Source of the DNA: Escherichia phage nepoznato | DNA length: 64,000 nt | Direction: 5' to 3' (one strand) | Sequence record: NC_052658.1 | Shown: positions 1 to 64,000 of the stretch, piece after piece | Layout: every line of letters starts with the position of its first letter | Position numbering within the stretch: the stretch's first letter is position 1 | The notes under the pieces: generated by a model | What the model was told of the DNA's origin: nothing | The model's input: the letters and a program-made list of their open reading frames with translations, nothing else | The model's database searches: none | Made by a program: the position numbers and the translations under genes

Positions 1-1344
1 GCACGTCGCGCTGGTGTGTATGACAAATTGTGTGAAGGTATTGTGAAGGTGTATGGCTGGGAGGGAGAAGATGATCCAACCTGTTCAGGTGATTTTGCAA
101 TGAACGATATGACCTTCCCATATATTTCCTACAATGTCTCCACTGGTGAAATAAACGGTGTAACCAGCACCAGTGTTGATCGTTATCCAGACGCAGAACA
201 AACCACAGGAGGTTACATGTTAGATTTGATTCTTAAGAAATCAGGGTTATTGGGAATCGAAGACGTTTTCGTAGATGCAGATAGTTTATCATTAGGAGAT
301 GTTGTTAAACTACTGGTAGACTTTAGGTTTGCAACAGGTAAAAGCTTCTGGAAGCCAGAAGATGCTGAACGTTTGAAGACAATCGATCCAAGTATGTATG
401 AACTGCCACAATATAAAGATAAACAATTCCGCAAGGTTATCTTCTTTGATCGTCAAGCAGGCTTAGATGCAATGCATATTGAAGTTGGGGATTTACCACG
501 CCCACACTCTGCTGCTACTGGTGATCGCGGCCTTGTAGAAGTCACGGCTCAAGAATTTAAAAATATGTTTGCTGCGAAATACGATGAAGCTGCGCCTGTG
601 CCAAGTATTGAGGAGCAAGAGGAAGAACAGTTTGTAGCGGAAGATACTGCATTTGAATATCTGCCGAACACAGGTGTTATGCCTTCGGAAGATTTCGTGC
701 AGGTTCGCTTCAACAATGGTCAAACAGATGTTGCTAAGGGAACAGTGTTCACTTGGAATATCGACAATCTGGAAGAGTGGGCGATTAAAGAATACTTCAT
801 TCTCCCGCGCACGGCAAAATACAACTATAATAATGGTGGACACCGCCCTTGTGGTGGTCACGTAGAAGTTCTCTTTCGTGACGGAACTACGGATAGTGGA
901 TCGGCTACGCATTTCACTTGGGGTCATGTTGGATATGATCGGGATATTGTTGGTTGGCTTCCAACTAACAACCCTAAACCACGTTACCGTAAGCCTCGTA
1001 AGAAGCCTCCGGTAGGTAAGAAGAGTGTCGTTCGTGTCCTCTACACTACGCAACAGACCTACACATTTAAAAATGTGGTAGACGTGCAAGTAACCGAGGA
1101 GCGAGTTTATATCCAATATGATCGTGAAGTTACAGAGGGTATCAAAGAATCGGTTACTACCGAAATTGAAAATAAGCTTGTTATGGCAATCATTGTGGAA
1201 GAAAGTAAAGTAGAGAACGGTAAAGCCTATACTGTTCGTGATAGCTTCTTGCGTAATATCGATGGAACCTGGGATTACAATGGACACGATGGGACCGCTG
1301 TGAAGAACGGTAAGATCATGGGAAGACAATTCCTCTCCAAATGA
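1..1344 (+). CDS. Hypothetical protein, possibly 5' partial (frame is open back to position 1; GTG at 16 is the first possible start)
   Basis: Long ORF with no in-frame stop from position 1; lysine/proline-rich stretch PKPRYRKPRKKPPVGKK; no recognisable catalytic motif. Confidence 0.5.
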   Translation, partial: ARRAGVYDKLCEGIVKVYGWEGEDDPTCSGDFAMNDMTFPYISYNVSTGEINGVTSTSVDRYPDAEQTTGGYMLDLILKKSGLLGIEDVFVDADSLSLGDVVKLLVDFRFATGKSFWKPEDAERLKTIDPSMYELPQYKDKQFRKVIFFDRQAGLDAMHIEVGDLPRPHSAATGDRGLVEVTAQEFKNMFAAKYDEAAPVPSIEEQEEEQFVAEDTAFEYLPNTGVMPSEDFVQVRFNNGQTDVAKGTVFTWNIDNLEEWAIKEYFILPRTAKYNYNNGGHRPCGGHVEVLFRDGTTDSGSATHFTWGHVGYDRDIVGWLPTNNPKPRYRKPRKKPPVGKKSVVRVLYTTQQTYTFKNVVDVQVTEERVYIQYDREVTEGIKESVTTEIENKLVMAIIVEESKVENGKAYTVRDSFLRNIDGTWDYNGHDGTAVKNGKIMGRQFLSK

Positions 1345-1352
1345 TAAAACTT

Positions 1353-1377
1353 AAAGGCGCACTTTGCGCCTTTTTTG
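1353..1377 (+). terminator. Rho-independent terminator
   Basis: Hairpin GGCGCA-CTT-TGCGCC (1356-1370) followed by TTTTTT (1371-1376), just after the stop at 1342-1344. Confidence 0.7.
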
Positions 1378-1447
1378 ATTTCCCTCAAAGCTTTTTTCGG
1401 TTGAAAGAGGTAGAATAATAGTTCTACTCACAAAATAAGGATTAATA

Positions 1448-2320
1448 ATGAAAGATTTGTACCAAGATGTTTTTTCTTTTTTAGATCGCACTTCAGAAAC
1501 ATACACTAGAGAGAATGCAAACAAACCTTCCCACCTTGTTAACACGCACAGGGATCTCTTGGCGGGGATTTTAAGCAAACATATGGCAATGACACAGATA
1601 CTGCCAAAAAACTTGTCAGAATGGCATACAGAAGGTTTTGGACATATTCACGACTTGGATTATCTGCTCTCTCCTCTTACAAACTGTTGTCTTGTTAATT
1701 ATCAAGATATGTTAGAGAATGGTTTTAAGATCGGTGCTGCACAGATAGAAAAACCAAAATCTATTGGAGTAGCTACTACAGTGCTAACTCAAATCATCCA
1801 AGCTGTTGCCTCCAGTCAGTATGGAGGTCAGACGTGTGCGCACATTGATAAAGGTCTTAGTCCTTATGTTGAAGCCAGTTTCCTTAAAAACATGGAGATA
1901 ACCAAACGTCGCTACGGTTGTTATGCAAGGAAAGAAGCCCTAGAAATGACCGAACAAGATGTATATGACGCTATGCAAACTCTTTTGTATCAGGTTAACA
2001 CTTTAATGAGTGTTAATGGACAATCTCCTTTTATTACAATCAGTATGGGTCTGGATACCTCTGTTTTTGGCAGAATGATCACAGCTAACTATCTTAAAGT
2101 GCATAGTAACGGTCTAGGTAAAGATCATGTAACGCCTGTATTCCCTAAAGTTATTTTCTTTTTACAAGAAGGTGTTAACATGAAACCTAGTGATCCTAAC
2201 TACGACCTTAAGCAACAAGCTTTGGCATGTTGTGCTGATCGTATTTATCCAGATTTTATTTCTGTTCCTTTGAACAAAGAAGTTACGGGATCAGCAGATG
2301 GTACCGTTACGAGTATGGGT
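1448..2320 (+). CDS. nrdD: Anaerobic ribonucleoside-triphosphate reductase NrdD, exon 1
   Basis: Class III RNR N-terminal/catalytic region (e.g. KPKSIGVATTVLTQIIQAVASSQYGGQT, DPNYDLKQ). Exon ends after ...TSMG; the last exon base is T, as expected at a group I 5' splice site. The ORF as read runs on to a stop at 2327-2329. Confidence 0.8.
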
Positions 2321-3090
2321 AAACTATAACTGCTCATGTAAAATCTGCCTAAACGGGGGAACTCTCAACAGAGACAATCCCGTGCTAAACGTAACAGAAC
2401 TCCCAACACAGAAGAAGGGGGTACTGATATGAGAAAACAAATTCGTGATTTTGAAGGGTATGAAATTGACGAGCTTGGAAATGTTTATTGTACCAGGTAT
2501 AAGGATGAAAGAATCCTTCGCTCGTGGGAAGAAATAAACACAGGATACCAACTTGTCAGAATACGTAAAAACAAGAAAACTGTTTGCTTTCGGGTGCACA
2601 GACTTGTAGCTGAAGCGTTTTTACCCAATCCAGACAATTTACCTTATGTGAAGCATAAAGGTGACAATAGGAAAGACAACAGTGTATACAATCTTGAGTG
2701 GGGATCTTGTCCAGACAACACGCAAGAGGGTTACGATAATAACTGTTATGCTTTCTACACAAGGTGTCACAGTGTAAAAGCTACTCATAAGGCTACTGGT
2801 GAAGTTTTTTACTTTAAAAGTCTGAGATGTTGTGCTGACGCTTTAGGGTTGGACAGAAAAAGAATATCTGCAATCTTAAAACAAGGAGCACCAAATAATT
2901 ATGATTATGAGTTCTGTTACGAAATGCCTAACGACTAGCTGTGATGAATGTAGCAGCGTAGGGTGTAAGCCTATGACACCCCAAATGGTAGACATGCTTT
3001 AAGCATGAAGATATAGTCTGATCTGCATGGTGACATGCAGCAGCACGTAATGGTGCGGGAGTGGCCTTGCGAGCCACTTTGAACATAATG
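2321..3090 (+). mobile_element. Group I intron (T4 td/nrdD-like, IA2-type core) interrupting nrdD and carrying an HNH endonuclease ORF
   Basis: AAATCTGCCTAAACGGGGGAACTCTCAACAGAGACAATCCCGTGCTAAAC (about 2341-2390) closely matches the T4 td intron core as recalled; S-element-like AAGATATAGTCT at 3007-3018; intron ends in G (3090). Joining 2320 to 3091 gives SMG|CRSFL, matching E. coli NrdD PMGCRSFL. Exact boundaries are inferred, not verified. Confidence 0.7.
2429..2938 (+). CDS. HNH-family homing endonuclease (intron-encoded)
   Basis: ATG at 2429 with a GGGGG SD-like run upstream; HNH-type motif around VKHKGDNRKDNSVYNLEWGS; lies wholly inside the intron. Confidence 0.65.
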   Translation: MRKQIRDFEGYEIDELGNVYCTRYKDERILRSWEEINTGYQLVRIRKNKKTVCFRVHRLVAEAFLPNPDNLPYVKHKGDNRKDNSVYNLEWGSCPDNTQEGYDNNCYAFYTRCHSVKATHKATGEVFYFKSLRCCADALGLDRKRISAILKQGAPNNYDYEFCYEMPND

Positions 3091-4032
3091 TGTAGAAGTT
3101 TCTTGTCATACTATGCAACAGAGCAAGGAGAAAAATATGATGGACGATTCAACCTTGGAGTAGTTTCTATCAACTTGCCTCTGATTGCTGCGGAAGCGAG
3201 AAGTAAAGGAGAATCTTTCACCGATCTTCTTAATAAACATATGGAGATAGCCTACGATGCTCACATGCTACGTGTAAACCGTATCAGACATACCAAAGCA
3301 TCTGAAAACCCTATTCTTTTCATGGAAGGGGCTTTAGCGCGTTTAAATGCCAATGATGAAATTGGTGTTTTGTTTGAAGGTGGTTATGCTTCTATTAGTA
3401 TTGGTTATGTAGGTCTTGCCGAAGCTTTGGAAATCCTTTATCCAGAAGAAAAAGATAAAAAGGAACTTGGTAAAAACATTCTGCAACATATGAAAGATGT
3501 GTGTGCTGTGTTTAAAGAGCGATCTAAGCTGGCATTTAGTCTCTATGGAACTCCAGCAGAATCTTTGTGCTATAAGTTTGCAACAGCTTTAAATGAAAAA
3601 TACCCAGGTTTGGTAGAAAGAGACTATCTTACTAACTCTTTTCATCAACCTGTATGGTTGGTAACAAATCCTTTTGAAAAATGGGATTATGAAGCAGGTT
3701 TTGCACAGATTAGTAATGGTGGTAACATAAGTTATGTCGAAACACCAAACTTAAAGAATAACTTAGAAGCTTTGGAGACTTTAGTAGACTACGCTTATGA
3801 ACATATTCACTATTTTGGTATTAATCAGCCCGTGGATCAATGCTTTAAGTGTGGTTTTCATGGAGAATTTAAGGCAACGGCTAAAGGGTTTGAGTGTCCT
3901 GATTGTGGCAACCATGAAGAAGAAACTATTTCTGTAGTTAGACGTGTATCAGGGTATCTTTCTGCTCCTAATTCACGGCCTTATAACAAAGGTAAAATGC
4001 AGGAAGTTTTGCAAAGGGAGAAACATCTTTGA
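3091..4032 (+). CDS. nrdD: NrdD, exon 2 (glycyl-radical C-terminal part)
   Basis: CRSFL...GRFNLGVVSINLP, C-terminal zinc ribbon CFKCGFHGEF...CPDCGN and glycyl-radical motif RRVSGYL. The open frame begins at 3061 (GTG) but homology begins at 3091. Confidence 0.8.
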   Translation, partial: CRSFLSYYATEQGEKYDGRFNLGVVSINLPLIAAEARSKGESFTDLLNKHMEIAYDAHMLRVNRIRHTKASENPILFMEGALARLNANDEIGVLFEGGYASISIGYVGLAEALEILYPEEKDKKELGKNILQHMKDVCAVFKERSKLAFSLYGTPAESLCYKFATALNEKYPGLVERDYLTNSFHQPVWLVTNPFEKWDYEAGFAQISNGGNISYVETPNLKNNLEALETLVDYAYEHIHYFGINQPVDQCFKCGFHGEFKATAKGFECPDCGNHEEETISVVRRVSGYLSAPNSRPYNKGKMQEVLQREKHL

Positions 4033-4499
4033 ATTTTGCAGGATATGAACCTGTAGATCTTATTAATGGTGAGGGAGTTAGGTGCTCCCTCTGGGTTAGT
4101 GGTTGTAGCCACGGTTGTCGTGGCTGTTTTAACCAGAAAGCCTGGTCTTATTCTTACGGGGAACCGTTTACTCACGAAAATGTAGAGCAAGTTTTAAAAG
4201 ATTTGTCAAGACCGTTTGTAAAAGGTTTAACAATTTTAGGAGGAGAACCATTAGATCCGCAGAATATTTACAATGTTAAAAGCCTTATAGAAAAGGTTAG
4301 AGACGTTTATGGGTCAAGCAAAGATATAATGGTGTATACAGGATATACTTTTGAGGAAGTGCCTTTATATATTAAAAATCTTGTTGACATTATTGTAGAC
4401 GGAAAGTATGAAATAAACAATCCAACTACAAAACCTTTCAGAGGGTCAGATAATCAAAGATTATGGACCAAAACGGCAAGTGGTTGGCAATCAGATTAA
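4029..4499 (+). CDS. nrdG: Anaerobic RNR activating protein NrdG (radical SAM)
   Basis: Cysteine cluster CSLWVSGCSHGCRGCFN and LTILGGEPL; TTG start overlapping the nrdD stop; AGGGAG SD upstream. Confidence 0.8.
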   Translation: MNFAGYEPVDLINGEGVRCSLWVSGCSHGCRGCFNQKAWSYSYGEPFTHENVEQVLKDLSRPFVKGLTILGGEPLDPQNIYNVKSLIEKVRDVYGSSKDIMVYTGYTFEEVPLYIKNLVDIIVDGKYEINNPTTKPFRGSDNQRLWTKTASGWQSD

Positions 4500-4512
4500 C
4501 TTAGGAGGTTTC

Positions 4513-4704
4513 ATGGTTACATATTTTGCTGTAGGAGATAGAGTAGGGACGGCAGGAGAACTGTTGAAGAACAGTGATCGGGACGTTAAGGAGATTCTTG
4601 CAACCCTTGTGGATATTTTACAAAGAAAAGAGTTGCTTTCTGATCGAGATGTTGCTAAATTACTTGATATCGGAGGAGATGAACTTCAAAGACTTCCATT
4701 TTAA
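4513..4704 (+). CDS. Hypothetical small protein
   Basis: ATG at 4513 preceded by AGGAGG (4503-4508); 63 aa; no motif. Confidence 0.4.
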   Translation: MVTYFAVGDRVGTAGELLKNSDRDVKEILATLVDILQRKELLSDRDVAKLLDIGGDELQRLPF

Positions 4705-4719
4705 GTGAGGAGATAAGTA

Positions 4720-5325
4720 ATGCAACATAGTGTAGTAGTCAACATGCCGAATAGTGGGGATAAATCTTTTGGTGTCCCTGCTAAAAAAGTGTGGAAAGCC
4801 CATTTTCATCTTACTTTATCTAACGTTAGTTCTGAAGAGTTGATGAAAGCAGCTAAGATTATTGGTGCCAAATGCACAACAATTGATTTACATCGGGATA
4901 CAAAGTCTCAACGTGATCGTATGTTAACAAAGTATCAAAGCGATCTCGACACTACTTTAATGTTGCAGTGTGTAGAAAAACTTGAGAATGCAGGTTTCAA
5001 TGTTGTTCGTTACAAACTGGAACGAATGTTTAAACATGTTGCCTGTGTTCTTTTCATGGATCTAAGTAAAGAAAATTATGGAGAAGTTCACATTAAGACT
5101 TCAGCAAGTGATCCCGAAGTAGAAACAAACTTCTTCCGTATTTCTTCTAATGCTGAAGAAATTGATTACCGATTTTATAATGCTCGCTTATATTCCGCAG
5201 AAGATAAGTTGCGTTTCAATGAAGCGTATGATATGCTCTTGAACAGTGGGATACAGATAAAAGGCTACCACATAGAACAAGTGGTAGTGGACAGTAATCT
5301 TAACTTAGACGCATGGTGGGCTTAA
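4720..5325 (+). CDS. Hypothetical protein; weak 2H-phosphoesterase-like HxTx motif
   Basis: GAGGAG SD; one HLTL (H-x-T-x) motif near residue 30; a second canonical motif is not clear (VHIKTS). Confidence 0.45.
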   Translation: MQHSVVVNMPNSGDKSFGVPAKKVWKAHFHLTLSNVSSEELMKAAKIIGAKCTTIDLHRDTKSQRDRMLTKYQSDLDTTLMLQCVEKLENAGFNVVRYKLERMFKHVACVLFMDLSKENYGEVHIKTSASDPEVETNFFRISSNAEEIDYRFYNARLYSAEDKLRFNEAYDMLLNSGIQIKGYHIEQVVVDSNLNLDAWWA

Positions 5326-5326
5326 T

Positions 5327-5983
5327 ATGACTATTAAACATATCTCTTTTGATGTATGGAACACACTGATCACAGCAAACTCCAATTACGCAGACATGCG
5401 AGCCTGGACTATCGCAAAATATGGAGATATTACGGAAGTGGAAGCAAGAGCAGCTTATAAGAAGATCAAAAAGGAACTGGATAATGCAGCACTTCAAGGC
5501 AAAGCCGAGTGTGCAGCATACGCCTGGGAAAGACTTGGTTCTGAACTTGGGATAACACCTTGGAAGTCTGCAAAGCTTCGTTTCGAGTGTGAACAGTGGT
5601 TCCTTAAGTTTCCACCACACGTAGCCGTGGATCTGCCGATGTACTTGCTGTATCTTTCGGGACGTTATGATTTGAGTATTAAGAGCAATACCAACTTTAT
5701 ATCAGGGGATATCCTGCGTCGTGCTTGTAAGTTTGATAGTTGGAATTGTTTTGAGTTCACCCATTTCTCGGATGAAGCTTTACTTTGTAAACCAGATCCG
5801 CGATTCTTTGCTCGCACGCTCACATATTCTCCGATCCCTCTGTTAGGGCACGAAGTATTGCACGTAGGCGATAGTGAAGAATATGATGGAAAATGTGTTG
5901 ACTTAGGATTTAACTTCTGTCATATTAAGAACCCTAACGACTTACTAGAGAAACTTAAAAGAGGAGAAATTGTAAATGCGTAA
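5327..5983 (+). CDS. HAD-superfamily hydrolase-like protein
   Basis: N-terminal ISFDVWNTLI (haloacid-dehalogenase-type DxYGT-like motif I variant) and C-terminal HVGDSEEYDG (motif IV-like). Confidence 0.5.
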   Translation: MTIKHISFDVWNTLITANSNYADMRAWTIAKYGDITEVEARAAYKKIKKELDNAALQGKAECAAYAWERLGSELGITPWKSAKLRFECEQWFLKFPPHVAVDLPMYLLYLSGRYDLSIKSNTNFISGDILRRACKFDSWNCFEFTHFSDEALLCKPDPRFFARTLTYSPIPLLGHEVLHVGDSEEYDGKCVDLGFNFCHIKNPNDLLEKLKRGEIVNA

Positions 5984-6803
5984 TCAAACTCAAATTTTTG
6001 CAAATAAATTTGATGACCTGGAAACTGCTACTTTTGATATCCAAGATTATTCAAAATTGAAATTTGGTAGTAACCAAGCCGCGCGTCGTATGGGTAAAGA
6101 ATTGGCACTTCAGTTTTTTGCTCAAGTGGCAATGAAACATATTGGGGAACAATTTGTTATCATTCCTTCTCCTTACAACCATGTGCATAATGCTGCAACA
6201 ATGATGACAGATCATTTTATTAATTACTTTAACATGTTGCAATCACAATATAATCAAGGTCGTTCAGCAGAACTGGACATTATTCATCGTAAAGTTAGCT
6301 ATATCAACGATTATGGTTTCTTGGATAAAGCTAGTCGTAAGAAACTTATTGATGGGGATACATTCTACTGCAACAAAGAATTCTGGGGTGATAAGAAGCT
6401 TGTATTCATTGATGATGTAAATATCACTGGAACGCATGAAGACAAACTGATTGAGATTCTTGATGAAAATCAAGTTAAAAATGATGTTTACTTCCTGTAT
6501 TTTGCAAAATATGAAGGTAATCAAGCAGATACCGAAGCTAAACTGAATTTTAACTACATTAATACACCAGAAGCGTTTGTTAAAATGATTAATGAAGAAC
6601 GTGATGCACAGTGTCTTGTTCGTCCTATTAAATATCTTATGGGCCAAAATCATGAAGACTTCAAAATCATTCTTAGCCAATTGCCACACTACTATGTAGA
6701 GCAACTTTTCTTCGGCTGTTTAGCTGAAGGCTACAATCGAATTGCAAAGTATACTGAAAACTTTGAATTCTTGGATCGTTACACAAAACAACACATTCTG
6801 TAA
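5976..6803 (+). CDS. Phosphoribosyltransferase (PRTase)-like protein
   Basis: KKLVFIDDVNITGT resembles the type I PRTase PRPP-binding loop; GAGGAG SD; start overlaps the end of the HAD-like gene. Confidence 0.5.
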   Translation: MRNQTQIFANKFDDLETATFDIQDYSKLKFGSNQAARRMGKELALQFFAQVAMKHIGEQFVIIPSPYNHVHNAATMMTDHFINYFNMLQSQYNQGRSAELDIIHRKVSYINDYGFLDKASRKKLIDGDTFYCNKEFWGDKKLVFIDDVNITGTHEDKLIEILDENQVKNDVYFLYFAKYEGNQADTEAKLNFNYINTPEAFVKMINEERDAQCLVRPIKYLMGQNHEDFKIILSQLPHYYVEQLFFGCLAEGYNRIAKYTENFEFLDRYTKQHIL

Positions 6804-6817
6804 TAAGGAGCTAAAAA

Positions 6818-7291
6818 ATGCTTAAAATGAAAACAGGTAATCTTATTGATGCCGCTAAAGCAGGTGAAGTAACTGTTATTGCTCATTGTTGCAATTGTAT
6901 GTGTAATATGGGGGCAGGAATTGCTCCGCAAATTAAACGAGCATTCCCTTATGCATATGCGGCGGATTTAGACACAATGGCTGGTGATCAGAGTAAGTTA
7001 GGTTCTTTTAGTTTAGGGGTGCCAGACGAACAATCAGACCCTTTGGTATATAATCTATACGGGCAATACCGTTACGGATATAATGCTAAAGGTCGTCAGT
7101 TGGACTATGATGCCCTATACGATGCACTAATAGCTATGGCTAATGATTTGCTTCTCCGTGACCAAAAATGTAAGATCGGTTTACCTATGATTGGAGCGGG
7201 ACATGCCGGAGGTAATTGGGCTATCATCCAAGTGATGATTGAAGAAACTTTAGTAAAAACAGGTCACGATGTGACTATTTATAAACTTTAA
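6818..7291 (+). CDS. Macro-domain (ADP-ribose-binding/processing) protein, divergent
   Basis: VTVIAHCCNCMCNMGAGIAPQI aligns with the macro VxNAAN..LxGGGGVDGAI region; LPMIGAGHAGGNWAII aligns with the second macro motif; 157 aa. Confidence 0.55.
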   Translation: MLKMKTGNLIDAAKAGEVTVIAHCCNCMCNMGAGIAPQIKRAFPYAYAADLDTMAGDQSKLGSFSLGVPDEQSDPLVYNLYGQYRYGYNAKGRQLDYDALYDALIAMANDLLLRDQKCKIGLPMIGAGHAGGNWAIIQVMIEETLVKTGHDVTIYKL

Positions 7292-7303
7292 GAGGAGATT
7301 AGT

Positions 7304-7525
7304 ATGGGTGTTTTTGCAGGTATTGTTGCAGTGGTAAGCTTTTTTGTTATTGCTTTTATGCTTAGTTTGATTCCAGCTTGGTTACTGTTGCTGGCTTACA
7401 ACTATGTTGCTGAAGTTATGGGTCATGCAGATATCACTGTCCCAGTAACCTTCTGGACCGTGGTTTGTGTTTCGTTTATTCTGGCTGTATTACGAGGAAT
7501 CTTTTCCTCTCATTCAACAAAATAA
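7304..7525 (+). CDS. Small membrane protein (two predicted TM helices)
   Basis: AGAGGAG SD; hydrophobic segments FAGIVAVVSFFVIAFMLSLIPAWLLLLAY and TVVCVSFILAVL. Confidence 0.5.
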   Translation: MGVFAGIVAVVSFFVIAFMLSLIPAWLLLLAYNYVAEVMGHADITVPVTFWTVVCVSFILAVLRGIFSSHSTK

Positions 7526-7528
7526 GTG

Positions 7529-7557
7529 TTGACATAGTTCTTAAAAAGAGTAAGATA
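7529..7557 (+). promoter_or_regulatory. Sigma70-like promoter upstream of terC
   Basis: TTGACA at 7529-7534, 16-17 nt spacer, TAAGAT -10-like hexamer; followed by a leader hairpin GCGGGGA/TCCCCGC (7569-7587) before the SD. Confidence 0.45.
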
Positions 7558-7604
7558 TATCACATGAAGCGGGGAATAGTTCCCCGCAAAGAGAGGAGAA
7601 AAGA

Positions 7605-8579
7605 ATGCAACTCGGTTTCCCAATTATTGATGTAGTTGTTTTAGTTGGTATTTTGGCATTGTCTATTGGTATCGATTTCTTTGGTCATAAAGAGAATAAA
7701 GAAATTGGAATTAAATCTGCTTTGCTTTGGTCTATTTTTTGGATTGCTTTAGCTTTAGGATATTACGCATTCATTTGGGTAGAACATGGTAAAGAGTTTG
7801 CCGCGCTTTTCCTAAGTGGCTATGTGTTGGAAAAGAGTCTTTCTGTAGATAACCTGATGGTGTTCATGGCAATTTTTGCAAGCTTTGGAATTAAGAGCAC
7901 ACATCTCCAACATAAGATTTTACTTTGGGGGATTGCAGGAGCCATTGTCTTCCGAGGTATTTTTGTTGCAGCAGGCACCGCTTTGTTTAACCTTCATTGG
8001 TCGGTACAAGTGTTGTTCGGTTTGATTGTAGCTTGGTCTGCCGTAGCTATCATCAAAGGTGGTGACGAAGAAGAGGATATTGATTACTCTAAGCATTGGG
8101 CTGTTCGTTTAGTAGGTAAAGTTCTGCCTGTGCACAATGCACTGGATGGTGAAAAGTTCATTACCATTAAGAATGGTATTAAATATGCAACTCCTGCTCT
8201 TCTTTGTGTGTTTGTTATTGAGCTTACAGATATTGTCTTCTCTTTTGATTCAGTTCCGGCTGTGATCGGTGTGACACAAGAACCTCTGCTGGTTTATTCT
8301 GCAATGCTGATGGCTGTTCTTGGTTTACGTGCGCTTTTCTTTGTGTTAAGTGTAGCTGTGAAATATCTGGTTCACTTAGAGAAAGCTGTTGCTGTGGTTC
8401 TGGTGTTTGTTGGTGTTAAACTTATGTATCACCCGTTCGGTGAAACACTTCATGCCAAGTGGTCATTCCTCCCGCATGATATTTCCCCTAACGTAAGTCT
8501 GATGATTGTTCTAGGCACATTAGCTCTTGGTGTTATTGCAAGCTTTATCTTCCCTGAAAAAGAAGAAGCTGCTGTTTAA
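7605..8579 (+). CDS. terC: TerC-family integral membrane protein
   Basis: Multi-pass membrane protein with the TerC signature EKSLSVDNLMVF and a second SFDSVPAV segment; 324 aa. Confidence 0.8.
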   Translation: MQLGFPIIDVVVLVGILALSIGIDFFGHKENKEIGIKSALLWSIFWIALALGYYAFIWVEHGKEFAALFLSGYVLEKSLSVDNLMVFMAIFASFGIKSTHLQHKILLWGIAGAIVFRGIFVAAGTALFNLHWSVQVLFGLIVAWSAVAIIKGGDEEEDIDYSKHWAVRLVGKVLPVHNALDGEKFITIKNGIKYATPALLCVFVIELTDIVFSFDSVPAVIGVTQEPLLVYSAMLMAVLGLRALFFVLSVAVKYLVHLEKAVAVVLVFVGVKLMYHPFGETLHAKWSFLPHDISPNVSLMIVLGTLALGVIASFIFPEKEEAAV

Positions 8580-8585
8580 TAGATG

Positions 8586-8610
8586 AGCCTCCTTCGGGAG
8601 GCTATTTTAT
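8586..8610 (+). terminator. Rho-independent terminator after terC
   Basis: Hairpin AGCCTCC-TTCG-GGAGGCT followed by ATTTTAT. Confidence 0.65.
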
Positions 8611-8621
8611 AGGAGAGACTT

Positions 8622-8972
8622 ATGAATAATTTTGATGAAATTCAAGAACTTGTTTGGGATTTATCTGGTGATGTGGATTACATTTCAGATTATCTTTCAA
8701 AAGTTTACCCTGGGGTAAGCGTTATGATTGTGACCAAAGATCCGATTAATTTGCCTCCTAATGTGGTAGCTTGTTGTGGAAGTGGTTCAGGAGAAGTAGA
8801 GCCTGTATCTCGTTGGGAATTAACTAAAGCTGTTTCAAAACGAAACGGTGAAGTTTTGAATATTGATATTGAACAAATATGGACTTCTCCAGCAGCCAAA
8901 TGGAATGATCCGAATGGTTGGGATTTGTTCTTCTGGGATAATGAAACTGATGATGAGGTATTTTTAAAATGA
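8622..8972 (+). CDS. Hypothetical protein
   Basis: ATG with SD; 116 aa; no motif. Confidence 0.45.
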   Translation: MNNFDEIQELVWDLSGDVDYISDYLSKVYPGVSVMIVTKDPINLPPNVVACCGSGSGEVEPVSRWELTKAVSKRNGEVLNIDIEQIWTSPAAKWNDPNGWDLFFWDNETDDEVFLK

Positions 8973-9214
8973 AATACTTGTTGGTTGTGTTTGAAAATAT
9001 CTGTTTTGCAATAGGGTTGTTTGTTGTAATTTTTGTATTGACAAGCGTAATCAACGGCAGTAAAGTGAGTTTATACCGAGATGGAGAGCAAATTTATTGC
9101 TTCTCTGGAGATTTCAAACACAGATGTATTAATAGTCAAAATGAGGAAAGCAAATATGAAAAAACTAGCCCTGATTTTAATTGGTTGTATCTTTTTAACA
9201 GCTTGCGAGGATGA
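8969..9214 (+). CDS. Hypothetical small membrane protein (uncertain; overlaps the lipoprotein start)
   Basis: N-terminal hydrophobic segment LLVVFENICFAIGLFVVIFVLTSV; overlaps the next gene. Confidence 0.3.
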   Translation: MKYLLVVFENICFAIGLFVVIFVLTSVINGSKVSLYRDGEQIYCFSGDFKHRCINSQNEESKYEKTSPDFNWLYLFNSLRG

Positions 9215-9593
9215 AACAAATCCTGCACAATACCAACAACCTCCTCAACAATACGCCCAACAAGGATCTGATGGAGATACAACTATTATCAACAATGGTG
9301 GCGGTTCTAGTAGTAGCGGTGTTGGTGAGTTTGCTACAGGTATGTTGTTAGGGCATATGATGAGCGGTGGTAGTAATCGTAGTGGCGGGGATTATAACGA
9401 TAACAGAACAATTATTAATAAACATTATAACACACCTAAACCGAAGACTAATTTTTATGGTAAGCCTAAACAAGAGACAAAAACTTATGAAAAGCCGAGA
9501 CAAACTTTTAAAACAAATAGTAGCTATACAACTCGTAAATCTTACAATAGCCCTTTAAGTAAAAAGAGTTCATCTCGTAGCAAGCGACGTTAA
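9156..9593 (+). CDS. Lipoprotein (signal peptide plus lipobox), Q/G/S-rich with a lysine-rich C-terminus
   Basis: MKKLALILIGCIFLTAC lipobox; GAGGA SD at 9143-9147; alternative ATG at 9141; low-complexity mature region. Confidence 0.55.
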   Translation: MKKLALILIGCIFLTACEDETNPAQYQQPPQQYAQQGSDGDTTIINNGGGSSSSGVGEFATGMLLGHMMSGGSNRSGGDYNDNRTIINKHYNTPKPKTNFYGKPKQETKTYEKPRQTFKTNSSYTTRKSYNSPLSKKSSSRSKRR

Positions 9594-9608
9594 TAAGGAG
9601 AAAAAACA

Positions 9609-10052
9609 ATGACAATTTCTATCCGTACTTCCATTACAGGTGTTAAAAGTTTGCCTAATGCTTTGCAAATTACACGCGCTTTGAGGGATACGTTCTCCGC
9701 TGTGGATGAGCATAAGATGCTTGATAATCTCTCAAATTGGCCTTATTTTCATTATTTTAAAAATGAAGACGACGAGTTTATAGATGCTGTTTCTTATGGT
9801 TATGATTTCGGTAAGGAGGTTTCTCCTGAAGAATTTGTAGCTATGGTGTTCCCAAACGGTTTGCCTACTCGCAGTAAACGTAAAAAAGGACCAAAAAACA
9901 AGAAACGTGCTACTAACAAAGCTACCATTTTCTTTACTGATGGCACACAATATACGATTAAAGATTTTGAAGAGGTATCTTATACAGCAGGTGGGAATCT
10001 TTCTTTCTACACCATCAAAAAAACAAAACCCTACGTTCAGCCATGTTTCTAA
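9609..10052 (+). CDS. Hypothetical protein
   Basis: ATG with GGAG SD; 147 aa; basic patch KRKKGPKNKKR. Confidence 0.45.
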   Translation: MTISIRTSITGVKSLPNALQITRALRDTFSAVDEHKMLDNLSNWPYFHYFKNEDDEFIDAVSYGYDFGKEVSPEEFVAMVFPNGLPTRSKRKKGPKNKKRATNKATIFFTDGTQYTIKDFEEVSYTAGGNLSFYTIKKTKPYVQPCF

Positions 10053-10206
10053 CATGATTGAAATGTTAGTAGAAGATATTGAAAGCGTGGCTGTGTTAGG
10101 TATGCATAAAAGCTTTTTAATTACAAATATTTCAGATTTCAGTGCACGTTTATCTGGCCCTGATTTTGAAGCCACGACCACGCATTTCACTTTTAAGGTG
10201 TAAGTT

Positions 10207-10797
10207 ATGCATACCGAGAGAGACTTGCAACTCTTGTGGTGGGAAGTGATGCAGGAAATAAAAGAAGATTTTCCTGTTTACTACAACATGTTACGTGAAG
10301 CAGGATATAAAGCTTGCGTTAGAAACAAAGTGAATAACTCTTTTGGTTGGTGCAATTACCGAGATAAGATTGTTGTTGTAAATTGGCACTTGCATAAGAA
10401 CTCCACAAGAGATATGATCGTGGATACAATGAAGCACGAAATTGCTCACGCTATTGATGGTTGTATGGGTAAGTTTAGTAGGCATGGTGCTCATTGGCAA
10501 AAACTGGCAGCAGAATTAGGGGCTAATCCTAAAGCCACTTCCAAAGAGCCGTTGAACCACGAATATAAATATGTTCTTGTTCTGGTAGATAGGTTTGCGA
10601 CAAGATGTGTTAGAGGTTATAATCGTAAACCTAATCGCATGTACCCAGGTAAGCAACCTAACATGTGGTTGAAATCAGATAAAGAAGGAACTGAAGGAAA
10701 ATTATGGTTGTATAAATGGGATGATTGGGTTAAAGTAGCTAAAGAGTACGGTGTTTCACCATATATAAGAGATGCAGAAGAGGAGAATGAAGAATGA
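10207..10797 (+). CDS. SprT-like zinc metalloprotease domain protein
   Basis: HEIAHAID (HExxH) in a SprT-like context, followed by ...HGAHW. Confidence 0.5.
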   Translation: MHTERDLQLLWWEVMQEIKEDFPVYYNMLREAGYKACVRNKVNNSFGWCNYRDKIVVVNWHLHKNSTRDMIVDTMKHEIAHAIDGCMGKFSRHGAHWQKLAAELGANPKATSKEPLNHEYKYVLVLVDRFATRCVRGYNRKPNRMYPGKQPNMWLKSDKEGTEGKLWLYKWDDWVKVAKEYGVSPYIRDAEEENEE

Positions 10798-11906
10798 CAA
10801 GTCCATTTTTAAAAGCAGCTACTGGTGGTCAGAAGAAGTCTGAAATGAGTGTATTCGCTGCAACAACAGATGCAAGTAAATCTGTATTCGCTCCAAGTGT
10901 GTTAGATGCCAGTCCTGTTTATGCACCAGCAGCACCGCAAGAAGTTCCAGTTTTGCCTGCTATGACCCGACAAGAGATCGAAGAGATTGGGGCAGAGGCA
11001 GGAACAACCTTGCGTTCCTTGAATGCCGAGGTATTAAAACATCAACGTAGTAATCAAGGCGATCAGATGAGTGAACGACTCACAGCTTTGATTAAACAGG
11101 CAAAACAACTTGATCCAAATTCTATTAAACAAAGCAAGGGTATTACTAAACTCATTAAAAAAGTTATGGGTATGAAAGAAGACCTGTTCGGGGAGTTTGA
11201 TAATGTTAATAACCGTATTGAAGAGTTGGTAAAGAACCTTCAAATGGATATTCGCAAAGAAGAAGATTCCTTGGTATATCTTGAAAAGCTACATCAAGCT
11301 ATTGGACAATATGCTGCAAGTTTGAACCGAGATATGCAGCTTCTAACAGCAACCTATGAAAAAGAAGAACAAGCTTTGGCTGCTCTTCCAGAAGATGCAG
11401 TAGAACAGCGACAAGTGATCCGAGATACTTTGGATCTTCTGGAGATTCGTATTGCAGATTTAAAAGCATTGCGCCTACTGTGTGTCCAAATGGGACCGCG
11501 TGTACAAGGTATGCAAAAAGTTTCTGCAAGCTTAATGCGATCTGCGCGTAACATAGTAAATAATGTTATTCCTGCTTACTCTGCTAACTTCTCAATGTAT
11601 ATCGAGAGTTTACGTCAAATGAAAGCAGCAGAGACGCAGAATAACGTTCTTGATGAATTTAACCTGGCAATTAAACTGGGTAGCGATCTTGCCACACAGA
11701 ATCAGATCGAAGCAGCAGCACTGGCTAACCGTCAAGTGTTGGATATTGAAACTCTGCGTCACGATCAGGAAAACTTGGTTAAGATGTTGGAAGAAACTAA
11801 CCGCATCAATACGGAAGCCCGTGCTGCTCGTGTTGATTATATTAATGAAGTTCAATCTCTGGAAGACGGGATGGTAGCTGCTGTGAAACGAGGGCTTGGT
11901 AAATGA
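10794..11906 (+). CDS. Coiled-coil protein, tentatively TelA-like (toxic anion resistance family)
   Basis: 370 aa, largely helical/coiled-coil; size and context (terC/terD neighbourhood) fit TelA; no diagnostic motif verified. Confidence 0.3.
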   Translation: MTSPFLKAATGGQKKSEMSVFAATTDASKSVFAPSVLDASPVYAPAAPQEVPVLPAMTRQEIEEIGAEAGTTLRSLNAEVLKHQRSNQGDQMSERLTALIKQAKQLDPNSIKQSKGITKLIKKVMGMKEDLFGEFDNVNNRIEELVKNLQMDIRKEEDSLVYLEKLHQAIGQYAASLNRDMQLLTATYEKEEQALAALPEDAVEQRQVIRDTLDLLEIRIADLKALRLLCVQMGPRVQGMQKVSASLMRSARNIVNNVIPAYSANFSMYIESLRQMKAAETQNNVLDEFNLAIKLGSDLATQNQIEAAALANRQVLDIETLRHDQENLVKMLEETNRINTEARAARVDYINEVQSLEDGMVAAVKRGLGK

Positions 11907-12100
11907 GAATCCGTATCTATATAATTGATGAAGACATTGGTGTCCGTTATGATGACGAAAAACGATTCGCACCGATGGGAGGCATATATCCCCCAAGTGT
12001 TCTAGCAGTTTGTCGTGATTGTTATATTTATGAAGGTTGTCGTAACTTCCGTAAATTCCAACTACTTGCAGATATTGACTTCAACGAGGAGGAGGAGTAA
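11903..12100 (+). CDS. Hypothetical small protein
   Basis: Start overlaps the upstream stop (translational coupling); 65 aa; acidic C-terminus. Confidence 0.4.
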   Translation: MRIRIYIIDEDIGVRYDDEKRFAPMGGIYPPSVLAVCRDCYIYEGCRNFRKFQLLADIDFNEEEE

Positions 12101-12271
12101 TGAAAATATTACGAGTGAATATTGAAACTGCTTGGTGTGGATGCAATGAGGTTGTGGATATCGAAATTGAAGATGATATGTCTCAAGAGGATATAGAAGA
12201 TCTTGCACACGAAACCTTTCAGGACTATTGTAATTACGGGTTTCATATTTTAGAGGAGGAAGAAGATGTTT
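12100..12271 (+). CDS. Hypothetical small acidic protein (57 aa, below the ORF-track cutoff)
   Basis: ATG at 12100 preceded by GGAGGAG; translation MKILRVNIETAWCGCNEVVDIEIEDD...; stop at 12269-12271. Confidence 0.4.
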
Positions 12272-12469
12272 AACTACGATAACGATCCTAATATTATCCA
12301 GTTAACCCGACAAGAACTGATCACAATCATTGAAGATGCTTTTATTGATGGTTGGAATACACAAGATAATGATTGGGGTGGACCCGAAGCTTTTCTGGAA
12401 CATCATAAAACGTATGGAGACTTTTGTGAAACCACTGTAGCTCTTGATAATCTGAAGGAGGGTTTGTAA
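12266..12469 (+). CDS. Hypothetical small protein
   Basis: GAGGAGGAAG SD; 67 aa. Confidence 0.4.
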   Translation: MFNYDNDPNIIQLTRQELITIIEDAFIDGWNTQDNDWGGPEAFLEHHKTYGDFCETTVALDNLKEGL

Positions 12470-13029
12470 TGGGTTGTTTTAGTTTTTTGTGTAAGGAATC
12501 TGGAAAAGCTGCCCTTTCTACTTCTTTCGACGGATCACCTTGTTATCTCTTTCTTTTGAAGGACGGTGTTGTTATTGAAGAGATGTATGGCAACTATGAT
12601 AGTTATGGTTGTGTTTTCTCTGGAAAGGAGGATGAAAATGGCGTTCGTGAACGGTTCGAATGGGCTATGGATTGGGGTAAGGTTTGTGATTTAATGCATT
12701 CCTCAAATCCAAGGGACGGTATTGCTATGGTGCTGGAAGAGTACTTTACAGGTGAAATCCCTACAGAACAATCTGACGGAGATCCTAATCAAGGTTGGGG
12801 TGATGGTGAAGAAGATCCAGATTGTTTTTTCAGCACAGAAAAGAATAAGTTTAAACGTGTTGACAACCCTTATCACAAAGTGCATAATACTCTCATTGAA
12901 ACAGAAGATGACAAGATGGAAATTGAAGAAGATCCTCTTGTAACACTTCCTATAAGTGAGTTACAAAAGATCACTAAGGAAGCTTACGATTTGGGCTTCA
13001 AAATTGGTAGAGGAGGTATGCGTGTTTAG
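12469..13029 (+). CDS. Hypothetical acidic protein
   Basis: Start overlaps the upstream stop; 186 aa; very acidic C-terminal half. Confidence 0.45.
   Translation: MGCFSFLCKESGKAALSTSFDGSPCYLFLLKDGVVIEEMYGNYDSYGCVFSGKEDENGVRERFEWAMDWGKVCDLMHSSNPRDGIAMVLEEYFTGEIPTEQSDGDPNQGWGDGEEDPDCFFSTEKNKFKRVDNPYHKVHNTLIETEDDKMEIEEDPLVTLPISELQKITKEAYDLGFKIGRGGMRV
12860..12888 (+). promoter_or_regulatory. Sigma70-like promoter (inside the 12469 gene) ahead of the first Ter cassette
   Basis: TTGACA (12860-12865), 17 nt spacer, CATAAT (12883-12888). Confidence 0.45.
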
Positions 13030-13300
13030 ATTCAATATTCAAGAAGAAAAGTGTCAGGATTTACCTATTGCTTTCGAAGATCTTGGCATAGGGGCCACAT
13101 TCATGTATTATGATGCCTATGAAGACGCAGGGTTGGATACATACCGTAACTTGGTGTTCATTAAAAATTCCACAAACAGTGCGATCTGTATTAATGGATC
13201 ACTAGCACAACGAGGCTATACTCATTGCATCCCGCCAGATACAAATATGGTGGAAGTAGATTTAGAAGTTACCAACATTACACTTAAGAAGGAGAAATAA
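13022..13300 (+). CDS. Small protein, paralog A of a duplicated pair (cassette 1)
   Basis: GTG start with AGGAGG at 13011-13016; about 35-40% identical by eye to the 14322 protein (shared FxIxxxK, DLxxGxTFxY, GLD, VxLxVTxITLK). Confidence 0.5.
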   Translation: MFRFNIQEEKCQDLPIAFEDLGIGATFMYYDAYEDAGLDTYRNLVFIKNSTNSAICINGSLAQRGYTHCIPPDTNMVEVDLEVTNITLKKEK

Positions 13301-13301
13301 T

Positions 13302-14096
13302 ATGTCCGAGAAAATCAGCCTGAAAAAACGTCAAGAAAACCTTGCTTTCTCTCTGAAAAAGAATAAGAACCTGAATGAAGGTAAGATTGTTCTTCGTGTA
13401 GCATGTGCTCTAGATATTTCTGGTAGTATGCATGGTCTATATTCTAGTGGGGTAGTGAGTGATTTTGTAGGTAAACTGCTTCCTTTTGGTATGCTGTTCG
13501 ACGATAATCAACAAATTGATATGTGGGCCTTCAATACGAGTTCCCAAGAGCTTACTCCAGCAACAGCAGATGTTTACGATGACTATGTTGGTAAATGTAT
13601 GCGTAATGTTCGTATCGGAGGTGGAACAAATTACGCCCCTGTAATGGCGGATATCTACGATGAGTATTTTGGCACTGTTACTAAATATATTACCACTAAA
13701 CAAGTGGTACAAGAGGAGGCTCCAAAGAAAGGCTTCTTTAATCGTCTGCTTGGTAAAACTGAAACAGTGTCTGTAGAGCGTGAAAAAGTTGTAGCTGTAT
13801 CTGAACCAGGTGCTGACGTTACCCCTGGTGTTGTATTCTTCCAGACGGATGGTGAGAATGGTGATCCTAGTGCTGTTCGTCGTCTTATCGAAGAGAATAA
13901 GAATAAACCTATTTATTGGTTCATGGTTGGCGTTGGTAATGAGAAGTTCGGCTTCCTGAAAGAACTGGCAAATGCTTATGATAATGTTGGTTTTATTGGC
14001 ATTAAAGATTTAGACTTGACAGATTCAGAGCTTTATGACAAACTCTTATCTGAAGAGTTCGGAGAGTGGGTTGTTAAAGTAGGTGCTAAAAAATGA
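13302..14096 (+). CDS. vWA-domain protein with a TerD-type N-terminal ISLKK peptide (TerF/TerY-like)
   Basis: N-terminus MSEKISLKK...FSLKK, then vWA MIDAS motif LRVACALDISGSM (DxSxS). Confidence 0.55.
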   Translation: MSEKISLKKRQENLAFSLKKNKNLNEGKIVLRVACALDISGSMHGLYSSGVVSDFVGKLLPFGMLFDDNQQIDMWAFNTSSQELTPATADVYDDYVGKCMRNVRIGGGTNYAPVMADIYDEYFGTVTKYITTKQVVQEEAPKKGFFNRLLGKTETVSVEREKVVAVSEPGADVTPGVVFFQTDGENGDPSAVRRLIEENKNKPIYWFMVGVGNEKFGFLKELANAYDNVGFIGIKDLDLTDSELYDKLLSEEFGEWVVKVGAKK

Positions 14097-14341
14097 TCGA
14101 CGAGCTTGCCTCTCAAGTCATAGAAAATTATTGGCGCGAGAGAGAAGCTTTCATTATGCGCAGTCTCAAAGAGTATTTCATTGGGACTGTGCGAATGGAA
14201 GATATTGTAAGTAGAGTAGAGATTCATGTATGGCCCGATTATGAAGAATGGGTTGACAAAGAAAATGAAAATGCTATAATTCTTCGTATATACAAACCGG
14301 AGATAACATTAGGAGGAAGAAGTGTTAAACTTCGAAATTGA
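14093..14341 (+). CDS. Hypothetical small protein
   Basis: Start overlaps the upstream stop; 82 aa; contains the next cassette's promoter. Confidence 0.35.
   Translation: MIDELASQVIENYWREREAFIMRSLKEYFIGTVRMEDIVSRVEIHVWPDYEEWVDKENENAIILRIYKPEITLGGRSVKLRN
14253..14280 (+). promoter_or_regulatory. Near-consensus sigma70 promoter ahead of the second Ter cassette
   Basis: TTGACA (14253-14258), 16 nt spacer, TATAAT (14275-14280). Confidence 0.55.
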
Positions 14342-14591
14342 TGAGCAAAAAGTAAATAAACGATGCCTTACCATTAAAGATTTGGATGTAGGAGATACTT
14401 TCGTCTATGAAAATGCATTTGACGAAAATGGTTTAGACCTTAGTGAAATCATTGTTTATTTAAAAGTAGATGATGGGGAAAATGATTGTTCTGCTGTAGA
14501 ACTAAACCATCATGCACAATTAGTATCAATCCAAAACACATCTAAGCTTTTGGAAGTAGAATTGACTGTAACTGGTATTACACTTAAATAA
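14322..14591 (+). CDS. Small protein, paralog B of the duplicated pair (cassette 2)
   Basis: GTG start with AGGAGG at 14311-14316; paralogous to the 13022 protein. Confidence 0.5.
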   Translation: MLNFEIDEQKVNKRCLTIKDLDVGDTFVYENAFDENGLDLSEIIVYLKVDDGENDCSAVELNHHAQLVSIQNTSKLLEVELTVTGITLK

Positions 14592-14606
14592 TAGAGGAGA
14601 CAAAAG

Positions 14607-15209
14607 ATGACTGATAAAATTTCCCTGAAAAAAGGCTCTAGCGAAAAAATTTCCCTGAAGAAAGTTGCTCCGGCTCTGAAAGAACTGCGCCTGGAATTCT
14701 CTTGGAAATCTGATTCTAAACTGGATCTGGATGTAAGTGCACTGGTTTGTCGTCACAATGCCGCTGGCAATCCTGAAATGCTGTCTGCACGTCACCTGGT
14801 TTGCTATGCTAACAAGTTTGATCCTGAACGTTCTACCTTCGCTGGTGACGATGTTCGTGATGGAACTGGCAGCATGGAGCAGATTGATATTACTCTGGCT
14901 AAAATCTCTCCTGATGCACAAGAGATTGCCTTTGTTCTGACCATTGATGATGATACAGGTCTGAAACGTTTTGGTCATGCTTCTGAAGGTATGCTTAAAA
15001 TCTTTGACTCCGAGCGCAATGTGGAAATTCTGGATTTTGACTTCCTGGCTCCTGAAGTAGCTGGCAACACAATCTGCCACGTGGCTTCCTTGGTTCGTGA
15101 AGATGGGGAATGGAAGCTGAAAGCATATGGTGTAGGTAAAGCTGGTCTGGATATTTGTGATGTGGTCATGGCCTTCGGTGGTAAAAAAGAATGGTATGAA
15201 TGTCCATAA
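14607..15209 (+). CDS. terD: TerD-domain protein
   Basis: N-terminal double repeat KISLKKG...KISLKK, then TerD-family motifs DLDVSAL, GDDVRDGTGS, EWKLKAYGVGKAG; codon usage strongly biased to CTG/CGT/GGT. Confidence 0.8.
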   Translation: MTDKISLKKGSSEKISLKKVAPALKELRLEFSWKSDSKLDLDVSALVCRHNAAGNPEMLSARHLVCYANKFDPERSTFAGDDVRDGTGSMEQIDITLAKISPDAQEIAFVLTIDDDTGLKRFGHASEGMLKIFDSERNVEILDFDFLAPEVAGNTICHVASLVREDGEWKLKAYGVGKAGLDICDVVMAFGGKKEWYECP

Positions 15210-15227
15210 TAATTAACAAATGATTTT

Positions 15228-15247
15228 GAGGGGGAGAAATCCCCCTC
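15228..15247 (+). terminator. Hairpin after terD (weak terminator)
   Basis: GAGGGGG/CCCCCTC stem; no strong T-tract. Confidence 0.35.
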
Positions 15248-15276
15248 TTGCAATAAAGCCTCTATCGTGTTATACT
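15248..15276 (+). promoter_or_regulatory. Sigma70-like promoter for the SleB-like gene
   Basis: TTGCAA (15248-15253), 17 nt spacer, TATACT (15271-15276); AAAGGAGG SD before the TTG start. Confidence 0.45.
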
Positions 15277-15308
15277 AGAAATTCGTTAACTTAAAAAGGA
15301 GGCAAAAT

Positions 15309-15830
15309 TTGCTGATAAAAAACTTTGTAACAGTTGCGTTACTATCCTTAACTGCTTTTACATTTACACCTGTTGTGGCGAAAGCCGAAGCTGCAAACGT
15401 AAAAACCGCTAAAGTAGTTCACAAATGTACAAAGCAATATAATGATAAAATTCTATTAGCTTGTGCAATTTACGCAGAAGGTCGCGGTCTGGGTAAAAAA
15501 GGAATGAATGCCGTTGGGAATGTGGTAATCAACAGAAGAAATGATACCTACTTCCCTAACACAGTCAGAGGAGTCTTGTTCCAGAAAGGACAATTCTCAT
15601 ATGCGAAAACTTTTAACGTAACAGAGAAAGATAAGTGGCAGGAAGCAAAAGCAATAGCGGAGCGTTTACTTTATCTAGAGAAACATTTTCCTGAATTGCG
15701 GTCTGTTTTAGATGTTACTAAAGGTGCTCTATACTTCAAGAAACGGAATATAAAGACACACTGGGAACGTGATATGCGTCTTGTTTATCGAGATAAAGTG
15801 CATGGTTTCTATCTACCAAAGGGGAGTTAA
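15309..15830 (+). CDS. Secreted cell-wall hydrolase, SleB-like
   Basis: Signal-peptide-like N-terminus (LLSLTAFTFTPVVAKA), then CAIYAEGRG...GMNAVGNVVINRR...TVRGVLFQKGQFSY typical of SleB/Hydrolase_2; TTG start. Confidence 0.6.
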   Translation: MLIKNFVTVALLSLTAFTFTPVVAKAEAANVKTAKVVHKCTKQYNDKILLACAIYAEGRGLGKKGMNAVGNVVINRRNDTYFPNTVRGVLFQKGQFSYAKTFNVTEKDKWQEAKAIAERLLYLEKHFPELRSVLDVTKGALYFKKRNIKTHWERDMRLVYRDKVHGFYLPKGS

Positions 15831-15831
15831 A

Positions 15832-16116
15832 ATGCAAGAAGATAATACTGTTGTTGTAGCAAGTTACCTGGTTGTCGGTCTTACCGAAGAGGATGTATAC
15901 TACACCCGTAAGCATTTAGAAGCATACGCTACTTTGTTTATGGAAGATGAAAAGGATGTAGATAAATATAGCATTGATATGATCAACGACAGTATTTATC
16001 CTTGTATGGTTCTTAAAGTAGATGCTGTGTTGTGGGAGCGTTTTGCAAGGACTCATGATGCTGTAGAATGCTCCGCAGTAATGTCTCAAAACAACATTTT
16101 AGGGGAGATTCATTGA
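15832..16116 (+). CDS. Hypothetical protein
   Basis: ATG at 15832 with GGGGAG SD; the listed ORF begins earlier, inside the preceding gene. Confidence 0.4.
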   Translation: MQEDNTVVVASYLVVGLTEEDVYYTRKHLEAYATLFMEDEKDVDKYSIDMINDSIYPCMVLKVDAVLWERFARTHDAVECSAVMSQNNILGEIH

Positions 16117-16346
16117 TGGGAGAAGTCATTGAAGTCAATTTTCGCACTAAACAGAAAGTGCAAAAATATGTCGTTATTAAAAACATTTGCGTTGTCTGCT
16201 TCAATACAGTAATATACGACTCACGACGCGGAGAAAACGAAAATGAACCTTACATTGAAATTTCTAAGAACAAAGGTCAATGTATTTGTAAGAACTGTGC
16301 AGTAGCTATTAAGGAGGTTGTAAATGAAAACGCTTGGGACCAATGA
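16116..16346 (+). CDS. Hypothetical small Zn-ribbon-like protein
   Basis: ATG overlapping the upstream TGA; cysteine pairs CVVCF...CICKNC. Confidence 0.4.
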   Translation: MGEVIEVNFRTKQKVQKYVVIKNICVVCFNTVIYDSRRGENENEPYIEISKNKGQCICKNCAVAIKEVVNENAWDQ

Positions 16347-16515
16347 AACTGGCGAAATCTCTCTTCAAGAAGTGACAAACGACAAACTGATTAAGCTACG
16401 AGACGTAGCTCGTGACCATCTTCAAGAATCTTTTAAAGAATACATGGAAGCACGAGATCGTGTCATCCAAATCCAACAGGAAATGATTAAACGTGGGATT
16501 GTAGCCGACAGTTAA
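16324..16515 (+). CDS. Hypothetical small protein
   Basis: AGGAGG SD; 63 aa. Confidence 0.35.
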   Translation: MKTLGTNETGEISLQEVTNDKLIKLRDVARDHLQESFKEYMEARDRVIQIQQEMIKRGIVADS

Positions 16516-16531
16516 TATAACGGAGGGGAGA

Positions 16532-17095
16532 ATGATTTATTATATTACTCCCTATCTGACAGGAAATATCGGCAAGGCTATCAATGAAGCCATTGCCGTT
16601 CTTCCAGATGATAGTTGGGTGTGTTTAAGAGATACCGATACAATGTTCCTCCTACCTGATCAACCATCTATGCTTGAAGAGCTTGTTATGTCAAACCCGC
16701 CTTTTGATGTAATAGGTGCAACTTGTAACAGGTTAGGCAGTGGTTATCAACTTTTCTCTAACCAAATTAACGATGATCCAGATATTCTAAACCATATAGA
16801 ATATGCTAAGATTGCAAGAGAATATCATAAAGTGAGTGTTGAAGAAGTTCCTTTCGGAACACCTCTAGCAGGTTTCTTTTTGCTTTTTAGAAAATCCTTG
16901 TGGAATGAAATTCCTTTCGAAGAAAAATCTATCCAATTCGACTTAATTTTCTCTCGCACTTTACATGAAAAAGGAAAGAGGTTAGGATTGATGCGGGGAA
17001 TGTATCTATTTCACATTTACAGATTAGGTCAAACAAATCCTCAACGGTCTATACATCATTTATTACACTGTCACGATCACAGTAAAACTATTTAG
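16532..17095 (+). CDS. Putative glycosyltransferase (GT-A-like, tentative)
   Basis: GGAGGGGAG SD; Rossmann-like N-terminus and DTD motif; 187 aa. Confidence 0.3.
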   Translation: MIYYITPYLTGNIGKAINEAIAVLPDDSWVCLRDTDTMFLLPDQPSMLEELVMSNPPFDVIGATCNRLGSGYQLFSNQINDDPDILNHIEYAKIAREYHKVSVEEVPFGTPLAGFFLLFRKSLWNEIPFEEKSIQFDLIFSRTLHEKGKRLGLMRGMYLFHIYRLGQTNPQRSIHHLLHCHDHSKTI

Positions 17096-17103
17096 GAGAG
17101 AAA

Positions 17104-17787
17104 ATGGAAAATATTAAAATCGGAGTGGGTGTTATCACTGTAGGTGTCCGTCCACTTAAAGACTACCTTGTAACAGATCCACGTGCAGATTTTCGAGTAT
17201 TCAACGATCCAGACCGTAAAGGTGTAGCTTATGCCAGGAATGAACTTATGCACCAGTTTTATGAAGAAGGTTATGATTATTGGTTTATTTTTGACGACGA
17301 TTGTTACCCAGTCATGGAAGGATGGGAAACATACTTTGTAGATCAAGCTGTTTCTGGAGGATGGGATTTCTTTGGTATGCCGGAGTACTTCAAAGATAAA
17401 GTTGTTGGAAGCAAAGGAGAAGTTATTCTCTGGGAACTTGCAATGTGTCAATTTGCAATGTATTCTCGTGCCGTTGTTGAAAAGATGGGTTATTTCCGCC
17501 CTTACACTCACGGTTATGGTTTTGAAGATGCCGAATGGGGACACCGTTTGAAAGCTGCTGGTTTGAATCATGGTATTCAGGCAACACCTTGTCCACTTCG
17601 TATCATGGCTTATATCCACCCAGACGATGTTTTTGGAAACAATCCTATGCCTTTTGCTAATCTGACAAAAGAAGAGAAAGAAGCTGCTATCGAGATTAAC
17701 TGGGAAGAATATAAAGCATCTTTAGAGGATATTAAAAATGGGAAAATCCGAATTTCCTATGAGGAGGCACTAGCACATGTCAAATAA
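17104..17787 (+). CDS. Glycosyltransferase, GT-A fold (DxD)
   Basis: YDYWFIFDDDCYP (DxD) and GFEDAEWGHR. Confidence 0.45.
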   Translation: MENIKIGVGVITVGVRPLKDYLVTDPRADFRVFNDPDRKGVAYARNELMHQFYEEGYDYWFIFDDDCYPVMEGWETYFVDQAVSGGWDFFGMPEYFKDKVVGSKGEVILWELAMCQFAMYSRAVVEKMGYFRPYTHGYGFEDAEWGHRLKAAGLNHGIQATPCPLRIMAYIHPDDVFGNNPMPFANLTKEEKEAAIEINWEEYKASLEDIKNGKIRISYEEALAHVK

Positions 17788-18724
17788 AAAATGGTCTAAA
17801 CTAAAAATTGATGCAAAACCTCACAGCGGTTGTGACTATCATCGTATTGTTATGCCATTTAACAACAATAATATTCAACCTAAGAAAGATGTTGTTGTGT
17901 TTAACCGTATCCATTCTAAAGGTGCAGAATACGTTTTATCTTTGAAACGTCAAGGTGTTAAGATTGTTGTAGATTTAGATGATTTCTACCAACTTAATCC
18001 AGAACATTATTTAGCAAGTCTATACGAGTCAAACACTCATGCTATTGTAGCTATGGTTAAGCTTGCTGATGTGGTTATTGTGACTACGGAATATTTGGCA
18101 TATAAGATCCGTCACTTAAATAGGAATGTTGTTGTGATCCGAAATGCGCTTCCTTTTGATAGCGGACAATTTACTTTGTCAAATGACCGTTCATCCGGTA
18201 CCCCTATTGTATGGGCTGGAGGTGCTAGTCACGAACCCGATTTACGACTAGTCTCTAACACTTTTGATGATGAACTTCTTACTATTGCGGGGTATGAAGC
18301 TTCGCAGAGTATCACAGGGCAAGAGTGGATTAAAATCCGTAGAAATTTACCAAATGCCAAATATAAAGCTGCTGTAAAAGATTTAGATAATTACATGAGT
18401 GTTTACGAAAGTCATGCTATTGCTATAGCTCCTTTGGTAGATAATGATTTTAATAATTGTAAAAGTAATCTCAAAATCCTTGAAGCTGGGGCAAAAGGTA
18501 TTCCGATTGTTTGTTCTAAGGTATTACCTTATTTTAACCCTGTAGATGCTCGCGCTGTTGCTTACGCAGAGAATAAAGCTGAATGGCATTACGAAATTGT
18601 TAAGCTTCTTCGCAATCCGAACTATCGGGAAGATCGCGGCTTGTTCTTAGCGGAACATGTTCGAACACATTATAATCTGGCAGATGCAAACGAATTGCGA
18701 CGCCAGGTTATTGAAAGCTTGTAG
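17777..18724 (+). CDS. Glycosyltransferase, GT-B fold (GT1-like), paralog 1
   Basis: C-terminal NNCKSNLKILEAGAKGIPIVCS resembles the GT1 E-x7-E/EAxAxG motif; N-terminus HSGCDYHRIV. Confidence 0.5.
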   Translation: MSNKKWSKLKIDAKPHSGCDYHRIVMPFNNNNIQPKKDVVVFNRIHSKGAEYVLSLKRQGVKIVVDLDDFYQLNPEHYLASLYESNTHAIVAMVKLADVVIVTTEYLAYKIRHLNRNVVVIRNALPFDSGQFTLSNDRSSGTPIVWAGGASHEPDLRLVSNTFDDELLTIAGYEASQSITGQEWIKIRRNLPNAKYKAAVKDLDNYMSVYESHAIAIAPLVDNDFNNCKSNLKILEAGAKGIPIVCSKVLPYFNPVDARAVAYAENKAEWHYEIVKLLRNPNYREDRGLFLAEHVRTHYNLADANELRRQVIESL

Positions 18725-18731
18725 GTGAAGT

Positions 18732-19676
18732 ATGGGACAAATAATTCTTGACAATCGTAACGGAATCAATTATAGTGTCTGCGATTTCCATAGGGTAGTG
18801 CTGCCTTACTCAAGGCAGTTCTCTTCACAACCTAAACACAACGTTTTCGTTTTTAACGGAGTGCCAACAAAAGGTAAAGAGGGCTTTTTAGCCCTTAAAA
18901 ACCTAGGCTTTAAAATGGTTATGGATTTGGATGACTCTTTAGTTATTCCAAAAGGACACATGTTAGAAGGTATTTTTGAATCAGGTATTCGTGAACATTT
19001 AAAATGGTTTTTAGAGCACAGTGATCTTGTTACAACTACGACACCTGTCTTGCAAGTTGAACTTTCACAATATAATGATAATGTGCACATAATCCCTAAT
19101 GGACTTCCTTACGATGAAGGTCAATTTGTGTTGACCCGTGATCGCTACTCCAAAACTCCATTAGTCTGGGCTGGAAGTGAAACACATAAACAAGATTTGG
19201 CTATCTTACCCGATTTTGGTAAAGATCTTACAATATGTGGTTTTCGTAGGGATTCTGAAGTTTTAAGTAGTCGTGAATGGTCTTTAATCAGAGAAAATGT
19301 AGCACCAACTTGTGTTTATGAAGGTGTAAGACCATATGCCAACTACATGGAATCTTACGATGGTCATCAAATCAGTCTTGCACCATTGATCGATAACGTG
19401 TTTAATAATGCAAAAAGCAATCTTAAAATTCTTGAGGCAGGTGCTAAGGGTTTACCTTTAATCTGCTCTCCTCGTGAGAATTATCATACACAAGAGTTTA
19501 AAGATTTGTTATTCTTTGCTGAAACACCTTCCGAGTGGAAAGATATTACGGAATACTTATTAAGTGCTCCCGATGTTTGCATGGAGAAAGGATTAGCATT
19601 AGCTAAGTATGTCAGGACTCATTATCACATTGATGTGTTGAATGAGCGTCGTAGACTTTTATTTGAGGAGCTATAA
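18732..19676 (+). CDS. Glycosyltransferase, GT-B fold, paralog 2
   Basis: Collinear with the previous protein (CDFHRVVLP..., NNAKSNLKILEAGAKGLPLICS); tandem duplicate. Confidence 0.5.
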   Translation: MGQIILDNRNGINYSVCDFHRVVLPYSRQFSSQPKHNVFVFNGVPTKGKEGFLALKNLGFKMVMDLDDSLVIPKGHMLEGIFESGIREHLKWFLEHSDLVTTTTPVLQVELSQYNDNVHIIPNGLPYDEGQFVLTRDRYSKTPLVWAGSETHKQDLAILPDFGKDLTICGFRRDSEVLSSREWSLIRENVAPTCVYEGVRPYANYMESYDGHQISLAPLIDNVFNNAKSNLKILEAGAKGLPLICSPRENYHTQEFKDLLFFAETPSEWKDITEYLLSAPDVCMEKGLALAKYVRTHYHIDVLNERRRLLFEEL

Positions 19677-19954
19677 TGATTAACACTTTTGATTTTGAAT
19701 ACACCACTCGTAACGGGAAAGCCTTGGTCGTGGAGGTGGATTACTATTATGAAGAACCTAATCCACTTTCTCGTGAAAGCGATTGGGATTACCACGGAGG
19801 GCTTTTAATTGACGGTATTCGTTTTTATGAAGGATCTACAGAAGTTTTTGAAAAAGATTTAAATGTAACTGTAGCAGAAATTGCTTTCCAATTTAGAAAG
19901 CACATGGAAGAACTAGAAGCAGAATATATGATGGAGACTAACGAACCATTTTAA
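19676..19954 (+). CDS. Hypothetical protein
   Basis: ATG overlapping the upstream stop; 92 aa. Confidence 0.4.
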   Translation: MINTFDFEYTTRNGKALVVEVDYYYEEPNPLSRESDWDYHGGLLIDGIRFYEGSTEVFEKDLNVTVAEIAFQFRKHMEELEAEYMMETNEPF

Positions 19955-19966
19955 CAGGAGAACAAA

Positions 19967-21745
19967 GTGTCGCACATTATAACTAAATATGGATTTGATG
20001 TTGATCTTAGCAAGGAAGGACATACAGGTTGTCCGCGCTGCATGAAAAATGGCAAGGATCGCTCTCGTAATAACCTGATGGTTTACGGATTAGATTCTAA
20101 TGGAGAGCATAAAGGTGCTAAGTGCTTTGCGTGTGAATACACTATTCCTAGCGTAGAATGGTTACGAGAAAATGGTGAAGTTTTAGAAGAAGAGGAGGAG
20201 ATTGTGGGTTCGGAATTTAATAAACAGATTCATCGTAAAATTGTTCAAGAAACATCAACCAACCCACGTGGTTATCGAGGCATTAAAGAAAAAGTTTCAT
20301 CTTTCTATGGTGTTCGTTATGAATACCGTCAGGAAGGGGATCAGATGGTAGTAGAAAGTTGTTTATATCCAACTACCATCGGTAAAGAATTGGTTGGTTT
20401 TAAGCGTCGTATTCATCCTAAAGATTTCAGTAAACCTATTGGTCAAGTAGGTAAAGATGTAGATCTTTTTGGACAAATTCGTTTTGCAGACCGTTCTCAT
20501 ACTGTTGTAATTACAGGTGGTGAACACGATGCTCTGGCAGCTTATCAAATGCTATCTGAAAACTTGGACAGTAAATATGAGCTTCCAGCCGTAGTAAGTG
20601 GCACAACTGGTGAAACCAGTATGTATAAACAAGTTCAGGCACAATATCCTTTCTTTGAAAAATTTAAGAAGATTATTGTTTGCATGGATAACGACAAAGC
20701 AGGTAACGAGGCATTTGAAAATATTGTTAAGGTGCTGCCTCGTAACAAAGTCTACCGTATGCAGATGGATCTTAAGGATGCCAATCAGTATCTGGAAGAA
20801 GGTCGTGCAAAAGATTTCGTAAAAGCTTTTTGGAGTGCTCGTCTATACACCCCAGCAGGTGTTTATGCTTCTAATGTCTTGTATGAAGCTGCATTGGAAT
20901 GCTTGGAATCCAAGATGATTACCTTGCCTCCTTTTATGCGTGTTGCTGCAAATATGTTGGGTGGTGGTTTAGTAGAGGAAGAGATTACAGTCATCCTGGC
21001 AAAGACCAGTATCGGTAAAACTTTGATGGTGAACGAGATCACCAAACATATTATTGTTGCACACCCAGAACATACCCTAGGTATTCTGTCCTTGGAAGCA
21101 ACTTATAAAAAGTATTCTCGTAACCTGTTATCCTCTTTCCTACACATTCCTCTACACAGGAAAACACCAGAAGAGAAATTTCAAATCTTGGAAGAGAATA
21201 AAGAAAAAATCCTAGATTTTTACGAAAGAGAAGATGGATCACCACGTTTTTATGTGTGTGATGATCGTGGAGCAGATGTGGAGTCTATCAAAGAAAAAGT
21301 TTTGGAGATGATCATCTATTTTGGAGTAACAATTCTTGTTATCGACCCTTATTCTGATTTGCTTTCTGGTATGGATGTTCAAGCCCAGGAAGAGTTAGCA
21401 ACATGGTTGAAGCGAATCATGAAAGAGTATGCTATAACTATTATCGTCATCTCACACGTTAAGAAGTCAGCTAACGGTGGCAATGAGCACTTAACAGAGG
21501 ACGATGCAATGGGTAGTAGTTTCTTGGCTAAAGGTGCTGGTATTACCTTGGCTTTGGAACGAGATAAGGCTGCTGAAGATCCTGTAGAACGTAATACAAC
21601 TCATTGCTTTATCCTAAAAAACCGTGAGTTCTCGGAGACTGGTCCAGCAGGGCAGTTTTACTATGACATTAGAACTGCAACTCTTCACGACAAAGAGCAG
21701 TATTTTAACAACCCTGCTAACTTACCTACGGATAGCAACTACTAA
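19967..21745 (+). CDS. Bifunctional DNA primase/helicase (T7 gp4-like)
   Basis: N-terminal zinc ribbon (CPRCMK...CFACEY), TOPRIM-like VITGGEHDALAAYQM / CMDNDKAGNEA, helicase Walker A AKTSIGKT and Walker B VIDPYSDL; GTG start with AGGAG SD. Confidence 0.8.
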   Translation: MSHIITKYGFDVDLSKEGHTGCPRCMKNGKDRSRNNLMVYGLDSNGEHKGAKCFACEYTIPSVEWLRENGEVLEEEEEIVGSEFNKQIHRKIVQETSTNPRGYRGIKEKVSSFYGVRYEYRQEGDQMVVESCLYPTTIGKELVGFKRRIHPKDFSKPIGQVGKDVDLFGQIRFADRSHTVVITGGEHDALAAYQMLSENLDSKYELPAVVSGTTGETSMYKQVQAQYPFFEKFKKIIVCMDNDKAGNEAFENIVKVLPRNKVYRMQMDLKDANQYLEEGRAKDFVKAFWSARLYTPAGVYASNVLYEAALECLESKMITLPPFMRVAANMLGGGLVEEEITVILAKTSIGKTLMVNEITKHIIVAHPEHTLGILSLEATYKKYSRNLLSSFLHIPLHRKTPEEKFQILEENKEKILDFYEREDGSPRFYVCDDRGADVESIKEKVLEMIIYFGVTILVIDPYSDLLSGMDVQAQEELATWLKRIMKEYAITIIVISHVKKSANGGNEHLTEDDAMGSSFLAKGAGITLALERDKAAEDPVERNTTHCFILKNREFSETGPAGQFYYDIRTATLHDKEQYFNNPANLPTDSNY

Positions 21746-21764
21746 GGGCTTCGGCCCTTTTATT
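21745..21764 (+). terminator. Rho-independent terminator after the primase-helicase
   Basis: AGGGC-TTCG-GCCCT followed by TTTTATT. Confidence 0.6.
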
Positions 21765-21775
21765 AAAAATACCTG

Positions 21776-21804
21776 TTGACAACTTTGCGGAAGGGACTTA
21801 TACT
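21776..21804 (+). promoter_or_regulatory. Near-consensus sigma70 promoter
   Basis: TTGACA (21776-21781), 17 nt spacer, TATACT (21799-21804); strong SD GAGGAGAAG before ATG 21838. Confidence 0.6.
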
Positions 21805-21837
21805 TGTCTCATCAACCAAACAAGAGGAGAAGTAAAA

Positions 21838-22269
21838 ATGCGTATGACAATCGATCTGAATGCAAAAGTTAAAGCTGCTGGTGCTCTAGGTGCTGGTGTT
21901 ATTAAACACAAACAAGCGTTGGCATTTGCCATCCCACACATGATTGTTGAGGATCATCCTGAAGAGTTTGCTGTAAAAGTTGTTGAGAACAATGTCTCTG
22001 TTATTGAGTATATCCCAACTGGACGTTCTTACCGTGTTGTTTCTTCTAAAGGTTTCCGTTTCGATGTAAGCCCTTCTTTCACAAAAGGTGCTGGTCGTAG
22101 TAAAGTGGGTATTCTTTCTTACAAATATTATATCGATAAAGTTGCAGATGGTGTTGCATTCTGTCGTGTAAGTGAAGGTAAAGTAGATATCATCTTTAAA
22201 AATACCAAAAACATGGTTATTTCTGATGATGGTAAAGTTGACCTCACTATTGAGTTCGCTAACAACTAA
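21838..22269 (+). CDS. Hypothetical protein (likely abundant early/middle product)
   Basis: Strong promoter and SD; codon usage biased to host-preferred codons; 143 aa. Confidence 0.5.
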   Translation: MRMTIDLNAKVKAAGALGAGVIKHKQALAFAIPHMIVEDHPEEFAVKVVENNVSVIEYIPTGRSYRVVSSKGFRFDVSPSFTKGAGRSKVGILSYKYYIDKVADGVAFCRVSEGKVDIIFKNTKNMVISDDGKVDLTIEFANN

Positions 22270-22278
22270 GGAGGACTA

Positions 22279-23073
22279 TTGAGCAAGTTGAACACACTTG
22301 ATCAATATTACACTAACCCCGCTTATGCGGGGTTCTTATGTGATAAGATCAAAGAAATTTTTGGAGAGGAAGCTAACTACGTAGAACCATCTGCGGGAGA
22401 AGGGGCTTTCTCTTCTTGTTTTAAAAACATAACTTCTTTTGATATTGACCCTAAGTTTGAAGATTGTATTGAGGCAGATTTTTTAGCTCAATCTGTTGAG
22501 TCTGTTGGCAGTGTAACTGCTTTTGTCGGTAATCCTCCGTTTGGAAAAAATGCTAGTCTTGCCATTAAGTTCTTTAACCATTGTGCTGAAATGTTGGATA
22601 ACGAAGGTGGTATTTGTTTTATCTTGCCTCGCACATTTCAAAAAATCTTTTTTGCACACAAACTAAATCCCCACATGCATCTTCTTTACGAAGAAGAATG
22701 TCCAAAAGGATCTTTTATTCTTCATGGAGAACCTTGGGATGTTCCTTGTGTATTCCAGATATGGATTAAACGCAACGAGAAGCGTTCTCCCGTTGTTTTA
22801 GGAGAAAATCGACTATTCGTATTAGGCAACAGTAAAGACTACGACATAGCCGTTAGGAGAGCGGGAGCAAGTGCAGGTAAAGTGTTATCAGAAGAGGATT
22901 CTTTATCTGAAGCATCTACCTATTTTTTAAAAGCCTTGACTTCTGATCTTAAAACGCGTATCATTGAGGCTTACCCGTTACTTAAAGCTGAAGCTAGTAA
23001 AACTGCGGGAGTAAGAAGTTTAAGTTTAAAAGAACTTCAGTGGGTTCTGGAGAACATTAGAAAGGAGGAATAG
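22279..23073 (+). CDS. N6-adenine DNA methyltransferase (NPPF motif)
   Basis: Motif I-like EPSAGEGAF and motif IV GNPPFG; TTG start with AAGGAGG SD. Confidence 0.6.
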   Translation: MSKLNTLDQYYTNPAYAGFLCDKIKEIFGEEANYVEPSAGEGAFSSCFKNITSFDIDPKFEDCIEADFLAQSVESVGSVTAFVGNPPFGKNASLAIKFFNHCAEMLDNEGGICFILPRTFQKIFFAHKLNPHMHLLYEEECPKGSFILHGEPWDVPCVFQIWIKRNEKRSPVVLGENRLFVLGNSKDYDIAVRRAGASAGKVLSEEDSLSEASTYFLKALTSDLKTRIIEAYPLLKAEASKTAGVRSLSLKELQWVLENIRKEE

Positions 23074-26000
23074 TGAGTAAGTTTACATGGGATATTGAAG
23101 CAAACGGATTGTTGAATAATGATACTATTGATTATTTAGCTAGTCCTTATCGTCTCAAAGACACATTTCAAATGCACTGTATTGTCTTAGAGAACCATGA
23201 AACAGGAGAAATAGTAGCTTTCCACGATGGCCCTAAATACATTTTTGATGGTCGTCCTTATGAAGAGTCAGATGATAAATATACATATGTTCTTAAAGAA
23301 TATGTGGCGCAAGATTACACACATTTTCAACTAAAAGATTTCCCAGATTTTATTAATCATGAAGGTTATTTTAAAGACAAGCCTGAATATTTGGTTGAAA
23401 TGGCTGTGGCACACAACGGTATCAACTATGACTGGTTGGCTACAAAACTGTTTTATGGATTAGATTACAGTGTTAAATATAACACGTGGGGTAAAAGCAA
23501 GGTAAAACTTATTGACTCCTTAATTTTGAGTAAAGTGTTAAACCCAGATCGAAAGATTGAGGGCAAATCAGGACATAGTTTGGCAGCACTTTCTCGAAAG
23601 GCAGGCGGGGATGTAAAAATAGATTTCCGTAAAGAGATTCCAGAAGAAGATCGATTTAAGACTTTTGCTGCGGATATGCTTTATTACTGTATCTATGATA
23701 ACAAAGCCAACACAAGTGTATATAATTACCTCATGGAAGAATGGGGTGATTATGATAAATGGGAAGGTCCATTTGAACTTGAACAACGTGTAGCAGACAT
23801 TATCACGCGCCAGGAACACCGTGGGTTTGCTTTTAACATGAAGCAAGCAGAAGAGAACCTTGCTTTTTTGGATGCAGAAATGGAACGTCTTCGTTTACTC
23901 GTTGAGCCTATTTTGCCACCTAAACCAGCAACAAAAGGTTATCTTAAAGCTTTTATTCCGCCTAAATTGCAAATTAAAAAGAACCTCGAACCAACTAACC
24001 ATATGATCAATTTTGCTAAAAAACATGATGGTCATTTGGAAGAGAGGGATGGCGATTGGTGGTTAGTTATGTTGGGGAAAGAGTGGAAACTGCCAGTTGC
24101 AGCAGATGAGCCTTTGTGTGATCCTAATATCCCTGCAACATTGAACGATACAACCCATATTAAAAACTGGCTTGTAGGATTAGGTTGGGTACCGTCTGAA
24201 TATAAAGATAAAGACTTGACTCTTAAATCTGGCACCAAGATTAAAAAGAGTGAGGAAGAACTTCAGAAAGGTATTCGAGCTTACATTGAGCAAACTCTAT
24301 CTTCTAATTTTTGTCAGGATCGTTGTGATCATCTGGAGTGCACACCGGAAACCTTGGAAAGGAAGATTCAAGAGCGTATAGCAAAAGGTAAAGGTCGCGG
24401 TCTTAAAGTATTGACTAACCCATGTTTTACCAAAGGTCAGGAAAAAGAAATTTGTCCTAACCTGCAAGCTTTGGGTGAGAAATTTCCTTATGCTACACAG
24501 ATTGTAGAATACTTAACGTATAAACACCGTAGGAACTCTATTTTAGGTGGTGGTGCCGATTGGGAAGAAGACGAAGAAGATCAAGAATACAACAAAGGTT
24601 TCTTGGCAGCAGTTCGTGCAGATGGACGTATACCTACGCCAGCGGCTACATGCGATGCAGCAACCTCTCGTATGAAGCATAGGTCTGTAGCCAATATTCC
24701 TCGTGTTACCTCTTTGTTTGGATGGCAGATGCGTAACCTGTTTGGTGTAGAGGTTCCTAAATACTTCCAGATTGGTTATGACTTTGATTCATTAGAGGCG
24801 AAGATTGAGTCGCATTATACGTGGAGATATGATAATCCTGATCATGCTTACTGTAATGCACTTCTGTTAGAAAAACCAAACGATGTGCATACTATGATGG
24901 CAAAACATATTACTGATATTATTGGACGTAAGTTTGAACGTGGTCCTGCTAAGAGCGTTAAATACGGTTGTGTACCTGTAGATAATACGGAAGTGTTAAC
25001 AAGAACGGGTTGGAAGAAACGTAAAGATCTTTTTGTAGGGGATGAAGTTTTATCTTATAATACTCACACCGCTCTTTACGAATATACCCCTATTCTTAAG
25101 CTGTGGGACTATAACGATGCAGAAGTTGTCTCTCTCGGTAACAAGTGGTTCAAAGTAGAAGTTACTAACGATCATATGTGGATTAACGCACAGAGAAAAA
25201 CTATGCGATCAGATGGTAACAATGTTAAGTATATGCAAGTGGAGCGTAGATCTACAGAGGATTTAAACTCGGAGTCAAACATAATTGCAGCAGGGCGATC
25301 TGGTGTGGTGTCTACTCTAACAGTGGAAGAAGGTCGTTTCTTAGGCTGGCTTCTTTCGGATGGCTACTATAAGTGGTCTGGCAAAGCCAGAAATAAAGTA
25401 ATGGGTATTACAGTCACGGTAGATCAAGATGAGAAAAAATTCTTAGAAGAAGCACGTGAGGCTGTGGGAGATATCTTCACATTTGACGAGTATGTATCTG
25501 GAACGATGCATTCATTACGTCCTAATAAGAGTCAGTTTAGGGAATTTTTGACTAAATGTGGCGTTGAAGTGGGTCAAAATAAGCACGAAGTGGACTGGTC
25601 TACATTAATTGCTAATCAAGGTCAAGCTGTGTTGGAAGCATTCTTAGAGGCATTCTGGATGGCAGATGGTCATAAGCGTCCAAACGGCAGTCTTGTTATC
25701 CGTCAAAAGAAAGGTAAGATTAGCGACGCTGTTTCTTTGGCTATCAATATGACAGGTAATATTGCGTATGGTTCTGTTCAAAAAGATGGCATGTTAACGT
25801 TGGCAATCAATAACGGACAAACTATTTCAGGACAGAGGTTGACAAAAGCTTTTTCACGAGTAACAGATGTATTCTGTATCTCAACCAAGAATGAATCTTT
25901 TGTTATGCGTCAGAATGGTTTTATCACGTTGACAGGTAACTGCACGTACGGCGCTCAAGCAGACAAGGTTGCTAAAACAATTGGTAGCGATAAATACACA

Positions 26001-26642
26001 GGGCAACTGGTGTTCGATGCTTTCTGGGAAGCTGCATTCCCACTGGCGCGTCTTAAAGAACGTTTAAACGATTTCTGGGTTAAGACTGGTAAACAGTATG
26101 TTTTGGGTATTGACGGTCGTAAGGTTCCTACTCGTTCTGCTCACGCGATTCTTAACTCTCTGTTCCAAAGTGGTGGGGTTATCTGTGCTAAACGTGCAAT
26201 GGTTATTTATGACGACATGATCGAAGAAGAAGGGCTAAGTGTTGACTTCTTTAAAGATGACTGGAAGAATAAAGACTTCGTGCAACAAATGATTGCATAT
26301 CACGATGAAGCCCAGCTTGAAGTTTCTCGTAGCCTTGTAGAATTTAAATGGTTTTCACCTGAATCATTAGGTTGGAAGAAAGTAGACGATCCTGAAGAAC
26401 AAAAGAAAATTGATAAAGAATGCCTTGCTAAAGTTGAAGAATGGAAGCATAATAAGGAAAAAGAGACAGGGCAAATTTGGGCTAACATTCATGAATCTCC
26501 CAAAGGTGGATGGTTTACAGCCTATAGTCGGGCAGGTGAACTTGCTGCTTTAGCTGTTACTAAGGCTGGAGAATTTTACAATCTTAATGTTCAGCTTACT
26601 GCCGGATATGATGTGGGTAACTCCTGGGCGAGCTGCCATTAG
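23073..26642 (+). CDS. Family A DNA polymerase with 3'-5' exonuclease, interrupted by an in-frame intein
   Basis: Exo I WDIEANGL; Pol A motif A IGYDFDSLEAKI; motif B RGPAKSVKYG|[intein]|CTYGAQADKVAKTIG; motif C YHDEAQLEV; GTG start with AAAGGAGG SD. Confidence 0.8.
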   Translation: MSKFTWDIEANGLLNNDTIDYLASPYRLKDTFQMHCIVLENHETGEIVAFHDGPKYIFDGRPYEESDDKYTYVLKEYVAQDYTHFQLKDFPDFINHEGYFKDKPEYLVEMAVAHNGINYDWLATKLFYGLDYSVKYNTWGKSKVKLIDSLILSKVLNPDRKIEGKSGHSLAALSRKAGGDVKIDFRKEIPEEDRFKTFAADMLYYCIYDNKANTSVYNYLMEEWGDYDKWEGPFELEQRVADIITRQEHRGFAFNMKQAEENLAFLDAEMERLRLLVEPILPPKPATKGYLKAFIPPKLQIKKNLEPTNHMINFAKKHDGHLEERDGDWWLVMLGKEWKLPVAADEPLCDPNIPATLNDTTHIKNWLVGLGWVPSEYKDKDLTLKSGTKIKKSEEELQKGIRAYIEQTLSSNFCQDRCDHLECTPETLERKIQERIAKGKGRGLKVLTNPCFTKGQEKEICPNLQALGEKFPYATQIVEYLTYKHRRNSILGGGADWEEDEEDQEYNKGFLAAVRADGRIPTPAATCDAATSRMKHRSVANIPRVTSLFGWQMRNLFGVEVPKYFQIGYDFDSLEAKIESHYTWRYDNPDHAYCNALLLEKPNDVHTMMAKHITDIIGRKFERGPAKSVKYGCVPVDNTEVLTRTGWKKRKDLFVGDEVLSYNTHTALYEYTPILKLWDYNDAEVVSLGNKWFKVEVTNDHMWINAQRKTMRSDGNNVKYMQVERRSTEDLNSESNIIAAGRSGVVSTLTVEEGRFLGWLLSDGYYKWSGKARNKVMGITVTVDQDEKKFLEEAREAVGDIFTFDEYVSGTMHSLRPNKSQFREFLTKCGVEVGQNKHEVDWSTLIANQGQAVLEAFLEAFWMADGHKRPNGSLVIRQKKGKISDAVSLAINMTGNIAYGSVQKDGMLTLAINNGQTISGQRLTKAFSRVTDVFCISTKNESFVMRQNGFITLTGNCTYGAQADKVAKTIGSDKYTGQLVFDAFWEAAFPLARLKERLNDFWVKTGKQYVLGIDGRKVPTRSAHAILNSLFQSGGVICAKRAMVIYDDMIEEEGLSVDFFKDDWKNKDFVQQMIAYHDEAQLEVSRSLVEFKWFSPESLGWKKVDDPEEQKKIDKECLAKVEEWKHNKEKETGQIWANIHESPKGGWFTAYSRAGELAALAVTKAGEFYNLNVQLTAGYDVGNSWASCH
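24969..25940 (+). mobile_element. Intein (324 aa) with a LAGLIDADG-type homing endonuclease domain, inserted in Pol A motif B
   Basis: Begins with Cys (CVPVDNTEVLTRTG), block B TNDHMW, LAGLIDADG-like LGWLLSDGYY and EAFWMADGHK, ends ...FITLTGN followed by extein Cys; removal rejoins KYG + CTYGA into a canonical motif B. Confidence 0.7.
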
Positions 26643-26659
26643 TTAACTCATTGTTTTAT

Positions 26660-26677
26660 AAGGGGCTTCTGCCCCTT
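26660..26677 (+). terminator. Hairpin after the DNA polymerase (weak terminator)
   Basis: AAGGGGC-TTCT-GCCCCTT followed by TATAGG; short T-tract. Confidence 0.35.
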
Positions 26678-26690
26678 TATAGGAGGAGAT

Positions 26691-26882
26691 ATGCATTACG
26701 ATTTAGACTGTCTTGGTATGCCTTACCTACCAGATGAATTTGAAGGTGAAGAAGAACGTGAATGGGACGATGGGGATATCCGTTGTTGGTCTTGTGGTAA
26801 AGATATGTCTTATGAACAGCATATGCACAACGATGGCTACTGCATACATTGCTATAATGAAATTGATCTGGAGGAAGATTAA
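26691..26882 (+). CDS. Hypothetical small acidic Zn-ribbon protein
   Basis: AGGAGG SD; CWSCGK...CIHCYNE; acidic termini. Confidence 0.45.
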   Translation: MHYDLDCLGMPYLPDEFEGEEEREWDDGDIRCWSCGKDMSYEQHMHNDGYCIHCYNEIDLEED

Positions 26883-27049
26883 TGGGAAATGGTATCATGA
26901 TTTGCTATAAAATTGTGCGTATTGTCGGAGACGAAATTACCACTCGGTATTTTATGATAGAGTCTCAAGCCGATGATGTTTACAATGACTGGCTTGAAAA
27001 AGGTGGATACGATTTTGTATCTAAAGAAACTTTCCGTTTAGAAGTATAA
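26882..27049 (+). CDS. Hypothetical small protein (55 aa, below the ORF-track cutoff)
   Basis: ATG at 26882 overlapping the upstream stop; open to 27049. Confidence 0.3.
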   Translation: MGNGIMICYKIVRIVGDEITTRYFMIESQADDVYNDWLEKGGYDFVSKETFRLEV

Positions 27050-27059
27050 GGAGAAAACA

Positions 27060-27278
27060 ATGCGTAAATTAGTGAGCTTTAATGTTTCAATTCTTGTTGA
27101 TGAACAAAATGAAGATGTTATTAAAGGTCTTGCAAATAAGATTGAAGGTGGAATGACGGAAGCAGAAGTATGGGAAGAATGTGCTCGACTTTATGAGGAA
27201 GGTGTTATTGAGGTCTTGGGGGATGAGATTAATATGGACGATGTTGTAAAAGTAACTGTGGAGCGTATCCATGACTAA
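27060..27278 (+). CDS. Hypothetical small acidic protein
   Basis: AAGGAG SD; 72 aa. Confidence 0.45.
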   Translation: MRKLVSFNVSILVDEQNEDVIKGLANKIEGGMTEAEVWEECARLYEEGVIEVLGDEINMDDVVKVTVERIHD

Positions 27279-27864
27279 ATCAAAACAAATCAATATTGCC
27301 AAAGAAATTCTTACCGTATTAAAGATTGCTGATCCTAATTCTGTCTTGGCTGGCGGCGCTGTTCGTGATTGGCGTATTCTTGATATTGCTGGACGTGATC
27401 TGGATTTTTACACGTCTCTTCCTGCACATCGATCAGAAGAGCAAATACAAGAATTGATTGCATCTGCTTTGATGGGAACTAATGTTCGTAAATTAGGAAA
27501 CAAAGAGGCTTCTGACAATTATGAGGGTGTTACTGGTCTTAAACACGTTTTTGAGTTTGAACATGATGGTCAGCTTTGCAACCTTATGATTATGGAACCA
27601 AGCGTAATGACAACCTTTCTAAATGAGTTTGATCTGTCCATCTGCCAGGCTGCATTTGATGGGAAGGATTGCTATTATTCTAAAGATTTTGAAACAACCT
27701 TGGAAACAGGGATCTGCTTCTTGCACAAAGATGTTAGAGAAGATGCCAAACACGTTATTAAAATTGCTACACGTTTCCCATATCTTCGTTTTGTGAAAGA
27801 GGTTAAGGTTCCACGTCCACCTCAAGTAGATACCAGATTGGAAGAAGATGATATTCCTTGGTAA
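27271..27864 (+). CDS. Minimal Pol-beta-superfamily nucleotidyltransferase (CCA-adding/poly(A) polymerase head-domain type)
   Basis: LAGGAVRDWRILDIAGRDLDFY matches the GGxVRD...DxD head-domain signature; 197 aa; ends EEDDIPW. Confidence 0.55.
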   Translation: MTKSKQINIAKEILTVLKIADPNSVLAGGAVRDWRILDIAGRDLDFYTSLPAHRSEEQIQELIASALMGTNVRKLGNKEASDNYEGVTGLKHVFEFEHDGQLCNLMIMEPSVMTTFLNEFDLSICQAAFDGKDCYYSKDFETTLETGICFLHKDVREDAKHVIKIATRFPYLRFVKEVKVPRPPQVDTRLEEDDIPW

Positions 27865-27871
27865 TTAAAGC

Positions 27872-27902
27872 TTGACAATATTAAACATTTTATGATAGGA
27901 TA
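27872..27902 (+). promoter_or_regulatory. Sigma70-like promoter
   Basis: TTGACA (27872-27877) with a downstream TAGGAT/ATAGGA -10-like element; precedes ATG 27910. Confidence 0.35.
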
Positions 27903-27909
27903 GCATTCA

Positions 27910-28302
27910 ATGACTGAACGTTCTAAGATAGCTGTTGAAACTGTTTATGGAAACTACACCAGTTTGACACTAGTTGAGAAAAATGTTGTAGGTCTTGACA
28001 ACTCTTTTTATTTTCAAATTTTGGTTATTCAAGGTGGAAACAAGAAGCTAACTGCTCGTGTCGAAACATCTGAAATAATTGAAACCACTGTTACAAACAA
28101 AGAATTCATTTCACTGCAAGATACAATCCGAAACGTTATAGACGAAGAAGGCAAAGCTGCCACAATTAAACTCGGAGGTTTCCCAGTGCAAATAGTTCAT
28201 TTTCCTAATGGTGAAATTGGAGTTGGAATAGGTAAAGGTAAATACCTGTTAGAGCAAGATGATATGGAAAGACTCCGCTCTTTCTGTGCAAAATTAATGT
28301 AA
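27910..28302 (+). CDS. Hypothetical protein
   Basis: 130 aa; no motif. Confidence 0.45.
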   Translation: MTERSKIAVETVYGNYTSLTLVEKNVVGLDNSFYFQILVIQGGNKKLTARVETSEIIETTVTNKEFISLQDTIRNVIDEEGKAATIKLGGFPVQIVHFPNGEIGVGIGKGKYLLEQDDMERLRSFCAKLM

Positions 28303-28318
28303 TATAGAGGAGATAATA

Positions 28319-29206
28319 ATGTCCATAATTAATACTGAAACTGATCGTAAAGGCAAAACCGTAACTTATGCAACTGGTATCGTAGACTACGTTAAACTGG
28401 ATAAATTCGCTGAACCTAAAACTTTTCATTGGGAAGGAAAAACGATTGTTTCAACTCACCGAGCTTCTCTTGTTCTGAAAGAGAAAGGTGCTAAACCAGA
28501 GGAGAAAGGTGTTTGGATTTCTCTTGGTGATATTGAACTGAAAGAAGGTTATGAAAACCTGCAAGTTAAAGAAGGTGATAACTGGATCACTATTGAAAAA
28601 GGTGTAGAAGTAAGTATTGATATTGATCGCGTTGACAATAAAGGCGGTAAAACTTACTACAATACTAAAAAATCTCGTATTACAGTATTGTCTACCGATG
28701 GTGTTCAGAAGTCTAACAAATCTTCTGGCAATAAGGGTTCCAACGATGCTGCTCCTAAACAGTCCTATAAAAAACGTGATACTGTAGGTCTGGAAACTGG
28801 TCACGCAGTAAATGGTGCGCTGGAACTGATTCGTAATGGTGTTAAAGGCGATGCTTTTGATATCGCTGGGGTTGTTCAATCTGCGACTGTCACGTTGAAA
28901 TCGGAAATTGCTGAATCTCGTGGCGTTGATATTAATGATTATGATCTTGGGGCAGCTGTTGGTCACGCTATTCTCAATGCTTGTAAAGACCATACCATTA
29001 AGACTGTCTCTGTAGAAGATCTGATTGATTCTGCTCGTAAAGTTCTGGCTCTGTCTGATAAAGTTGCTGCTGCCATTCGTGGTTCCGCAGAACAACCTAA
29101 GAAAGAAGAGAAGAAAGAAGTTAAAAAGCCTGAACCACAACCAGAACCAACTCCAAGCAATCAAGAAGAACCTCCAATGGACTTCGATGATAATATTCCT
29201 TTTTGA
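28319..29206 (+). CDS. ssb: Single-stranded DNA-binding protein with an E. coli-type acidic C-terminal tip
   Basis: C-terminus ...NQEEPPMDFDDNIPF is nearly identical to the E. coli SSB tip ...EPPMDFDDDIPF; flexible G/S/K linker before the tail; host-optimised codon usage. Confidence 0.65.
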   Translation: MSIINTETDRKGKTVTYATGIVDYVKLDKFAEPKTFHWEGKTIVSTHRASLVLKEKGAKPEEKGVWISLGDIELKEGYENLQVKEGDNWITIEKGVEVSIDIDRVDNKGGKTYYNTKKSRITVLSTDGVQKSNKSSGNKGSNDAAPKQSYKKRDTVGLETGHAVNGALELIRNGVKGDAFDIAGVVQSATVTLKSEIAESRGVDINDYDLGAAVGHAILNACKDHTIKTVSVEDLIDSARKVLALSDKVAAAIRGSAEQPKKEEKKEVKKPEPQPEPTPSNQEEPPMDFDDNIPF

Positions 29207-29634
29207 TCAGTAAGTTATGCTCGTGTTGTGGGGCTGAAAAGCCCCTCAACATGTTCCAAGTAAGGAAGGCTTCTAAAGATGGCTATACGGCATCCTGTAA
29301 AGCTTGCTTAAAAGAACGTGACCGTATACGAGATCAAGACCCTAATCGTAAAGCAGCAAAAGAAAAGTATGTAAAGGGAAAAGGAAAGGATAAAGCAGAC
29401 GCGGCTAAAAAACGTTGGCAAGAAAAGAATCCCAAGAAGCGTAGTGTTCACGTTTTAGTTGGCAACGCACTCCGAGATGGAAAGTTAGTAAAACAACCTT
29501 GCCAAGTGTGTGGGTCTGTTGATGTTCATGCTCATCATTGTGATTATGATAAACCGTTAGATGTTCTATGGCTGTGTCCTCTGCACCATGAAGCTTGGCA
29601 TCAAGAACATGGGGAAGGGTTGAACGCTGAATAA
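29203..29634 (+). CDS. HNH endonuclease-like protein (free-standing)
   Basis: C-terminal HAHHCDYDKPLDVLWLCPLHHEAWH (HNH zinc-finger type); start uncertain (TTG 29203 or ATG 29251); a GGGGC/GCCCC hairpin lies at 29228-29243. Confidence 0.55.
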   Translation: MISKLCSCCGAEKPLNMFQVRKASKDGYTASCKACLKERDRIRDQDPNRKAAKEKYVKGKGKDKADAAKKRWQEKNPKKRSVHVLVGNALRDGKLVKQPCQVCGSVDVHAHHCDYDKPLDVLWLCPLHHEAWHQEHGEGLNAE

Positions 29635-29636
29635 AA

Positions 29637-29668
29637 GAAAGGAGCCAAATGGCTCCTTTTCTTATTTA
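29637..29668. terminator. Bidirectional terminator between the convergent early and structural blocks
   Basis: 10-bp stem GAAAGGAGCC/GGCTCCTTT(T) with loop AAAT, T-runs on both strands; lies where the plus HNH gene and the minus fibre gene converge. Confidence 0.6.
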
Positions 29669-32334
29669 TAATTGGAAGGAATGTTGTTATAATCAGAAAG
29701 TTTTGTGCAATACCTGAATAGGTAACTATTAGCTACTCCGCCTAATGTATTTGTTAATGTTGTTCCTGTTCCTGTAAGATTTGTGCATCCACTAAAGAAA
29801 GAAGATAATGCTCCACGTTTACCACAAACAGTTAACCCTGGGTTGTCATTAAAGATCTTATTAAAATCTGTAAGTCCTAAACAACCTTGGAATGTAGCTG
29901 TTAAAGAGGTCACTTTCGTTGGAATATTATCAAACATTCCTGCTGGAACTTCTGCAAGAGAGGTGCAATCTTTAAAGGTGTAAGAATATCTTGTAACTTT
30001 TGACAGATTCTTAAATAAATCTGAAGGAATAGATGTTAAAGATGTACAACCTTCAAACGTGCTTGACATTGTTGTCATTGAAGGAAATAAAGCATCACTG
30101 AATAATCCTTCAGGGATAGCTGTCAAACTTGTGCAGCCAGAGAAGATACCGCTTATAGATGTTCCGGTGTAAGATGTGTTACTAAAACAATCAGAAGTTA
30201 TTCGTCTTAAGTTAGCACAACCTTTTAAGAATTGTGAGGCTGGGCTTGTAGAATAACTAATTCTATTACCGCCCCAAAGTTCTAAAAGACTTTGGTTTGC
30301 TTCCATAGACACTTCCACACTATTAACTACGGAAGCACTTGCAAATTCAATAGCCAGTCTGTATTCTCCTGCTGGATAACTATCCACTGTAGAGAAAGCT
30401 TTGTTTCTAAATATTACCTTACTTGAAGGAACTACAACGTCATCCACCTTAACTACAAAGTTAGCTGGTGCGACAGTACCCGATAAAGTTGGGAACGTAA
30501 TCGCCCCATCTGCCGAGTGGTTGAAATATCCGTTTAGAACCGTTAAACTACTACTCGGAGATGGAGCTAACTCCTTTCCCGCAACAGCGTTCACCGTTAA
30601 ATAAGAACTATCAGAAGCGGTAACAACACCTTGATACGTAGCTGTGCAACCAATCCTACAACCACCATCACCAACACCAGTTATTACACCAGTTGTAGGA
30701 TCTACTGTAGCAACATTAGGATCTGTAGTTGTATACTCAACAACCATACCAGGTAAGCTTGCTGCTCCTGTTGGCGTTATTTCTGCTACTATTGTTTGTG
30801 TTGTTCCTACATCCATCGCAGATAAGCTAGGGGTGTAAACGCTCAATGTTGAAGCATATCCTCTAGAGGTATCTGATAAAGTTGTTCCTTCAGCGTTTAA
30901 GGCTGTCATACCTGCATCAAAACCACCTTCTGCTTGGAAAGTCATTAAGCCAGTAGATGATATTGTCATGTTTGCAGGGGCAGAAGAAGTGTATTTAATA
31001 TTGAAAAGTTTACCTCCTTCTGGGCTAACAGAATGTGTCAACTGTTTAGTTCCACCTACAATACAAATTCCTAAAGAATCTGTAGTTAAGCTAGTTGCCA
31101 GCACATCACCCGTAATCACGGAGCTTGCTATTGGTGTGAATTTATTATAGTTTAGACCACTATTGAACAGATATGACGCTTTCCCATCTTTCCAAATACC
31201 GGAATAATACATATCTCCATTATAAACGAAAAAGGTTCCTTGATAACCTAATTGGTTAGTAACATCCATATTCAGCGTATGAACGCTTGTGAGCTTGTTT
31301 ATATCCCAGGCACCCACTCCTTCAGGTTTAACTGGTTTTCCCACTTGGAGTGGATCTCCGCTCGCAGAATCATACCCCAAACCTAAGTTTGCCGTATAGT
31401 TCTTACCAATAGCCCACAAGGAATTATTAATCCCAACGAAAAAAGAGTGGCGGCTTGGTGGAAACTTCCATGTTGAGAAACCTGCTGCAAAGGTATCCAG
31501 TTTAGTGTAGGTTGTTTCTGTATTAGACCTAACATATAAGTAGTTTACTGTACCCGTGCCGCCGGAGGTATCTCCTACAACTATTGTCTGGGAAACTGTA
31601 TTGATGTAATCTTTGACATACACTGTTTCAGTAGCGGATATTTTGGCATTGACAAAAGCTGTTGTTGTGTTATTATTACCTGCTAAACCTTTACTAGCTC
31701 CACAAACACGCAAGGTTCCCACATTGTTGACATAAGAGCATTGGTTGTAGCCTGCATCAAAAGCAACTGCTGCACTTGTTATCTGACGAGGAGTAGAAAC
31801 TTCGTTAGTAGTACTTGCACCTAAACTGCCTACTGTGTTTTGACCTGATCCATAAAGAACACCACTATTCATTAACCAGAGAGTGTTGTTATATCCTCCC
31901 TTAACCTCTTTAAGATTGGCTAAAGAGATAGTCCCTGTTATTACAGATGGAAAGCTGGTCCAAGTAGTTACACATGCATCCATACCACCTGCTGCTATAG
32001 ATCCTACCAACCCTGCTGTCAATCCTGAATATTGCCATCCCCCACTGTTAGTTTTAATAACAAAACAACGATCTGCGGTAAACACATCCGCTACTACAGT
32101 AGAAGCTAAGTGGAAATTATTGAATCGTGCACTACGAGTTCCATCTGCAATCTCACCAAAAAGGTTTGCGCCTTGAGTAAACAATCTACCATCATTAAGC
32201 AAAATTGCTAAACTGCTATTAGAATTACCAGCATTATCTGGGTAATCTAAAGTGATTACTTTTTTAACAATACCTGCTGGCAGAGGAACGACACCAGTGC
32301 TGGTCATAATAGTAAATATTGGAATTGGAAACAT
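29662..32334 (-). CDS. Tail fibre / receptor-binding protein with C-terminal BspA-type leucine-rich repeats
   Basis: 890 aa; repeated F-x-x-C-T-x-L-T-x-I/P units near the C-terminus (FSGCTSLTAIPEGLFSD, FEGCTSLTSIPSDLFKN, FKDCTSLAEVPAGMFDN, FQGCLGLTDF, FSGCTNLTG); GGAGGG SD. Confidence 0.55.
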   Translation of the reverse strand: MFPIPIFTIMTSTGVVPLPAGIVKKVITLDYPDNAGNSNSSLAILLNDGRLFTQGANLFGEIADGTRSARFNNFHLASTVVADVFTADRCFVIKTNSGGWQYSGLTAGLVGSIAAGGMDACVTTWTSFPSVITGTISLANLKEVKGGYNNTLWLMNSGVLYGSGQNTVGSLGASTTNEVSTPRQITSAAVAFDAGYNQCSYVNNVGTLRVCGASKGLAGNNNTTTAFVNAKISATETVYVKDYINTVSQTIVVGDTSGGTGTVNYLYVRSNTETTYTKLDTFAAGFSTWKFPPSRHSFFVGINNSLWAIGKNYTANLGLGYDSASGDPLQVGKPVKPEGVGAWDINKLTSVHTLNMDVTNQLGYQGTFFVYNGDMYYSGIWKDGKASYLFNSGLNYNKFTPIASSVITGDVLATSLTTDSLGICIVGGTKQLTHSVSPEGGKLFNIKYTSSAPANMTISSTGLMTFQAEGGFDAGMTALNAEGTTLSDTSRGYASTLSVYTPSLSAMDVGTTQTIVAEITPTGAASLPGMVVEYTTTDPNVATVDPTTGVITGVGDGGCRIGCTATYQGVVTASDSSYLTVNAVAGKELAPSPSSSLTVLNGYFNHSADGAITFPTLSGTVAPANFVVKVDDVVVPSSKVIFRNKAFSTVDSYPAGEYRLAIEFASASVVNSVEVSMEANQSLLELWGGNRISYSTSPASQFLKGCANLRRITSDCFSNTSYTGTSISGIFSGCTSLTAIPEGLFSDALFPSMTTMSSTFEGCTSLTSIPSDLFKNLSKVTRYSYTFKDCTSLAEVPAGMFDNIPTKVTSLTATFQGCLGLTDFNKIFNDNPGLTVCGKRGALSSFFSGCTNLTGTGTTLTNTLGGVANSYLFRYCTKLSDYNNIPSNYK

Positions 32335-32345
32335 TTAAACCCTCC

Positions 32346-32372
32346 ATAAAAAGAAAGCCCCTTTCGGGGCTT
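32346..32372 (-). terminator. Rho-independent terminator (minus strand) after the collagen-like fibre gene
   Basis: Minus-strand hairpin GAAGCCCCGAAAGGGGCTTTC followed by TTTTTAT. Confidence 0.5.
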
Positions 32373-32375
32373 CTG

Positions 32376-34400
32376 TTATCGTGTTACAACAACCATGTCC
32401 ACGATATTACCCACACCAGGATACGTTAATTGCAAAATTGTTACTGCGTTGGCAGTAGTTGCTATTTCTGTATCATTCAGTGCTCCATAAGACGCATCTA
32501 GTGTAACCGTGTGTCCCGTTGTATCTTGAATCAAATAAATCATTGCTGAAAACGCTTTAGGCTTTGTAGAGCCAGTGACACCAGGCCATGCTCCAACTGT
32601 TAAAGCATCGGTTACTGTAACAACATACATATTGGAAGTTCCAGAAGGAGTCCAAGATGCTCCAGAGTTGGCAGTAGTTGTTTCAAGTTCCATGAAACCT
32701 GCTGTAACTCTAGTTGGTGTTATAGCTTCCGTAGGATCTGATCCTGATATTTCAATCCAGTTTCCATCAGAACGACCATAAGTCAAGCCGTCTTGAGGGG
32801 CTTCTGGTATACTAGGAAGAGTTCCTATAAGTGTCCACGTAGAAGAATCTGTTTTCTTAAATACTGCTCCAGTGGTAGTATTGAAGGCGTAATCATTGAT
32901 AACACCGTCTCCTGCGACTGGATTAGTTGTTGCTACAAACCACTGTGCGCCGTCCTTACCGTTGGCCCCATCAGTACCGTTGGTTCCGTTTGTTCCAGGA
33001 TCACCCTTATCTCCTTTATCCCCTTTTTCACCTTTGTCGCCCTTAATACTTCCCATGTCAACAAAAGATGCGGAATTGGTGTCTTGATCGTAGGTATAGA
33101 TGTAAAGATTACTGGTATCCTCAGTTAAGTAGGCATCACCATAGTTATTATAAACAGGGAGAGCTTCTCCGTTTGCAACATGACCTTTAGCTGTAATAGA
33201 TCTGCCTCCCAAACTGCCTACATTGAGCCAAGTTTGGTTGTCATCAATCCACACATAAAGTTCATTTTTTATGATGTAGGCATCACCGACCTCCGCTACA
33301 GAGGGTAACTCTGAAACATCTGCCAATTCTCCGTTTACAGAAAGACCTGCACCAACTGGACCTTGGATACCTTGAACACCCTGTTCACCTTGTGGACCAG
33401 GATCTCCCTTCTCGCCCTTGTCTCCCTTTTCACCTTTTAAAGCAGCAACAAAATCTACTTCTGTCCCTTCATTACCAGCGTCCAGCCAACTTTGATATGC
33501 AGATTTCCCTTCGTCTCCATCTGTTCCATCTAGACCGTCTTTACCTGCCTCACCTTGTGGACCTTGAGGACCAACAATATTACCCATGTTGACCCAAGCT
33601 GTCCCATTAGAGACATAAAGATTACCATTAATAGAATAAGCTTGGCTTACGTTTTCAGAGTTAGGTTGTGGTAAGTTACTTGTAGAAGGCAAATCTCCAC
33701 GGTAATCAAAACCATTAGCGTTGACACCAGGTGCACCCTGTGGACCTGTAGGACCAACGTCTCCTTTATCACCTTTTATAGAGGCAAGAAAGTCATAAAC
33801 AGATCCTGTATTACCATCTGCCAACCATACCTCGTAAGCTGATTTCCCTTCTGGTCCAAGAGAAGAAATAAGTTTCCAAACAGAACCGTCCCAAGCGTAA
33901 ATCACATCACCTACGATATAACCATCCCCTGCAACGTTACCTGTAGATGGTAGTTCACTAGTGCTTGCTAATGATCCTTTAATATTAAGTTGAGCACCAG
34001 TATCCCCTTTCAAAGAAGCAAGCCATTGTGCTTCTGTTCCAACAAAACCATTATCAAGTGCGATCTGATAAGCCGATTTACCAGCTTCAGGTATTGCTTC
34101 TGACAAATCATCGATCTGTTGTTGCACTGCCGTAAACTTGGCATTGATAATTGCTATATCATCAGCAGTCCCAACACTTTGCCATGCAAGGGAAGAAATA
34201 CCACCTGTGGTGGCTGGCGTAGAGTTTGCTGGAACTACTTTAGGAAAAGTTCCTTTCCATTGGTAATAATTCCCTTCTGCCGCTAACAGCAAAACTTCAC
34301 GGGAATTACGTAATGTAAAACCTGCCTCAAAACTGCGACGTTTTCGATAAGTAGCTTCTACCAGATCGGCTATCGCACTATTAGGTCTTGTTAAATTCAT
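32376..34400 (-). CDS. Tail fibre protein with collagen-like Gly-X-Y repeats
   Basis: Runs of GEKGDKGEKGDPGPQGEQGVQGIQGPVG and GDKGEKGDKGDKGDPGTNGTNGTDGANGKDG. Confidence 0.65.
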   Translation of the reverse strand: MNLTRPNSAIADLVEATYRKRRSFEAGFTLRNSREVLLLAAEGNYYQWKGTFPKVVPANSTPATTGGISSLAWQSVGTADDIAIINAKFTAVQQQIDDLSEAIPEAGKSAYQIALDNGFVGTEAQWLASLKGDTGAQLNIKGSLASTSELPSTGNVAGDGYIVGDVIYAWDGSVWKLISSLGPEGKSAYEVWLADGNTGSVYDFLASIKGDKGDVGPTGPQGAPGVNANGFDYRGDLPSTSNLPQPNSENVSQAYSINGNLYVSNGTAWVNMGNIVGPQGPQGEAGKDGLDGTDGDEGKSAYQSWLDAGNEGTEVDFVAALKGEKGDKGEKGDPGPQGEQGVQGIQGPVGAGLSVNGELADVSELPSVAEVGDAYIIKNELYVWIDDNQTWLNVGSLGGRSITAKGHVANGEALPVYNNYGDAYLTEDTSNLYIYTYDQDTNSASFVDMGSIKGDKGEKGDKGDKGDPGTNGTNGTDGANGKDGAQWFVATTNPVAGDGVINDYAFNTTTGAVFKKTDSSTWTLIGTLPSIPEAPQDGLTYGRSDGNWIEISGSDPTEAITPTRVTAGFMELETTTANSGASWTPSGTSNMYVVTVTDALTVGAWPGVTGSTKPKAFSAMIYLIQDTTGHTVTLDASYGALNDTEIATTANAVTILQLTYPGVGNIVDMVVVTR

Positions 34401-34436
34401 TTATCTCTCCTATTATTAGACCATTCTATTGGAAGA

Positions 34437-34455
34437 AGAGGGGGAATCCCCCTCT
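34437..34455 (-). terminator. Intergenic GC-rich hairpin (possible terminator)
   Basis: AGAGGGGG-AAT-CCCCCTCT between two minus-strand fibre genes; weak U-tract. Confidence 0.3.
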
Positions 34456-34464
34456 CTATTTCCA

Positions 34465-37400
34465 TTAGGTTGTTGGCACATCTACCACTGGTGTTGGGCG
34501 AATAACCGCAGTATTACCTACAGAAACATTACTAGAATCGTTAGGTATGGTTTTGATTCTAACTCCAGCACTCGTAGGCGTTACAATTGGATCTGCAATG
34601 TCTATTTTAACTGGGTTAGTCCACGTATCATTATCTTGATAAGGTGCACGAGTGATAACTGTGTCCAAATCTGCTCCACCTACACCAGCACCAGGAATAC
34701 GGATACGTGTTCCTGCTGACAGAGGATAGTGATACAACCAAGAAGCGTTTGTTGCTGTCCCATTAGGAGTCAAGTTCTGGGTCAGGAAGGTATCTCCTGC
34801 TTGTGTAGCTCGAATACCGAAAGCTGGGATATCTGGAATGTATGCCCCACTTGTTGTTACAAGGAAGAACGTATTATCCGCTTTGACTATCATATCCCCT
34901 TTGTCAAACTCCTTCCCTGTTGGGAAATGCATCCCATCAATGTTTCGGCTAGGGTTAGGCTCTAAGTAATAAACTTTGCCAGTTGTCCCTACAATAGCTC
35001 CAATACCACCTGCGATATTGGTATACATATTAGCTTCAACATTACAGTTGACACGATGAATATCCGAGTAACGGCAACGGCTCCACTGTGGACGACCAGT
35101 AACCATCGTCTTGCCATCTGGGTAACAGTTTACGTTAACCATCTCAAGAACAGATTTTTCTCTACGGAAGAATCCATCATAAAATGTCCCTGGACCAGAT
35201 TCAGGTTGACCAACACAATCGAAGATATTACAGGTGATGTTAGACATTGAAAGCCAAGAAGCTATACCGAACAACTGCAATGCGGCGCAACGAATATTTT
35301 CAAAGCTAACTCTGTTTTCATAACCTGGCCCAGCGGAAACTCCCGCAAAAACACGCCCAGTTTTGGTGTGAATGTTACGAACAGAATAGTTAAAGCATGG
35401 ATTTGAAGGTCTACCCTGTGCCGGAACTACCGGATTACCCTCTTCGTCCAGAACTGCGTTAGTTCCCCACTCCAAATAAATCATACGGATATTACTTGCA
35501 AGTGTGCTACCGTCTGTTTTAGGCTCTCCATAAACACCATCAATCGTAAAGTCTTTACTTCCATACATTACAACTGCGCCAGTTGCCAAACCTGTCCCAA
35601 CAGATACAGTTTGGTCTGGATCGCCATGAATGTTTTCGATAGAGATATTACGACCAACTTCTACGTGGACAATCTGACGACAACGTTTTGCAAAAACGTT
35701 ACGAATTGTAATATTCTTGCAATATTGATCATCAGGAATTCCGTAACCATATGGTCCTTTACCAGCTACACCAATACCGATACCCCAGTTGGACAGAGGA
35801 ATAGGAGCGTTAGTCCCATCGATATTAGACAGGTAAATATTCTCAATCACACAACCATCATCATAATGTTTATTGATGACGTTCAGTTCTATTGCATCAC
35901 CTTGCATGTCCATGAAGGTAAGGTTACGGAAGACACCGCGTGTTACTGGTTCCCCTGTTCCTTGTTGAAGGATGCCATATAACCCGTTTTTAAAAGTACA
36001 ATTATCAATTTCAAAAGTACCTGATATTGGGTTGCCTTGGAATACCAAGCTACCAACTTGACCTGCGCGAGGAGCACCGTCCCACAAACAATCGAACATG
36101 CGCACAGCACCACCCCAATACATAACACGAGAGTTACGGAAAGTTGTGCCTTCTACTGTAGCATTTTGCACACGATAGTCACGTTGACCACGGAACACAC
36201 CCCCACGCAAAGTGATACCTTGAATATCAAAAGAGCTTGTCGTGAAAGTCATATCGCAACCGTAAGCATCGAGAATCTTGCTTTTCGAAGCTTTTGCTGC
36301 TAACAGTGCCGCCTGGAAAGCTGCTTCTGGTGTGGTATAGGTAGTTGTATTGTTAGCAAATTCGGACAAGTAGACAACATCGAATAAATCGTTGTATGTT
36401 CCACCACGAGGGGTTAACAGTCCTTCTGTATTGGTCAGAACCCATGCATTTGGACCTAATCCACCGCTTGTCTCCAATGTATCAGAGGCCAAAATACTTT
36501 TTGGTAAACTTCCAGCCCAACGATAACGACCAGCACCACGTCCAATCGTCTGATTTTTAGCTGTCAGAGTTACGTTATTACCAAAGCTTGTAGGCAAATG
36601 AACAAACTGTCCACGTTCAACAGCCAGTGCAGAAAGATCTACGGACCCCCCAGAATAAGTCATTACTCCAGAAACAGATAAGGATGTTAAAGTTCCTGTG
36701 ATGTTAGGAGGTAATGTGTAGGAAGACTGTGCTACTGGATCATACAGAGCTTTAATCCCTGTTAACGATTGACCTGCTGTTGCGTAAGCCACCTCATCAT
36801 CTAACAAACCATATTTACGAGCAATAGTTTGCAGAGGGACTTTATCCATGCTTTCTGTTAGTTCTTCCGTTTTTGTTTCTAAACTAACAAGACGGTTCTC
36901 TAGATTAGGATCTGTATCTGCTGAAGCTACGATTTTACCAATATAAGCAAAAAGCTTGTTTGGTAGTCCTGTTGCAGGATCGTGTCCCAAAGGTTCAGAT
37001 AAAATGATTTTACTATCTTCTATGCGGAAAGCTTCTCCCAGAACCTGAATAACACCATTGATTGTAACAATAGCACTATCAAAGATGTAGGGAGGACTGA
37101 TTACTGTTTCATAACCAGTTGCACCAGAATATACCCAAGGGGTGACTTCTGTTGCTAGTTGTTCTGTCTTCAGTCCCCACAATACCCAGTTGTTATCTCC
37201 TACTGGAGTCCCTTGCATAGGAATTGGGTTTACCAGCGTAGCATTAGGCGCATAGTAATAACCACTCAACACTCCGTTCTGGAAATAACGAAGTTGGTTA
37301 AAAACTGTTTCGTTTGTGCCTTGCGCCCAATCTAATGGACTTTTAAAGAAAAAGTTGTCAACAAGGGCTTTTCTCAGGGTTGGTATCAACCCTGATTCTG

Positions 37401-37518
37401 TTTCAATACTCTCTGTAGCACTTCCATTAATAACATCATGGAGTTGGTTAGACGAGAAAATAACCAGATCTACGCCCTGTTCGAGAGACGTTGCTGGATA
37501 TGTTGGGAATGTTGCCAT
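34465..37518 (-). CDS. Tailspike with right-handed parallel beta-helix (putative polysaccharide depolymerase)
   Basis: 1017 aa; repetitive beta-helix rungs (NCTFKNGLYGILQQG, VFRNLTFMDMQGDAIELNV, ITIRNVFAKRCRQIVHVEVGRNISIENIHG). Confidence 0.55.
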   Translation of the reverse strand: MATFPTYPATSLEQGVDLVIFSSNQLHDVINGSATESIETESGLIPTLRKALVDNFFFKSPLDWAQGTNETVFNQLRYFQNGVLSGYYYAPNATLVNPIPMQGTPVGDNNWVLWGLKTEQLATEVTPWVYSGATGYETVISPPYIFDSAIVTINGVIQVLGEAFRIEDSKIILSEPLGHDPATGLPNKLFAYIGKIVASADTDPNLENRLVSLETKTEELTESMDKVPLQTIARKYGLLDDEVAYATAGQSLTGIKALYDPVAQSSYTLPPNITGTLTSLSVSGVMTYSGGSVDLSALAVERGQFVHLPTSFGNNVTLTAKNQTIGRGAGRYRWAGSLPKSILASDTLETSGGLGPNAWVLTNTEGLLTPRGGTYNDLFDVVYLSEFANNTTTYTTPEAAFQAALLAAKASKSKILDAYGCDMTFTTSSFDIQGITLRGGVFRGQRDYRVQNATVEGTTFRNSRVMYWGGAVRMFDCLWDGAPRAGQVGSLVFQGNPISGTFEIDNCTFKNGLYGILQQGTGEPVTRGVFRNLTFMDMQGDAIELNVINKHYDDGCVIENIYLSNIDGTNAPIPLSNWGIGIGVAGKGPYGYGIPDDQYCKNITIRNVFAKRCRQIVHVEVGRNISIENIHGDPDQTVSVGTGLATGAVVMYGSKDFTIDGVYGEPKTDGSTLASNIRMIYLEWGTNAVLDEEGNPVVPAQGRPSNPCFNYSVRNIHTKTGRVFAGVSAGPGYENRVSFENIRCAALQLFGIASWLSMSNITCNIFDCVGQPESGPGTFYDGFFRREKSVLEMVNVNCYPDGKTMVTGRPQWSRCRYSDIHRVNCNVEANMYTNIAGGIGAIVGTTGKVYYLEPNPSRNIDGMHFPTGKEFDKGDMIVKADNTFFLVTTSGAYIPDIPAFGIRATQAGDTFLTQNLTPNGTATNASWLYHYPLSAGTRIRIPGAGVGGADLDTVITRAPYQDNDTWTNPVKIDIADPIVTPTSAGVRIKTIPNDSSNVSVGNTAVIRPTPVVDVPTT

Positions 37519-37521
37519 TAA

Positions 37522-37857
37522 TTACCCCTTATTCTGTGTACGTTTAACTATGTCATCTAGCATCATTTGGATAGTCGCATTCTTGAGGTCCATAATCTTT
37601 TCAATCTTTTGCTCAAGAGTGTTATTATTTGCCATTAATGTAGAGTTAATTTGATTTAGCATCTGGGTAAGTTCGGCTTTAGTTGCATAAGTTGATTCAA
37701 CAAAGACCAACTTCTTCTCTAGCTCTCGACTTTTCTCCTCCATTTCCTCAAGATCAGAGCCGAATTTATCCATTTTTTGTTTGAAAAAGAACCAGATGAC
37801 TCCGATTAAAGGGATAATTGCATCCTTAGCAAGTCCCCATGCTTCTTGAAATTCCAT
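37522..37857 (-). CDS. Small membrane-anchored coiled-coil protein
   Basis: N-terminal TM segment IIPLIGVIWFFF, then charged coiled coil; 111 aa. Confidence 0.4.
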   Translation of the reverse strand: MEFQEAWGLAKDAIIPLIGVIWFFFKQKMDKFGSDLEEMEEKSRELEKKLVFVESTYATKAELTQMLNQINSTLMANNNTLEQKIEKIMDLKNATIQMMLDDIVKRTQNKG

Positions 37858-37867
37858 ACTGTATCCC

Positions 37868-38407
37868 TTACTGAGTAGGTCTATCAGGCCACTGAATGTT
37901 GTTCAAGTCTTTCAGATCTAATAGAACTAAAGATGCTCGATATAATTTAACAGCTTTTAACCATTTTTCTTGTGTCTCTGACAAACCTTGTAACTCTTGC
38001 AAATCTGTCAAAGCACCTATTTGGTTTCCAGCCCACGTTAATTCTGTCTCTAAGGTAGTATCCACATCTTCTTGTGTCCAAGTGTTGTGTTTTTCAAAAG
38101 TTATTCCATTATATCTCCATTGTCTTGGATATTCAGTCATACCTTTTGGAACATTATCTGTAACAACAACACGCATATTGTGGGGGAATAATCCTGCTGC
38201 GTCCTCCCCTACACCTAAAACTAAATTATCAGTGTTTAAGCTAACAAAATATGCATCAGGATACTTAGCATCCAACTCTTTCGACAAATCATACCAATCC
38301 CTGCCAGACGAATCCTTTAGAAATCCTACTCCTAAACTAATTAAAAAGAGCGTATCCTCATTAGGTTCTGGAGTATATAGTTCAAAACCATCGTAAACAA
38401 TATTCAT
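37868..38407 (-). CDS. Tail fibre assembly (chaperone) protein
   Basis: C-terminal LSETQEKWLKAVKLYRASLVLLDL resembles Tfa-family proteins; lies immediately downstream of a fibre gene. Confidence 0.5.
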   Translation of the reverse strand: MNIVYDGFELYTPEPNEDTLFLISLGVGFLKDSSGRDWYDLSKELDAKYPDAYFVSLNTDNLVLGVGEDAAGLFPHNMRVVVTDNVPKGMTEYPRQWRYNGITFEKHNTWTQEDVDTTLETELTWAGNQIGALTDLQELQGLSETQEKWLKAVKLYRASLVLLDLKDLNNIQWPDRPTQ

Positions 38408-38422
38408 TATTTATTCTCCTAC

Positions 38423-39454
38423 TTAATAGCTTACTGTTACCCATCCACCATTCACATAATACTGCAATGGCCCAGACCAATAAGAAGCACCACGAAGTTC
38501 TTTCTTATTACCGAAAGCCCAACCAGTCATAACGTGACCAGCATAATAAGGTGACTCTGATACACCTAATTGGATACGTCCGTTAATACGAACTGCTGTT
38601 ACACGGGCATTAACTTGATTTTGAAGTGAGTTTATTTGATTTTGTAAGCTGTTCTGCAAATTATCAATACGAGAATTTAAATTGCTGTTAACGTTATTCA
38701 AATTATTTTGAACACTGTTAATATTTGTTTGTAATGTGTTTTGAAGAGAGCTTAAACGAGAGTTCAAATAATCCAAGCGAACCAAGGCATTTCCGTTAGA
38801 AGTGTCTTGTCCATTGTTTGATCTTGGATTATCTATTAGAACATAACCTGCATCATATAAACGAACACCTGCGGCTACACCACCTGTGCTAGGATTTCTA
38901 CGATAAATATAAAGTTGACCTCCACTTTGATATTCCGCAGAAATCTCTCCGTTAGTTTGTCCTGCAAAGTTCTTGAAAAACAGGGTTGCAGGATCTGTTG
39001 TGGAAGTACCGTTAACATAAACATCACCACCATAAATAGCACCACCTGCATCACGTTTTACCAACACGTTTGGTGTTACTATTGAACTAGTAGCATCTGT
39101 AATGTTTGCCGATAAGTGATTATGACTGTTATCTTGAACTTGGATAGATAAAGTAACTTCTTTATTACCATTCCAAGTAGCCTCACCAGTAGCATCACCT
39201 GCCATTGTAATCTTAGTTCCAACTAAAGGCAAGTAAGTATTAGGTAAAGTTGGAATAAAGTCATCCACCAAATAACGAATCCATAAACCGATATTATTAA
39301 GAATCCAGTTCATTTCTTCGCAAGTCATGATTTGACCATAATCCATACCAACTGTGCGGATGGTTTCTTTAGGTCTAATTTTGTTTGTGTTTAAAGTTCC
39401 TGGGAGCGTTACAGTTTGTGTAGCCCAGTCAGGATAATATATTGGCTTCGCCAT
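38423..39454 (-). CDS. Tail fibre protein
   Basis: Heptad-like repeat block NSRLSSLQNTLQTNINSVQNNLNNVNSNLNSRIDNLQNSLQNQINSLQNQVN. Confidence 0.6.
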   Translation of the reverse strand: MAKPIYYPDWATQTVTLPGTLNTNKIRPKETIRTVGMDYGQIMTCEEMNWILNNIGLWIRYLVDDFIPTLPNTYLPLVGTKITMAGDATGEATWNGNKEVTLSIQVQDNSHNHLSANITDATSSIVTPNVLVKRDAGGAIYGGDVYVNGTSTTDPATLFFKNFAGQTNGEISAEYQSGGQLYIYRRNPSTGGVAAGVRLYDAGYVLIDNPRSNNGQDTSNGNALVRLDYLNSRLSSLQNTLQTNINSVQNNLNNVNSNLNSRIDNLQNSLQNQINSLQNQVNARVTAVRINGRIQLGVSESPYYAGHVMTGWAFGNKKELRGASYWSGPLQYYVNGGWVTVSY

Positions 39455-39463
39455 TTAAACTCC

Positions 39464-40093
39464 TTAATCTATTTGCTTGAGAAGCGTACACATGCGTCCT
39501 GTTTCATCCCCAGTAGATTCCATGTACAGGGAACCTAAACCACCAATACCATGAGGCGGTTTGGTAGCATAATAAGAACTAAAACCAAAAGCTGATCCTG
39601 CTTTTGCTCCAAGACGGTAGCTGCTAATAATAGGAAAAACACTTAGCAACTGCTCTAAAGCTTGATCAGATTGAAGACACAGGTTGTAGAAAAACACGTC
39701 AAAGGTTTTATTCAAACCTACATAAGTATTAAGCGTTTCACGCTCGGTTCCTGTGAAACGGGCGAAGATATCAATTATGTCACCACGAGTCCCCGATGAG
39801 GCTACGCGGTAAGCCCTGATTTTTAATATTGTTCTATACTCTTCATCATCAGAGCCATTACGTTCGATCCCCATTTCTTCTCCTAAGATATCTAGGTATT
39901 TGCCTGTGGCTGTGGAGATCAAGCGGTGTTTAGCAAGATAGATCATTGCCTGATCTATCTTTTGCTTTTCACTGGATACGATGTAGAGGAGCTTGACAAT
40001 GTTAGGAGAAGATTTAAAATCTTCAATCAGAAGGTTTTTAACGTCTTCATTGATACTGGCCCAAGTTGTTACATGGTCAACACTCACTGCCAT
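39464..40093 (-). CDS. Baseplate protein (position equivalent to P2 gpI)
   Basis: Positional inference only, between a J-like gene and a fibre gene. Confidence 0.35.
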   Translation of the reverse strand: MAVSVDHVTTWASINEDVKNLLIEDFKSSPNIVKLLYIVSSEKQKIDQAMIYLAKHRLISTATGKYLDILGEEMGIERNGSDDEEYRTILKIRAYRVASSGTRGDIIDIFARFTGTERETLNTYVGLNKTFDVFFYNLCLQSDQALEQLLSVFPIISSYRLGAKAGSAFGFSSYYATKPPHGIGGLGSLYMESTGDETGRMCTLLKQID

Positions 40094-40095
40094 TT

Positions 40096-41583
40096 TTACA
40101 CTCCATACTCGTAAGAAATGTTATCAAGGTCAAAAGAAGGGACAACATTATAAGCAGGAATTATATTATTCTCTGTATATTTACTGTCATCCTCAGTATT
40201 AAGTTTAACATAAACACGAAGAGAAGTCAAGCGTCCAAAAGCAAGTGCTGCATAAATAACACCTTTGATTTGATCGTTCGTTACTGAAGAACCTAACTCA
40301 AAGTAAGCTTGCAGGTTTTGTAAAGCTTCTACGATGTTTTGTTTTTCTGTTCCACTTAAAGTTGTTCCGTTGACAGTTTGATAAACAAGTTTTACGGAAT
40401 ACATAGCAGAAGCACCAGGAGAGAAGCGAATAATTTCTTGTCCTCCATCTTCTGTTGTAACTGTTATGTTAGTTGTTCCGTGTGTCAAAGTGTTGATTGG
40501 TTTGGTTTTATAGATAACATTTGCAATTTCTTCTGCACTGCCACCATAAACTATAGTCTGGAAAGTCATAGCTGGAGCGTGTTCTTGATCATGTAACGTA
40601 GGGTTATCATAAATCTTCACCTTAGTGACACCATCTGTAAGCAGTAGTGCTTTCACAATAGCTGCTCGTGTCCCTGCGTTAGCTTCGTCAACGTTGTCAT
40701 TGAAACGAGAGCGGAATTCTGCATCTGTCTCAACATCTCGACCAGGAGAAAACGAATAGAAGTTACCACTATCAAGATAACCTGTAAAGGTAGAAGATAT
40801 CCCTGTAATAGACTCCACACCCACCGGATTGTATCCTTTCTCTGCTGCAACTACCGGAATTTCACTCCATTTGGTTCCAACTGGAACACTAGCATAAAAT
40901 TTGATAGGAGTTACTAGTCCCACTGGAGTATCACTGGTTAAAGAAGTAAAACCAATTGACAAGTTACCAGAATCAGAAAATACAAGACTACGATCAGCCT
41001 CTGTTAAGTTTGCCTTGATAAAAGTTTCAAGATCGGCTATAAATGTAGAAGAACCAGGTGCAAGTGTTTTACTGTTTAGTCCTCCATCTATCGCACTTTG
41101 TGCATAAAAAGTAATATTTGGAACACCTGTAGCAGTGGCATTAGCACGAGAAATTTGATAAGCTGCAATCTTAGCATTCAACATAGTTGGTGTGCTAACA
41201 TAGTAGTTCATATCGCTATCAGAGTTGAAGTAAATATCTGTGCCTAACTCGTAAGTCCAAGCTGCTTTGTTATTACTTTTAACATATGCATAACCTGTAC
41301 TTGCTGCTGCCCCTGCTCGATAGAAACCACGTTTAGAAAAGATTTCGTCAAGATAAATACCTTCTGCACCATCCAGTGTTTGAGTATTATAAACCCCTTG
41401 CATACCTTCCCACAATGTGTAATCTGTGTATGCAATTATTCTAAACAGTTGTCCGATCACAGTATCTTCCGAAGTGGCTGCATCTACACCAAATGTGTTT
41501 TTTACTGCTGTCATGTAGTTGTTTAAAACATCGTCAAAAGTCGGGATTACAAATCCCGCATCTGTCAAACCATATTCGTCCAT
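40096..41583 (-). CDS. Baseplate J-like protein
   Basis: 495 aa; size and position in the baseplate cluster fit gpJ/gp6-like wedge proteins; not motif-verified. Confidence 0.4.
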   Translation of the reverse strand: MDEYGLTDAGFVIPTFDDVLNNYMTAVKNTFGVDAATSEDTVIGQLFRIIAYTDYTLWEGMQGVYNTQTLDGAEGIYLDEIFSKRGFYRAGAAASTGYAYVKSNNKAAWTYELGTDIYFNSDSDMNYYVSTPTMLNAKIAAYQISRANATATGVPNITFYAQSAIDGGLNSKTLAPGSSTFIADLETFIKANLTEADRSLVFSDSGNLSIGFTSLTSDTPVGLVTPIKFYASVPVGTKWSEIPVVAAEKGYNPVGVESITGISSTFTGYLDSGNFYSFSPGRDVETDAEFRSRFNDNVDEANAGTRAAIVKALLLTDGVTKVKIYDNPTLHDQEHAPAMTFQTIVYGGSAEEIANVIYKTKPINTLTHGTTNITVTTEDGGQEIIRFSPGASAMYSVKLVYQTVNGTTLSGTEKQNIVEALQNLQAYFELGSSVTNDQIKGVIYAALAFGRLTSLRVYVKLNTEDDSKYTENNIIPAYNVVPSFDLDNISYEYGV

Positions 41584-41846
41584 TAGTCATCCTCTTTGGT
41601 AGATTGTGATCTGCCCCAACGTAAATCAATAAGATTTTTCATGAGGCGAGAAGGGGTTATCATGAAAACAAAAGCCCAACCCATCCATTCAGGAATTTCT
41701 TTTTCTATTCCTAAAAAGATAAACATGCCTGTCATAACCGACATGCCTACAGCGTTCCAGACTTTCGTAGAGCTTACCCCGTTGCCGGGGTAAGTGCAGA
41801 ACATTCCGCGAATAAATTTTTTAAAACCGTTTTTCTCTTTAACCAT
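41583..41846 (-). CDS. Small membrane protein (two TM helices) embedded in the tail module
   Basis: Hydrophobic segments VMTGMFIFLGI and WMGWAFVFMITP; 87 aa. Confidence 0.4.
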   Translation of the reverse strand: MVKEKNGFKKFIRGMFCTYPGNGVSSTKVWNAVGMSVMTGMFIFLGIEKEIPEWMGWAFVFMITPSRLMKNLIDLRWGRSQSTKEDD

Positions 41847-41894
41847 GAGTACCTCTAAGTGAGATATAAAGATTGAAATACCGCCTAAGCGGTA

Positions 41895-44660
41895 TTATTT
41901 ACTTTCCAGGGTTGCAAGTCTTTCTTCAAGAGCTTTTAACTTTTTACGTTGATAAGCCATCTCAATAAAAAACATTTGGTCAGCGCGGATACCCCATCGC
42001 GATCCTGCTGGAATTATTTCGATAGTTTCTACAACATCTTCTACGATTGTTACTGGATTACCTTCTTCATCAATTACAACATTCCCTTCATCATCAAATA
42101 AAGGGATTTCTTTTTGTCCCGTAACAACACTATCGTACATAGCAGGGTATTCATCATAACACAGAAAAGCATACTTACAATCAGTGCTATTTTCATCCAT
42201 TAAACCATAATTAATCAGAATATCTCTTACATCTTGAGCTATAACACCAAAATGAATACGCGCAGAATCTCCTTTCTCCGCGATAGCACTCAGCCATTGG
42301 TAAGAGATTACATGAATATCTTCCCACGCTTTCAGTAAAATATCTTCAATCTCTGTAGGTTTAGTTTTTAATGTTCCATCTGAAGTATTAATGGTTCCTG
42401 TAGATGCGTACACTTCTGACCATCTATTAGATGCACCACCTAATGCAACTTGTCCATCTAAATACGGCATGAAATTATTTTGGGTATATGCTCCTCCTGG
42501 GGCATATAAAACTGCTCTGTTTGGATACGTATGGTTTGAACCATATAGTTGTAATAGCGATCCATCAGTAACGTAAGGAGTTTCTCCTCCACATAAGATT
42601 AGTCGCTGTTCAGAAGGATTTTTTATTGGGACATTTTTTGCAACAACCCCATAATCACCATCTAATTTTATTCTAACGGCAGATTGTTGTGTCCCATCAT
42701 GCTCAAGACCAGTAACTGTTAAAGAGTGTACTTGCACATCATTATCAAAAGTTACAGGGGCTGAGACATGCCTTACCCCATCCGTACCCATAGATACAGG
42801 CAATGTACGGTTTGGCGTAGCTCCATATTTGAAATCACGTGATACAAAATCATGTTCGGTAATCTTTAGTCTATAGCTATATAAATCGGCTGGATGACCA
42901 TCATGCTTGTACCATAATTTTTTACTATTATCCCCAATAGACCAAGGAGATAAGAAATCTTCGCCTCCAAAGATATAATATAACCAACCATCTTTAACAC
43001 ATACCGAACCAACACCACATGCAGAATTAACAATATGCCCTTGATACATCTGATCAGTGATATTAAACCATTGAACATCGGATAAAGATGCAGGCCATGC
43101 AGATACATTAATCTTGCACATAAACGTTCGAGGATACGTACCTTTATATCTATTATCTAGTTCTTCTCCTTCCCATTCTCCAAATGAACGTTCTGTACCA
43201 AAGATATAAAGGTAGTTACCAACTTTTGCAAATGGTAGGTTTGTATGATGAACGTTGTTAGGAAATCTTAAGTAATTCCAGTTTTCTCCAAGGTCAGCAC
43301 TCATTGCTAATGTAGAACCAGCAGCAGAAGTTGAAGTACCCCTAGTAGTTAAATATAAAATTCCATCATAATATTTAATGCAGGGTTCTGCTGCATTGTC
43401 AGCATATTCTTGACTAATTGTTCTACGAGTAAAAGAACTTGGGTCAGAGTAAGCATTATTGAAATACAAAATACCTAATCTTCTTGGGGAAACATCACCA
43501 TTGTGATAACCCACAGCAAAAGTGTAATTATCATCATCTATAACTGTAAAACTATGGGTTTCTGTAACACATAAGTCTGCATTAGTAGAATAGGCAACAT
43601 CTGGTAATTCTGTAATTTCCCAAGGGCTATCCCAGAAACGTGTTCCAAAATGCCAAGTAGTTCCTGTATTATCTATATTAGATGTGGCAGCACTCGCTAA
43701 TGTAACAGTAAATGTATCCTTGTTAATTACAGATGCAACAGTCATATTTCCAGATACACCAGTTGCACCTGAATTGGAAAAGTTAACAGCATCTCCAACT
43801 TTAAGACCATGTTTTTCTAAAACAATCGTCGCCGTAGTAGACCCAGAACTAATTGTTATACCTCCAGTCGGCCTTCTATAATAAGGCATTGGACGTGACC
43901 AAAGTTCTGCTTTCTTCAATCGCATGTTAGATAAGTAACGGGTTTCGATGACTGCATATAGGCGATTACCACATACGCCCATACTCATACAATGATAGTT
44001 AACTTTGTTTGCTGAAGAGGCATTATAATCAGGATGAATTGGAGTTAACCATTCTGGCATAGACCAAGTTTGTCCATCATCTCCTGATTTAACCCACGCT
44101 ACATGGAGGTTTTGTACACCATGACGTTCGCCAGCCATAAATGGTGCATATATGACATTGTCATAAACAAACGTCTTATCTTGCGTCCAAGCATTGTAAA
44201 ATGGTGTATCCGTAATCTTTGTCAGATTTCCATCGAAGAAACCTTCAGATACATAAGTAAGGGGTTGTCCAACAATACGCTCGTAAACAAAAGCAGCGTT
44301 TTTAAACTTGCTTATATCTGGTAGTGTTGTAACCTTGAAAGTGAGATTACGCCCATCAATAATCCATCCATCAGGCATAGCAGCAAGAAGCTGTGTTATG
44401 GCATTAGTATCGTCTGTTACTCCGTCACCTACTGCTCCCCATCCTCTAGGATCACCTTCATCTCTCCAGCGTGACATTTGAAGTTCTGGGTACTTGGTAG
44501 CTCCAGAAATATCTTTTAACTGGGTGGCTAAAACCACCCCAGTGTCAGTAAGAAAGTTGGAAACTGTGCTTTTAACAGTCTTATCAGGTTGGTCTAAAAC
44601 CAGGTAATCTGAACCATTAACTTTTGATGTTTCGGGTAAATTAGTAATTGTAGTTGACAT
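41895..44660 (-). CDS. Tailspike with C-terminal intramolecular chaperone (peptidase S74-like) domain
   Basis: C-terminal region ...TSDGTLKTKPTEIEDILLKAWEDIHVISYQWLSAIAEKGDSARIHFGVIAQDV is typical of self-cleaving endosialidase-type chaperone domains; 921 aa. Confidence 0.6.
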   Translation of the reverse strand: MSTTITNLPETSKVNGSDYLVLDQPDKTVKSTVSNFLTDTGVVLATQLKDISGATKYPELQMSRWRDEGDPRGWGAVGDGVTDDTNAITQLLAAMPDGWIIDGRNLTFKVTTLPDISKFKNAAFVYERIVGQPLTYVSEGFFDGNLTKITDTPFYNAWTQDKTFVYDNVIYAPFMAGERHGVQNLHVAWVKSGDDGQTWSMPEWLTPIHPDYNASSANKVNYHCMSMGVCGNRLYAVIETRYLSNMRLKKAELWSRPMPYYRRPTGGITISSGSTTATIVLEKHGLKVGDAVNFSNSGATGVSGNMTVASVINKDTFTVTLASAATSNIDNTGTTWHFGTRFWDSPWEITELPDVAYSTNADLCVTETHSFTVIDDDNYTFAVGYHNGDVSPRRLGILYFNNAYSDPSSFTRRTISQEYADNAAEPCIKYYDGILYLTTRGTSTSAAGSTLAMSADLGENWNYLRFPNNVHHTNLPFAKVGNYLYIFGTERSFGEWEGEELDNRYKGTYPRTFMCKINVSAWPASLSDVQWFNITDQMYQGHIVNSACGVGSVCVKDGWLYYIFGGEDFLSPWSIGDNSKKLWYKHDGHPADLYSYRLKITEHDFVSRDFKYGATPNRTLPVSMGTDGVRHVSAPVTFDNDVQVHSLTVTGLEHDGTQQSAVRIKLDGDYGVVAKNVPIKNPSEQRLILCGGETPYVTDGSLLQLYGSNHTYPNRAVLYAPGGAYTQNNFMPYLDGQVALGGASNRWSEVYASTGTINTSDGTLKTKPTEIEDILLKAWEDIHVISYQWLSAIAEKGDSARIHFGVIAQDVRDILINYGLMDENSTDCKYAFLCYDEYPAMYDSVVTGQKEIPLFDDEGNVVIDEEGNPVTIVEDVVETIEIIPAGSRWGIRADQMFFIEMAYQRKKLKALEERLATLESK

Positions 44661-44668
44661 TTTTACTC

Positions 44669-46822
44669 CTATATATAAAATTTTTGTGTTGTTACTAAAT
44701 CTTCTCCAGATTTAGTGGCTAATGTAATTCCACTTATGGTGGCAATCTCAACATTTACCTGTTTAAGAGTGATATCCTGTAAATAAACGTTCAAAGGCAC
44801 GTTACCCATATAGAAAACTTGGGATTGAGAATTAACTACCGTGATAGAATCATGCATTATTTGAGGATAGGCCCATATATATTGTGTAAGTCCGTCAAAC
44901 TTATTGGCGTTCAACACTATGTTACCTATAATCATCTTCCAAAGATATGTGCGGTAGTTTGATTTAGGATCAAAGCCATACAAAGGTGCAAGAGTAGCAT
45001 CTGGAACAAAACCTGCAAGATAATGTATCTTATCATAACTAAAACCTAATTGTTCATTAGGTATTGTGATAGCGTCAAAAGATTTTTCCATCTTACCTTC
45101 CAACAACCAGTCATAACATTCTGAACAATAAAAGTCGAAGTTTTCTGGGATATAATAATCTTTAGGGAAGTTAACAAACTCCATCATACCGTTACCTAAA
45201 ATGGATGGCACAAATGGTAATAATGTAACTTTAGCTCCAGGATAGGCTAATCTAGTATCTGTTGCAAACTTTGCAACTCTTAATCCTAGTTTACGAGACA
45301 AAAATGCATAGTATTCGTCAAACGGCGTTCCTGTTTTATAATTATCTATTGTTCCTACATCTTGTGCAAATAAACCTGTTTCTGTGTTGAATGCTAGTTT
45401 AGTAGTGTAATCGTATATACAAGGCATTTTACTCGCTGTATTATACCACCACCAAGGCTCACCAATTTGAATGACAACTGGAATATTATTAGCTTGCGAA
45501 ATAGATGCTATTTTATTAATAACATTTTGCAAATATTTCATACCTTCGTCAATAGTTGGAGACAACACATAACTAGGAGGCTCATACCCTGTTGCTGCAA
45601 GAGCATCGTTCCAATCATGCTGGACCCATTCGACAGGACAAACTGTGCTCATCAACTCAAAACTTAAAGAGTTCATTATTGTGTAACCCTTCTCGTTCGC
45701 TACAGAATGGAAACTATTTAGCCAAGCTTCTGTAGCTGGATTCAGGAAGACAGATCTATTTAAAGCCCAAGATGTTCCGTTCCATGAGAACTCATAATAG
45801 TGAGACATTCCATTGTAATGGTTAATCATTCCACGATAACCTAGTGCATATGTATTATAAATAACTCTCTCTGGAGTCAGGTTATACATATCGTCATAAG
45901 ATGTGCACATGCGAATATCATGTTCAGGCTGGACAAGGTTACTGACTTTCATCATACTATAACCAGAAGTAGGTTCAAGAAGAGTGAAAGTAAACCAAGC
46001 CTCTTGACTATCAATAGGCACAATCTCTTCTATTTCTTCATACCTTGCTGTAATCAAAGAGAAGAAAATATTATCTACAGCACTCATGTCCAAAGGAATA
46101 TCATTATTAGGACCAGAGAAGATATTACCAAAATCTAATTTGATTGTAGCTGTTTTACCATCTTCTGAAATATCTGAAGCATAAAATCCTAAACTAACAT
46201 AGTGGACACTTTTATCCAAGAGAGTTACAGTCAAAGTTGGCACCAAAGGTTCTTCTTTAAAACCTGGCATGTTTTGACTAATTTCCATTTTAAACCAAAG
46301 TTTCTCTGAACTTAAATCTGTGTGGGGTAAATACCCAACACCTTTATGGTCATATTTGTCAACTGTGCTCCAGATAACCCCTGCCAAACCTGCTGTTGTT
46401 CTGTTTACAAATCTTGCAGTAAAAGAGTCTCCATGAGATACAATAGAACAACTTTCCGTTGCTTGAGAATCTATTGTCCAATACATAGGAGAGAACATTT
46501 TAACGTCTTTTGTAGTCCAAGTTATTGGAGTAGTATTTTCTTGGATAGTAGTTATAATACAATTGATGGTCGTTTCAACCATCATGTTATTTTGACTAAT
46601 CCCTGAAACTTGGAGGGAGAAGTTAAGATCTATTGAGTTCTTTGGTCGTTCAAATACTTCAACCACAATGGTAGCAGAATCAGCATCATCAGGGAACACA
46701 AGTGTTCCCGATTTTGCTATATAATCTCTACCAGCGACTGCTGTTCCGTCAACAGTCGTGTAGTTAAATGAACTCGCATTTACTCTCTTGTCTCGCGTGA
46801 CAGTAAATATAGCTTGTTTCAT
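44669..46822 (-). CDS. Large tail-associated protein (putative tailspike / receptor-binding protein)
   Basis: 717 aa in the tail fibre cluster; no motif identified. Confidence 0.4.
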   Translation of the reverse strand: MKQAIFTVTRDKRVNASSFNYTTVDGTAVAGRDYIAKSGTLVFPDDADSATIVVEVFERPKNSIDLNFSLQVSGISQNNMMVETTINCIITTIQENTTPITWTTKDVKMFSPMYWTIDSQATESCSIVSHGDSFTARFVNRTTAGLAGVIWSTVDKYDHKGVGYLPHTDLSSEKLWFKMEISQNMPGFKEEPLVPTLTVTLLDKSVHYVSLGFYASDISEDGKTATIKLDFGNIFSGPNNDIPLDMSAVDNIFFSLITARYEEIEEIVPIDSQEAWFTFTLLEPTSGYSMMKVSNLVQPEHDIRMCTSYDDMYNLTPERVIYNTYALGYRGMINHYNGMSHYYEFSWNGTSWALNRSVFLNPATEAWLNSFHSVANEKGYTIMNSLSFELMSTVCPVEWVQHDWNDALAATGYEPPSYVLSPTIDEGMKYLQNVINKIASISQANNIPVVIQIGEPWWWYNTASKMPCIYDYTTKLAFNTETGLFAQDVGTIDNYKTGTPFDEYYAFLSRKLGLRVAKFATDTRLAYPGAKVTLLPFVPSILGNGMMEFVNFPKDYYIPENFDFYCSECYDWLLEGKMEKSFDAITIPNEQLGFSYDKIHYLAGFVPDATLAPLYGFDPKSNYRTYLWKMIIGNIVLNANKFDGLTQYIWAYPQIMHDSITVVNSQSQVFYMGNVPLNVYLQDITLKQVNVEIATISGITLATKSGEDLVTTQKFYI

Positions 46823-46830
46823 TTTACCCC

Positions 46831-49707
46831 TTACTCGGTAACGTCCACACTAATGTTTGCCATTGTCAAAACAGTAAGTGCAGGAATATTGCTCGAATCC
46901 AAAACAGGTAATGCATTTTGGGGATTAAGTTTTTTGTATAAAGCATACAACCCAAAACCACGTAACAACTCTCCAGCGTGGAAGCCAAAGAAGACTCCGT
47001 TATCACTATCTGGTCTAGGAGCGGCACTCCAACAACCATTCATGACGTGATTAGGACCAAGAACAATATAGTTTTCCTGAATAAGTTCAAAACAGCGGTC
47101 TGCTACTATTTTAATGTTAGGAATTTCTGAATCATATCCAGCCATCCCCATTATAGCACATCCCGCCATAAAGAGCGCAGACATGTGACTTGTAAAGTCA
47201 TCTACAGGCGCAGCCACTTCTCCATTGGGATAAAATATTGTTGGTGTTCTTCCTTCGTTGTTATCTTGGAACCATTTCAGATAGTTGATCCAGTTTTTAC
47301 AAACTGTTAAAAGTTTTTCAGGAACTTCGGCTCCTCGTTTTTTCAGTTCGTATACCGTATGACACGCACAGAAGAATGCTCGTGCTTCATAACCATCCCA
47401 AGCTTTATCGTTCCAATGATACATTGTGAACTCATTTTTGTTTCCATATTTATGAGCATCCCAACGATCCCAAACATAAGCTTGTGCCATTGGCCCAGGC
47501 ATTACAGGGGCAAACTTATTATAAAACCACATTTGTGAATCATATAAAAAGTCTATACTGTTGTTCATACGAACCCAGTCAATATCTCTCCCTTTAAAAC
47601 AATATAAGGATGGGTATTGATAACCTGGGTAAGGAATACCACGCCAACCGTCATATAATGCTGTATTAGGATCACTAATATTGGAAAATGGAATGATTCC
47701 TGGAGTATAATTCAAACTGTCAAGTTTGTAGTCCAGTATTGTACAATCTCCAAGTTTTGCTGTATAAGGATTTTCAGATGAAACTGTAACCCTGAAATAC
47801 ATTGTGTAATCATCACCAGTGGCTGAAGAATACAAAGATGGGATATCGTTAACGCAATAAAAATCGATTGCCCCTGTCAAGCCATTTGCAGGTTCAGAAT
47901 CCAATGCAATATTGATCTGATCAACAGCAGTCAGGTTTATTGACGAAGGTTTTGCCTCTGTGTCTTCGTGATTAGGTTGCCAAGTACTTAATTTGAAATC
48001 GGCAGGACTTAAAGCTTTAGTAACCCATGCAGAATTTGTTTTTTCTAACATGGCCCACCATCTCCAACCTGCGGAATCCGTAATAGTGATGTTAAAATCA
48101 TCTGTGTATGAACGATACGTAATAGATTTTAAATTGGCTGTTTTAGTTGGTGTTAACCAAAACCCAACAGTAAAACCACCATCTGAATCCATATTAGCAG
48201 AAACTATCTGATCACTATTTGTCCCAGCAATACCAGTTGCATATTTATATTGTATCACAGTATTGCTTCCCCAGTCAACAATAATTCTGGGTTCAGCAAT
48301 AATATATACACCACCTCCAGGAGGTTCGGTGCGCATAAAACTAGATAAAGGTATATCCATCTTAGTCATATTAGCTGCACCAAGAGGTAAGCCACAACGA
48401 TATGTCACTGTGTCTGTTTCACTCTTAGTTTTGCTTAATTCTAGCTCTGGACGGAAAAGAACACCTTCCCCTGCATCATCTACACCTTGAAACTCAATAC
48501 GCAGTTTTGAATTCTGATCTACTCTGAACCAAACTGCCTGTTGTTCTAGAGTTGTTTGTGCTGAAACATCTTGGCGAATTACTGTGTATCCTAATTCGTC
48601 ACGAGAATATTTAGGTATTGCTGTAGATGGGTATGAGTAATCATACGAGATACCATCTGTAAAAGGAATTATTGCTGTCGTAGATCTACGGAAGAATTTA
48701 TCAAACATATCGATGTTTGAGTAGTCTTGACACAACAATAAAGAAGATTGCCAGCAAAGCCAGTATTTTCTCTCTCCTGTGATCTGATACATCAAGTAGT
48801 TTGCATCACACCACCACGTTTCAGCATCGGAAGCATTATCTTGATAACCTAACTCTACCGGAACGTTTACAGGACGGTTATGCCACATCTCATTACGTTT
48901 AAGTAGATACCCACCGTGTTCTACAGGGTTGCATGTAGCGTAGTTGAATTTATAGTCACCGTTCACAGAAGCGTTTTTAAGTTGCACTGTTCCATATTCT
49001 GCAAAGCTATGACCAGTAGATAAAATGTTACCATCCCAATCAACTTTACGTCCTAGACGGTCTATAATCCATTCAACGTCCCACTGATCTCCATATTCTT
49101 TCCAGTTGGTTGAACCATCTGGGTTAGTTGCATACACTGTTGCGTTAACAGAGTTCCAACCAAGATTACCATTGAAAGCAAACCAAGCTTTATCTAAGTA
49201 TTCTCCCCAGTGTGGCGCACCTTTAGGAATAACAGTCCTTCCGTTAATCCAAGTCATCATGCTACCTTTGAACCCACCGTGCGTAGGATACCCATCATCT
49301 GTGAGAGGGTAATGTGCTAAACGTGGTTCTTTACCATTGATGATCCAGTTGGGACGATATTTAGCCGGAGGATCAGGAATAGGTTGGCCCCCGAAGAAGT
49401 GATCTATATAGGCTTGCCAATACTTCTCGGCAGATTCAAGATATTTTTTATCCCCTGTAGCCAAATATGCATAAGCAAAACCAGTGATAAGCACAGATTG
49501 ACCTTCGGTAGTAGCGTCACCGTTTGGTTGCCCTTCCTGCGCTGTCCAGTTAATAAAGTGTCTGTTGTTCGCCAATACGTTTTGTGGGTTGATAATGTAA
49601 TGCTGAACCGTAGGATCTATGGTAAGCCCAGTATTTCTTTCCAAAAACTGAACCAACCCTTCAATCAACTGAAACGTGTTGTCAATATTGTGCTTAACTC
49701 TTGACAT
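46831..49707 (-). CDS. Large tail-associated protein (putative glycan-degrading enzyme)
   Basis: 958 aa; Trp/Tyr-rich C-terminal half suggestive of a carbohydrate-active fold; position in the tail cluster. Confidence 0.4.
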   Translation of the reverse strand: MSRVKHNIDNTFQLIEGLVQFLERNTGLTIDPTVQHYIINPQNVLANNRHFINWTAQEGQPNGDATTEGQSVLITGFAYAYLATGDKKYLESAEKYWQAYIDHFFGGQPIPDPPAKYRPNWIINGKEPRLAHYPLTDDGYPTHGGFKGSMMTWINGRTVIPKGAPHWGEYLDKAWFAFNGNLGWNSVNATVYATNPDGSTNWKEYGDQWDVEWIIDRLGRKVDWDGNILSTGHSFAEYGTVQLKNASVNGDYKFNYATCNPVEHGGYLLKRNEMWHNRPVNVPVELGYQDNASDAETWWCDANYLMYQITGERKYWLCWQSSLLLCQDYSNIDMFDKFFRRSTTAIIPFTDGISYDYSYPSTAIPKYSRDELGYTVIRQDVSAQTTLEQQAVWFRVDQNSKLRIEFQGVDDAGEGVLFRPELELSKTKSETDTVTYRCGLPLGAANMTKMDIPLSSFMRTEPPGGGVYIIAEPRIIVDWGSNTVIQYKYATGIAGTNSDQIVSANMDSDGGFTVGFWLTPTKTANLKSITYRSYTDDFNITITDSAGWRWWAMLEKTNSAWVTKALSPADFKLSTWQPNHEDTEAKPSSINLTAVDQINIALDSEPANGLTGAIDFYCVNDIPSLYSSATGDDYTMYFRVTVSSENPYTAKLGDCTILDYKLDSLNYTPGIIPFSNISDPNTALYDGWRGIPYPGYQYPSLYCFKGRDIDWVRMNNSIDFLYDSQMWFYNKFAPVMPGPMAQAYVWDRWDAHKYGNKNEFTMYHWNDKAWDGYEARAFFCACHTVYELKKRGAEVPEKLLTVCKNWINYLKWFQDNNEGRTPTIFYPNGEVAAPVDDFTSHMSALFMAGCAIMGMAGYDSEIPNIKIVADRCFELIQENYIVLGPNHVMNGCWSAAPRPDSDNGVFFGFHAGELLRGFGLYALYKKLNPQNALPVLDSSNIPALTVLTMANISVDVTE

Positions 49708-50180
49708 TAAATAACTCCTGCTAAAACTAAGCTACCTGTCCAAGTTGCTCCATTATCATAACTGATAAACTCAAAAGTGTCTGTTGCACCTTGACGATAA
49801 CTCAAAACTGGGGAACGACCAAAACTCCATTTTACAGAAGAAGGCCATACGACTTTATTTGCACCACTTCCTTGACGCAAAGCTAAAGTAAAGTTTAAAA
49901 CTGCATTTGTTGCTACTGGAATATTAGTAAAACTAATTGTGCACGTTGCAGAAGATAAAGTTGCTGAAAAATATTCTGCCGAACTAATATCTAATGCCAA
50001 GGTGCTAGTTACTGTTCCCCGTGCATTCAGACGGTTTCTAGTTACCCCTGCACCACTCAACAGCACTTTCAAAGAAGTTTTCTTTGTTATTCCAGCCTGA
50101 TCTGTTACAAAGAAATCTGTATCAGACACAGAGGTTGTTTGTGTAAGATCAGAAATTTTGATCGTAGTTAAATCTGCCAT
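49707..50180 (-). CDS. Tail/baseplate protein
   Basis: 157 aa; translationally coupled to flanking baseplate genes. Confidence 0.4.
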   Translation of the reverse strand: MADLTTIKISDLTQTTSVSDTDFFVTDQAGITKKTSLKVLLSGAGVTRNRLNARGTVTSTLALDISSAEYFSATLSSATCTISFTNIPVATNAVLNFTLALRQGSGANKVVWPSSVKWSFGRSPVLSYRQGATDTFEFISYDNGATWTGSLVLAGVI

Positions 50181-50806
50181 TACTCTTCTACTCCTGTCAT
50201 AGCTGTTATACCGAAATTATTGTTTGTAGCTAATGCATCACCTTTTTCGTTAACCATGATTCTTTCCACTGCTGACTCTGTAGACCATTCATTCCACCAA
50301 GTAGAGTAGGTATCACGTGGCAAACCAACAAAGTTGATAAAGCGATAAAGTCTATTCGAATTCTCAACAATACTGTAAGCTTCACAAATGATCGCTGCAT
50401 TGTCTTCACCAGCTTCAGGGTAAATAAACTCTTCAGAAGGTTGAGTATTGAATATAGATGTTACTGTATCTGCTCCAACTGTGACCATAACTGTCATTGA
50501 GTAATAACGTTGATCCATGTCATAAGCAGATTTATAACTGTTTATTGTATCTATGTAAACGTTTTTGGCAATCTCCGCTAAAAATATTCTGTCTACAATA
50601 TCTTTCTTTCTAGCAACACCAATAATCTCTTGTAAGTAAGGAACACCGAAGTTAGTATTTAAAAACCACTCTCCACGATACGTGTTCAGAGTTATCCCAA
50701 GAGTTTGTGCTGCAATTTCTGTTCTGGTTGTGGTGAGGACCAAATCCCCATCGTCCATGATGAGGTCGTTGTTTGGTCCAAGCTTTAAGTCAAAAGGGAT
50801 TCCCAT
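50180..50806 (-). CDS. Baseplate protein
   Basis: 208 aa; position next to the spike gene. Confidence 0.4.
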   Translation of the reverse strand: MGIPFDLKLGPNNDLIMDDGDLVLTTTRTEIAAQTLGITLNTYRGEWFLNTNFGVPYLQEIIGVARKKDIVDRIFLAEIAKNVYIDTINSYKSAYDMDQRYYSMTVMVTVGADTVTSIFNTQPSEEFIYPEAGEDNAAIICEAYSIVENSNRLYRFINFVGLPRDTYSTWWNEWSTESAVERIMVNEKGDALATNNNFGITAMTGVEE

Positions 50807-50807
50807 G

Positions 50808-51542
50808 TTAGGCTCCTGTTGGTTTTAAGGACTCGGCACTTGAGCTACCGCTCTGAATGTTACGAACCGTGTGCGTGTGAGTATGGAATCCGATGCCATT
50901 ACCATCTGTCATCAAACCGTTCTGATCTATTTTAAGACCATTAATATCTGCTACGCCGCCTTTGAAAGTTAAATTACCACCTTTTAGATCCAAAGTCCCT
51001 GTGCCATCTGTAATAGTAATACCAGAGGTAGTAATATCTATTTTCATCCCTTGACTATTCCATATTGAAATATTACCTGTAGGGTCGAAAGAAGCGTACG
51101 TGTTTTTGTTATTAGAAATAACTACCTTTTCAGAATCTACAGCTTCTGTTGAATCTGTTCCTGTAGCTATTTTGGGAATAAAACAAATAGGGTATAATCC
51201 ACAAGGCTGCATAAAAGTGGATGATGAAGAGGTTTCCCCACTAGTTTGCAGTGCATTAGAAGGATCTCTTTCAGAAAATATAACAGTTCCTAAATCGCCA
51301 GCTTTAATAGGGAATGAGATTCTTCCTGTCCCACCACCATTAACCATAAAAGGAACATCTTCAAAAGTAGGGTAATCTATTTCATCTTCGCTAGATCGTG
51401 TGTTTTTAACAATAGATTCTAAGGTGACAGTCTTAGCACCATAATTAACGCCAGTCACACGGACTGGCAGGGCTGTATGGACTTCTGCTAATTGTTCTGT
51501 CATTAAGCCACGCATTGCTGTGACAAAATTCAATGCATCCAT
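50808..51542 (-). CDS. Baseplate central spike (P2 gpV-like)
   Basis: C-terminal beta-helix with HTHTHT motif (GIGFHTHTHTVRN), as in metal-binding spike tips of gpV-type proteins. Confidence 0.55.
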   Translation of the reverse strand: MDALNFVTAMRGLMTEQLAEVHTALPVRVTGVNYGAKTVTLESIVKNTRSSEDEIDYPTFEDVPFMVNGGGTGRISFPIKAGDLGTVIFSERDPSNALQTSGETSSSSTFMQPCGLYPICFIPKIATGTDSTEAVDSEKVVISNNKNTYASFDPTGNISIWNSQGMKIDITTSGITITDGTGTLDLKGGNLTFKGGVADINGLKIDQNGLMTDGNGIGFHTHTHTVRNIQSGSSSAESLKPTGA

Positions 51543-52552
51543 TATTTCTCCTTAGTCATTATTTCAGACACGGATACACACTCCACTTCAGTAACCCACT
51601 CTTTACCCTCTTTATCACCATTGTGAGAAACAGAAACAACTTTAAACGGACCATCATAATCTCGGCTTTTTAACCAGATTGTTTTTTCTGGTAATATTGC
51701 ACCATTCATTTGGCATTTGAATTTAACACCGTCTGTAGGTTTCTTTGCCTTCTTAGAGGACTTGGTAACTTTTTTAGTAGGTTTTATATCGTTGTGGAAT
51801 GGTTCTGGACTTCCTATCAGACCAGTTTCAGGGCTAATATAGGCGCTACGTGCACTAGACATTTGTGAACGAGGAGTGACATAAACAGATCCATCTTGTA
51901 TTGATACATTGTGATCAATACTTTTACAAATATGTTCTAGGTAATGTGAAGTGTTTCCACACATAGCTGTTGCTGAAGATAAGGTTTGATCATTATCTAC
52001 GTGTATATTACCTTCTGTAGTTCCTAAATCCTTTACCAAATCTGTCACAACACGTTTGATTTTAGTTCCTTTTGGATAACTGCGACTTGTTCTTGCTTCT
52101 GCAATGTTAATCCCGCCATCCAAACAGTGTAAAGTGGTTTTCCTGTCTACCGAGTCAAAAGTATCACTAACCCACTGGATAGTTCCTTTGAAGACCATAA
52201 CCAACTCTTCACCTTCGTATCCTACCGCTAAAGCAACAGCCAAGTTATTTCGGATACCACGGTTTATATAGTTAACAGTATCATCCGAAAGGTTATAAAC
52301 TACAATCTCTGCTTGGTTAGGATCTTTGTTATTATCTTTCTTAATACTGAAGGTTATTTGATGGTCTTGCAACAAATACAAATTAGAAGAGGATTTTTCT
52401 GTTGTCCCTAACTTGGTATCCAAATCTACTGTAGATTTAAATGCCGAGTTCTTAGTTCTCTTCTGTATTGTGTTTGTGGCAGAACCAATTAATAATTTGT
52501 ATGCCCTGTTTAAATTAGGGGCAGGAGCTTTTGTATACTCTCTTTCTGCCAT
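51542..52552 (-). CDS. Tail protein (hub / gpD-like position)
   Basis: 336 aa; positional inference. Confidence 0.4.
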   Translation of the reverse strand: MAEREYTKAPAPNLNRAYKLLIGSATNTIQKRTKNSAFKSTVDLDTKLGTTEKSSSNLYLLQDHQITFSIKKDNNKDPNQAEIVVYNLSDDTVNYINRGIRNNLAVALAVGYEGEELVMVFKGTIQWVSDTFDSVDRKTTLHCLDGGINIAEARTSRSYPKGTKIKRVVTDLVKDLGTTEGNIHVDNDQTLSSATAMCGNTSHYLEHICKSIDHNVSIQDGSVYVTPRSQMSSARSAYISPETGLIGSPEPFHNDIKPTKKVTKSSKKAKKPTDGVKFKCQMNGAILPEKTIWLKSRDYDGPFKVVSVSHNGDKEGKEWVTEVECVSVSEIMTKEK

Positions 52553-52561
52553 ATTATCTCC

Positions 52562-52975
52562 TTACGCCTGATTAGGTTTGTTATCAATATAAACCAATAC
52601 AAAACGTTTATCTCGACCTGTAGTTGTATACCCAGGACGACCATTAATCTTAACTGTATCTACTATATACAATTGACCATCTGGCACACTTTCAAGATAT
52701 TTATAAGGTTTAAGAAGATCTAAACCATTTGTAACTTTGAAACTTATACTTGGGTCATCTCCAGATAATCCAATCTGACATTGCCAAGACTCGTCCCTAG
52801 TGTTCCACCTTAAACGAATGTCATAATCAACTCCATCTAATGTAACTGTATATGTTTGATCAGGATACTCTTCAGTTTTCAGGTACCATGCAAAATAAGT
52901 AGAATGGTCCTCTAGATAAACTGCACTGTAGCCTGTATTACTTGTAGACCTTGTTGTTTTAGAATAAGTTGTCAC
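52562..52975 (-). CDS. Tail protein
   Basis: 137 aa; positional inference. Confidence 0.4.
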   Translation of the reverse strand: MTTYSKTTRSTSNTGYSAVYLEDHSTYFAWYLKTEEYPDQTYTVTLDGVDYDIRLRWNTRDESWQCQIGLSGDDPSISFKVTNGLDLLKPYKYLESVPDGQLYIVDTVKINGRPGYTTTGRDKRFVLVYIDNKPNQA

Positions 52976-52977
52976 TA

Positions 52978-53679
52978 TTAACCTCCGTTGTTTGTTGGGG
53001 TATTAGTAGCTTCAGCAGTTCTTACTGTAATATCTGACTTAGGACCATTCGAAGCAACTCGACCTTTCACATCACCACCAGTCGATTTATTTGGTGCTGT
53101 TTTTACAGCAATAGCATTAGTAGTGGCCTTAGAAACGAGACGGATTTGTTCAAACTCTAAATCAAATTGCATAGCAAATTCAGATTTATAATCATAAGAG
53201 TAGCCTTTGAGAATAACATTTTCAAAAGTCCTGTGTTCTGTCAAAAGAACTATTGGTTGTCTTGACTCAAATATTTGATCTAGATATTCTATTGCTTGAG
53301 AAATCCTTGCCCCATTTACACCTGCACTGTATAATTGATCTCGCATAAGCCGAATTGGTGTTTCGGTAATTATACCTGAAAGTTTAAATCTGTTGTTTTT
53401 TATTTGAACGTGGTCACTTACATCCGATCCTGATTCTACTGGAAAACTTGTAACATCTGCCTCACGAGTTACACCTACTTCAGGGACCGAATCGAAAGTA
53501 ATTGCTTTAAAGTTTTGAATGTATTGATCACTTGAACTATTATAAACACTTGCTAAAATGCAGAAACCATTATCACCCTTTACAGTAGATGCCGAGGTAT
53601 TTTTATTCTCGGTAGAGTTGATTTCCTGTTCTGCCTTATAGACGGCTCTCACCGACTGTTGTGGAGTCATTGCTGCCAT
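52978..53679 (-). CDS. Tail protein (gpU-like position)
   Basis: 233 aa; directly downstream of the tape measure gene. Confidence 0.4.
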   Translation of the reverse strand: MAAMTPQQSVRAVYKAEQEINSTENKNTSASTVKGDNGFCILASVYNSSSDQYIQNFKAITFDSVPEVGVTREADVTSFPVESGSDVSDHVQIKNNRFKLSGIITETPIRLMRDQLYSAGVNGARISQAIEYLDQIFESRQPIVLLTEHRTFENVILKGYSYDYKSEFAMQFDLEFEQIRLVSKATTNAIAVKTAPNKSTGGDVKGRVASNGPKSDITVRTAEATNTPTNNGG

Positions 53680-53774
53680 GATAACCTCGTAGTAATGATA
53701 ATGCCAAAAGGAAGATGCAAGATCTTCCCATATTGATTATTGTAACACATATAGAAACTTCGTGTCAAGGGAAA

Positions 53775-53798
53775 CGAAAAAACCCCGCCGAAGCGAGG
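53775..53798 (-). terminator. Rho-independent terminator (minus strand) after the tape measure gene
   Basis: Minus-strand hairpin CCTCGC-TTCG-GCGGGG followed by TTTTTT. Confidence 0.6.
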
Positions 53799-53805
53799 TA
53801 TTTTA

Positions 53806-55746
53806 TTAACCACCAGTGTTAGATTGTCCACTTAGAGTTGAAAGAGACAAACGTTGGAAAATGCTATTTCCGCTATTTTGAATTCTTGCATCAAGAATAT
53901 TTCCAAACTCTGAAGAAGGGCTGATCGTAACTTTGATAAGATCACTTGGTATTGCTACCGTATTCTCAACAACAGGTTGATTACGAGCCAAACTTACGTT
54001 AGGTGTATAGGCTGATTCACGTAAATCTTCAAGAGGATTACCAAATCCAAAAGCACGTGTCCTTGTTTGTTCTCCTCTCCACATACGACCAATATCTTGT
54101 GTATCAATACCTGTTAAATTGTACAACCAATCTGCTACAGGATTGCTGTCTCCACTTTGCGTTGCCTCGTATGCTTTTTGTGCCATAGATTTATTAGGAT
54201 CTGTGTTATCTCCGAATGTATCTGGGAATGTTTCTTTAAGCCAATTGGTAAAAGATCCGAAACCATCTCCCAATTCTTTAGCAAAACCTCCTAATTGAAC
54301 TGTTGTCTTACCGAGTTCTTCACCTAAATCTTTGGCAAACTGATCTAGCACTTTAACATTATCCAACCAAGAATCATCTTTAGGTAAGGCTTTCACAAAA
54401 CCCTCTAAGAAGTGGTTCTGCATACCTTGACCTACAAGCTGAACTGTTGCAGCAAAACGAGTAAACTCTTTAGAAGCATCTATTTGTTCTTGAGTTAATG
54501 TTGCACCTGTTCTTTGAAGCATTTTCAATACTTCATTATACCCTTCGCCGTTTTTACTAAACATACGTTGGTAGTGCATAAGGTCATCACCAAGGTTTTC
54601 AAGAAGTCGCCCGATTTGAGCAGAGTTCATACCTCGACGCTCACCTTCATTAACAGTAGCCTGAATAAAAGCTAAAGGATCGTTCTGTAAAGGTTTAAGC
54701 TGTTCTGGATTCCATCCAAACAAGTTCATAATGTCATTTATGCCATTATCACCGCCTTTCCACTTCCCTTCTTTCTCATTCCATTTTGAGGCTAAAACTG
54801 TATTACCAAGACGTTCACGAACGTCTTTAATATTATCTATTGACTTAATAATATTTGCAGAGTCTACACCGTTCTGTTCACCCCAAGCTGTCATTGCCAA
54901 AATAGCGTTGGCGTTTGTCTGAACGTTTTCAGCACCACGACTTACAAGTTTAATTCTTTCGTTAGTATTCATCAACGTGTTACCAACTACAGAACCACCT
55001 GCAAACAGCCCAGCACCTATTAAAGAGGATGCAATCATGCGTGGATTAAGACCTGCTGCACCTTCTTTTAATTGTCCATATCGACGATCACGATCACGTT
55101 TTTGTTGAGCTAATTCACGCTTACGGTTGCGTTCTATATCTCTAAGTTCACGATTTCGCATACGTATACGCATTTTAGCTTCTGCTTCTAGCTCTCTACG
55201 AATACGGCGACGACCGCGAACCTCGTCTTCTATTTCAGCATTCTTTTCACGATGAGATCTGCGTAAGGCATCTAACTGGTGAGCAAGAGCTTGGTTCATA
55301 CGTTGAAGAGTTATTTCACCCTTTTTGTATTGCTCTACAGCTTTACCCATAACGTCTCTAGCTTCTTGCATAGCGCCAGGACTGGCTTTACTAAATGCTC
55401 TTGCTCGATAGTTAAAGTTCTGCAAACGAAGATTACCTAAGTCTTCCCTACGTGCTGCTGCTTTAGCTTCGCGTTCAGCAGCTTTACGAGCTTTTTCTTC
55501 TTCTCTTCCTTGCGGGGTTTTAGGAGTTCTAGGTCTGCCAGATCCGCCTACAGGAGCACCCGCTCCAGCGGGAGTAGGTGCTCGCATAGGTTTTTGACTT
55601 TGAGTTTGAGCTTTCTTAAGTTCACGCTCAATCTCTTTCATTTGTTGTCTAAACTTGGTCATGTTCATAGTGGGTTGCATTTTATTTGCAAACTTCTGAA
55701 CACTCAACACGGCATCTTTTGCTTCCTTGAGACTGTTCTTGTCCAC
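53806..55746 (-). CDS. Tail tape measure protein
   Basis: 646 aa; long N-terminal Arg/Glu-rich coiled coil, central hydrophobic segment MIASSLIGAGLFAGGSVVG; downstream of the frameshifted chaperone. Start is GTG with an SD almost adjacent, so the exact start is uncertain. Confidence 0.65.
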   Translation of the reverse strand: MDKNSLKEAKDAVLSVQKFANKMQPTMNMTKFRQQMKEIERELKKAQTQSQKPMRAPTPAGAGAPVGGSGRPRTPKTPQGREEEKARKAAEREAKAAARREDLGNLRLQNFNYRARAFSKASPGAMQEARDVMGKAVEQYKKGEITLQRMNQALAHQLDALRRSHREKNAEIEDEVRGRRRIRRELEAEAKMRIRMRNRELRDIERNRKRELAQQKRDRDRRYGQLKEGAAGLNPRMIASSLIGAGLFAGGSVVGNTLMNTNERIKLVSRGAENVQTNANAILAMTAWGEQNGVDSANIIKSIDNIKDVRERLGNTVLASKWNEKEGKWKGGDNGINDIMNLFGWNPEQLKPLQNDPLAFIQATVNEGERRGMNSAQIGRLLENLGDDLMHYQRMFSKNGEGYNEVLKMLQRTGATLTQEQIDASKEFTRFAATVQLVGQGMQNHFLEGFVKALPKDDSWLDNVKVLDQFAKDLGEELGKTTVQLGGFAKELGDGFGSFTNWLKETFPDTFGDNTDPNKSMAQKAYEATQSGDSNPVADWLYNLTGIDTQDIGRMWRGEQTRTRAFGFGNPLEDLRESAYTPNVSLARNQPVVENTVAIPSDLIKVTISPSSEFGNILDARIQNSGNSIFQRLSLSTLSGQSNTGG

Positions 55747-56088
55747 CTTAAACGTAACAACGTTACTAATTTTTGCATTGTATTCGGGAAGATTCGTTAA
55801 TTCTTCCCCGCTTTCGCTGCTGTAAGTTTCCCTACAGATTAGACTATATCTTCATCTACATGAGACGCTTTGCGCTTCGGACCACTTGATCCTACTCCCT
55901 TTCGGGATAGTCGTTGAACCTTCTCCTAAACGGAGCTTGGCTGCTGATTACCCAATCCACACACTTTTCAAACCGTGGCTTCATCTTTCGATTCGCAGTG
56001 GTAGTGTGGCTCTAAGGGTGTCCCAGCAATTCACAAAGTTGATAATGTGTATCACTACACATTAGCCCCTAAGTTAAGGCGTTAATTT
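55747..56088 (-). other. 342-nt non-coding spacer between the zinc-ribbon/T5orf172 ORF and the tape measure gene
   Basis: No ORF on either strand in an otherwise tightly packed operon; contains short hairpins (e.g. TCCC-TTTC-GGGA near 55905-55916). Confidence 0.4.
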
Positions 56089-57405
56089 CTAACAAAGTAT
56101 TCCTCCATTATCTTCAAAGATTTTCATAATGTTTTCCAGGTTGTAGATATAAGTTGTCTCTGTCCACCCGTCTGGAATGTCTTGTTGGGAGAAAACTCCG
56201 CAAGGTAAAACGTCTTTCACTTCTTTCTCTGCGGTGCGACAAGCTGCCACAGTTTCAAATCTATATAACTTAAACTTGTGTAGTTTATATTTAGCAAGTC
56301 GATTTTGTTGCCTTATTCTTATTCTTGGATTTTTTGTTATTCCAAATTTAAGACCAATAATACCAAGACCCTCATCTTCCACCAGGTGAATATAAGCATA
56401 GGTCTGATTTTTACCTCTACATTCTGGACAACCTTGTTCACCGTGTATAAAGTTTGTGATTGATATTTGTTGGATGCCGTGGGTTTTGCAAGAGTATTGA
56501 AAAGAACTCTTATTTGATTTGTAATCAATAAGCTTTACAAAAGTGTATCCACGTTCCTCACAAACCTTTTTCAATTGTTCTTTCATGTCGGTTTCTGGTT
56601 TCGGTTTGTGTCCGTGACAAGTAATACAACGGTTTCCCGATAACAAACCAAAAACAGTCATCTCTATCTCACCACCATGTTCTTCGCAAAAAACTACGAC
56701 TTTTGAGCGATTACCTTTAAACTTCCCAATCCAACGAATAAAGCTATAAGGTGTTTCAGTGTTAATTCGTAAAATATATTGCTCTTCAGTGTATACATAC
56801 CTTGAAGAACAACGACAAGGTTTAGCACCCCTCAAAAGATTAGACTTCATGCCTTCAAAGATACCAGAGCAAAGTCCAGCTTTTACAAACTTATCATTTG
56901 AACATGTAGGGCAGGTAACAAACCAATAAGGACTCCAACCATTTTTATCTTTTCTTTCAGATTTGGTAAAAGTAGTCCCATCTTCAAAGAAGCCTGTTGC
57001 CAAGAAATCTTCAGCTTTTACTAAATCTTTTCTTTTCCTGGGATCTACACACTTTGGACAACCCACACCCTTTCGAATCGTTGAAATTATACCAGTGTTC
57101 CATTCCCCATGTTCAGGACAAACACAACGGATTTTTGTAGAACTTGAGCCTGTGTATTCTTTACTCCAACCTAAAAAAGTATATCCTAAAGCTTCTGTAG
57201 CTCTCTTTGCTACGATGTAGGCTTGATCTTCACTTAGTTTTGGACATTTTGAGCAACCACAAGGTGTTTGCCTACCAAAGTTACTTTTGAACATGCTGAA
57301 AGGTTGAGGATAAAGTTCTTTATCTTCTGAACAGATAGAGCATGTAACCAAAATTTTGTCTGGATTGTTTGGGTCTTGACCTATAATATTTAAAACGCCA
57401 CGCAT
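56089..57405 (-). CDS. Zinc-ribbon repeat protein with C-terminal T5orf172/GIY-YIG-like domain (putative homing endonuclease-like selfish gene)
   Basis: Repeated CxxC modules (CSICSEDK, CGCSKCPK, CPEHG...CPKC, CPTCSN, CITCHGH, CPECRG); C-terminal YAYIHLVEDEGLGIIGLKFGITKNPRIRIRQQNR...DGWTE; GGAG SD; inserted between the chaperone and the tape measure gene. Confidence 0.5.
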   Translation of the reverse strand: MRGVLNIIGQDPNNPDKILVTCSICSEDKELYPQPFSMFKSNFGRQTPCGCSKCPKLSEDQAYIVAKRATEALGYTFLGWSKEYTGSSSTKIRCVCPEHGEWNTGIISTIRKGVGCPKCVDPRKRKDLVKAEDFLATGFFEDGTTFTKSERKDKNGWSPYWFVTCPTCSNDKFVKAGLCSGIFEGMKSNLLRGAKPCRCSSRYVYTEEQYILRINTETPYSFIRWIGKFKGNRSKVVVFCEEHGGEIEMTVFGLLSGNRCITCHGHKPKPETDMKEQLKKVCEERGYTFVKLIDYKSNKSSFQYSCKTHGIQQISITNFIHGEQGCPECRGKNQTYAYIHLVEDEGLGIIGLKFGITKNPRIRIRQQNRLAKYKLHKFKLYRFETVAACRTAEKEVKDVLPCGVFSQQDIPDGWTETTYIYNLENIMKIFEDNGGILC

Positions 57406-57457
57406 GATGTTACTCCTCTATTCAATAAAAGAAGTATACCACCGTGACGTTTTAAAG

Positions 57458-58206
57458 TCAAACAAGTTTCTTAAACAAATCTGACATTTTATTTGTCTGG
57501 TTTTGATGTTTTCTCTTTATTGAAGTGTCTTTAACATACATGGCTTCAACATACTCTTCGTATGTTAAATACTCATATAGTTTTAAAAGATAATCTACAC
57601 CGTAGTTATCTAATGTTTTCAGTGTTTCCGAGGTATCTTTAACGACTTTGCAAAGAATAACCTCATACCACTTCAAAGTAAGGGTTTTCGTTGCTGTGTC
57701 GATAGCATGTTCAATCGCAGGTGTTAATTTGCTGCTAAACTCGTCATCGCCTGAAGCTGTGTGAACAGTTTTCCGAAACCTCGTTTGAAAAAAGGGCCGT
57801 AGTTTACCTCCAGAACTTTAGCAGTAAGATCTAACACTAGTTCTGGGTGAGCCATAAATAATTCATCAAAATTTTCTGCAACGTTATAACCGTCTTGGGT
57901 ATAAACCTCATCTAAAATTTTACGCAAAAAGACCGTTAAATTCTTTTCTTCCAAACCTGCAAAAAGTTGAATCAGTGCCATAGCAATACGTGACTCAAGG
58001 TCTTCGTCTGCGGACATTGTTGCTGTGCTATACATAGTCATAGGAACAACCAGAACACTACCCAATTCTGGAATCCTGTCAAACACTTTAGATGGACTCC
58101 ACTTCATAATACGGAAAGTAACAGATCTGTTTCCATCTAACGGAATCTCAACTACTTCTTCTGGTCGAGCATATTTTTGAATTGTGTTATCTTGTTCTTG
58201 TGACAT
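57458..58206 (-). CDS. Tail assembly chaperone, -1 frameshift fusion product (gpE+E' / gpGT analogue)
   Basis: Slippery heptamer C-CCT-TTT on the minus strand (plus coordinates 57796-57790) in the 0 frame; the -1 frame is open from there to the stop at 57458 and runs into the listed 57458..57676 ORF with no intervening stop. Confidence 0.55.
57724..58206 (-). CDS. Tail assembly chaperone (short, in-frame product; P2 gpE / lambda gpG analogue)
   Basis: 160 aa ORF between tube and tape measure; GAGAGGA SD; contains the slippery site near its 3' end. Confidence 0.6.
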   Translation of the reverse strand: MSQEQDNTIQKYARPEEVVEIPLDGNRSVTFRIMKWSPSKVFDRIPELGSVLVVPMTMYSTATMSADEDLESRIAMALIQLFAGLEEKNLTVFLRKILDEVYTQDGYNVAENFDELFMAHPELVLDLTAKVLEVNYGPFFKRGFGKLFTQLQAMTSLAAN

Positions 58207-58226
58207 ATTTTCCTCTCTAATGATAA

Positions 58227-58246
58227 AAAGGGCATTTCTGCCCTTT
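58227..58246 (-). terminator. Intergenic hairpin between the tube and chaperone genes (possible attenuator/terminator)
   Basis: AAAGGGCA-TTTC-TGCCCTTT; modest U-tract. Confidence 0.35.
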
Positions 58247-58251
58247 ATTTA

Positions 58252-58731
58252 TTATTGAATTGTCAGAGCAGAGATTGAGTTAAGGGTGCTCAAACCTACA
58301 CCAACTTCATTACGCAGAAGGCTTGCATCTTTAAGACCAATAACCCATTGGTTCTCTGTAATCATTTCGCCAATAGTATCTTCAGGCTGACTTTGAATCC
58401 ATCCAATCGTGCTAATGTAATAGCCACGTGGGTCTTCCAAGTAAACACTGAACGCTACTTGACGAGTAGAATACATTGTTTGTGCATATGTTGCAAGTAC
58501 TTCGTTAGCTGGAGATGTGCGTTGCAAAGACATTGTGAGTGTTCCCAAACGGTTACGACTCAAAGCTAGTGAAACGTCGCCATCAGTCCCTGAATAAGGG
58601 TTGATAATATCGTTAGATTTAGCAATAACGATTTTAGTATCAGCCGCAAAACCCCACGGTTCCCAACCACCTAATGAAAGGATAACTTGAGATGGGTCGT
58701 AGGCCATTACGCCAGTAAGCATTTTATCCAT
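58252..58731 (-). CDS. Tail tube protein
   Basis: 159 aa; immediately downstream of the sheath gene and upstream of the chaperone-frameshift-tape measure set; AGAGGA SD. Confidence 0.5.
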   Translation of the reverse strand: MDKMLTGVMAYDPSQVILSLGGWEPWGFAADTKIVIAKSNDIINPYSGTDGDVSLALSRNRLGTLTMSLQRTSPANEVLATYAQTMYSTRQVAFSVYLEDPRGYYISTIGWIQSQPEDTIGEMITENQWVIGLKDASLLRNEVGVGLSTLNSISALTIQ

Positions 58732-58746
58732 TATAGATCCTCTTTA

Positions 58747-58763
58747 TTTTGATAACGGGGGCT
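58747..58763 (-). terminator. Intergenic hairpin between the sheath and tube genes
   Basis: CGGGGG-CTTAA-CCCCCG; weak U-tract. Confidence 0.3.
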
Positions 58764-58777
58764 TAACCCCCGCCGTA

Positions 58778-60151
58778 TTAGTTTGCAGTACGGTTAGTCA
58801 GGACGTTGACCTGAACTTTAACGTAATGGAAGAAGCCAGCGTAAACATATTCAATCTTCATCCCATCGACCAGACGAGCATTGATTTGCGCATCAGTCAT
58901 ATCGGCACGAGAAGGAATATAAACAATAGGTTTCAGATCGACACGCAAACCAGTCTCTTCAGAAGTAACAACTTCATTAGCGATGGAACCGTTGAGGATA
59001 CCTACTTGGATCGGGTTAGCCAGAACAGCTTGTCGAATCAAAGCCAGACCGTTTGAAGTAGCACGAACACCACCACCCAGCATAGACTGTTGTTTAAACA
59101 GTGTAAACAGTGATTCTTCTGTGCGAGCTTTAAACCACAAAGCATGAACAACATAGTCAACAAAGAAACCGCTAACCATCAATCCATCACGATAGAACAG
59201 AGTTCCATGCTCTTTACGATAGATGTTACCGTTCTGTTGAACAATATTGTTTTCCGAAGTCTGATCCAGTTTCTCGATCTCTACACCTACCAGTGTTTTA
59301 CCGTGAAGAGTAGTTAAACCAGGTTGACGAGAACAGATTGCACCAACAACTGCCGCTTCTGGGAATACAGAATCTGCATCGGTCATCCACAAAGCAAAGC
59401 AAGTGTTATTATAACCGAGGTCATTCAGTCGTTCCAGAACGTTATCTTCTGCTTTCGTTTTAATTCCAGGTTCAGAGCTAGAGAAGAAGTAAACTTTATC
59501 ATTCTCTTCTACCCATGCAGCCAAAGCTAGAACATCTTCTGTTTCATGGGAATCTGAAAGGGTCCAGAACCAGCTACTATCAATATCATGCAGAGCAGCA
59601 ATATCTTCCGTAATAGCATTAGCATAGACAGTTTCTTGAGTGAAACCTGTGCTGTCAATAGAACCAAACTTACCTTCTACTGGAGTGAAAGTCATTGCAG
59701 CGCCGTTGTTAGCTACTGTAAACAGTGGGCCATAAACAAGATCTGCATTGATCATTTCAGTCAGACCAACTACAATCTCTTGTGCAGTTGCAGTGTCATC
59801 AGCAATGAATTTAAATTCTTTTTTCTTGGTACCATTTTTGATGGTAATTGTGTAAGTTGCACTATCTTCTACGATTGGAGTTAGAGTAAAGTTTGTAACT
59901 TCACGCTTACCAACCATGACTTGATCTGGTGGGAACAAACCGTTAAACAGTTTGACTGCCATAATATACGCTGGATCATTTAATCCATAACCTGCTTCCA
60001 AAAGTGCATCGGAAGAAGAGTAATATTGAATCGCTTCGCCAGTTACGTTCTGACCTGTAAGGATCAGGGGAATATCGAACTGGGTTTCACGAATTGATGT
60101 AGCACCATACAGTAAAGTTACGGTTGCTACCTTTTCACGAAAAGTTGCCAT
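58778..60151 (-). CDS. Tail sheath protein
   Basis: 457 aa; conserved position upstream of the tube gene; call is positional. Confidence 0.5.
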   Translation of the reverse strand: MATFREKVATVTLLYGATSIRETQFDIPLILTGQNVTGEAIQYYSSSDALLEAGYGLNDPAYIMAVKLFNGLFPPDQVMVGKREVTNFTLTPIVEDSATYTITIKNGTKKKEFKFIADDTATAQEIVVGLTEMINADLVYGPLFTVANNGAAMTFTPVEGKFGSIDSTGFTQETVYANAITEDIAALHDIDSSWFWTLSDSHETEDVLALAAWVEENDKVYFFSSSEPGIKTKAEDNVLERLNDLGYNNTCFALWMTDADSVFPEAAVVGAICSRQPGLTTLHGKTLVGVEIEKLDQTSENNIVQQNGNIYRKEHGTLFYRDGLMVSGFFVDYVVHALWFKARTEESLFTLFKQQSMLGGGVRATSNGLALIRQAVLANPIQVGILNGSIANEVVTSEETGLRVDLKPIVYIPSRADMTDAQINARLVDGMKIEYVYAGFFHYVKVQVNVLTNRTAN

Positions 60152-60185
60152 TTATGCTCCTGTTAGAAACTTAATTCCAATGAGT

Positions 60186-60845
60186 TTATTCGGTAGGGTT
60201 GTTAAATAATGATCCATTTTGATTAACTGACGAGTATTCGCCTGGAACCAAAGTAATTGCATAAACCCTGTTTAGAATTAAATCTAAAGGGATAGGATCA
60301 TTGTAACTATCTCTGAATGAACGGATGTGCATGTTGATTGCTTCTATTGGTGTAGTAGCAATATCTTCAATACTCATACGAGTGTTGAACGTCATAACCA
60401 TACGCGCTCTTAATTCAGTCTTATCTCCGTCTACAATCGTATTGGCTTGAGCTATATTAGAGGCTCCTAAAAAACCAAGACCTTTAGAATAGAGATGTTT
60501 GTATTTTAATTCCTCTGCACCACGGAGAGCAGCCAGAACATAGCTCATCAAAGTGGTAGGCCTTCCACGATAGGCTACAAGTTCAATCTCGTAGGTATTA
60601 TCCATCTCGTAGGAATACATATCATTTTGAATAGAGCTTCGGTAAGACCAACCTCCAGAATCGCTGGAAGTGATAATACGTAGTGCTAGGTAAGGAGTAT
60701 CCGGTTTAATGAATGGCTTATCCATAACATAGACTGGCAACCCCACTAATTCTTGAAGGAAGCCACCTATATTTAAGTAGATGGCATTTTCGTATGCTTC
60801 TATTTGTTGGTAAATATTAGCCAAAGTTTCCTCCTTCTGTTCCAT
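60186..60845 (-). CDS. Virion protein (head-tail joining / tail completion region)
   Basis: 219 aa; between head and sheath genes. Confidence 0.4.
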   Translation of the reverse strand: MEQKEETLANIYQQIEAYENAIYLNIGGFLQELVGLPVYVMDKPFIKPDTPYLALRIITSSDSGGWSYRSSIQNDMYSYEMDNTYEIELVAYRGRPTTLMSYVLAALRGAEELKYKHLYSKGLGFLGASNIAQANTIVDGDKTELRARMVMTFNTRMSIEDIATTPIEAINMHIRSFRDSYNDPIPLDLILNRVYAITLVPGEYSSVNQNGSLFNNPTE

Positions 60846-61266
60846 AAGACCAGGAGTTGTTTTGATCGTCTAATATTGCAACACAGTGATGATGGACTAA
60901 GAAAGATGTTCTGGTCCAATCTTTAAGGGAATAAACAGAATACCATTTACCATCTATCAATATCTGATCTGATAACTGTTCTGTTCCTTGTTGTAACCCC
61001 TTCATTTCTGTTTTAGTCCAGAAACTATATTGAGCCTTAGATCTGTAACCTTCAGGTAGTGCATTCAGTGTTTTACCAGATATCGGTTGTAAGCTTGCCG
61101 CTTCAATAGTAAATGGTTCATATTCTACACTACTTTCTAAGTTAGCAATAACTGAACCAACCGCCTCTTTGTAGACTCGTCTACGACCTTGGTATTCAGT
61201 TAGATCAAGGAGAGTAAATTGATCTAGTAACACTTGTATCTCCTTTTTAGTATACATCAAAAACAA
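60817..61266 (-). CDS. Virion protein (head-tail joining region)
   Basis: 149 aa; overlaps the downstream gene by 29 nt. Confidence 0.4.
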   Translation of the reverse strand: MFLMYTKKEIQVLLDQFTLLDLTEYQGRRRVYKEAVGSVIANLESSVEYEPFTIEAASLQPISGKTLNALPEGYRSKAQYSFWTKTEMKGLQQGTEQLSDQILIDGKWYSVYSLKDWTRTSFLVHHHCVAILDDQNNSWSYGTEGGNFG

Positions 61267-61278
61267 AGTTTATGCAAG

Positions 61279-61767
61279 TTATTTTTTAGACTTGCTTTTT
61301 GTGATTTTTGTTTCGATTGCATTTATCATGTATGCCGTATCTATTAAGATATGATTAGAATAGTTGCCTTTATCTTGTCGTATCTTAATTGTCACAGGAG
61401 ATAAAGGACGATAACGTTGCATTGCAATCGCTTGAGCTATTCCTTCTCTAGAGGCTCTCGCTATAGGCTCAAAAACAGCTAACCCGACATTATTCATTAA
61501 GTAATTTGCAAACACCTGCTTCATCTTTTTAGCGATATTGTTCTGTGAGATAACAGCACCATCTGTTATAAAAGGGCGAGCAGGTATGTTATTTGTTTCA
61601 TTACCATATTGTTGAATAGCTGCTATTGCAGGAATAGTGAGATCTGATTCAGGATGCCTTTTGTTTGTTAAAAAACCAGCTTCGATTTGAACTTGTTCGA
61701 GGTCCATCATCTTTTTGATAATGGTTTCCCAATCCGTATCATCACCTGGTAAGATCTCACTTTCCAT
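61279..61767 (-). CDS. Virion protein (head completion region)
   Basis: 162 aa; positional. Confidence 0.4.
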   Translation of the reverse strand: MESEILPGDDTDWETIIKKMMDLEQVQIEAGFLTNKRHPESDLTIPAIAAIQQYGNETNNIPARPFITDGAVISQNNIAKKMKQVFANYLMNNVGLAVFEPIARASREGIAQAIAMQRYRPLSPVTIKIRQDKGNYSNHILIDTAYMINAIETKITKSKSKK

Positions 61768-62315
61768 TATTTGTCCCTACGATAAAAAGAAACAGGTCCA
61801 TAATTTCGCAAATAATTAACGTTGCGTGTATTACGATCAACACTTGCAACATTACCAAGACCATTTACAGAGTTAGGATCGCTGTTTACTCGATCAATCT
61901 CACGAGCATCAACACCACCAATAAGAACTTTACTGGTTGCTCCTCGTCCTGCCGTGCACCCAGGAATGACCATAAGGCCATTTAAATAGTTATGATAAAT
62001 ATCTTCCCACGGAGACTTATAAGTTACTTGACCGTTGTTAAATTTAACTTCAACTTCGACTTCACCCATCTTTTCTCTGCGGGACATAGCTCCTCCTGTT
62101 TGAGTATTGTTATTAAGAACATCGTTGTTCCATAAATACTCTAAAACAGAAATCAAGCTGTTCCACAATACTGCACACTTATCCTTATCTTCATTCCCTA
62201 TAATATCAATCCAAGTCTGGATGATCTGAATCAGCATTGCATCTGGCAATACTTCTTGAGAAGGGTTATAAACAAGAATTCGGATCAGTGGTGCCAACTC
62301 TACCGCATTCAGCAT
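61767..62315 (-). CDS. Virion protein (head completion region)
   Basis: 182 aa; positional. Confidence 0.4.
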   Translation of the reverse strand: MLNAVELAPLIRILVYNPSQEVLPDAMLIQIIQTWIDIIGNEDKDKCAVLWNSLISVLEYLWNNDVLNNNTQTGGAMSRREKMGEVEVEVKFNNGQVTYKSPWEDIYHNYLNGLMVIPGCTAGRGATSKVLIGGVDAREIDRVNSDPNSVNGLGNVASVDRNTRNVNYLRNYGPVSFYRRDK

Positions 62316-62324
62316 AAGCCCACC

Positions 62325-62723
62325 TTATTTTTTACGAAGGGAACGTTTTTTAGCTGGAGTGTCTACCGCTTCTACTTTTAAAACTTCTTCTTTGATTTTT
62401 ACAGGTGCATAGTCTTCGTAACTTACAAGATAGTAACCCATGTGTTCTTCACTTGCAAAAGGATGTACAAGAATACCTGTTTCTTCTCTCAAACGCGTGA
62501 GGAAGTGAATGAAGTTTCCACCTAATGCAATACGACCATCTTTCAGATAGAAAGACATTGGTGGCGCAGATACTAATGTTTTATCAGCATCAATCAGTGG
62601 TGAAAGCGATTCGAAATCACGAATCATTTCGTGATAACTAAAGTAACGTTTCAATTCTGGGTTTGACATATCAATCTCCTCATTGTAAACTCTTGTTGTA
62701 AACAGAAAAGGCTCGCCCATCAC
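62325..62723 (-). CDS. Virion protein downstream of the major capsid gene
   Basis: 132 aa; positional. Confidence 0.4.
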   Translation of the reverse strand: MMGEPFLFTTRVYNEEIDMSNPELKRYFSYHEMIRDFESLSPLIDADKTLVSAPPMSFYLKDGRIALGGNFIHFLTRLREETGILVHPFASEEHMGYYLVSYEDYAPVKIKEEVLKVEAVDTPAKKRSLRKK

Positions 62724-62753
62724 GGACGAGCCTCTAATATTAACAGAGTTCTG

Positions 62754-63755
62754 TTAAGCCGTAGTCAGTTTAACTACCAGTTCTGGACGAGTGTTAACTG
62801 CGAGCAGCGAGAATTCAGACTGAAGCTGAATGGTGCGGTGCTGGCTGATCATGAAGGTATACAGTTCACGAGCCTGGGTGTTAGCCAGTTCTGGAGTATC
62901 CGCAGGAGCGTAGTGCGCCTGGAACATACCTTCGATACCCATAGGCAGAACATATGCTTCACCAGCAGGGATGTTACCGTGGATATCTTCAATGTAAGTT
63001 ACACCGTTCCATTCGAACACCTGAACATCCATGTTACCGCTAAGGCGGTCACGCAGAAGGTTAGGAGTTCCCTGGAAATACTGATATGCCTGGCGAACAA
63101 ATGGAGAGTTAACCAGAGATGCGAAAAATTCACGAGAACACAGAGCTACGATACGAGTAGCGGTAGAGCCATCTTGTTTAGTATCGATGATGTAAGCACG
63201 AGCTTCTTGCTCGATAGTGGTTGCTGGAGAAACAGTGGTAGAAGCAAAGTCTACAGCAACAGATTTCTGGGTAGCACCCCATTCGGTATACCAGTTGTAT
63301 GCAGAGTTAGCTGCACCACCTACGCCGTTATAGGCACGACCCATAACTGCTTCTGCAAAGATTTTCTCTTTGGTTTTTGCTACGTCACGCAGAATCTGGG
63401 ACATATAGCGGTTAACAACTTCAGCGTCTGTGCGCAGAGAGTCATTGATTCCTGCCATCGCAAAGCTACGGAAAGATTGAATATCTTGAGCTTTGATGTT
63501 TTTATCCAGAGGGAAGAACGGAATACGGAACGCTTTCAGTTCTGGATTTTTCATGGTCAGGAAGTTACGCTCACCACCACGCTCACGAGCGGAGATCAGA
63601 GCATCTTCAGCTTTTTCTTTACCGATTTCAATAGCGGTAGTTGAATGATAGTCAACGCTGAACAGATTCAGGCTGGCAATCAGTGTATCAGGGGAATCCT
63701 GAAGTTCGATCATAGGGCTGAAATCTACAACCTGATCTAAAATTACTGCTGGCAT
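62754..63755 (-). CDS. Major capsid protein (lambda gpE-like)
   Basis: 333 aa; C-terminal ...ANTQARELYTF... recalls the lambda gpE NTQARGLRTYG region; marked shift to host-optimal codons; AGGAG SD; follows a D-like gene. Confidence 0.6.
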   Translation of the reverse strand: MPAVILDQVVDFSPMIELQDSPDTLIASLNLFSVDYHSTTAIEIGKEKAEDALISARERGGERNFLTMKNPELKAFRIPFFPLDKNIKAQDIQSFRSFAMAGINDSLRTDAEVVNRYMSQILRDVAKTKEKIFAEAVMGRAYNGVGGAANSAYNWYTEWGATQKSVAVDFASTTVSPATTIEQEARAYIIDTKQDGSTATRIVALCSREFFASLVNSPFVRQAYQYFQGTPNLLRDRLSGNMDVQVFEWNGVTYIEDIHGNIPAGEAYVLPMGIEGMFQAHYAPADTPELANTQARELYTFMISQHRTIQLQSEFSLLAVNTRPELVVKLTTA

Positions 63756-63776
63756 TATATTAATCTCCTATTAAAA

Positions 63777-64000
63777 TTAAGAAGTGAAAACGACTTTTTC
63801 GGTCAGTTTCAGATCATGTGTTTCCAGTGCTGCTACGCCAGCGTCATCTACCAGGGAGCCATCTTTGTAGTATACTGCAAAGCGGTTCAGAGTAAGATCA
63901 CGTACGCCAACAACTGCGGTGAAAGTGTCACCTACTGCTACATCGTCAATACCGAACAGAGCATCAGTCCAAATCAGAACTTTAGCAGCATCGGCAGCTT
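63777..64000 (-). CDS. Head decoration protein (lambda gpD-like), C-terminal part only; the N-terminus lies beyond the window
   Basis: Open frame to the window edge, stop at 63777-63779; C-terminus ...KVLIWTD...RFAVYYKDGSL... resembles gpD (KLVAWDG...TLTFYKSGTF); host-optimal codons. Confidence 0.4.
   Translation of the reverse strand, partial: AADAAKVLIWTDALFGIDDVAVGDTFTAVVGVRDLTLNRFAVYYKDGSLVDDAGVAALETHDLKLTEKVVFTS

Follow-up and report, generated by a model that had tools for sequence, protein, structure and literature searches.

A putative T4-type group I intron with an HNH endonuclease gene at the radical-cysteine codon of nrdD in a phAPEC8-like phage

The segment at positions 2321 to 3090 of the DNA studied here is very probably a group I intron of the T4 type (IA2), mobile and self-splicing, that interrupts the nrdD gene of a phAPEC8-like phage. 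The DNA, referred to below as the window, is a stretch of 64,000 nucleotides from Escherichia phage nepoznato (NC_052658.1), a phAPEC8-like myovirus (Stephanstirmvirinae, Phapecoctavirus), and all coordinates are in window numbering. Splicing is something we infer from the sequence of the insert and its relatives. The element encodes an HNH protein in one of its loops and appears, from comparisons of alleles, to have been gained recently in this lineage from a Justusliebigvirus-like donor.

Two ORFs corresponding to the halves of nrdD, at 1448-2329 and 3061-4032, flank an ORF of 169 aa at 2429-2938. Over 1400-4100, identity to Escherichia phage nieznany is 99.1%, and the record of that phage lists two nrdD genes with a “hypothetical protein” in between. 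The phAPEC8 counterpart is a single uninterrupted nrdD of 1815 nt, and the junction was fixed by sliding the exon join against this gene and scoring mismatches. The lowest mismatch (40) was obtained with the join 2320|3091, which restores the reading ...TSMG|CRSFL..., and the insert is therefore exactly 2321-3090. The initial annotation of this stretch had proposed that the two ORFs rejoin exactly at this point around a 770-nt insert, and both the junction and the coordinates are borne out. The final exon-1 base is U and the final intron base is G, in keeping with the splice-site rules. Beyond the junction, the exon-1 frame reaches a TAA at 2327-2329, three codons inside the insert. The main features are as follows.

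1448 to 2320, plus strand: nrdD exon 1, codons 1-291, ending ACG AGT ATG GGT (T S M G); colinear with phAPEC8, with tblastn against relatives
2321 to 3090, plus strand: predicted group I intron, 770 nt, IA2 (T4-type), without P2; terminal G at 3090
3091 to 4032, plus strand: nrdD exon 2, Cys292 to the stop
Predicted ligated RNA junction: ...AUGGGU|UGUAGAAG...
phAPEC8-type intron-less junction sequence: ...ACGAGTATGGGTTGTCGTTCCTTTTTGTCG...

The insertion point lies between Gly291 and Cys292, and Cys292 aligns with Cys290 of T4 NrdD in our own translation of the T4 gene. We take this T4 numbering, with the Met two residues earlier as the finger-loop Met, to be that of Logan et al. (1999); a literature search for a residue-numbered source for T4 Cys290 found none. 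The finger loop of class III ribonucleotide reductases, with its Cys and Met, is known as a concept (PMC4493059). Cys292 corresponds to the finger-loop cysteine with which the radical chemistry begins. By the alignment with T4 NrdD, which had been suggested as a check, the intron sits exactly at the radical-cysteine codon of the class III enzyme, and the T4 nrdD intron lies elsewhere. The nrdD region is matched at ≥95% identity by 167 records. Among the matches listed, only four Phapecoctavirus records have the intron; the others align in two flanking segments that together span 71% of the query, and nrdD is therefore uninterrupted in those relatives.

The core strings quoted in the initial annotation are all present in the insert: CTAAACGGGG at 2349-2358, GACAATCCCGTGCTAAA at 2373-2389, and AAGATATAGTCT at 3008-3019. 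When the whole window was searched with Rfam at the gathering threshold, the nrdD intron was not reported, and the single match was a distant second intron. A local E-value scan placed RF00028 on 2801-3040 with 39.3 bits (E = 2e-8; gathering cut-off, 50 bits), covering the 3' half only: the local alignment spans J6/7, P3', P8, J8/7, and P9, with its 5' half forced onto ORF sequence. The intron stays below the gathering score because 506 nt of ORF sequence split P6a, not for want of a core. Since the ORF interrupts the model, the score for a full core depends on a near-identical relative, the ORF-less PD06 twin, which is 290 nt long, shows 99% identity in its ribozyme parts, and reaches 70.4 bits. 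The ORF-less version of Avunavirus 19-1-2 (252 nt, 89%) scores 79.8 bits, and the T4 nrdD intron, used as a control, 105.3 bits. In the covariance-model search that had been proposed as a check, the twin lies above the cut-off and the window itself below it, with half of the core detected.

We built a model of 14 helices (P1, P3-P6a, P7, P7.1, P7.2, P8, P9, P9.1, P9.2, and P10; 80 pairs), whose parts are located as follows, all on the plus strand.

2314 to 2338: P1, exon UAUGGGU (2314-2320) with the internal guide sequence (IGS) GCUCAUG (2332-2338); loop 2321-2331
2324 to 2328 with 3091 to 3095: P10, CUAUA in the P1 loop with UGUAG at the start of exon 2
2344 to 2385: 5' core, with the P3 5' strand at 2344-2349, P4 at 2353-2358/2378-2383, P5 at 2362-2365/2370-2373, and the P6 5' strand at 2384-2385
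2390 to 2402: P6a 5' arm, CGUAACAGAACUC
2909 to 2921: P6a 3' arm, GAGUUCUGUUACG, within the 3' end of the HNH ORF
2926 to 3040: 3' core, with the P6 3' strand at 2926-2927, the P7 5' strand at 2933-2937, P7.1 at 2938-2942/2953-2957, P7.2 at 2961-2966/2976-2981, the P3 3' strand at 2987-2992, P8 at 2993-2997/3003-3007, J8/7 and the P7 3' strand at 3008-3018, and P9 at 3023-3029/3034-3040
3043 to 3090: 3' periphery, with P9.1 at 3043-3046/3053-3056, P9.2 at 3061-3065/3073-3077, and the tail UUUGAACAUAAUG to G3090

For the pair count, six homologues trimmed of any ORF were used (the window, VEcB, HMD-6, JSE, Avunavirus, and T4 nrdD). In this small sample, with the structure read from one of the six sequences, 95.8% of the cells pair and 17 pairs are compensatory, compared to 1 to 3 in slid controls and 0/500 shuffles. 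The helix model agrees with the slid controls and with an independent fold: the minimum-free-energy structure of the ORF-deleted RNA recovers P3-P9.2 on its own (z = -5.4), a positive outcome for the secondary-structure folding that had been proposed. A seven-sequence MAFFT alignment was structurally inconsistent in P6a, P8, and the 3' end and was dropped, so the formal count comes from the six-sequence set, and the helices of the Felixounavirus and Vibrio homologues, in which covariation is seen in P1, P3, P7, and P10, were checked by script.

The conserved core P3-P8 is present with its P7 pseudoknot and J8/7, and P3, P4, P7, and P8 are backed by covariation; one P3 pair, for instance, is G-C in T4 and Avunavirus, G-U here, and A-U in HMD-6, and a P7 pair changes from U-A to C-G in Avunavirus. 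Compensatory pairs number four of five in P7.1, three of five in P8, and one in P7. The extra helices P7.1 and P7.2 lie between P7 and P3', with P7.2 96.7% paired. P1 contains the U2320-G2332 wobble and is 100% paired in the six sequences, with one compensatory pair; its outermost pair is U-G here, C-G in Justusliebigvirus, and G-C in JSE and Felixounavirus. P10 covaries as well, with GCUCUAUA/UGUAGAGC in Felixounavirus and GAUUGGCA/UGCCGAUC in a Vibrio phage. The two arms of P6a are complementary at 13/13 positions across 506 nt and show compensatory changes in JSE (CAUAGCGG/CCGCUAUG).

The ORF between the P6a arms has the following features.

2414 to 2421, plus strand: Shine-Dalgarno sequence of the HNH ORF, GAAGGGGG
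2429 to 2938, plus strand: HNH ORF, 169 aa, I-HmuI-like, intron-encoded in the P6a loop
Domains of the HNH ORF: NUMOD4-like N-terminus, HNH around H76...N88, C-terminal helix-turn-helix

The protein matches PHROG 59 (“HNH endonuclease”) with an E value of 3.8e-34 and I-HmuI (PDB ID 1U3E) over its full length with an E value of 8.7e-9, with His76 and Asn88 aligned. Two Pfam families fall slightly under their cut-offs: HNH_3 (22.0; cut-off, 24.8) and the I-HmuI NUMOD-like domain (25.4; cut-off, 27). The central claim of the initial annotation, an HNH homing endonuclease carried by a T4-type group I intron, is upheld; its description of the HNH ORF as free-standing does not stand, since the ORF is encoded within the P6a loop. 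Compared with the 85% identical HMD-6 copy, dN is 0.050, dS is 1.09, and dN/dS is 0.046, a sign of strong purifying selection, and we therefore consider the protein to be maintained by selection. Endonuclease activity is not guaranteed, because a Lys precedes the catalytic His where I-HmuI has Asp.

The ORF and the ribozyme overlap. The final 10 HNH codons (EFCYEMPND and the stop) are encoded by the P6a 3' strand, the P6 3' strand, J6/7, and the P7 5' strand, and the stop codon UAG overlaps P7. The P6a 5' arm can alternatively pair with the Shine-Dalgarno sequence and AUG (2417-2431), forming a local hairpin of -14.2 kcal/mol (z = -4.3). HMD-6 has an equivalent hairpin with a covarying stem, and the JSE Shine-Dalgarno sequence is likewise sequestered. 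Translational repression has been described for T4 intron endonucleases, and by analogy translation of the HNH ORF may be repressed through this hairpin. One idea is that a P6a 5' arm switching between the start site and the 3' arm as partners would couple translation of the endonuclease to folding of the ribozyme. Sigma-70-like promoters for the endonuclease gave no signal within the intron, with 9 sites found and 8.9 expected.

At least five phage lineages have an intron at the M-G|C-R site, and the allele states seen are listed here.

Justusliebigvirus: intron with HNH ORF, ORF-less intron, or no intron
rV5-like phages: intron with HNH ORF, 85% identical
Avunavirus: ORF-less intron
Felixounavirus: intron with HNH ORF, ~50% amino acid identity
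Krischvirus JSE: intron with HNH ORF
Vibrio phages: intron with HNH ORF

Two independent deletions of the ORF in Justusliebigvirus, in PD06 and in phi92, have left introns of 290 and 279 nt. The ORF-less introns of phi92 and other Justusliebigvirus members occupy the same site as the intron studied here, with ~99% identity to it in the ribozyme and the same exon-2 bases, TGTAGAAGT. The PD06 deletion retains the Shine-Dalgarno sequence and the last HNH codons, and in phi92 the deletion joint falls between the two sequences with which the P6a 5' arm can alternatively pair. The Felixounavirus homologues (UAB_Phi87 and BPS17W1) and JSE share the site (PMG|CR), 72-79% identity in the ribozyme, and a homologous HNH ORF in P6a (~50% amino acid identity), but they are diverged, and their guide loop has co-evolved with other exon-2 codons. 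Empty sites and the two ORF deletions show the usual cycle of gain, fixation, and decay.

The intron is already visible in public records: the GenBank record of phi92 annotates a spliced NrdD (“spliced variant,” PHI92_gene_192A) across its ORF-less intron. For Felixounavirus and JSE, the interrupted nrdD has been termed a “split gene,” not an intron; the Felixounavirus homing endonuclease is given as sharing 53% identity with its JSE counterpart (PMC4837284). A literature search for a formal description of the intron in phAPEC8-like, phi92, and rV5 phages gave only “split nrdD” remarks (PMC4837284) and rV5 terminase introns (PMC3606486). The phrase “known intron site” in the initial annotation is accordingly right in this weaker sense, through the phi92 spliced variant and the split nrdD of Felixounavirus and JSE, and wrong in that the site is not that of T4.

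Could a homing endonuclease gene simply have split nrdD into two fragments that are translated separately and assemble, with no splicing of RNA? Aeh1 nrdA, split by mobE, offers a precedent (PMC3653736), most GenBank records list two nrdD coding sequences and a hypothetical protein, an ORF reading into exon 2 starts with a GTG at 3061, and in phi92 the annotation assigns a ribosome binding site to the downstream portion. That GTG, however, lies inside P9.2, and the only purine-rich stretch directly abuts it. We regard separate fragments as very improbable because a complete covarying group I core surrounds the ORF, ORF-less forms of 252-290 nt keep the insert without the endonuclease, and the break, exact to the base, falls at the catalytic loop. 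The intron might instead be decayed and non-splicing, leaving nrdD a pseudogene in this phage. T4 nrdD is dispensable under aerobic conditions, and splicing here is deduced from sequence. Both exons, however, are intact; at 98% identity to homologues that look functional, they differ from these mostly at synonymous positions. The core helices are all preserved, the exon bases that match P10 are retained, and dozens of phages have kept this intron at 84-99% identity. With exons and helices intact, a dead intron has little to recommend it, and we give it a very small probability.

The initial annotation had read the element as a case of endonuclease shuffling at the T4 site, that is, as the T4 nrdD intron in its usual place with I-TevII exchanged for an HNH gene. 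I-TevII is a GIY-YIG enzyme, encoded after P9 at T4 intron positions 236-1012. The two introns are alike in several respects. Both are IA2 introns without P2 in the same gene (nrdD, or sunY, in T4), both have the IGS GCUCAU and a nearly identical exon end (UAUGAGU in T4, UAUGGGU here), and they share the P7.1 loop GAUGAAUGUA, P9, and a stop codon three codons into the intron; blastn links the cores at ~80% over 23-25% of the query. The sites, however, differ. The T4 intron follows ...DAFQAYE (GAGT|ATGAAG), corresponding to about residues 178-181 of the NrdD studied here, and its excision (1033 nt) joins ...DAFQAYE|YEVNTL..., ~113 codons upstream of 291|292 rather than before the radical Cys. 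At the equivalent of Gly291|Cys292, T4 is uninterrupted (CCGATGGGTTGCCGT). The candidate that the two introns share one site is refuted by this alignment of exon junctions. The ORFs lie in different parts of the ribozyme, after P9 in T4 and in P6a here, so no cassette has been swapped. Nor is the core, at 73% identity to T4 nrdD, more than barely above the 69% that it shows to td. Because the T4 site differs, T4 is uninterrupted here, and I-TevII lies after P9, the shuffling reading fails, and we assign it next to no probability; the element is better read as a T4-type intron at a separate nrdD site.

A markedly closer relation to T4 nrdD than to td was also considered and rejected on the 73% and 69% values; T4 nrdD and td are 77% identical to each other. 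These similarities indicate that the nrdD intron described here and the T4 nrdD and td introns form one IA2 clade. The core had initially been called td-type; P4 and the 3' terminus are shared with td, and the core overall is about equally related to both introns. The T4/T6 td intron with I-TevI is an IA2 intron with its ORF in the P6a loop, as here, and has an identical P4 strand (CUAAACGGGG...AAUCCCGUGCUAAA) and 3' tail (UGAACAUAAUG), but it lies in the thymidylate synthase gene, has P2 and another IGS, and encodes a GIY-YIG endonuclease. The endonuclease finds its counterpart in I-HmuI of the SPO1 DNA polymerase intron, also encoded in a phage intron: the two are collinear (3-166 with 4-172) and share the HNH His, the Asn of NLxW, and the C-terminal helix-turn-helix, whereas they show little similarity in sequence, have different target genes, and differ before the catalytic His, where Lys replaces Asp.

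We suggest, tentatively and as the less probable case, that T4 nrdD and the present family may represent one ribozyme lineage at two nrdD positions that match GCUCAU(G). The two copies would later have taken up endonucleases of separate families in separate loops, GIY-YIG downstream of P9 in T4 and HNH within P6a here. The state before capture may then be represented by the ORF-less Avunavirus intron, with its short T4-like P6. If true, the pair would be a natural record of ectopic intron transposition to a guide-matching site, either by reverse splicing or through illegitimate repair, and of later invasion by endonucleases on independent occasions.

Evidence for movement of the intron comes from the flanking exon sequence. 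Between the window and VEcB, a Justusliebigvirus, the intron is 99.35% identical, exon 1 is 73.5% identical, and exon 2 is 77.2% identical, and one short stretch of exon 2 departs from this pattern.

3091 to 3128, plus strand: co-conversion tract, exon-2 nt 1-38, identical to VEcB

The tract differs from intron-less phAPEC8 at nine positions (nt 4, 6, 7, 8, 9, 12, 18, 27, and 33). The last informative donor position is exon-2 nt 33 (3123), and the sequence is phAPEC8-like from nt 39 on; exon 1 is phAPEC8-like, i.e., of the recipient type, up to at least position -7. Alleles within Justusliebigvirus were compared over 150 nt around the junction, using two intron-less alleles. These differ from VEcB at exon-2 nt 3, 4, 6, and 9; the four changes are synonymous and lie within P10. 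One of the two alleles, alia, has one further difference ~70 nt into exon 2. As the intron-less Justusliebigvirus alleles differ near the junction only at nt 3-9, window positions 12-33 of exon 2 are donor markers specific to the genus. On these comparisons, horizontal transfer with a co-conversion tract is well supported, the tract is one-sided, 33-38 nt long, and from a Justusliebigvirus-like donor, and the homing footprint is clean. Such a tract is consistent with repair initiated by an endonuclease and with a cut site inside exon 2. What it records is localized gene conversion, not which enzyme began the repair.

These observations can be assembled into a proposed course of events. The whole of nrdD would be transcribed, with translation of exon 1 ending three codons into the intron. 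The RNA would fold into the P1-P9.2 core, in which the IGS GCUCAUG would hold the exon end UAUGGGU, exogenous guanosine would attack after U2320, and the exons would be joined after G3090 with the aid of P10 (CUAUA/UGUAG). Splicing would then restore the finger-loop motif MGCRSFL with the radical cysteine. Meanwhile, the P6a 5' arm could sequester the ribosome binding site and start codon of the endonuclease. On co-infection with an intron-less phage, the enzyme would cut or nick that nrdD allele close to the point of insertion, probably at a distance of a few to ~30 nt inside exon 2, and repair would copy the intron plus a short stretch of donor exon 2.

The second intron in the window, detected in the Rfam search with 92.9 bits, is an ORF-less element of 301 nt on the minus strand (56076-55776). 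It lies 19 nt into the tape-measure gene, and its excision restores a protein identical to that of nieznany at 660/663 residues. Directly upstream is a free-standing, nuclease-like ORF of 438 aa that contains DUF723 and five CapR domains and matches T5orf172 weakly. No close relatives of this intron or of the 438-aa ORF were found among 50,697 phage records, in which the best matches are 77% identical for the intron and 38.6% for the ORF. This layout is reminiscent of a free-standing endonuclease that acts together with an intron lacking an ORF.

The nrdD insert has a direct consequence for annotation: nieznany, VEcB, and many other records list two genes separated by a “hypothetical protein” where a single spliced gene, with an endonuclease encoded in its intron, should be annotated. 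The current understanding of group I introns is unchanged by this element. Its relatives display all stages of the homing-endonuclease cycle, from the empty site through the intron with its ORF to two independent losses of the ORF. A review from 2010 saw no convincing evidence of such elements moving between phage clusters (PMC2993671), and the intergenus transfer described here bears on that statement, as one copy of the intron has crossed between two genera and left a co-conversion scar of 33-38 nt behind.

The window holds a second group I intron, detected with the Rfam group I intron model RF00028, and a free-standing ORF directly upstream of it:

55776-56076, minus strand, second group I intron (92.9 bits against RF00028, E 1.4e-22)
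56089-57405, minus strand, free-standing ORF of 438 aa

The intron, which is 301 nt long and ORF-less, interrupts the tail tape-measure gene after only 19 nt, with junctions TTGTTAGAAATTAACGCCT/.../CAAAAATTAG. Taking it out restores a protein of 662 aa, in which 660 of the 663 translated positions (stop included) are as in nieznany, a close Phapecoctavirus relative. The intron is missing in nieznany and in every other relative, and its closest matches in the phage collection are introns of Pseudomonas phages, at 77% identity.

The end of the 438-aa ORF overlaps the tape-measure start codon. Its product carries five CapR homology domains (PF21817, E 2.7e-46) and DUF723, with a weak match to T5orf172. 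By tblastn, no close homologue was found at the same locus in any other genome (top identity 38.6%); the phi92 "endonuclease" gp222 is 33.5% identical. By analogy with F-CphI and the psbA intron, which this arrangement of an ORF adjoining an ORF-less intron resembles, the two look like a collaborative-homing pair.

Upstream of nrdD lies a further ORF:

16-1344, plus strand, ORF upstream of nrdD

Its counterparts in RefSeq relatives (JR324_gp166, G377_gp043) are named "ribonucleotide reductase", which looks like annotation carry-over, the original note being "hypothetical protein". A strong bidirectional terminator-like hairpin (1353-1373) separates this ORF from nrdD.

Among the other nrdD introns, that of Escherichia phage 19-1-2 (Avunavirus) is ORF-less, and exon 2, on its 3' side, is annotated as three further pieces (1729-3252 of that locus). 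The tblastn segments overlap near residues 444-452, and the fragmentation could reflect frameshifts, sequencing errors or another insertion. The MG0656xx records of the collection (A13b, A14x, C2, C3 and others), labelled as Campylobacter jejuni phages, have genomes of 140-146 kb and nrdD introns of the same type as rV5-like and Justusliebigvirus coliphages. Mislabelling, or contamination with coliphage genomes, is the probable explanation.

Comparison of the P6a region of the phi92 and PD06 introns with window positions 2403-2908 showed that the HNH ORF was deleted independently in the two. In phi92 the deletion has brought ...GGGGGTACTG next to TTACG.... The 5' arm of P6a can pair with either of the two segments so joined, which suggests that the deletion arose by recombination or slippage between these similar segments.

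Follow-up and report, generated by a model that had tools for sequence, protein, structure and literature searches.

A phage-borne Ter gene module with a linked HAD–PRTase_3 pair in the phAPEC8/phi92 subfamily

We analysed a 64,000-nucleotide stretch of Escherichia phage nepoznato (NC_052658.1; hereafter the window), in which six genes almost certainly form a true Ter system carried by the phage and fixed in Stephanstirmvirinae, the phAPEC8/phi92 subfamily: TerC, TelA, a TerF-type vWA protein, TerD and an adjacent HAD–PRTase_3 pair. Although it forms a real, coherent unit, the module was already known: genes in near-identical GenBank genomes carry Ter names, and Ter systems of phages, including PRTase and HAD enzymes, have been described (Iyer et al. 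2021, Viruses 13:63; PMC7824862). The phage belongs to Phapecoctavirus (phAPEC8-like); the window shares ~98% identity with dozens of GenBank phages, as does the Ter block with more than 50, whose genes are named TerC, tellurite resistance/TelA, TerD or stress protein, VWA, and phosphoribosyltransferase. The initial annotation had called this block unusual, a weighting not supported in view of these annotated relatives, the 147–223 phage records found per homologue, and the published account. The features of the region are:

4720–5325, + strand: X201, a 201-aa enzyme-like protein, first gene of a tightly packed four-gene run
5327–5983, + strand: HAD-fold hydrolase with atypical motif I (D9-V-W11-N-T), sub-threshold in Pfam and assigned by a homologue profile against PDB
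5976–6803, + strand: PRTase_3, a ComF-like phosphoribosyltransferase (Pfam PF15610, E = 2.3e-41)
6818–7291, + strand: protein with a macro domain of the SCO6735/DarG/TARG1-like group (Pfam Macro, E = 8e-5; 23 bits, cut-off 22)
7304–7525, + strand: small two-TM membrane protein directly 5' of TerC (two hydrophobic segments; phrog_16065; kept in phi92)
7529–7556, + strand: sigma-70-like promoter before TerC, TTGACA-16-TAAGAT (10/12)
7569–7587, + strand: 5'-leader hairpin before TerC (-18 kcal/mol, z -2.4)
7605–8579, + strand: TerC/Alx-family integral membrane protein with nine hydrophobic segments (Pfam TerC, E = 1.3e-40)
8586–8603, + strand: intrinsic terminator-like hairpin and T-run directly 3' of TerC (7-bp stem, 5 GC pairs)
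8622–10203, + strand: lineage-specific small genes between TerC and SprT/TelA (PHROGs without assigned function)
10207–10797, + strand: SprT-like Zn metalloprotease (Pfam SprT-like, E = 4.2e-9; HExxH motif as HEIAH)
10794–11906, + strand: TelA, coiled-coil protein of the toxic anion resistance family (Pfam TelA, E = 3.4e-33)
12469–13029, + strand: conserved 186-aa protein directly 5' of the small-gene/vWA pair (phrog_14928)
12860–12888, + strand: sigma-70-like promoter before the small gene and vWA, TTGACA-17-CATAAT (11/12)
13022–13300, + strand: small protein, phrog_11278 copy 1, directly 5' of vWA (GTG start after a GGAGG site)
13302–14096, + strand: vWA protein, TerF C-terminal type (Pfam vWA-TerF-like, E = 1.6e-37; intact MIDAS DISGS)
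14253–14280, + strand: perfect sigma-70 consensus promoter before the small gene and TerD, TTGACA-16-TATAAT with upstream TG
14322–14591, + strand: small protein, phrog_11278 copy 2, directly 5' of TerD
14607–15209, + strand: TerD-domain protein (Pfam TerD, E = 3.2e-28)

The TerC, TelA, vWA, TerD and PRTase genes lie where they had been placed, and profile searches match TerC, TelA, TerF-type vWA, TerD and PRTase_3 at Pfam scores that clear the curated cut-offs by a wide margin. TerC scores 320 bits against the NCBIfam TerC/Alx profile TIGR03718 (cut-off 246) and has both acidic repeat motifs, EKSLSVDN and ELTDIVFSFDSV; its gene shows DNA similarity to no E. coli genome and was thus not captured recently from the host. 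TerD aligns over its full length to the solved Klebsiella TerD (2KXT, E = 1.5e-15), with an intact DLDVSA motif and a partly degenerate second Ca-binding motif (GDGDDE to GTGSME). No solved homologue of TelA was found. The peptide SEKISLKK is common to TerD and vWA here, confirming the TerD-type N-terminus attributed to the vWA protein, and the two families share a similar N-terminal peptide in every phage lineage examined. Homologues were found in 223 phage records for TelA, 218 for vWA-TerF, 173 for TerC, 155 for PRTase_3 and 147 for TerD, the last being 100% identical in many Phapecoctavirus isolates.

Smaller genes are interspersed among these. The lineage-specific interval holds a 116-aa ORF, a one-TM protein (8969–9214), a predicted lipoprotein (9156–9593, lipobox signal MKKLALILIGCIFLTAC), and an ORF (9609–10203) that is frameshifted relative to its relatives by an extra A in an A-run. 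The stop of the SprT-like gene overlaps the TelA start; tblastn detected no match to this gene at the phi92 and KP13-16 loci. Both it and the macro domain had been overlooked in the initial annotation. The 186-aa protein has no Pfam match and is 76% identical and syntenic in phi92. The two phrog_11278 copies are 31% identical (E = 3e-14); the family is confined to Stephanstirmvirinae-like contigs, with one copy in phi92. The promoter candidate before copy 2 and TerD is the sole 12/12 site in the 64-kb window, and that before copy 1 and vWA is one of only eight sites scoring at least 11/12, while the total of promoter-like matches across the region (41, versus 34.5 in shuffles) is not above shuffles. 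In phage ASO2A, too, the TerC promoter, leader hairpin and terminator-like hairpin were marked by the genome's authors.

The upstream boundary and the enzyme pair need some correction. Of the range 4720–15209 originally taken as the Ter module, the six genes stand, and the first ORF (4720–5325), which has neither a Ter-related nor any other Pfam match, is probably outside the Ter set. Both members of the PRTase/HAD pair are present in the reverse of the order listed: HAD comes first, overlapping the PRTase gene by 8 nt, and lies directly 5' of PRTase_3 at every locus examined. Alone, the HAD ORF is sub-threshold against Pfam Hydrolase (E = 4e-4, 21 bits versus a threshold of 26) and only partially matches REG-2-like and YjjG-like NCBIfam models. 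A profile of seven phage homologues supports the fold, matching 2OM6 over its full length (E = 1.4e-18) and HDHD3 (E = 3.5e-10). Residues D9, W11, N12, T13, S120, N121, K155, G181, D182 and D187 are invariant among the phage homologues. Because motif I is invariantly D-x-W-N-T, the protein lacks the usual phosphatase acid (the Asp+2 general acid), and its predicted chemistry is therefore uncertain; a nucleoside-like product made by a plain PRTase-then-phosphatase route is not established. PRTase_3 has the PRPP loop VFIDDVNITGT, in which D146, D147, T151 and G152 are invariant in 16 homologues. Only two PRTase_3 loci occur in 100,044 representative bacterial and archaeal genomes, one being this phage within a MAG.

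The six genes stay together across Stephanstirmvirinae even where their order has changed: phi92 has all six in the order seen here, and in Klebsiella phage KP13-16 their order differs. The Ter proteins are among the best conserved of the region (identity to phi92: TerD 81%, TelA 79%, TerC 72%). Brevundimonas and Caulobacter jumbo phages have the six as well. TelA lies beside vWA in Brevundimonas phages, and in one of these, Papperlapapp, TelA-vWA-TerC-TerD are four consecutive genes; phiPsa374 has TelA-x-vWA plus TerD. Among 11 divergent IMG/VR loci found via PRTase_3, six have Ter genes within 10 kb of it, in varied orders, such as TelA-HAD-PRT3-vWA (L023) and TerC-vWA-TerD-TerD-TelA-HAD-PRT3 (L025); in metagenomic contig L004 the pair likewise sits among Ter genes. 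In unrelated uncultivated phages HAD–PRTase_3 thus lies in or beside Ter clusters. The original reading of a Ter-type gene set, rather than scattered, unrelated core genes, is supported.

The explanation that we favour, tentatively, is a two-arm Ter system acting at the membrane. The membrane arm would comprise TerC (an Alx-type polytopic inner-membrane metal-transport protein), TelA, the MIDAS-containing TerF-type vWA protein and the Ca-binding-type TerD; the ever-adjacent HAD-fold hydrolase and ComF-like PRTase_3 would form a small-molecule arm. Host RNA polymerase would transcribe the Ter genes early from the sigma-70-type promoters, a timing suggested by the promoter-like matches only. TerC may anchor a metal-dependent complex of TelA, vWA and TerD beneath the membrane, with TerD and vWA perhaps docking via their common N-terminal peptide, and a ribosylated small molecule, the presumed product of HAD/PRTase_3, may feed the complex or regulate it. 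The complex would alter the infected cell's ionic state and envelope; up to programmed lysis, this could shut out superinfecting phages and make the cell tolerant of colicins and other damage to its membrane. We hold this functional part somewhat more loosely than the two-arm explanation as a whole. Superinfection exclusion is the role proposed for phage Ter systems, with xenobiotic resistance in pseudolysogeny as a possible extra benefit (Iyer et al. 2021, PMC7824862); our literature search for experiments on phage Ter modules found none. The earlier ideas of membrane or metal homeostasis, or of a Ter-linked metabolite, are reasonable. In favour are the family scores with intact metal-binding and catalytic motifs, synteny within the subfamily and independent recurrence elsewhere, the promoters before both small-gene pairs, TerC's own promoter and terminator, the small membrane and lipoprotein genes between TerC and TelA, and the exclusion role already proposed. 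Against it are HAD–PRTase_3 pairs that occur without Ter neighbours, TerC in phage genera outside the other tallies, a total of promoter-like matches no higher than in shuffles, the missing HAD general acid and the degenerate TerD motif.

Possible, though rather doubtful, is that two neighbouring functions are independent: HAD–PRTase_3 and the macro gene, possibly with ORF 4720–5325, would be a nucleotide/ADP-ribose metabolic or counter-defence unit beside NrdD/NrdG, and TerC/TelA/vWA/TerD a separate membrane module. The pair is indeed self-contained and mobile: on rhizobial plasmids and in five of the 11 divergent viral loci it has no nearby Ter gene, and in Brevundimonas phages 36 kb separate it from the Ter operon. 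A gene annotated as an NMN adenylyltransferase/NUDIX protein stands two genes downstream of it in Rhizobium phages, with no Ter gene found within ~9 kb, and the TelA, TerD and TerC tallies do not include Rhizobium among the genera that they name. The macro domain belongs with the DarG/TARG1/SCO6735 de-ADP-ribosylases (PADLOC DarG, 1.6e-10; NCBIfam DarG, 4.5e-9, far under the equivalog cut-off; PDB 5E3B, 1e-12; DarG macro 5M31, 9e-7; TARG1, 4e-6), phage macro proteins are counter-defence enzymes in another pathway, NARP1-AP (bioRxiv 10.64898/2026.01.28.702374), and ORF 4720–5325 matches antitoxin-labelled PADLOC models. However, no Adps/Namat genes lie near the macro gene here, both arms are found in all seven Brevundimonas records and the whole of Stephanstirmvirinae, and HAD–PRTase_3 is embedded in Ter clusters of varied order in unrelated lineages (L023, L025, L026, L018, L022, L004), for which chance is not an easy account because Ter genes occur in <0.5% of phage records. 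The macro gene is likewise kept after PRTase_3 in phi92 and lies close to Ter genes in phiPsa374 and L022; it may be either a peripheral module member or an independent counter-defence gene.

Metal supply or homeostasis is unlikely to be the main benefit in place of exclusion; in that reading, TerC/Alx would export or redistribute Mn2+ or other divalent cations to meet the needs of phage metalloenzymes or of the cytoplasm during infection, and TerD, vWA and TelA would serve as metal-sensing accessories. TerC falls clearly within the TerC/Alx metal-homeostasis subfamily and has its own transcription unit, TerD and vWA have metal-binding motifs, and the K. pneumoniae TerC is described as contributing to zinc resistance (PMC12054061). 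TerC homologues also occur in ~85–92 kb Aeromonas, Pectobacterium and Cronobacter phages, genera absent among those named in the TelA, vWA, TerD and PRTase_3 tallies. This leaves TelA and the linked PRTase/HAD arm unexplained, however, and comparison of the TerC leader with Rfam gave no Mn riboswitch or other metal-sensing leader.

Still less probable is lysis-timing control, in which a sub-membrane Ter complex would stabilise the inner membrane against premature holin/endolysin action or mediate lysis inhibition. An endolysin gene (15309–15830) does follow TerD here, lying one gene beyond TerD in phi92 and directly after TelA in KP13-16, and bacterial TerC raises tolerance to membrane-disrupting agents (PMC9933665), but this adjacency is limited to one subfamily, no lysin was noted beside Ter genes in the Brevundimonas, phiPsa374 or IMG/VR loci, and no holin/antiholin homology was found in the region. 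Very improbable is host-benefit cargo for tellurite or xenobiotic resistance, like the ter operons of plasmids and prophage-like islands: the family names, bacterial phenotypes and the pseudolysogeny proposal speak for it, but no integrase or repressor is among the annotated genes in the examined regions of related phages, and the genes show no similarity at the DNA level to ter or alx of E. coli.

In bacteria, ter loci confer colicin resistance, tolerance to envelope stress and inhibition of phages (Whelan 1995, as cited in PMC8115787; PMC9933665), in line with the explanation that we favour. Unlike bacterial ter resistance operons, which carry TerB and the TerZABE paralogues, the phage module lacks that set, a further point against the cargo reading. 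Relative to the Ter systems already described, what is new here is minor: the D-x-W-N-T motif of the HAD protein, the N-terminal peptide common to TerD and vWA, and the small paralogues ahead of vWA and TerD, each with a near-consensus sigma-70 promoter.

Over its full length, the 10.5-kb block matches about 60 GenBank Phapecoctavirus phages (phAPEC8, ESCO13, EF1-1, ZCKP1 and others) at 96-98% identity, and its more distant relatives are Justusliebigvirus (phi92) and Klebsiella phages, all of the subfamily Stephanstirmvirinae. The window itself is Phapecoctavirus; the phage's genome is of 150 kb, not jumbo size. The initial annotation had read 4720-15209 as a Ter module that would be unusual in a virulent phage. 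The observation is correct and the Ter reading right in kind; the unusualness was overstated, since the module is fixed and already annotated in a well-sampled subfamily and belongs to a published category. GenBank records of phAPEC8, phi92 and relatives carry the names TerC, tellurite resistance/TelA, stress protein/TerD, VWA and phosphoribosyltransferase. Genome papers on Phapecoctavirus mention 'tellurite resistance' in passing only, and our literature search turned up no experiments on a Ter module from any phage. With the genes annotated and the phage-borne Ter concept published, the finding adds little new. The increments, which are leads rather than discoveries, are the PRTase_3 flavour in the small-molecule arm, an atypical HAD motif, a shared N-terminal peptide, duplicated promoter/small-gene/Ter-gene units and a recurring macro-domain neighbour.

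Every gene from position 1 to about 30 kb is on the + strand, with NrdD and NrdG upstream of the block and an endolysin, four glycosyltransferases and a primase/helicase downstream.

Features of the block and of the glycosyltransferase run, in window coordinates
4720-5325, +: 201-aa ORF, enzyme-like, with invariant HxHxT and ExHxK strands
5327-5983, +: HAD-like protein
5976-6803, +: PRTase_3 (ComF-like), Pfam PF15610, E 2.3e-41
6818-7291, +: macro domain, 157 aa, Pfam score just over threshold
7304-7525, +: small membrane protein, two-TM
7605-8579, +: TerC, Pfam PF03741, E 1.3e-40
8969-9214, +: small membrane protein, one-TM
9156-9593, +: predicted lipoprotein, signal MKKLALILIGCIFLTAC, mature part Gly/Ser-rich and basic
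10207-10797, +: SprT-like metalloprotease, its stop overlapping the TelA start
10794-11906, +: TelA, Pfam PF05816, E 3.4e-33
13022-13300, +: first phrog_11278 copy, GTG start after GGAGG
13302-14096, +: vWA-TerF-like, Pfam PF10138, E 1.6e-37 (shared peptide encoded at 13302-13380)
14322-14591, +: second phrog_11278 copy, GTG start after GGAGG
14607-15209, +: TerD, Pfam PF02342, E 3.2e-28 (shared peptide encoded at 14607-14680)
16532-17095, +: glycosyltransferase, called from the annotation of related phages alone
17104-17787, +: weak TET-associated glycosyltransferase match only, E 1e-3
17777-18724, +: weak GT1/GT4 Pfam match
18732-19676, +: weak GT1/GT4 Pfam match

The four glycosyltransferase-like genes stand in a row (16532-19676, +) just 3' of the lysis gene. 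On the other side of the block, nrdD (anaerobic ribonucleotide reductase) spans 1448-4032 in two ORFs, 1448-2329 and 3061-4032 (+). The insertion between these ORFs holds an HNH/I-HmuI-like homing endonuclease ORF at 2429-2938 (+) and, at 2801-3040, a group I intron match that stays under the threshold (39 bits, E 2.5e-8); EF1-1 has an uninterrupted nrdD, and the phi92 annotation shows the gene as spliced. At 55820-56088 (-) there is a second group I intron, over the Rfam threshold (93 bits). It is abutted by an ORF at 56089-57405 (-) with five CapR-homology repeats and DUF723, which looks to be of homing-endonuclease type and is followed by a 646-aa ORF lacking a Pfam match. Several near-identical genomes have record names with an improbable host ('Campylobacter phage B15/A150/C3', 'Acinetobacter phage ABPW7', 'Pseudomonas phage PsgM04F'), probably through carry-over or mislabelling of E. 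coli-type phages.

Profile searches recovered all the genes that the initial annotation had named. TerC scores 320 bits against NCBIfam TIGR03718, the TerC/Alx metal-homeostasis subfamily (curated cut-off 246), and has both acidic motifs and nine hydrophobic segments. It has its own promoter-like site, a leader of about 45 nt with one hairpin, and a strong terminator, features that the authors of the related phage ASO2A also annotated. Rfam at gathering threshold over the whole window gave no yybP-ykoY Mn riboswitch or PRE in the TerC leader, and a Mn riboswitch ahead of TerC was therefore rejected. Recent capture of TerC from host alx/terC was likewise rejected, with 0 nucleotide matches in 5,426 E. 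coli genomes. The whole of TerD can be aligned with 2KXT, the solved TerD of Klebsiella (E 1.5e-15), and it retains the motif DLDVSA; its second Ca-binding motif is partly degenerate (GTGSME versus GDGDDE in Klebsiella TerD). The vWA protein has an intact MIDAS motif, DISGS. The TerD-type N-terminal peptide that had been noticed on the vWA protein is real: SEKISLKK occurs in both TerD and vWA. A similar peptide of about 20 residues, (L/I)(S/N)LxK...SLxK, is common to TerD and the vWA-TerF-like protein in every phage lineage examined (the window and loci L004, L008, L009, L011, L012 and L018-L026), including phi92, the Klebsiella phage KP13-16, Brevundimonas phages, phiPsa374 and several uncultivated phages, and may be a common docking tag.

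The PRTase_3 has the PRPP loop VFIDDVNITGT, with D146, D147, T151 and G152 invariant. Searched on its own, its partner, the HAD-like ORF, scores under the Pfam threshold; a profile built from seven phage HAD homologues has a full-length match to 2OM6, a solved HAD protein (E 1.4e-18), which makes the fold assignment safe, and also matches HDHD3 at 3.5e-10. Motif I is D-V-W-N-T (D-x-W-N-T), invariant in the seven homologues (the window, L002-L005, L008 and L009; 31-54% identity) and present also in 2OM6, which is solved but uncharacterised; motifs II-IV are present. Canonical HAD phosphatases have D-x-D-x-T/V as motif I, in which Asp+2 is the general acid/base; here Trp stands in place of Asp+2, so the protein lacks the general acid of HAD phosphatases. 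Judged by its motifs, it is a HAD-superfamily member whose phosphatase chemistry is only putative, and a scheme in which the PRTase makes a nucleotide that the HAD protein dephosphorylates should not be assumed.

This PRTase_3 clade is mainly phage-borne. A scan of bacteria and archaea at one genome per species (100,044 species) gave only 2 loci: the phage itself inside a MAG, and one Haliea MAG contig with four TerD genes. Plasmid matches were confined to rhizobial plasmids, bearing HAD-PRTase pairs without annotated Ter neighbours, and one Hymenobacter plasmid, with none on enterobacterial ter plasmids. Bacterial Ter loci with this PRTase_3 were rejected after these representative-genome and plasmid scans; given such scarce matches, the clade's tie to bacterial Ter loci consists of the Pfam family definition and the phage neighbourhoods.

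Those neighbourhoods recur. The order in phi92 is unchanged (HAD-PRT3-Macro-...-TerC-...-TelA-...-vWA-TerD), and KP13-16 has all six families inside 11.5 kb in altered order. In Brevundimonas jumbo phages, TelA-vWA-TerC-TerD make up an unbroken run of four genes and HAD-PRT3 is 36 kb off, and phiPsa374 has TelA-x-vWA and a TerD. An IMG/VR scan with the PRTase_3 alignment gave 16 loci, and HAD is immediately 5' of PRTase_3 in every one (16/16). Ter genes lie within 10 kb at 6 of the 11 divergent loci (37-50% identity), in varied arrangements: TelA-HAD-PRT3-vWA; TerC-vWA-TerD-TerD-TelA-HAD-PRT3; TerC-TerD-vWA-HAD-PRT3; and, at two loci, TelA-vWA...HAD-PRT3-TerD. One metagenomic contig (L004) packs TerC, TerD, vWA, HAD and PRT3 within 7.3 kb. 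Each of the TelA, vWA-TerF, TerC, PRTase_3 and TerD families occurs in 147-223 of 50,697 phage records, and because such rare families are found together repeatedly and in reshuffled order, the co-location is good evidence that their functions are linked. The linkage is not strict: the HAD-PRTase_3 pair stands alone on rhizobial plasmids and in some phages (the remaining 5 of the 11 divergent loci), and TerC homologues also occur in several other phage groups.

The nearest solved relatives of the macro-domain protein are SCO6735, the DarG macro domain and TARG1, which are de-ADP-ribosylases. A macro gene follows PRTase_3 in phi92 too, and macro genes lie close to Ter genes in phiPsa374 and one uncultivated phage, so that the recurrence covers at least three unrelated phage lineages, with a weakly supported fourth, ME3 (the Acinetobacter jumbo phage vB_AbaM_ME3), whose cluster is headed by a gene annotated as Appr-1-p processing. 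The recurring genes are at 6818-7291 (+) in the window, 3352-3885 in phiPsa374 (L012), 17139-17579 in an uncultivated phage (L022) and 16842-17468 in locus L035. Against the DarG equivalog (NCBIfam) the protein reaches 36 bits (cut-off 250), with only the macro domain covered; it has no C-terminal DarT-binding domain, and a DarT gene is absent nearby. By these comparisons its likeness to DarG, TARG1 and SCO6735 is at macro-domain level only. A macro domain of this type could equally belong to an anti-DarT counter-defence gene, and it is possible, if on balance doubtful, that the block consists of independent neighbouring units in which the HAD-PRT3 pair and the macro gene form a nucleotide or ADP-ribose counter-defence unit; the solitary HAD-PRTase_3 pairs are consistent with such independence, and the repeated co-location with Ter genes argues for a single system.

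The phage NAD+ reconstitution pathway NARP1-AP, which includes a Poa1p-like ADPR-1''-phosphate phosphatase (Osterman et al. 2026 preprint), offers a further comparison, in that the window too has a macro-domain gene adjoining a phosphoribosyl-type transferase gene. However, the NARP1-AP operon comprises Adps (Prs-like), the Adpp macro phosphatase and Namat (NAMPT-like), whereas the neighbours here are HAD, PRTase_3 and a small membrane protein, with no Prs or NAMPT domains in the ORFs from 16 to 21745 (Pfam); the NARP1-associated phosphatase is reported as Poa1p-like, whereas our macro protein groups with SCO6735/DarG/TARG1. With no Adps or Namat nearby and a different macro group, membership in NARP1-AP was rejected. 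In phiPsa374 (L012 1-3217), the TelA-vWA-TerD cluster, near the terminal repeat, is close to the macro gene and to genes annotated as nicotinamide phosphoribosyltransferase and ribose-phosphate pyrophosphokinase, which possibly serve NAD+ salvage or reconstitution.

Among the remaining genes of the block, the ORF at 4720-5325 gave nothing in Pfam or NCBIfam and a full-length match to two PADLOC models labelled AbiEi (E 5e-13); many of its charged residues are invariant. Uncharacterised proteins related to it in structure come from large phages, among them ME3 (ME3_124) and phages of Rheinheimera, Aeromonas and Sinorhizobium, and from giant viruses. It was rejected as a Ter component, being missing from phi92 and all distant Ter loci examined, with its ME3 homologue 80 kb away from the ME3 Ter cluster. 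The SprT-like gene has no match in the phi92 or KP13-16 loci. The two small membrane proteins interspersed with the Ter genes and the predicted lipoprotein are possible exclusion or envelope factors. A 198-aa gene is broken into ORFs 9609-10052 and 9907-10203 (+) by one additional A in the run near 10017-10023 (A7 here, A6 in EF1-1), which could be a sequencing error, a pseudogene or slippage.

The two phrog_11278 copies, 31% identical, sit directly upstream of vWA and of TerD, the products of which both begin with the KISLKK peptide, and ahead of each copy is a sigma-70 promoter of near-consensus or perfect sequence. The sole perfect TTGACA-N16-TATAAT in the 64-kb window lies at 14253-14280, and the site at 12860 belongs to a set of only eight that match at 11/12 positions or better (3.1 ± 1.8 in shuffles). 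The promoter, small gene and Ter gene look like a duplicated unit; phi92 has one phrog_11278 copy. These proteins were rejected as a general Ter partner, their homologues being confined to Stephanstirmvirinae-like contigs, and their structure prediction was unsuccessful (pLDDT 42).

From the observed family memberships, intact motifs, conservation, neighbourhood linkage, and promoter-like and terminator-like signals, we infer the following scheme. The genes would be expressed early from host-type promoters. TerC would provide a membrane anchor and metal-transport element, beneath which TelA, vWA (MIDAS) and TerD (Ca-type) would form a metal-dependent assembly, TerD and vWA docking possibly via the shared peptide. 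The HAD-PRTase_3 product would be a ribosylated small molecule that feeds or regulates this assembly, and the payoff would be that superinfecting phages are excluded and membrane damage is tolerated until lysis. Bacterial ter loci have been tied to resistance against colicins and inhibition of phages (Whelan 1995, cited through PMC8115787), and PMC9933665 connects them with tolerance of membrane-active agents, not with resistance to metals or ROS.

Metal homeostasis centred on TerC would agree with its Alx-type match, and would leave TelA and the linked HAD-PRTase_3 pair unexplained; we consider it unlikely. Control of lysis timing comes into question because the endolysin follows TerD or TelA in Stephanstirmvirinae; it seems very unlikely. 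Resistance cargo for the benefit of the host is hardly credible. Within the scheme of a Ter assembly beneath the membrane, a more specific proposal can be framed, and we regard it as quite unlikely to hold. The always-paired, largely phage-borne HAD (D-x-W-N-T)-PRTase_3 would make a dedicated ribosylated signal rather than a salvage product. TerD and the TerF-type vWA, docked via their common peptide on TerC/TelA, would read it and close the envelope to further infection, a second-messenger-controlled superinfection exclusion with the DarG/TARG1-like macro domain as off-switch or processing enzyme.

The physiological role of Ter proteins has been puzzling for decades. Many bacteria have them, and they have been connected with pathogen fitness, with resistance to phages and colicins, and with tolerance of envelope stress. 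The present phage group has a compact, conserved version, with one each of TerC, TerD, vWA, TelA and the HAD-PRTase pair; the group infects E. coli K-12, and laboratory phage collections already contain close relatives. It is therefore a convenient place to test the Ter role, the PRTase/HAD product and superinfection exclusion, and the module is of value as a tractable model of Ter function.

The Ter stress-response system was reportedly set out by Anantharaman, Iyer and Aravind in 2012, with terZABCDEF and the terXYW/biosynthetic operon of IncHI2 plasmids, E. coli O157 and Klebsiella. The B. subtilis yceCDEFGH operon is another bacterial ter locus. Such loci combine TerC, TerD, TerF-type vWA and TelA with a PRTase and a HAD protein predicted to make a nucleoside-like metabolite (PMC8115787), and the window shares all six families: TerD, a TerC-family protein, TelA and a TerF-type vWA, with linked PRTase and HAD. 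It has a single TerD, whereas bacterial loci have the TerZ/A/D/E/F paralogue set, and its vWA keeps just the N-terminal peptide of the TerD domain, whereas TerF is a full TerD-vWA fusion. TerB, ATP-grasp, PRTase_2, StiP/PELOTA and the TerY-kinase-phosphatase triad gave no Pfam match in the ORFs from 16 to 21745; TerB and the extended biosynthetic set are accessory Ter features, not universal ones. Like the E. coli Alx/TerC-family Mn exporters (TIGR03718), the window TerC matches over its full length above the curated cut-off with both acidic motifs; Alx has a yybP-ykoY (Mn/pH) riboswitch leader, whereas the window TerC has a short hairpin only and shares no nucleotide similarity with host alx.

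Iyer, Anantharaman, Krishnan, Burroughs and Aravind 2021 (Viruses 13:63; PMC7824862, section 3.4.10) list the Ter system components and describe phage-borne Ter, with ME3 as a 'relatively complete' example and 'abbreviated' TerD-TerC-TerF-TelA operons in Caulobacter jumbo phages. In their account, Ter might serve jumbo 'and certain other related smaller tailed phages' in countering superinfecting phages or in resisting xenobiotics. The window has what they take as phage-borne Ter, namely Ter components with a PRTase and a HAD protein in a tailed-phage genome, although its Ter genes, unlike their examples, are dispersed over 10 kb with lineage-specific small genes in between. We checked the ME3 cluster and found StiP/PELOTA_1, HAD, PRTase_2, TerD, a DUF475/TerC-family membrane protein and vWA-TerF, with no TelA detected by profile. 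Both are tailed phages with TerD, a TerC-family membrane protein, a vWA-TerF-like protein, a PRTase and a HAD protein. In ME3, PRTase_2 and StiP/PELOTA_1 flank HAD and the membrane protein is of the DUF475/TerC type, whereas the window has a single PRTase_3 with the D-x-W-N-T HAD, an Alx-type TerC and a clear TelA. The ME3 cluster is the same kind of system in another biosynthetic flavour.

What the first reader, a model, noticed from the sequence alone, without database searches (positions are those of the whole stretch)
6818..7291. Divergent macro-domain protein in the early region
The 157-aa protein aligns with both macro-domain glycine-rich motifs but has cysteines where the NAAN motif normally sits (IAHCCNCMCNMGAGIA). 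Macro domains bind or hydrolyse ADP-ribose derivatives. A phage copy could reverse host ADP-ribosylation of DNA or proteins, or sequester or degrade ADP-ribose-derived immune signals. The altered motif may indicate changed specificity.
Basis: partly seen in the sequence, partly recalled or inferred. Interest (0 to 1): 0.65.

Follow-up and report, generated by a model that had tools for sequence, protein, structure and literature searches.

The report
Common phage ADP-ribose-removing macrodomain
This gene encodes an ordinary member of a very common phage macrodomain family (T4 Tk.4/AdfM and the NAD-salvage helper Adpp) that cleaves whatever is attached to ADP-ribose in order to defeat bacterial ADP-ribosylation- or NAD-based immunity; its cysteine-rich motif is the family's normal signature and not a sign of divergence.

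Summary
The 157-aa ORF at 6818-7291 (+) is real and is a macrodomain. Its AF2 model is confident (pLDDT 92.7), and the closest solved structures are TARG1, BT1257, DarG, Poa1p and SCO6735. The window is a Phapecoctavirus (phAPEC8-like E. coli myovirus).

The "cysteines in place of NAAN" are present, but they are not a divergence. H23-x-C25-N26-C27 is near-invariant in 120 homologues and is shared with yeast Poa1p, T4 Tk.4 and Vibrio phage Gary Adpp. The position of the catalytic Lys of TARG1 and DarG is Gln83, as in SCO6735.

The family (PHROG 335) occurs in 2,928 of 50,697 phage records and in many bacterial chromosomes. Two relatives have recently been characterised:
- T4 Tk.4 = AdfM, needed to resist DarTG2 (37% identity).
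- Adpp, an ADPR-1''-phosphate phosphatase that lets NARP1 overcome aRES (41% identity).

This phage has no NARP1. The most likely role is therefore AdfM-like removal of DarT2's ADP-ribose from thymidine in phage ssDNA, with ADPR-1''P phosphatase activity as the main rival.

The gene sits directly after a HAD-PRTase_3 pair inside a phage Ter cluster. That linkage is confined to one phage subfamily.

Verdict: new member of a known kind, of modest interest.

The parts
6805..6810 (+). Shine-Dalgarno AAGGAG, 7 nt upstream of the ATG
   Evidence: Read directly from the sequence.
6818..7291 (+). Macrodomain gene, 157 aa plus stop codon; member of the Tk.4/AdfM-Adpp family (PHROG 335)
6884..6925 (+). 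Motif 1, H23-C-C-N26-C27-M-C-N-M-G-A-G-I-A36: strand beta-2 plus the first Gly-rich ADP-ribose loop. H23, N26 and C27 are invariant. N26 corresponds to SCO6735 Asn27 and DarG Asn22.
   Evidence: Roles of the residues are taken from PMC9411070 and PMC13309987.
7052..7066 (+). Motif 2, N79-L-Y81-G-Q83. Gln83 occupies the position of TARG1 Lys84, DarG Lys80 and SCO6735 Gln85. It is followed by the long 'mobile loop' (residues 84-95).
7184..7219 (+). Motif 3, P123-M-I-G-A-G-H-A130-G-G-N-W134: the second Gly-rich (diphosphate-binding) loop. Ala130 sits at the position of TARG1 Asp125.
5327..5983 (+). HAD-IA family hydrolase. It overlaps the PRTase_3 gene by 8 nt.
5976..6803 (+). PRTase_3 (ComF-like, Ter-associated phosphoribosyltransferase), immediately upstream of the macro gene
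   Evidence: PF15610, 2.3e-41.
4720..5325 (+). 201-aa protein of unknown function (PHROG 22504) that heads the tightly packed gene run. It matches PADLOC 'AbiEi' models.
7304..7525 (+). 73-aa predicted membrane protein (PHROG 16065), downstream of the macro gene
7605..8579 (+). TerC-family membrane protein
   Evidence: PF03741, 1.3e-40.
8586..8603 (+). Intrinsic-terminator-like hairpin (7 bp stem with 5 GC pairs, then a T-tract). It is the first good terminator after the 201aa-HAD-PRTase-macro-73aa-TerC run.

Best explanation
The gene encodes a stand-alone, catalytically competent macrodomain of the ALC1-like class. It belongs to the phage and bacterial 'HxCNC...[G/T]Q' family that includes T4 Tk.4 (AdfM) and the NARP1-associated Adpp. 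Inferred mechanism: the two Gly-rich loops hold the ADP-ribose diphosphate. Asn26 and Gln83 position the distal ribose, as Asn27 and Gln85 do in SCO6735. A water-mediated reaction that needs no catalytic lysine cleaves the substituent on C1'' and releases free ADP-ribose. This phage has no NARP1 pathway to use ADP-ribose. The most likely biological role is therefore that of an orphan 'antitoxin-like' counter-defence enzyme (AdfM-type): it removes the ADP-ribose that host DarT2 places on thymidines of single-stranded phage DNA, and so keeps replication going on DarTG2-carrying E. coli. Shown here: the fold, family membership, active-site conservation, gene context and the absence of NARP1. Inferred: enzymatic activity, substrate and phenotype.
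For: The fold is a macrodomain. The AF2 model has pLDDT 92.7 and pTM 0.89. Top PDB matches are TARG1 (E 4.5e-12, TM 0.87), BT1257, DarG, Poa1p and SCO6735. PADLOC DarG scores 1.6e-10. NCBIfam DarG matches only over the macro half. T4 tk.4 is the single HIDEN-SEQ hit that becomes essential on DarTG2, and a clean knockout sensitises T4. The window protein is a homologue of Tk.4: 37% identity over 124 aa, E 2e-20 and tblastn 3e-13. It shares every invariant residue with Tk.4 (G7, H23, N26, C27, G34, A36, N79, Y81, Q83, P123, G126, G128). SCO6735 (32% identity) has the same Asn and Gln, both required for activity. It cleaves thymidine-linked ADPr on ssDNA faster than DarG or TARG1 and rescues cells from DarT. 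The window protein also has SCO6735's long mobile loop. No Adps or Namat homologue (E <= 0.1) is found in the window or in the rest of a 98%-identical complete genome, so a NARP1-AP role is not available here. 19 of 27 de-replicated phage lineages of the family have no NARP genes nearby, so the family must have a NARP-independent benefit. In aquatic phage contigs the macro gene directly follows a NADAR gene, the fold of the anti-DarT1 factor AdfN.
Against: The window protein is closer to the ADPR-1''P phosphatase Adpp (41% identity over the full length, E 1.7e-34) and to NARP-linked macros (45-54%) than to T4 AdfM (34-37%, partial coverage). In a simple NJ tree it groups with the former, while Tk.4 and the Felix-like proteins branch outside. 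T4 Tk.4 lacks the long mobile loop that the window protein has. AdfM's biochemistry is itself only inferred in T4. The chimallivirus AdfM, which was assayed on DNA, is a Lys-type DarG2-like macrodomain, a different subclass. No experiment exists for any Stephanstirmvirinae copy. The tight linkage to HAD and PRTase_3 is not explained by an anti-DarT role.
Confidence: 0.5

Rival explanations
1. Adpp-type role. The enzyme is chiefly an ADP-ribose-1''-phosphate phosphatase, like Vibrio phage Gary Adpp and yeast Poa1p. It converts the product of RES-type NAD+ phosphorylases (the aRES defence) into ADP-ribose. Here it would act without NARP1, so it would serve detoxification or feed another salvage route.
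For: Adpp is the closest characterised relative: 41% identity over the full length, with the same loop lengths and motifs. AG74's operon is 95.6% identical to Gary's. The HxCNC motif is shared with Poa1p at the same residue numbers. Purified Adpp converts ADPR-1P to ADPR and is required for NARP1-AP to beat aRES from E. coli, Klebsiella and Enterobacter. 34 of 80 sampled viral loci, or 5 of 27 de-replicated lineages, have NamPT/Namat-like genes within 6 kb. PaoP5 and AG74 show the linkage in unrelated phages.
Against: This phage has no Adps or Namat anywhere. Without them, dephosphorylating ADPR-1P does not rebuild NAD+, and the published benefit depends on all three genes. Most lineages of the family are not NARP-linked.
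Confidence: 0.25
2. Pathway partner of the upstream HAD and PRTase_3 enzymes. The macrodomain would process a ribose-1''-substituted or phosphorylated intermediate of the 'nucleoside-like metabolite' made by the Ter-system biosynthetic module, or the three genes would form an undescribed NAD/ADPR salvage route.
For: The genes are tightly packed on one strand with no terminator until after TerC. HAD and PRTase_3 overlap by 8 nt, and macro starts 14 nt after the PRTase_3 stop. The order HAD-PRTase_3-macro-...-TerC-TelA is kept in Justusliebigvirus, where the proteins are only 49-65% identical. TelA, vWA-TerF and TerD follow. Iyer et al. describe phage Ter systems with PRTase plus HAD. In a Rhizobium phage the HAD-PRTase_3 pair lies beside an NMN adenylyltransferase/Nudix gene.
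Against: The linkage exists in one phage subfamily only, 2 of 27 macro lineages. The HAD-PRTase_3 pair occurs without any macro or Ter gene nearby in Rhizobium and Brevundimonas phages. Bacterial chromosomal copies of the macro family have no conserved neighbours. The macro family is far more widespread than PRTase_3: 2,928 phage records against 155.
Confidence: 0.1
3. Eraser of protein or small-molecule ADP-ribose conjugates. It would remove Glu/Asp-linked mono-ADP-ribose from proteins or deacylate O-acyl-ADP-ribose, for example the product of the phage's own Sir2-like enzyme or of host ART toxins. DNA would not be the substrate.
For: TARG1 and SCO6735 hydrolyse Glu/Asp-linked protein ADPr. 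Sources annotate many homologues as O-acetyl-ADP-ribose deacetylase. A Sir2-like gene is present elsewhere in the closely related genome anhysbys (gp163). SIR2 genes lie in the same islands as the macro gene in other phage contigs.
Against: No genetic or biochemical evidence exists for this role in any phage member. The two phenotypes known for the family involve DarTG2 and aRES. The Sir2 gene is about 50 kb away from the macro gene in the related genome.
Confidence: 0.08
4. Non-catalytic binder (sponge) that sequesters ADP-ribose-derived immune signals such as cyclic ADPR isomers.
Against: All residues required for catalysis in SCO6735 (Asn27, Gln85) are invariant in the family. Characterised relatives are enzymes. 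Nothing in the sequence suggests inactivation.
Confidence: 0.04

Closest known systems
T4 Tk.4 = AdfM (anti-DarT factor, macrodomain; HIDEN-SEQ preprint 10.1101/2025.11.20.689424)
   Same: Stand-alone phage macrodomain of about 155 aa. Same signature (H-G-C-N-C-F...MGSGVA; NLYTQ with Gln at the catalytic position; IGAGxGxGNW) and same PHROG. Not encoded next to NARP genes.
   Different: Only 34-37% identical, with 78% coverage. Tk.4 has the short loop after the Gln, like TARG1 and DarG. The genomic contexts differ: tk/vs/regB region in T4, HAD-PRTase_3/Ter cluster here.
Adpp of NARP1-AP (Vibrio phage Gary KNV71_gp137; Osterman et al. preprint 10.64898/2026.01.28.702374)
   Same: Closest characterised relative (41% identity, full length). 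Same motifs (HQCNCFCRMGRGIA, NVYGQ, IGCGLAGGDW) and the same long loop.
   Different: Adpp is encoded between Adps and Namat and works only with them. This phage has neither gene.
SCO6735 (Streptomyces coelicolor) and BT1257: the Gln-type subclass of ALC1-like macrodomains
   Same: Gln at the position of TARG1 Lys84. Asn of H-x-C-N retained. Ala at the position of TARG1 Asp125. Long mobile loop. Best PDB sequence hit (1e-12).
   Different: 32% identity. Position 27 is Cys here and Asp in SCO6735 and BT1257. Position 24 is Cys here and Val/Ile there. SCO6735 is a bacterial housekeeping or DNA-repair protein, not a phage protein.
DarG2 antitoxin and chimallivirus AdfM (PhiKZ gp104)
   Same: Macro fold of the same class. 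Asn22/23 equivalent present. Proposed shared function (removal of thymidine-linked ADPr made by DarT2).
   Different: DarG2 and PhiKZ AdfM use a catalytic Lys (K80, K78) where this protein has Gln. DarG has a C-terminal DarT-binding domain and a cognate DarT neighbour, both absent here. Identity is 28%.
Human TARG1/OARD1
   Same: Best structural match (TM 0.87). Similar first motif (AHCISEDCRMGAGIA).
   Different: The TARG1 catalytic dyad Lys84/Asp125 is replaced by Gln83/Ala130, and TARG1 has the shorter loop.
Yeast Poa1p (ADP-ribose 1''-phosphate phosphatase)
   Same: Identical H23-x-C25-N26-C27 motif at the same residue numbers. Long loop.
   Different: 23% identity. Poa1p has Ser where this family has Gln83, and it has a roughly 20-residue insertion before the second Gly-rich loop.

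Membership tests
Macrodomain superfamily (PF01661) | Three-layer alpha/beta/alpha fold with a central mixed beta-sheet | tested here: met
   AF2 model pLDDT 92.7. Foldseek found 222 PDB matches at E <= 1e-3; all 50 listed are macrodomain structures.
Macrodomain superfamily (PF01661) | Pfam gathering threshold | tested here: met
   23.0 bits against a cutoff of 22, so marginal. PHROG 335 scores 1e-55.
Macrodomain superfamily (PF01661) | Two Gly-rich loops that bind the ADP-ribose diphosphate | tested here: met
   M31-GAGIA36 and I125-GAGHAGG132. G34, A36, G126 and G128 are invariant.
Macrodomain superfamily (PF01661) | Binds ADP-ribose | not testable with these tools
   Needs ITC, a thermal-shift assay or a co-crystal.
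   The sequence is H23-C-C-N26. Only the second Asn is kept. Chikungunya and Venezuelan equine encephalitis virus nsP3 macrodomains appear only lower in the list, from rank 19; that these viral macrodomains are MacroD-type is my own knowledge of the classification.
ALC1-like class, Gln-type subclass (SCO6735/BT1257) | Gln at the position of TARG1 Lys84 / DarG Lys80 | tested here: met
   Q83, conserved in 118 of 120 homologues. The criterion comes from PMC9411070.
ALC1-like class, Gln-type subclass (SCO6735/BT1257) | Asn27 equivalent that positions the Gln | tested here: met
   N26, conserved in 120 of 120.
ALC1-like class, Gln-type subclass (SCO6735/BT1257) | Mobile loop about 5 residues longer than in TARG1 and DarG | tested here: met
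   A 5-residue gap appears in TARG1 in the HMMER alignment and in the MAFFT alignment.
ALC1-like class, Gln-type subclass (SCO6735/BT1257) | Val/Ile at the position of SCO6735 Val25 | tested here: not met
   Cys24 here (C 101/120, Q 10, G 8). The proposed role of Val25 is through its backbone carbonyl, so the side chain may not matter.
AdfM (T4 Tk.4 type) | Sequence homology to T4 Tk.4 with shared active-site residues | tested here: met
   37% identity over 124 aa, E 2e-20. Invariant columns in A1, which includes Tk.4.
AdfM (T4 Tk.4 type) | Confers resistance to DarTG2 / removes thymidine-linked ADPr from ssDNA | not testable with these tools
   Needs plaque assays and an oligonucleotide de-modification assay.
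Adpp / NARP1-AP | Sequence homology to Vibrio phage Gary Adpp | tested here: met
   41% identity over 161 aa, E 1.7e-34.
Adpp / NARP1-AP | Encoded in or next to a NARP1 operon (Adps plus Namat) | tested here: not met
   No Adps or Namat homologue in the window or in the rest of the 98%-identical genome anhysbys (tblastn E <= 0.1).
Adpp / NARP1-AP | ADPR-1''-phosphate phosphatase activity | not testable with these tools
   Needs LC-MS with purified ADPR-1P.
DarG antitoxin (type II TA, DarTG2) | Catalytic Lys (K80) | tested here: not met
   Gln83.
DarG antitoxin (type II TA, DarTG2) | C-terminal DarT-binding domain; equivalog score | tested here: not met
   The protein is 157 aa. NCBIfam NF048014 scores 36 bits against a cutoff of 250 and covers only model positions 2-147 of 338. 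PADLOC DarG covers positions 1-144 of 329.
DarG antitoxin (type II TA, DarTG2) | Adjacent darT toxin gene | tested here: not met
   The neighbours are PRTase_3 and a 73-aa membrane protein.
Ter (tellurite-resistance-type) system component | Conserved association with Ter / PRTase_3 / HAD genes across lineages | tested here: not met
   Seen only in Stephanstirmvirinae. Absent next to HAD-PRTase_3 in Rhizobium and Brevundimonas phages.

The most novel reading that the evidence does not exclude
In Stephanstirmvirinae the gene run 201aa-HAD-PRTase_3-macro would be a functional unit: a previously undescribed ADP-ribose/NAD-centred pathway. The macrodomain would liberate ADP-ribose (from ADPR-1''P, O-acyl-ADPR or ADP-ribosylated DNA or protein). 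The Ter-type PRTase_3 and HAD enzymes would then convert it, or PRPP and nicotinamide, into a nucleotide or nucleoside product. That product would either rebuild NAD+ without Adps and Namat or serve as the signal of the phage's Ter (TerC/TelA/TerD/vWA) module. This reading would give the enigmatic Ter 'nucleoside-like metabolite' an ADP-ribose origin.
Probability: 0.08. Interest if true: 0.7.

Novelty: new member of a known kind. Interest (0 to 1): 0.3.

Why it matters
This result lowers the priority of the finding. The protein is not a divergent macrodomain. It is a typical copy of a family that two 2025-2026 studies have tied to counter-defence: AdfM against DarTG2, and Adpp with NARP1 against aRES.

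What remains useful is a clean comparative point. AdfM and Adpp share one active-site signature (HxCNC...[G/T]Q, with no catalytic Lys), so the family may be a general 'ADPR-1''-X hydrolase' that serves different defences depending on the genome it sits in.

A NARP1-less coliphage such as this one is a convenient place to test whether a single enzyme does both jobs. For phage therapy, Phapecoctavirus phages probably carry built-in protection against DarTG2-bearing E. coli.

Tried and rejected
1. The idea that the cysteines mark an aberrant or metal-binding site. Conservation analysis shows they are a family signature shared with Poa1p, SCO6735 and Tk.4. Model coordinates are not exposed, so Cys-Cys distances could not be measured. 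A structural or redox role for C25 and C27 stays open.

2. NARP1-AP membership. I searched the window and the rest of a 98%-identical genome for Adps and Namat and found none.

3. A 2H cyclic phosphodiesterase upstream, which would have recreated the Appr>p -> Appr-1''p -> ADPR pathway. The 201-aa protein has HLTL and HIKT motifs, but its AF2 model (pLDDT 81.8) has no significant PDB match (best TM 0.27) and no 2H hit.

4. Macro as a regular Ter or PRTase_3 partner. Rejected outside one subfamily.

5. A bacterial operon partner such as DarT, RES or KptA for chromosomal homologues. The five loci inspected have unrelated housekeeping neighbours.

6. The original Ter paper (PMC4104200) is not held, and a search for papers on Poa1p's catalytic residues found none held.

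7. The sigma-70 promoter scan gave fewer hits than shuffled controls, so nothing can be said about transcription timing.

8. Two tool calls failed on input rules and were repeated in corrected form.
Full report
**Observation.** The window carries an ATG-initiated ORF at 6818-7291 (+) that encodes 157 aa. An AAGGAG ribosome-binding site precedes it at 6805-6810, and the ORF begins 14 nt after the stop codon of the upstream gene. This is a real, conserved gene. The protein database returns 264 relatives, from 96% identity (E 4e-97) downwards. A 4-kb stretch around the gene is 90-99% identical in about 70 phage genomes. The window is a Phapecoctavirus (Stephanstirmvirinae; phAPEC8-like E. coli myovirus of about 150 kb), 98% identical to phages EF1-1 and anhysbys.

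**Is it a macrodomain?** Pfam Macro (PF01661) is only just significant, at 23.0 bits against a cutoff of 22. Everything else agrees. PHROG 335 scores 1e-55. PDB sequence hits are SCO6735 (1e-12), BT1257 (2e-8), Thermus DarG (9e-7) and human TARG1 (3.5e-6). PADLOC DarG scores 1.6e-10 over the macro part of the model. An AlphaFold2 model built on 36 homologues is confident (pLDDT 92.7, pTM 0.89). Its best matches among solved structures are TARG1 (E 4.5e-12, TM 0.87), BT1257, DarG, Poa1p and SCO6735, and all 50 listed matches are macrodomain structures. The fold assignment stands.

**The "cysteines instead of NAAN".**
- The cysteines are there, but NAAN is the MacroD-type version of this strand. 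This protein belongs to the ALC1-like class (TARG1, DarG, SCO6735, Poa1p).
- In 120 homologues the motif IAH-C-C-N-C-[F/M]-C-[T/N]-MGAGIAPQIK is almost invariant: H23 in 119/120, C24 in 101, C25 in 115, N26 in 120, C27 in 118 and C29 in 78.
- Yeast Poa1p has H23-S-C25-N26-C27 at the same residue numbers. I checked that sequence against PDB 6LFQ and 6LFU.
- Related motifs are T4 Tk.4 HGCNC, Vibrio phage Gary Adpp HQCNC, SCO6735 HVCND, BT1257 HICND, and TARG1 AHCISEDCRMGAGIA.
- The second Asn of NAAN is retained as N26. It corresponds to SCO6735 Asn27 and DarG Asn22, both functionally important.
- The motif is a family signature and not a divergence.

**Active site.**
- The position of the catalytic lysine of TARG1 (K84) and DarG (K80) is Gln83, conserved in 118/120 homologues. 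TARG1 Asp125 corresponds to Ala130.
- This is the arrangement of SCO6735. There Gln85 and Asn27 are each required, the mechanism is proposed to be water-mediated, and a mobile loop five residues longer than in TARG1 or DarG helps DNA binding. The window protein has that longer loop.
- In an alignment that also contains T4-type Tk.4 and the HY02, PaoP5 and AG74 proteins, the invariant residues are G7, H23, N26, C27, G34, A36, D50, G62, N79, Y81, Q83, P123, G126 and G128.
- Nothing suggests loss of catalysis.

**How common is it?** tblastn finds the family in 2,928 of 50,697 phage records. These include T4-like phages (gene tk.4), Felixounavirus, rV5-like phages, Ackermannviridae, Pakpunavirus, Vibrio phages and jumbo phages. 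It is also abundant in bacterial chromosomes, with at least 519 confirmed hits across Bacteroidota, Desulfobacterota, Gammaproteobacteria and Cyanobacteria at 39-47% identity. In the five chromosomal loci inspected it is a stand-alone gene of about 150 aa with unrelated housekeeping neighbours.

**What relatives are known to do.** Two recent studies bear directly on the family.
- A transposon screen of T4 found tk.4 to be the single gene that becomes essential on a DarTG2-expressing host. A clean knockout sensitises T4, and the gene was named adfM. Its biochemistry was inferred from similarity to DarG. An independent AdfM in chimalliviruses (PhiKZ gp104) removes DarT2 modifications from DNA in vitro, but it is a Lys-type, DarG2-like macrodomain.
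- In 15% of NARP1 operons a macrodomain gene accompanies Adps and Namat. The Vibrio phage Gary protein (Adpp) converts ADPR-1''-phosphate, the product of RES-type NAD+ phosphorylases (the aRES defence), into ADP-ribose, and it is needed for NARP1 to overcome aRES.
- Pairwise BLASTP of the window protein gives Gary Adpp 41% over 161 aa (E 1.7e-34), PaoP5_017 (NARP-adjacent) 41%, T4 Tk.4 37% over 124 aa (E 2e-20), SCO6735 32%, DarG 28%, TARG1 29% and Poa1p 23%.
- In an NJ tree without support values the phage proteins form one clade next to SCO6735 and BT1257. Tk.4 and the Felix-like proteins branch first. The window protein lies in the larger group that also holds Adpp and the NARP-linked proteins.

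**Gene context.**
- The gene lies in a same-strand run: NrdD/NrdG, a 201-aa ORF, HAD (5327-5983), PRTase_3 (5976-6803), macro, a 73-aa membrane protein and TerC (7605-8579), followed by a good terminator at 8586-8603. Further on come SprT-like, TelA, vWA-TerF-like and TerD genes. This is a phage copy of the Ter system with its PRTase and HAD "biosynthetic" genes, as described for other phages by Iyer et al..
- The order HAD-PRTase_3-macro-TerC-TelA is kept in Justusliebigvirus, where the macro proteins are 49% identical. PRTase_3 occurs in only 155 phage records. In Rhizobium and Brevundimonas phages the overlapping HAD-PRTase_3 pair has no macro or Ter gene nearby.
- In a sample of 80 IMG/VR loci, 34 have a NamPT/Namat-like gene and 29 an Adps/Prs-like gene within 6 kb of the macro gene, in several gene orders. 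After de-replication at 60% identity this is 5 of 27 lineages, against 2 with PRTase_3 and 19 with neither.
- In aquatic phage contigs the macro gene directly follows a NADAR gene inside islands that also hold NAMPT, Nudix, SIR2, HAD and PRPP synthetase.

**Does this phage have NARP1?** No. tblastn with Adps and Namat from two phages finds nothing at E <= 0.1 in the window or in the remaining roughly 88 kb of the 98%-identical genome anhysbys. That genome does encode a Sir2-like protein (gp163), which lies outside the window.

**Synthesis.** Family membership and catalytic competence are well supported. The substrate is not determined by sequence, because AdfM and Adpp share the same signature. 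The family may be a general hydrolase for substituents on C1'' of ADP-ribose, as TARG1 and SCO6735 are.

Because this phage lacks the enzymes that give ADPR-1''P dephosphorylation its published benefit, I rank the AdfM-type role first (about 0.5). In that role the enzyme removes DarT2's thymidine-linked ADP-ribose from phage ssDNA. An Adpp-type phosphatase role comes second (about 0.25), supported by the higher similarity to Adpp. Coupling to the neighbouring HAD and PRTase_3 (about 0.1), protein or OAADPr erasing (about 0.08) and a non-catalytic sponge (about 0.04) are minor alternatives. These roles are not mutually exclusive.

**Novelty.** This is a new member of a known kind. The family's counter-defence roles were published in 2025-2026. 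No paper held addresses the Stephanstirmvirinae copy. Interest is modest. The open points are which of the two activities, or both, this NARP1-less copy provides, and whether its fixed position after HAD-PRTase_3 in a Ter cluster means anything.

Noticed in passing
window 5327-15209: A near-complete phage-borne Ter system: HAD (5327-5983), PRTase_3 (5976-6803), TerC (7605-8579), SprT-like (10207-10797), TelA (10794-11906), vWA-TerF-like (13302-14096) and TerD (14607-15209). It matches the 'Ter system in phages' noted by Iyer et al. 2021. Its function in phage is unknown; superinfection exclusion has been proposed.
   Followed up: partly
window 5327-6803; L089 4070-5585; L090 5342-6846: The HAD and PRTase_3 genes form an overlapping two-gene module that is conserved in three unrelated phage groups (Stephanstirmvirinae, Rhizobium Kleczkowskaviridae, Brevundimonas/Caulobacter jumbo phages). 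In Rhizobium phage RHph_Y65 it lies one small ORF away from an NMN adenylyltransferase/Nudix gene, and no Ter genes were detected nearby. PRTase_3 has no PDB relative by sequence.
   Followed up: partly
window 4720-5325: A 201-aa ORF heads the gene run. It has no Pfam or NCBIfam hit and belongs to PHROG 22504 (unknown function). It matches two PADLOC 'AbiEi' models nearly end to end (E 4.7e-13 and 4e-12). The AF2 model (pLDDT 81.8) shows two ferredoxin-like beta-alpha-beta halves with no significant PDB match. Invariant His28, His30, Thr32, His124 and Lys126 suggest an enzyme. It could be another orphan antitoxin-like protein.
   Followed up: partly
window 2321-3099: nrdD is interrupted by an insertion of about 780 bp that is absent from phage EF1-1. 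The insertion holds an HNH-like ORF (2429-2938, 169 aa) and a full-length Rfam group I intron match at 2801-3040 (39.3 bits, below the gathering score of 50; E 2.5e-8). This is probably a mobile group I intron with a homing endonuclease, as in T4 nrdD.
   Followed up: partly
L002 4129-7159; L006 970-4480; L014, L033, L034, L042, L049, L052, L064, L086: Macro homologues lie inside or beside NARP1-like gene pairs (Adps/Prs-like plus Namat/NamPT-like) in at least four gene orders and five de-replicated lineages. This is consistent with the published NARP1-AP (Adpp) arrangement.
   Followed up: yes
L173 3851-5450; L174 1205-2151; L176 3881-5450: In aquatic phage-like contigs a NADAR gene (the fold of the anti-DarT1 factor AdfN) lies one or two genes upstream of the macro gene, abutting it in L174 and L175. 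Both sit within NAD/ADPR islands (Nudix, YAcAr, NAMPT, HAD_SAK_2, SIR2, NMNAT, PRPP synthetase). They may be a paired guanine- and thymine-ADPr eraser cassette.
   Followed up: no
L087 43451-44266 (phage anhysbys gp163; outside the window): The closely related complete genome encodes a Sir2-like NAD-dependent enzyme (272 aa). It is a potential source of O-acyl-ADP-ribose or ADP-ribosylated targets for the macrodomain.
   Followed up: no
L003 4734-5450; L005 4995-5780; P0035, P0036, P0042: Some family members carry extra segments. Justusliebigvirus PHB05 gp179 is annotated with an N-terminal extension of about 85 aa, as are metagenomic proteins of 220-223 aa. Felixounavirus HY02 gp013 has a C-terminal extension of about 100 aa. 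I did not check whether these are real domains or mis-called start codons.
   Followed up: no
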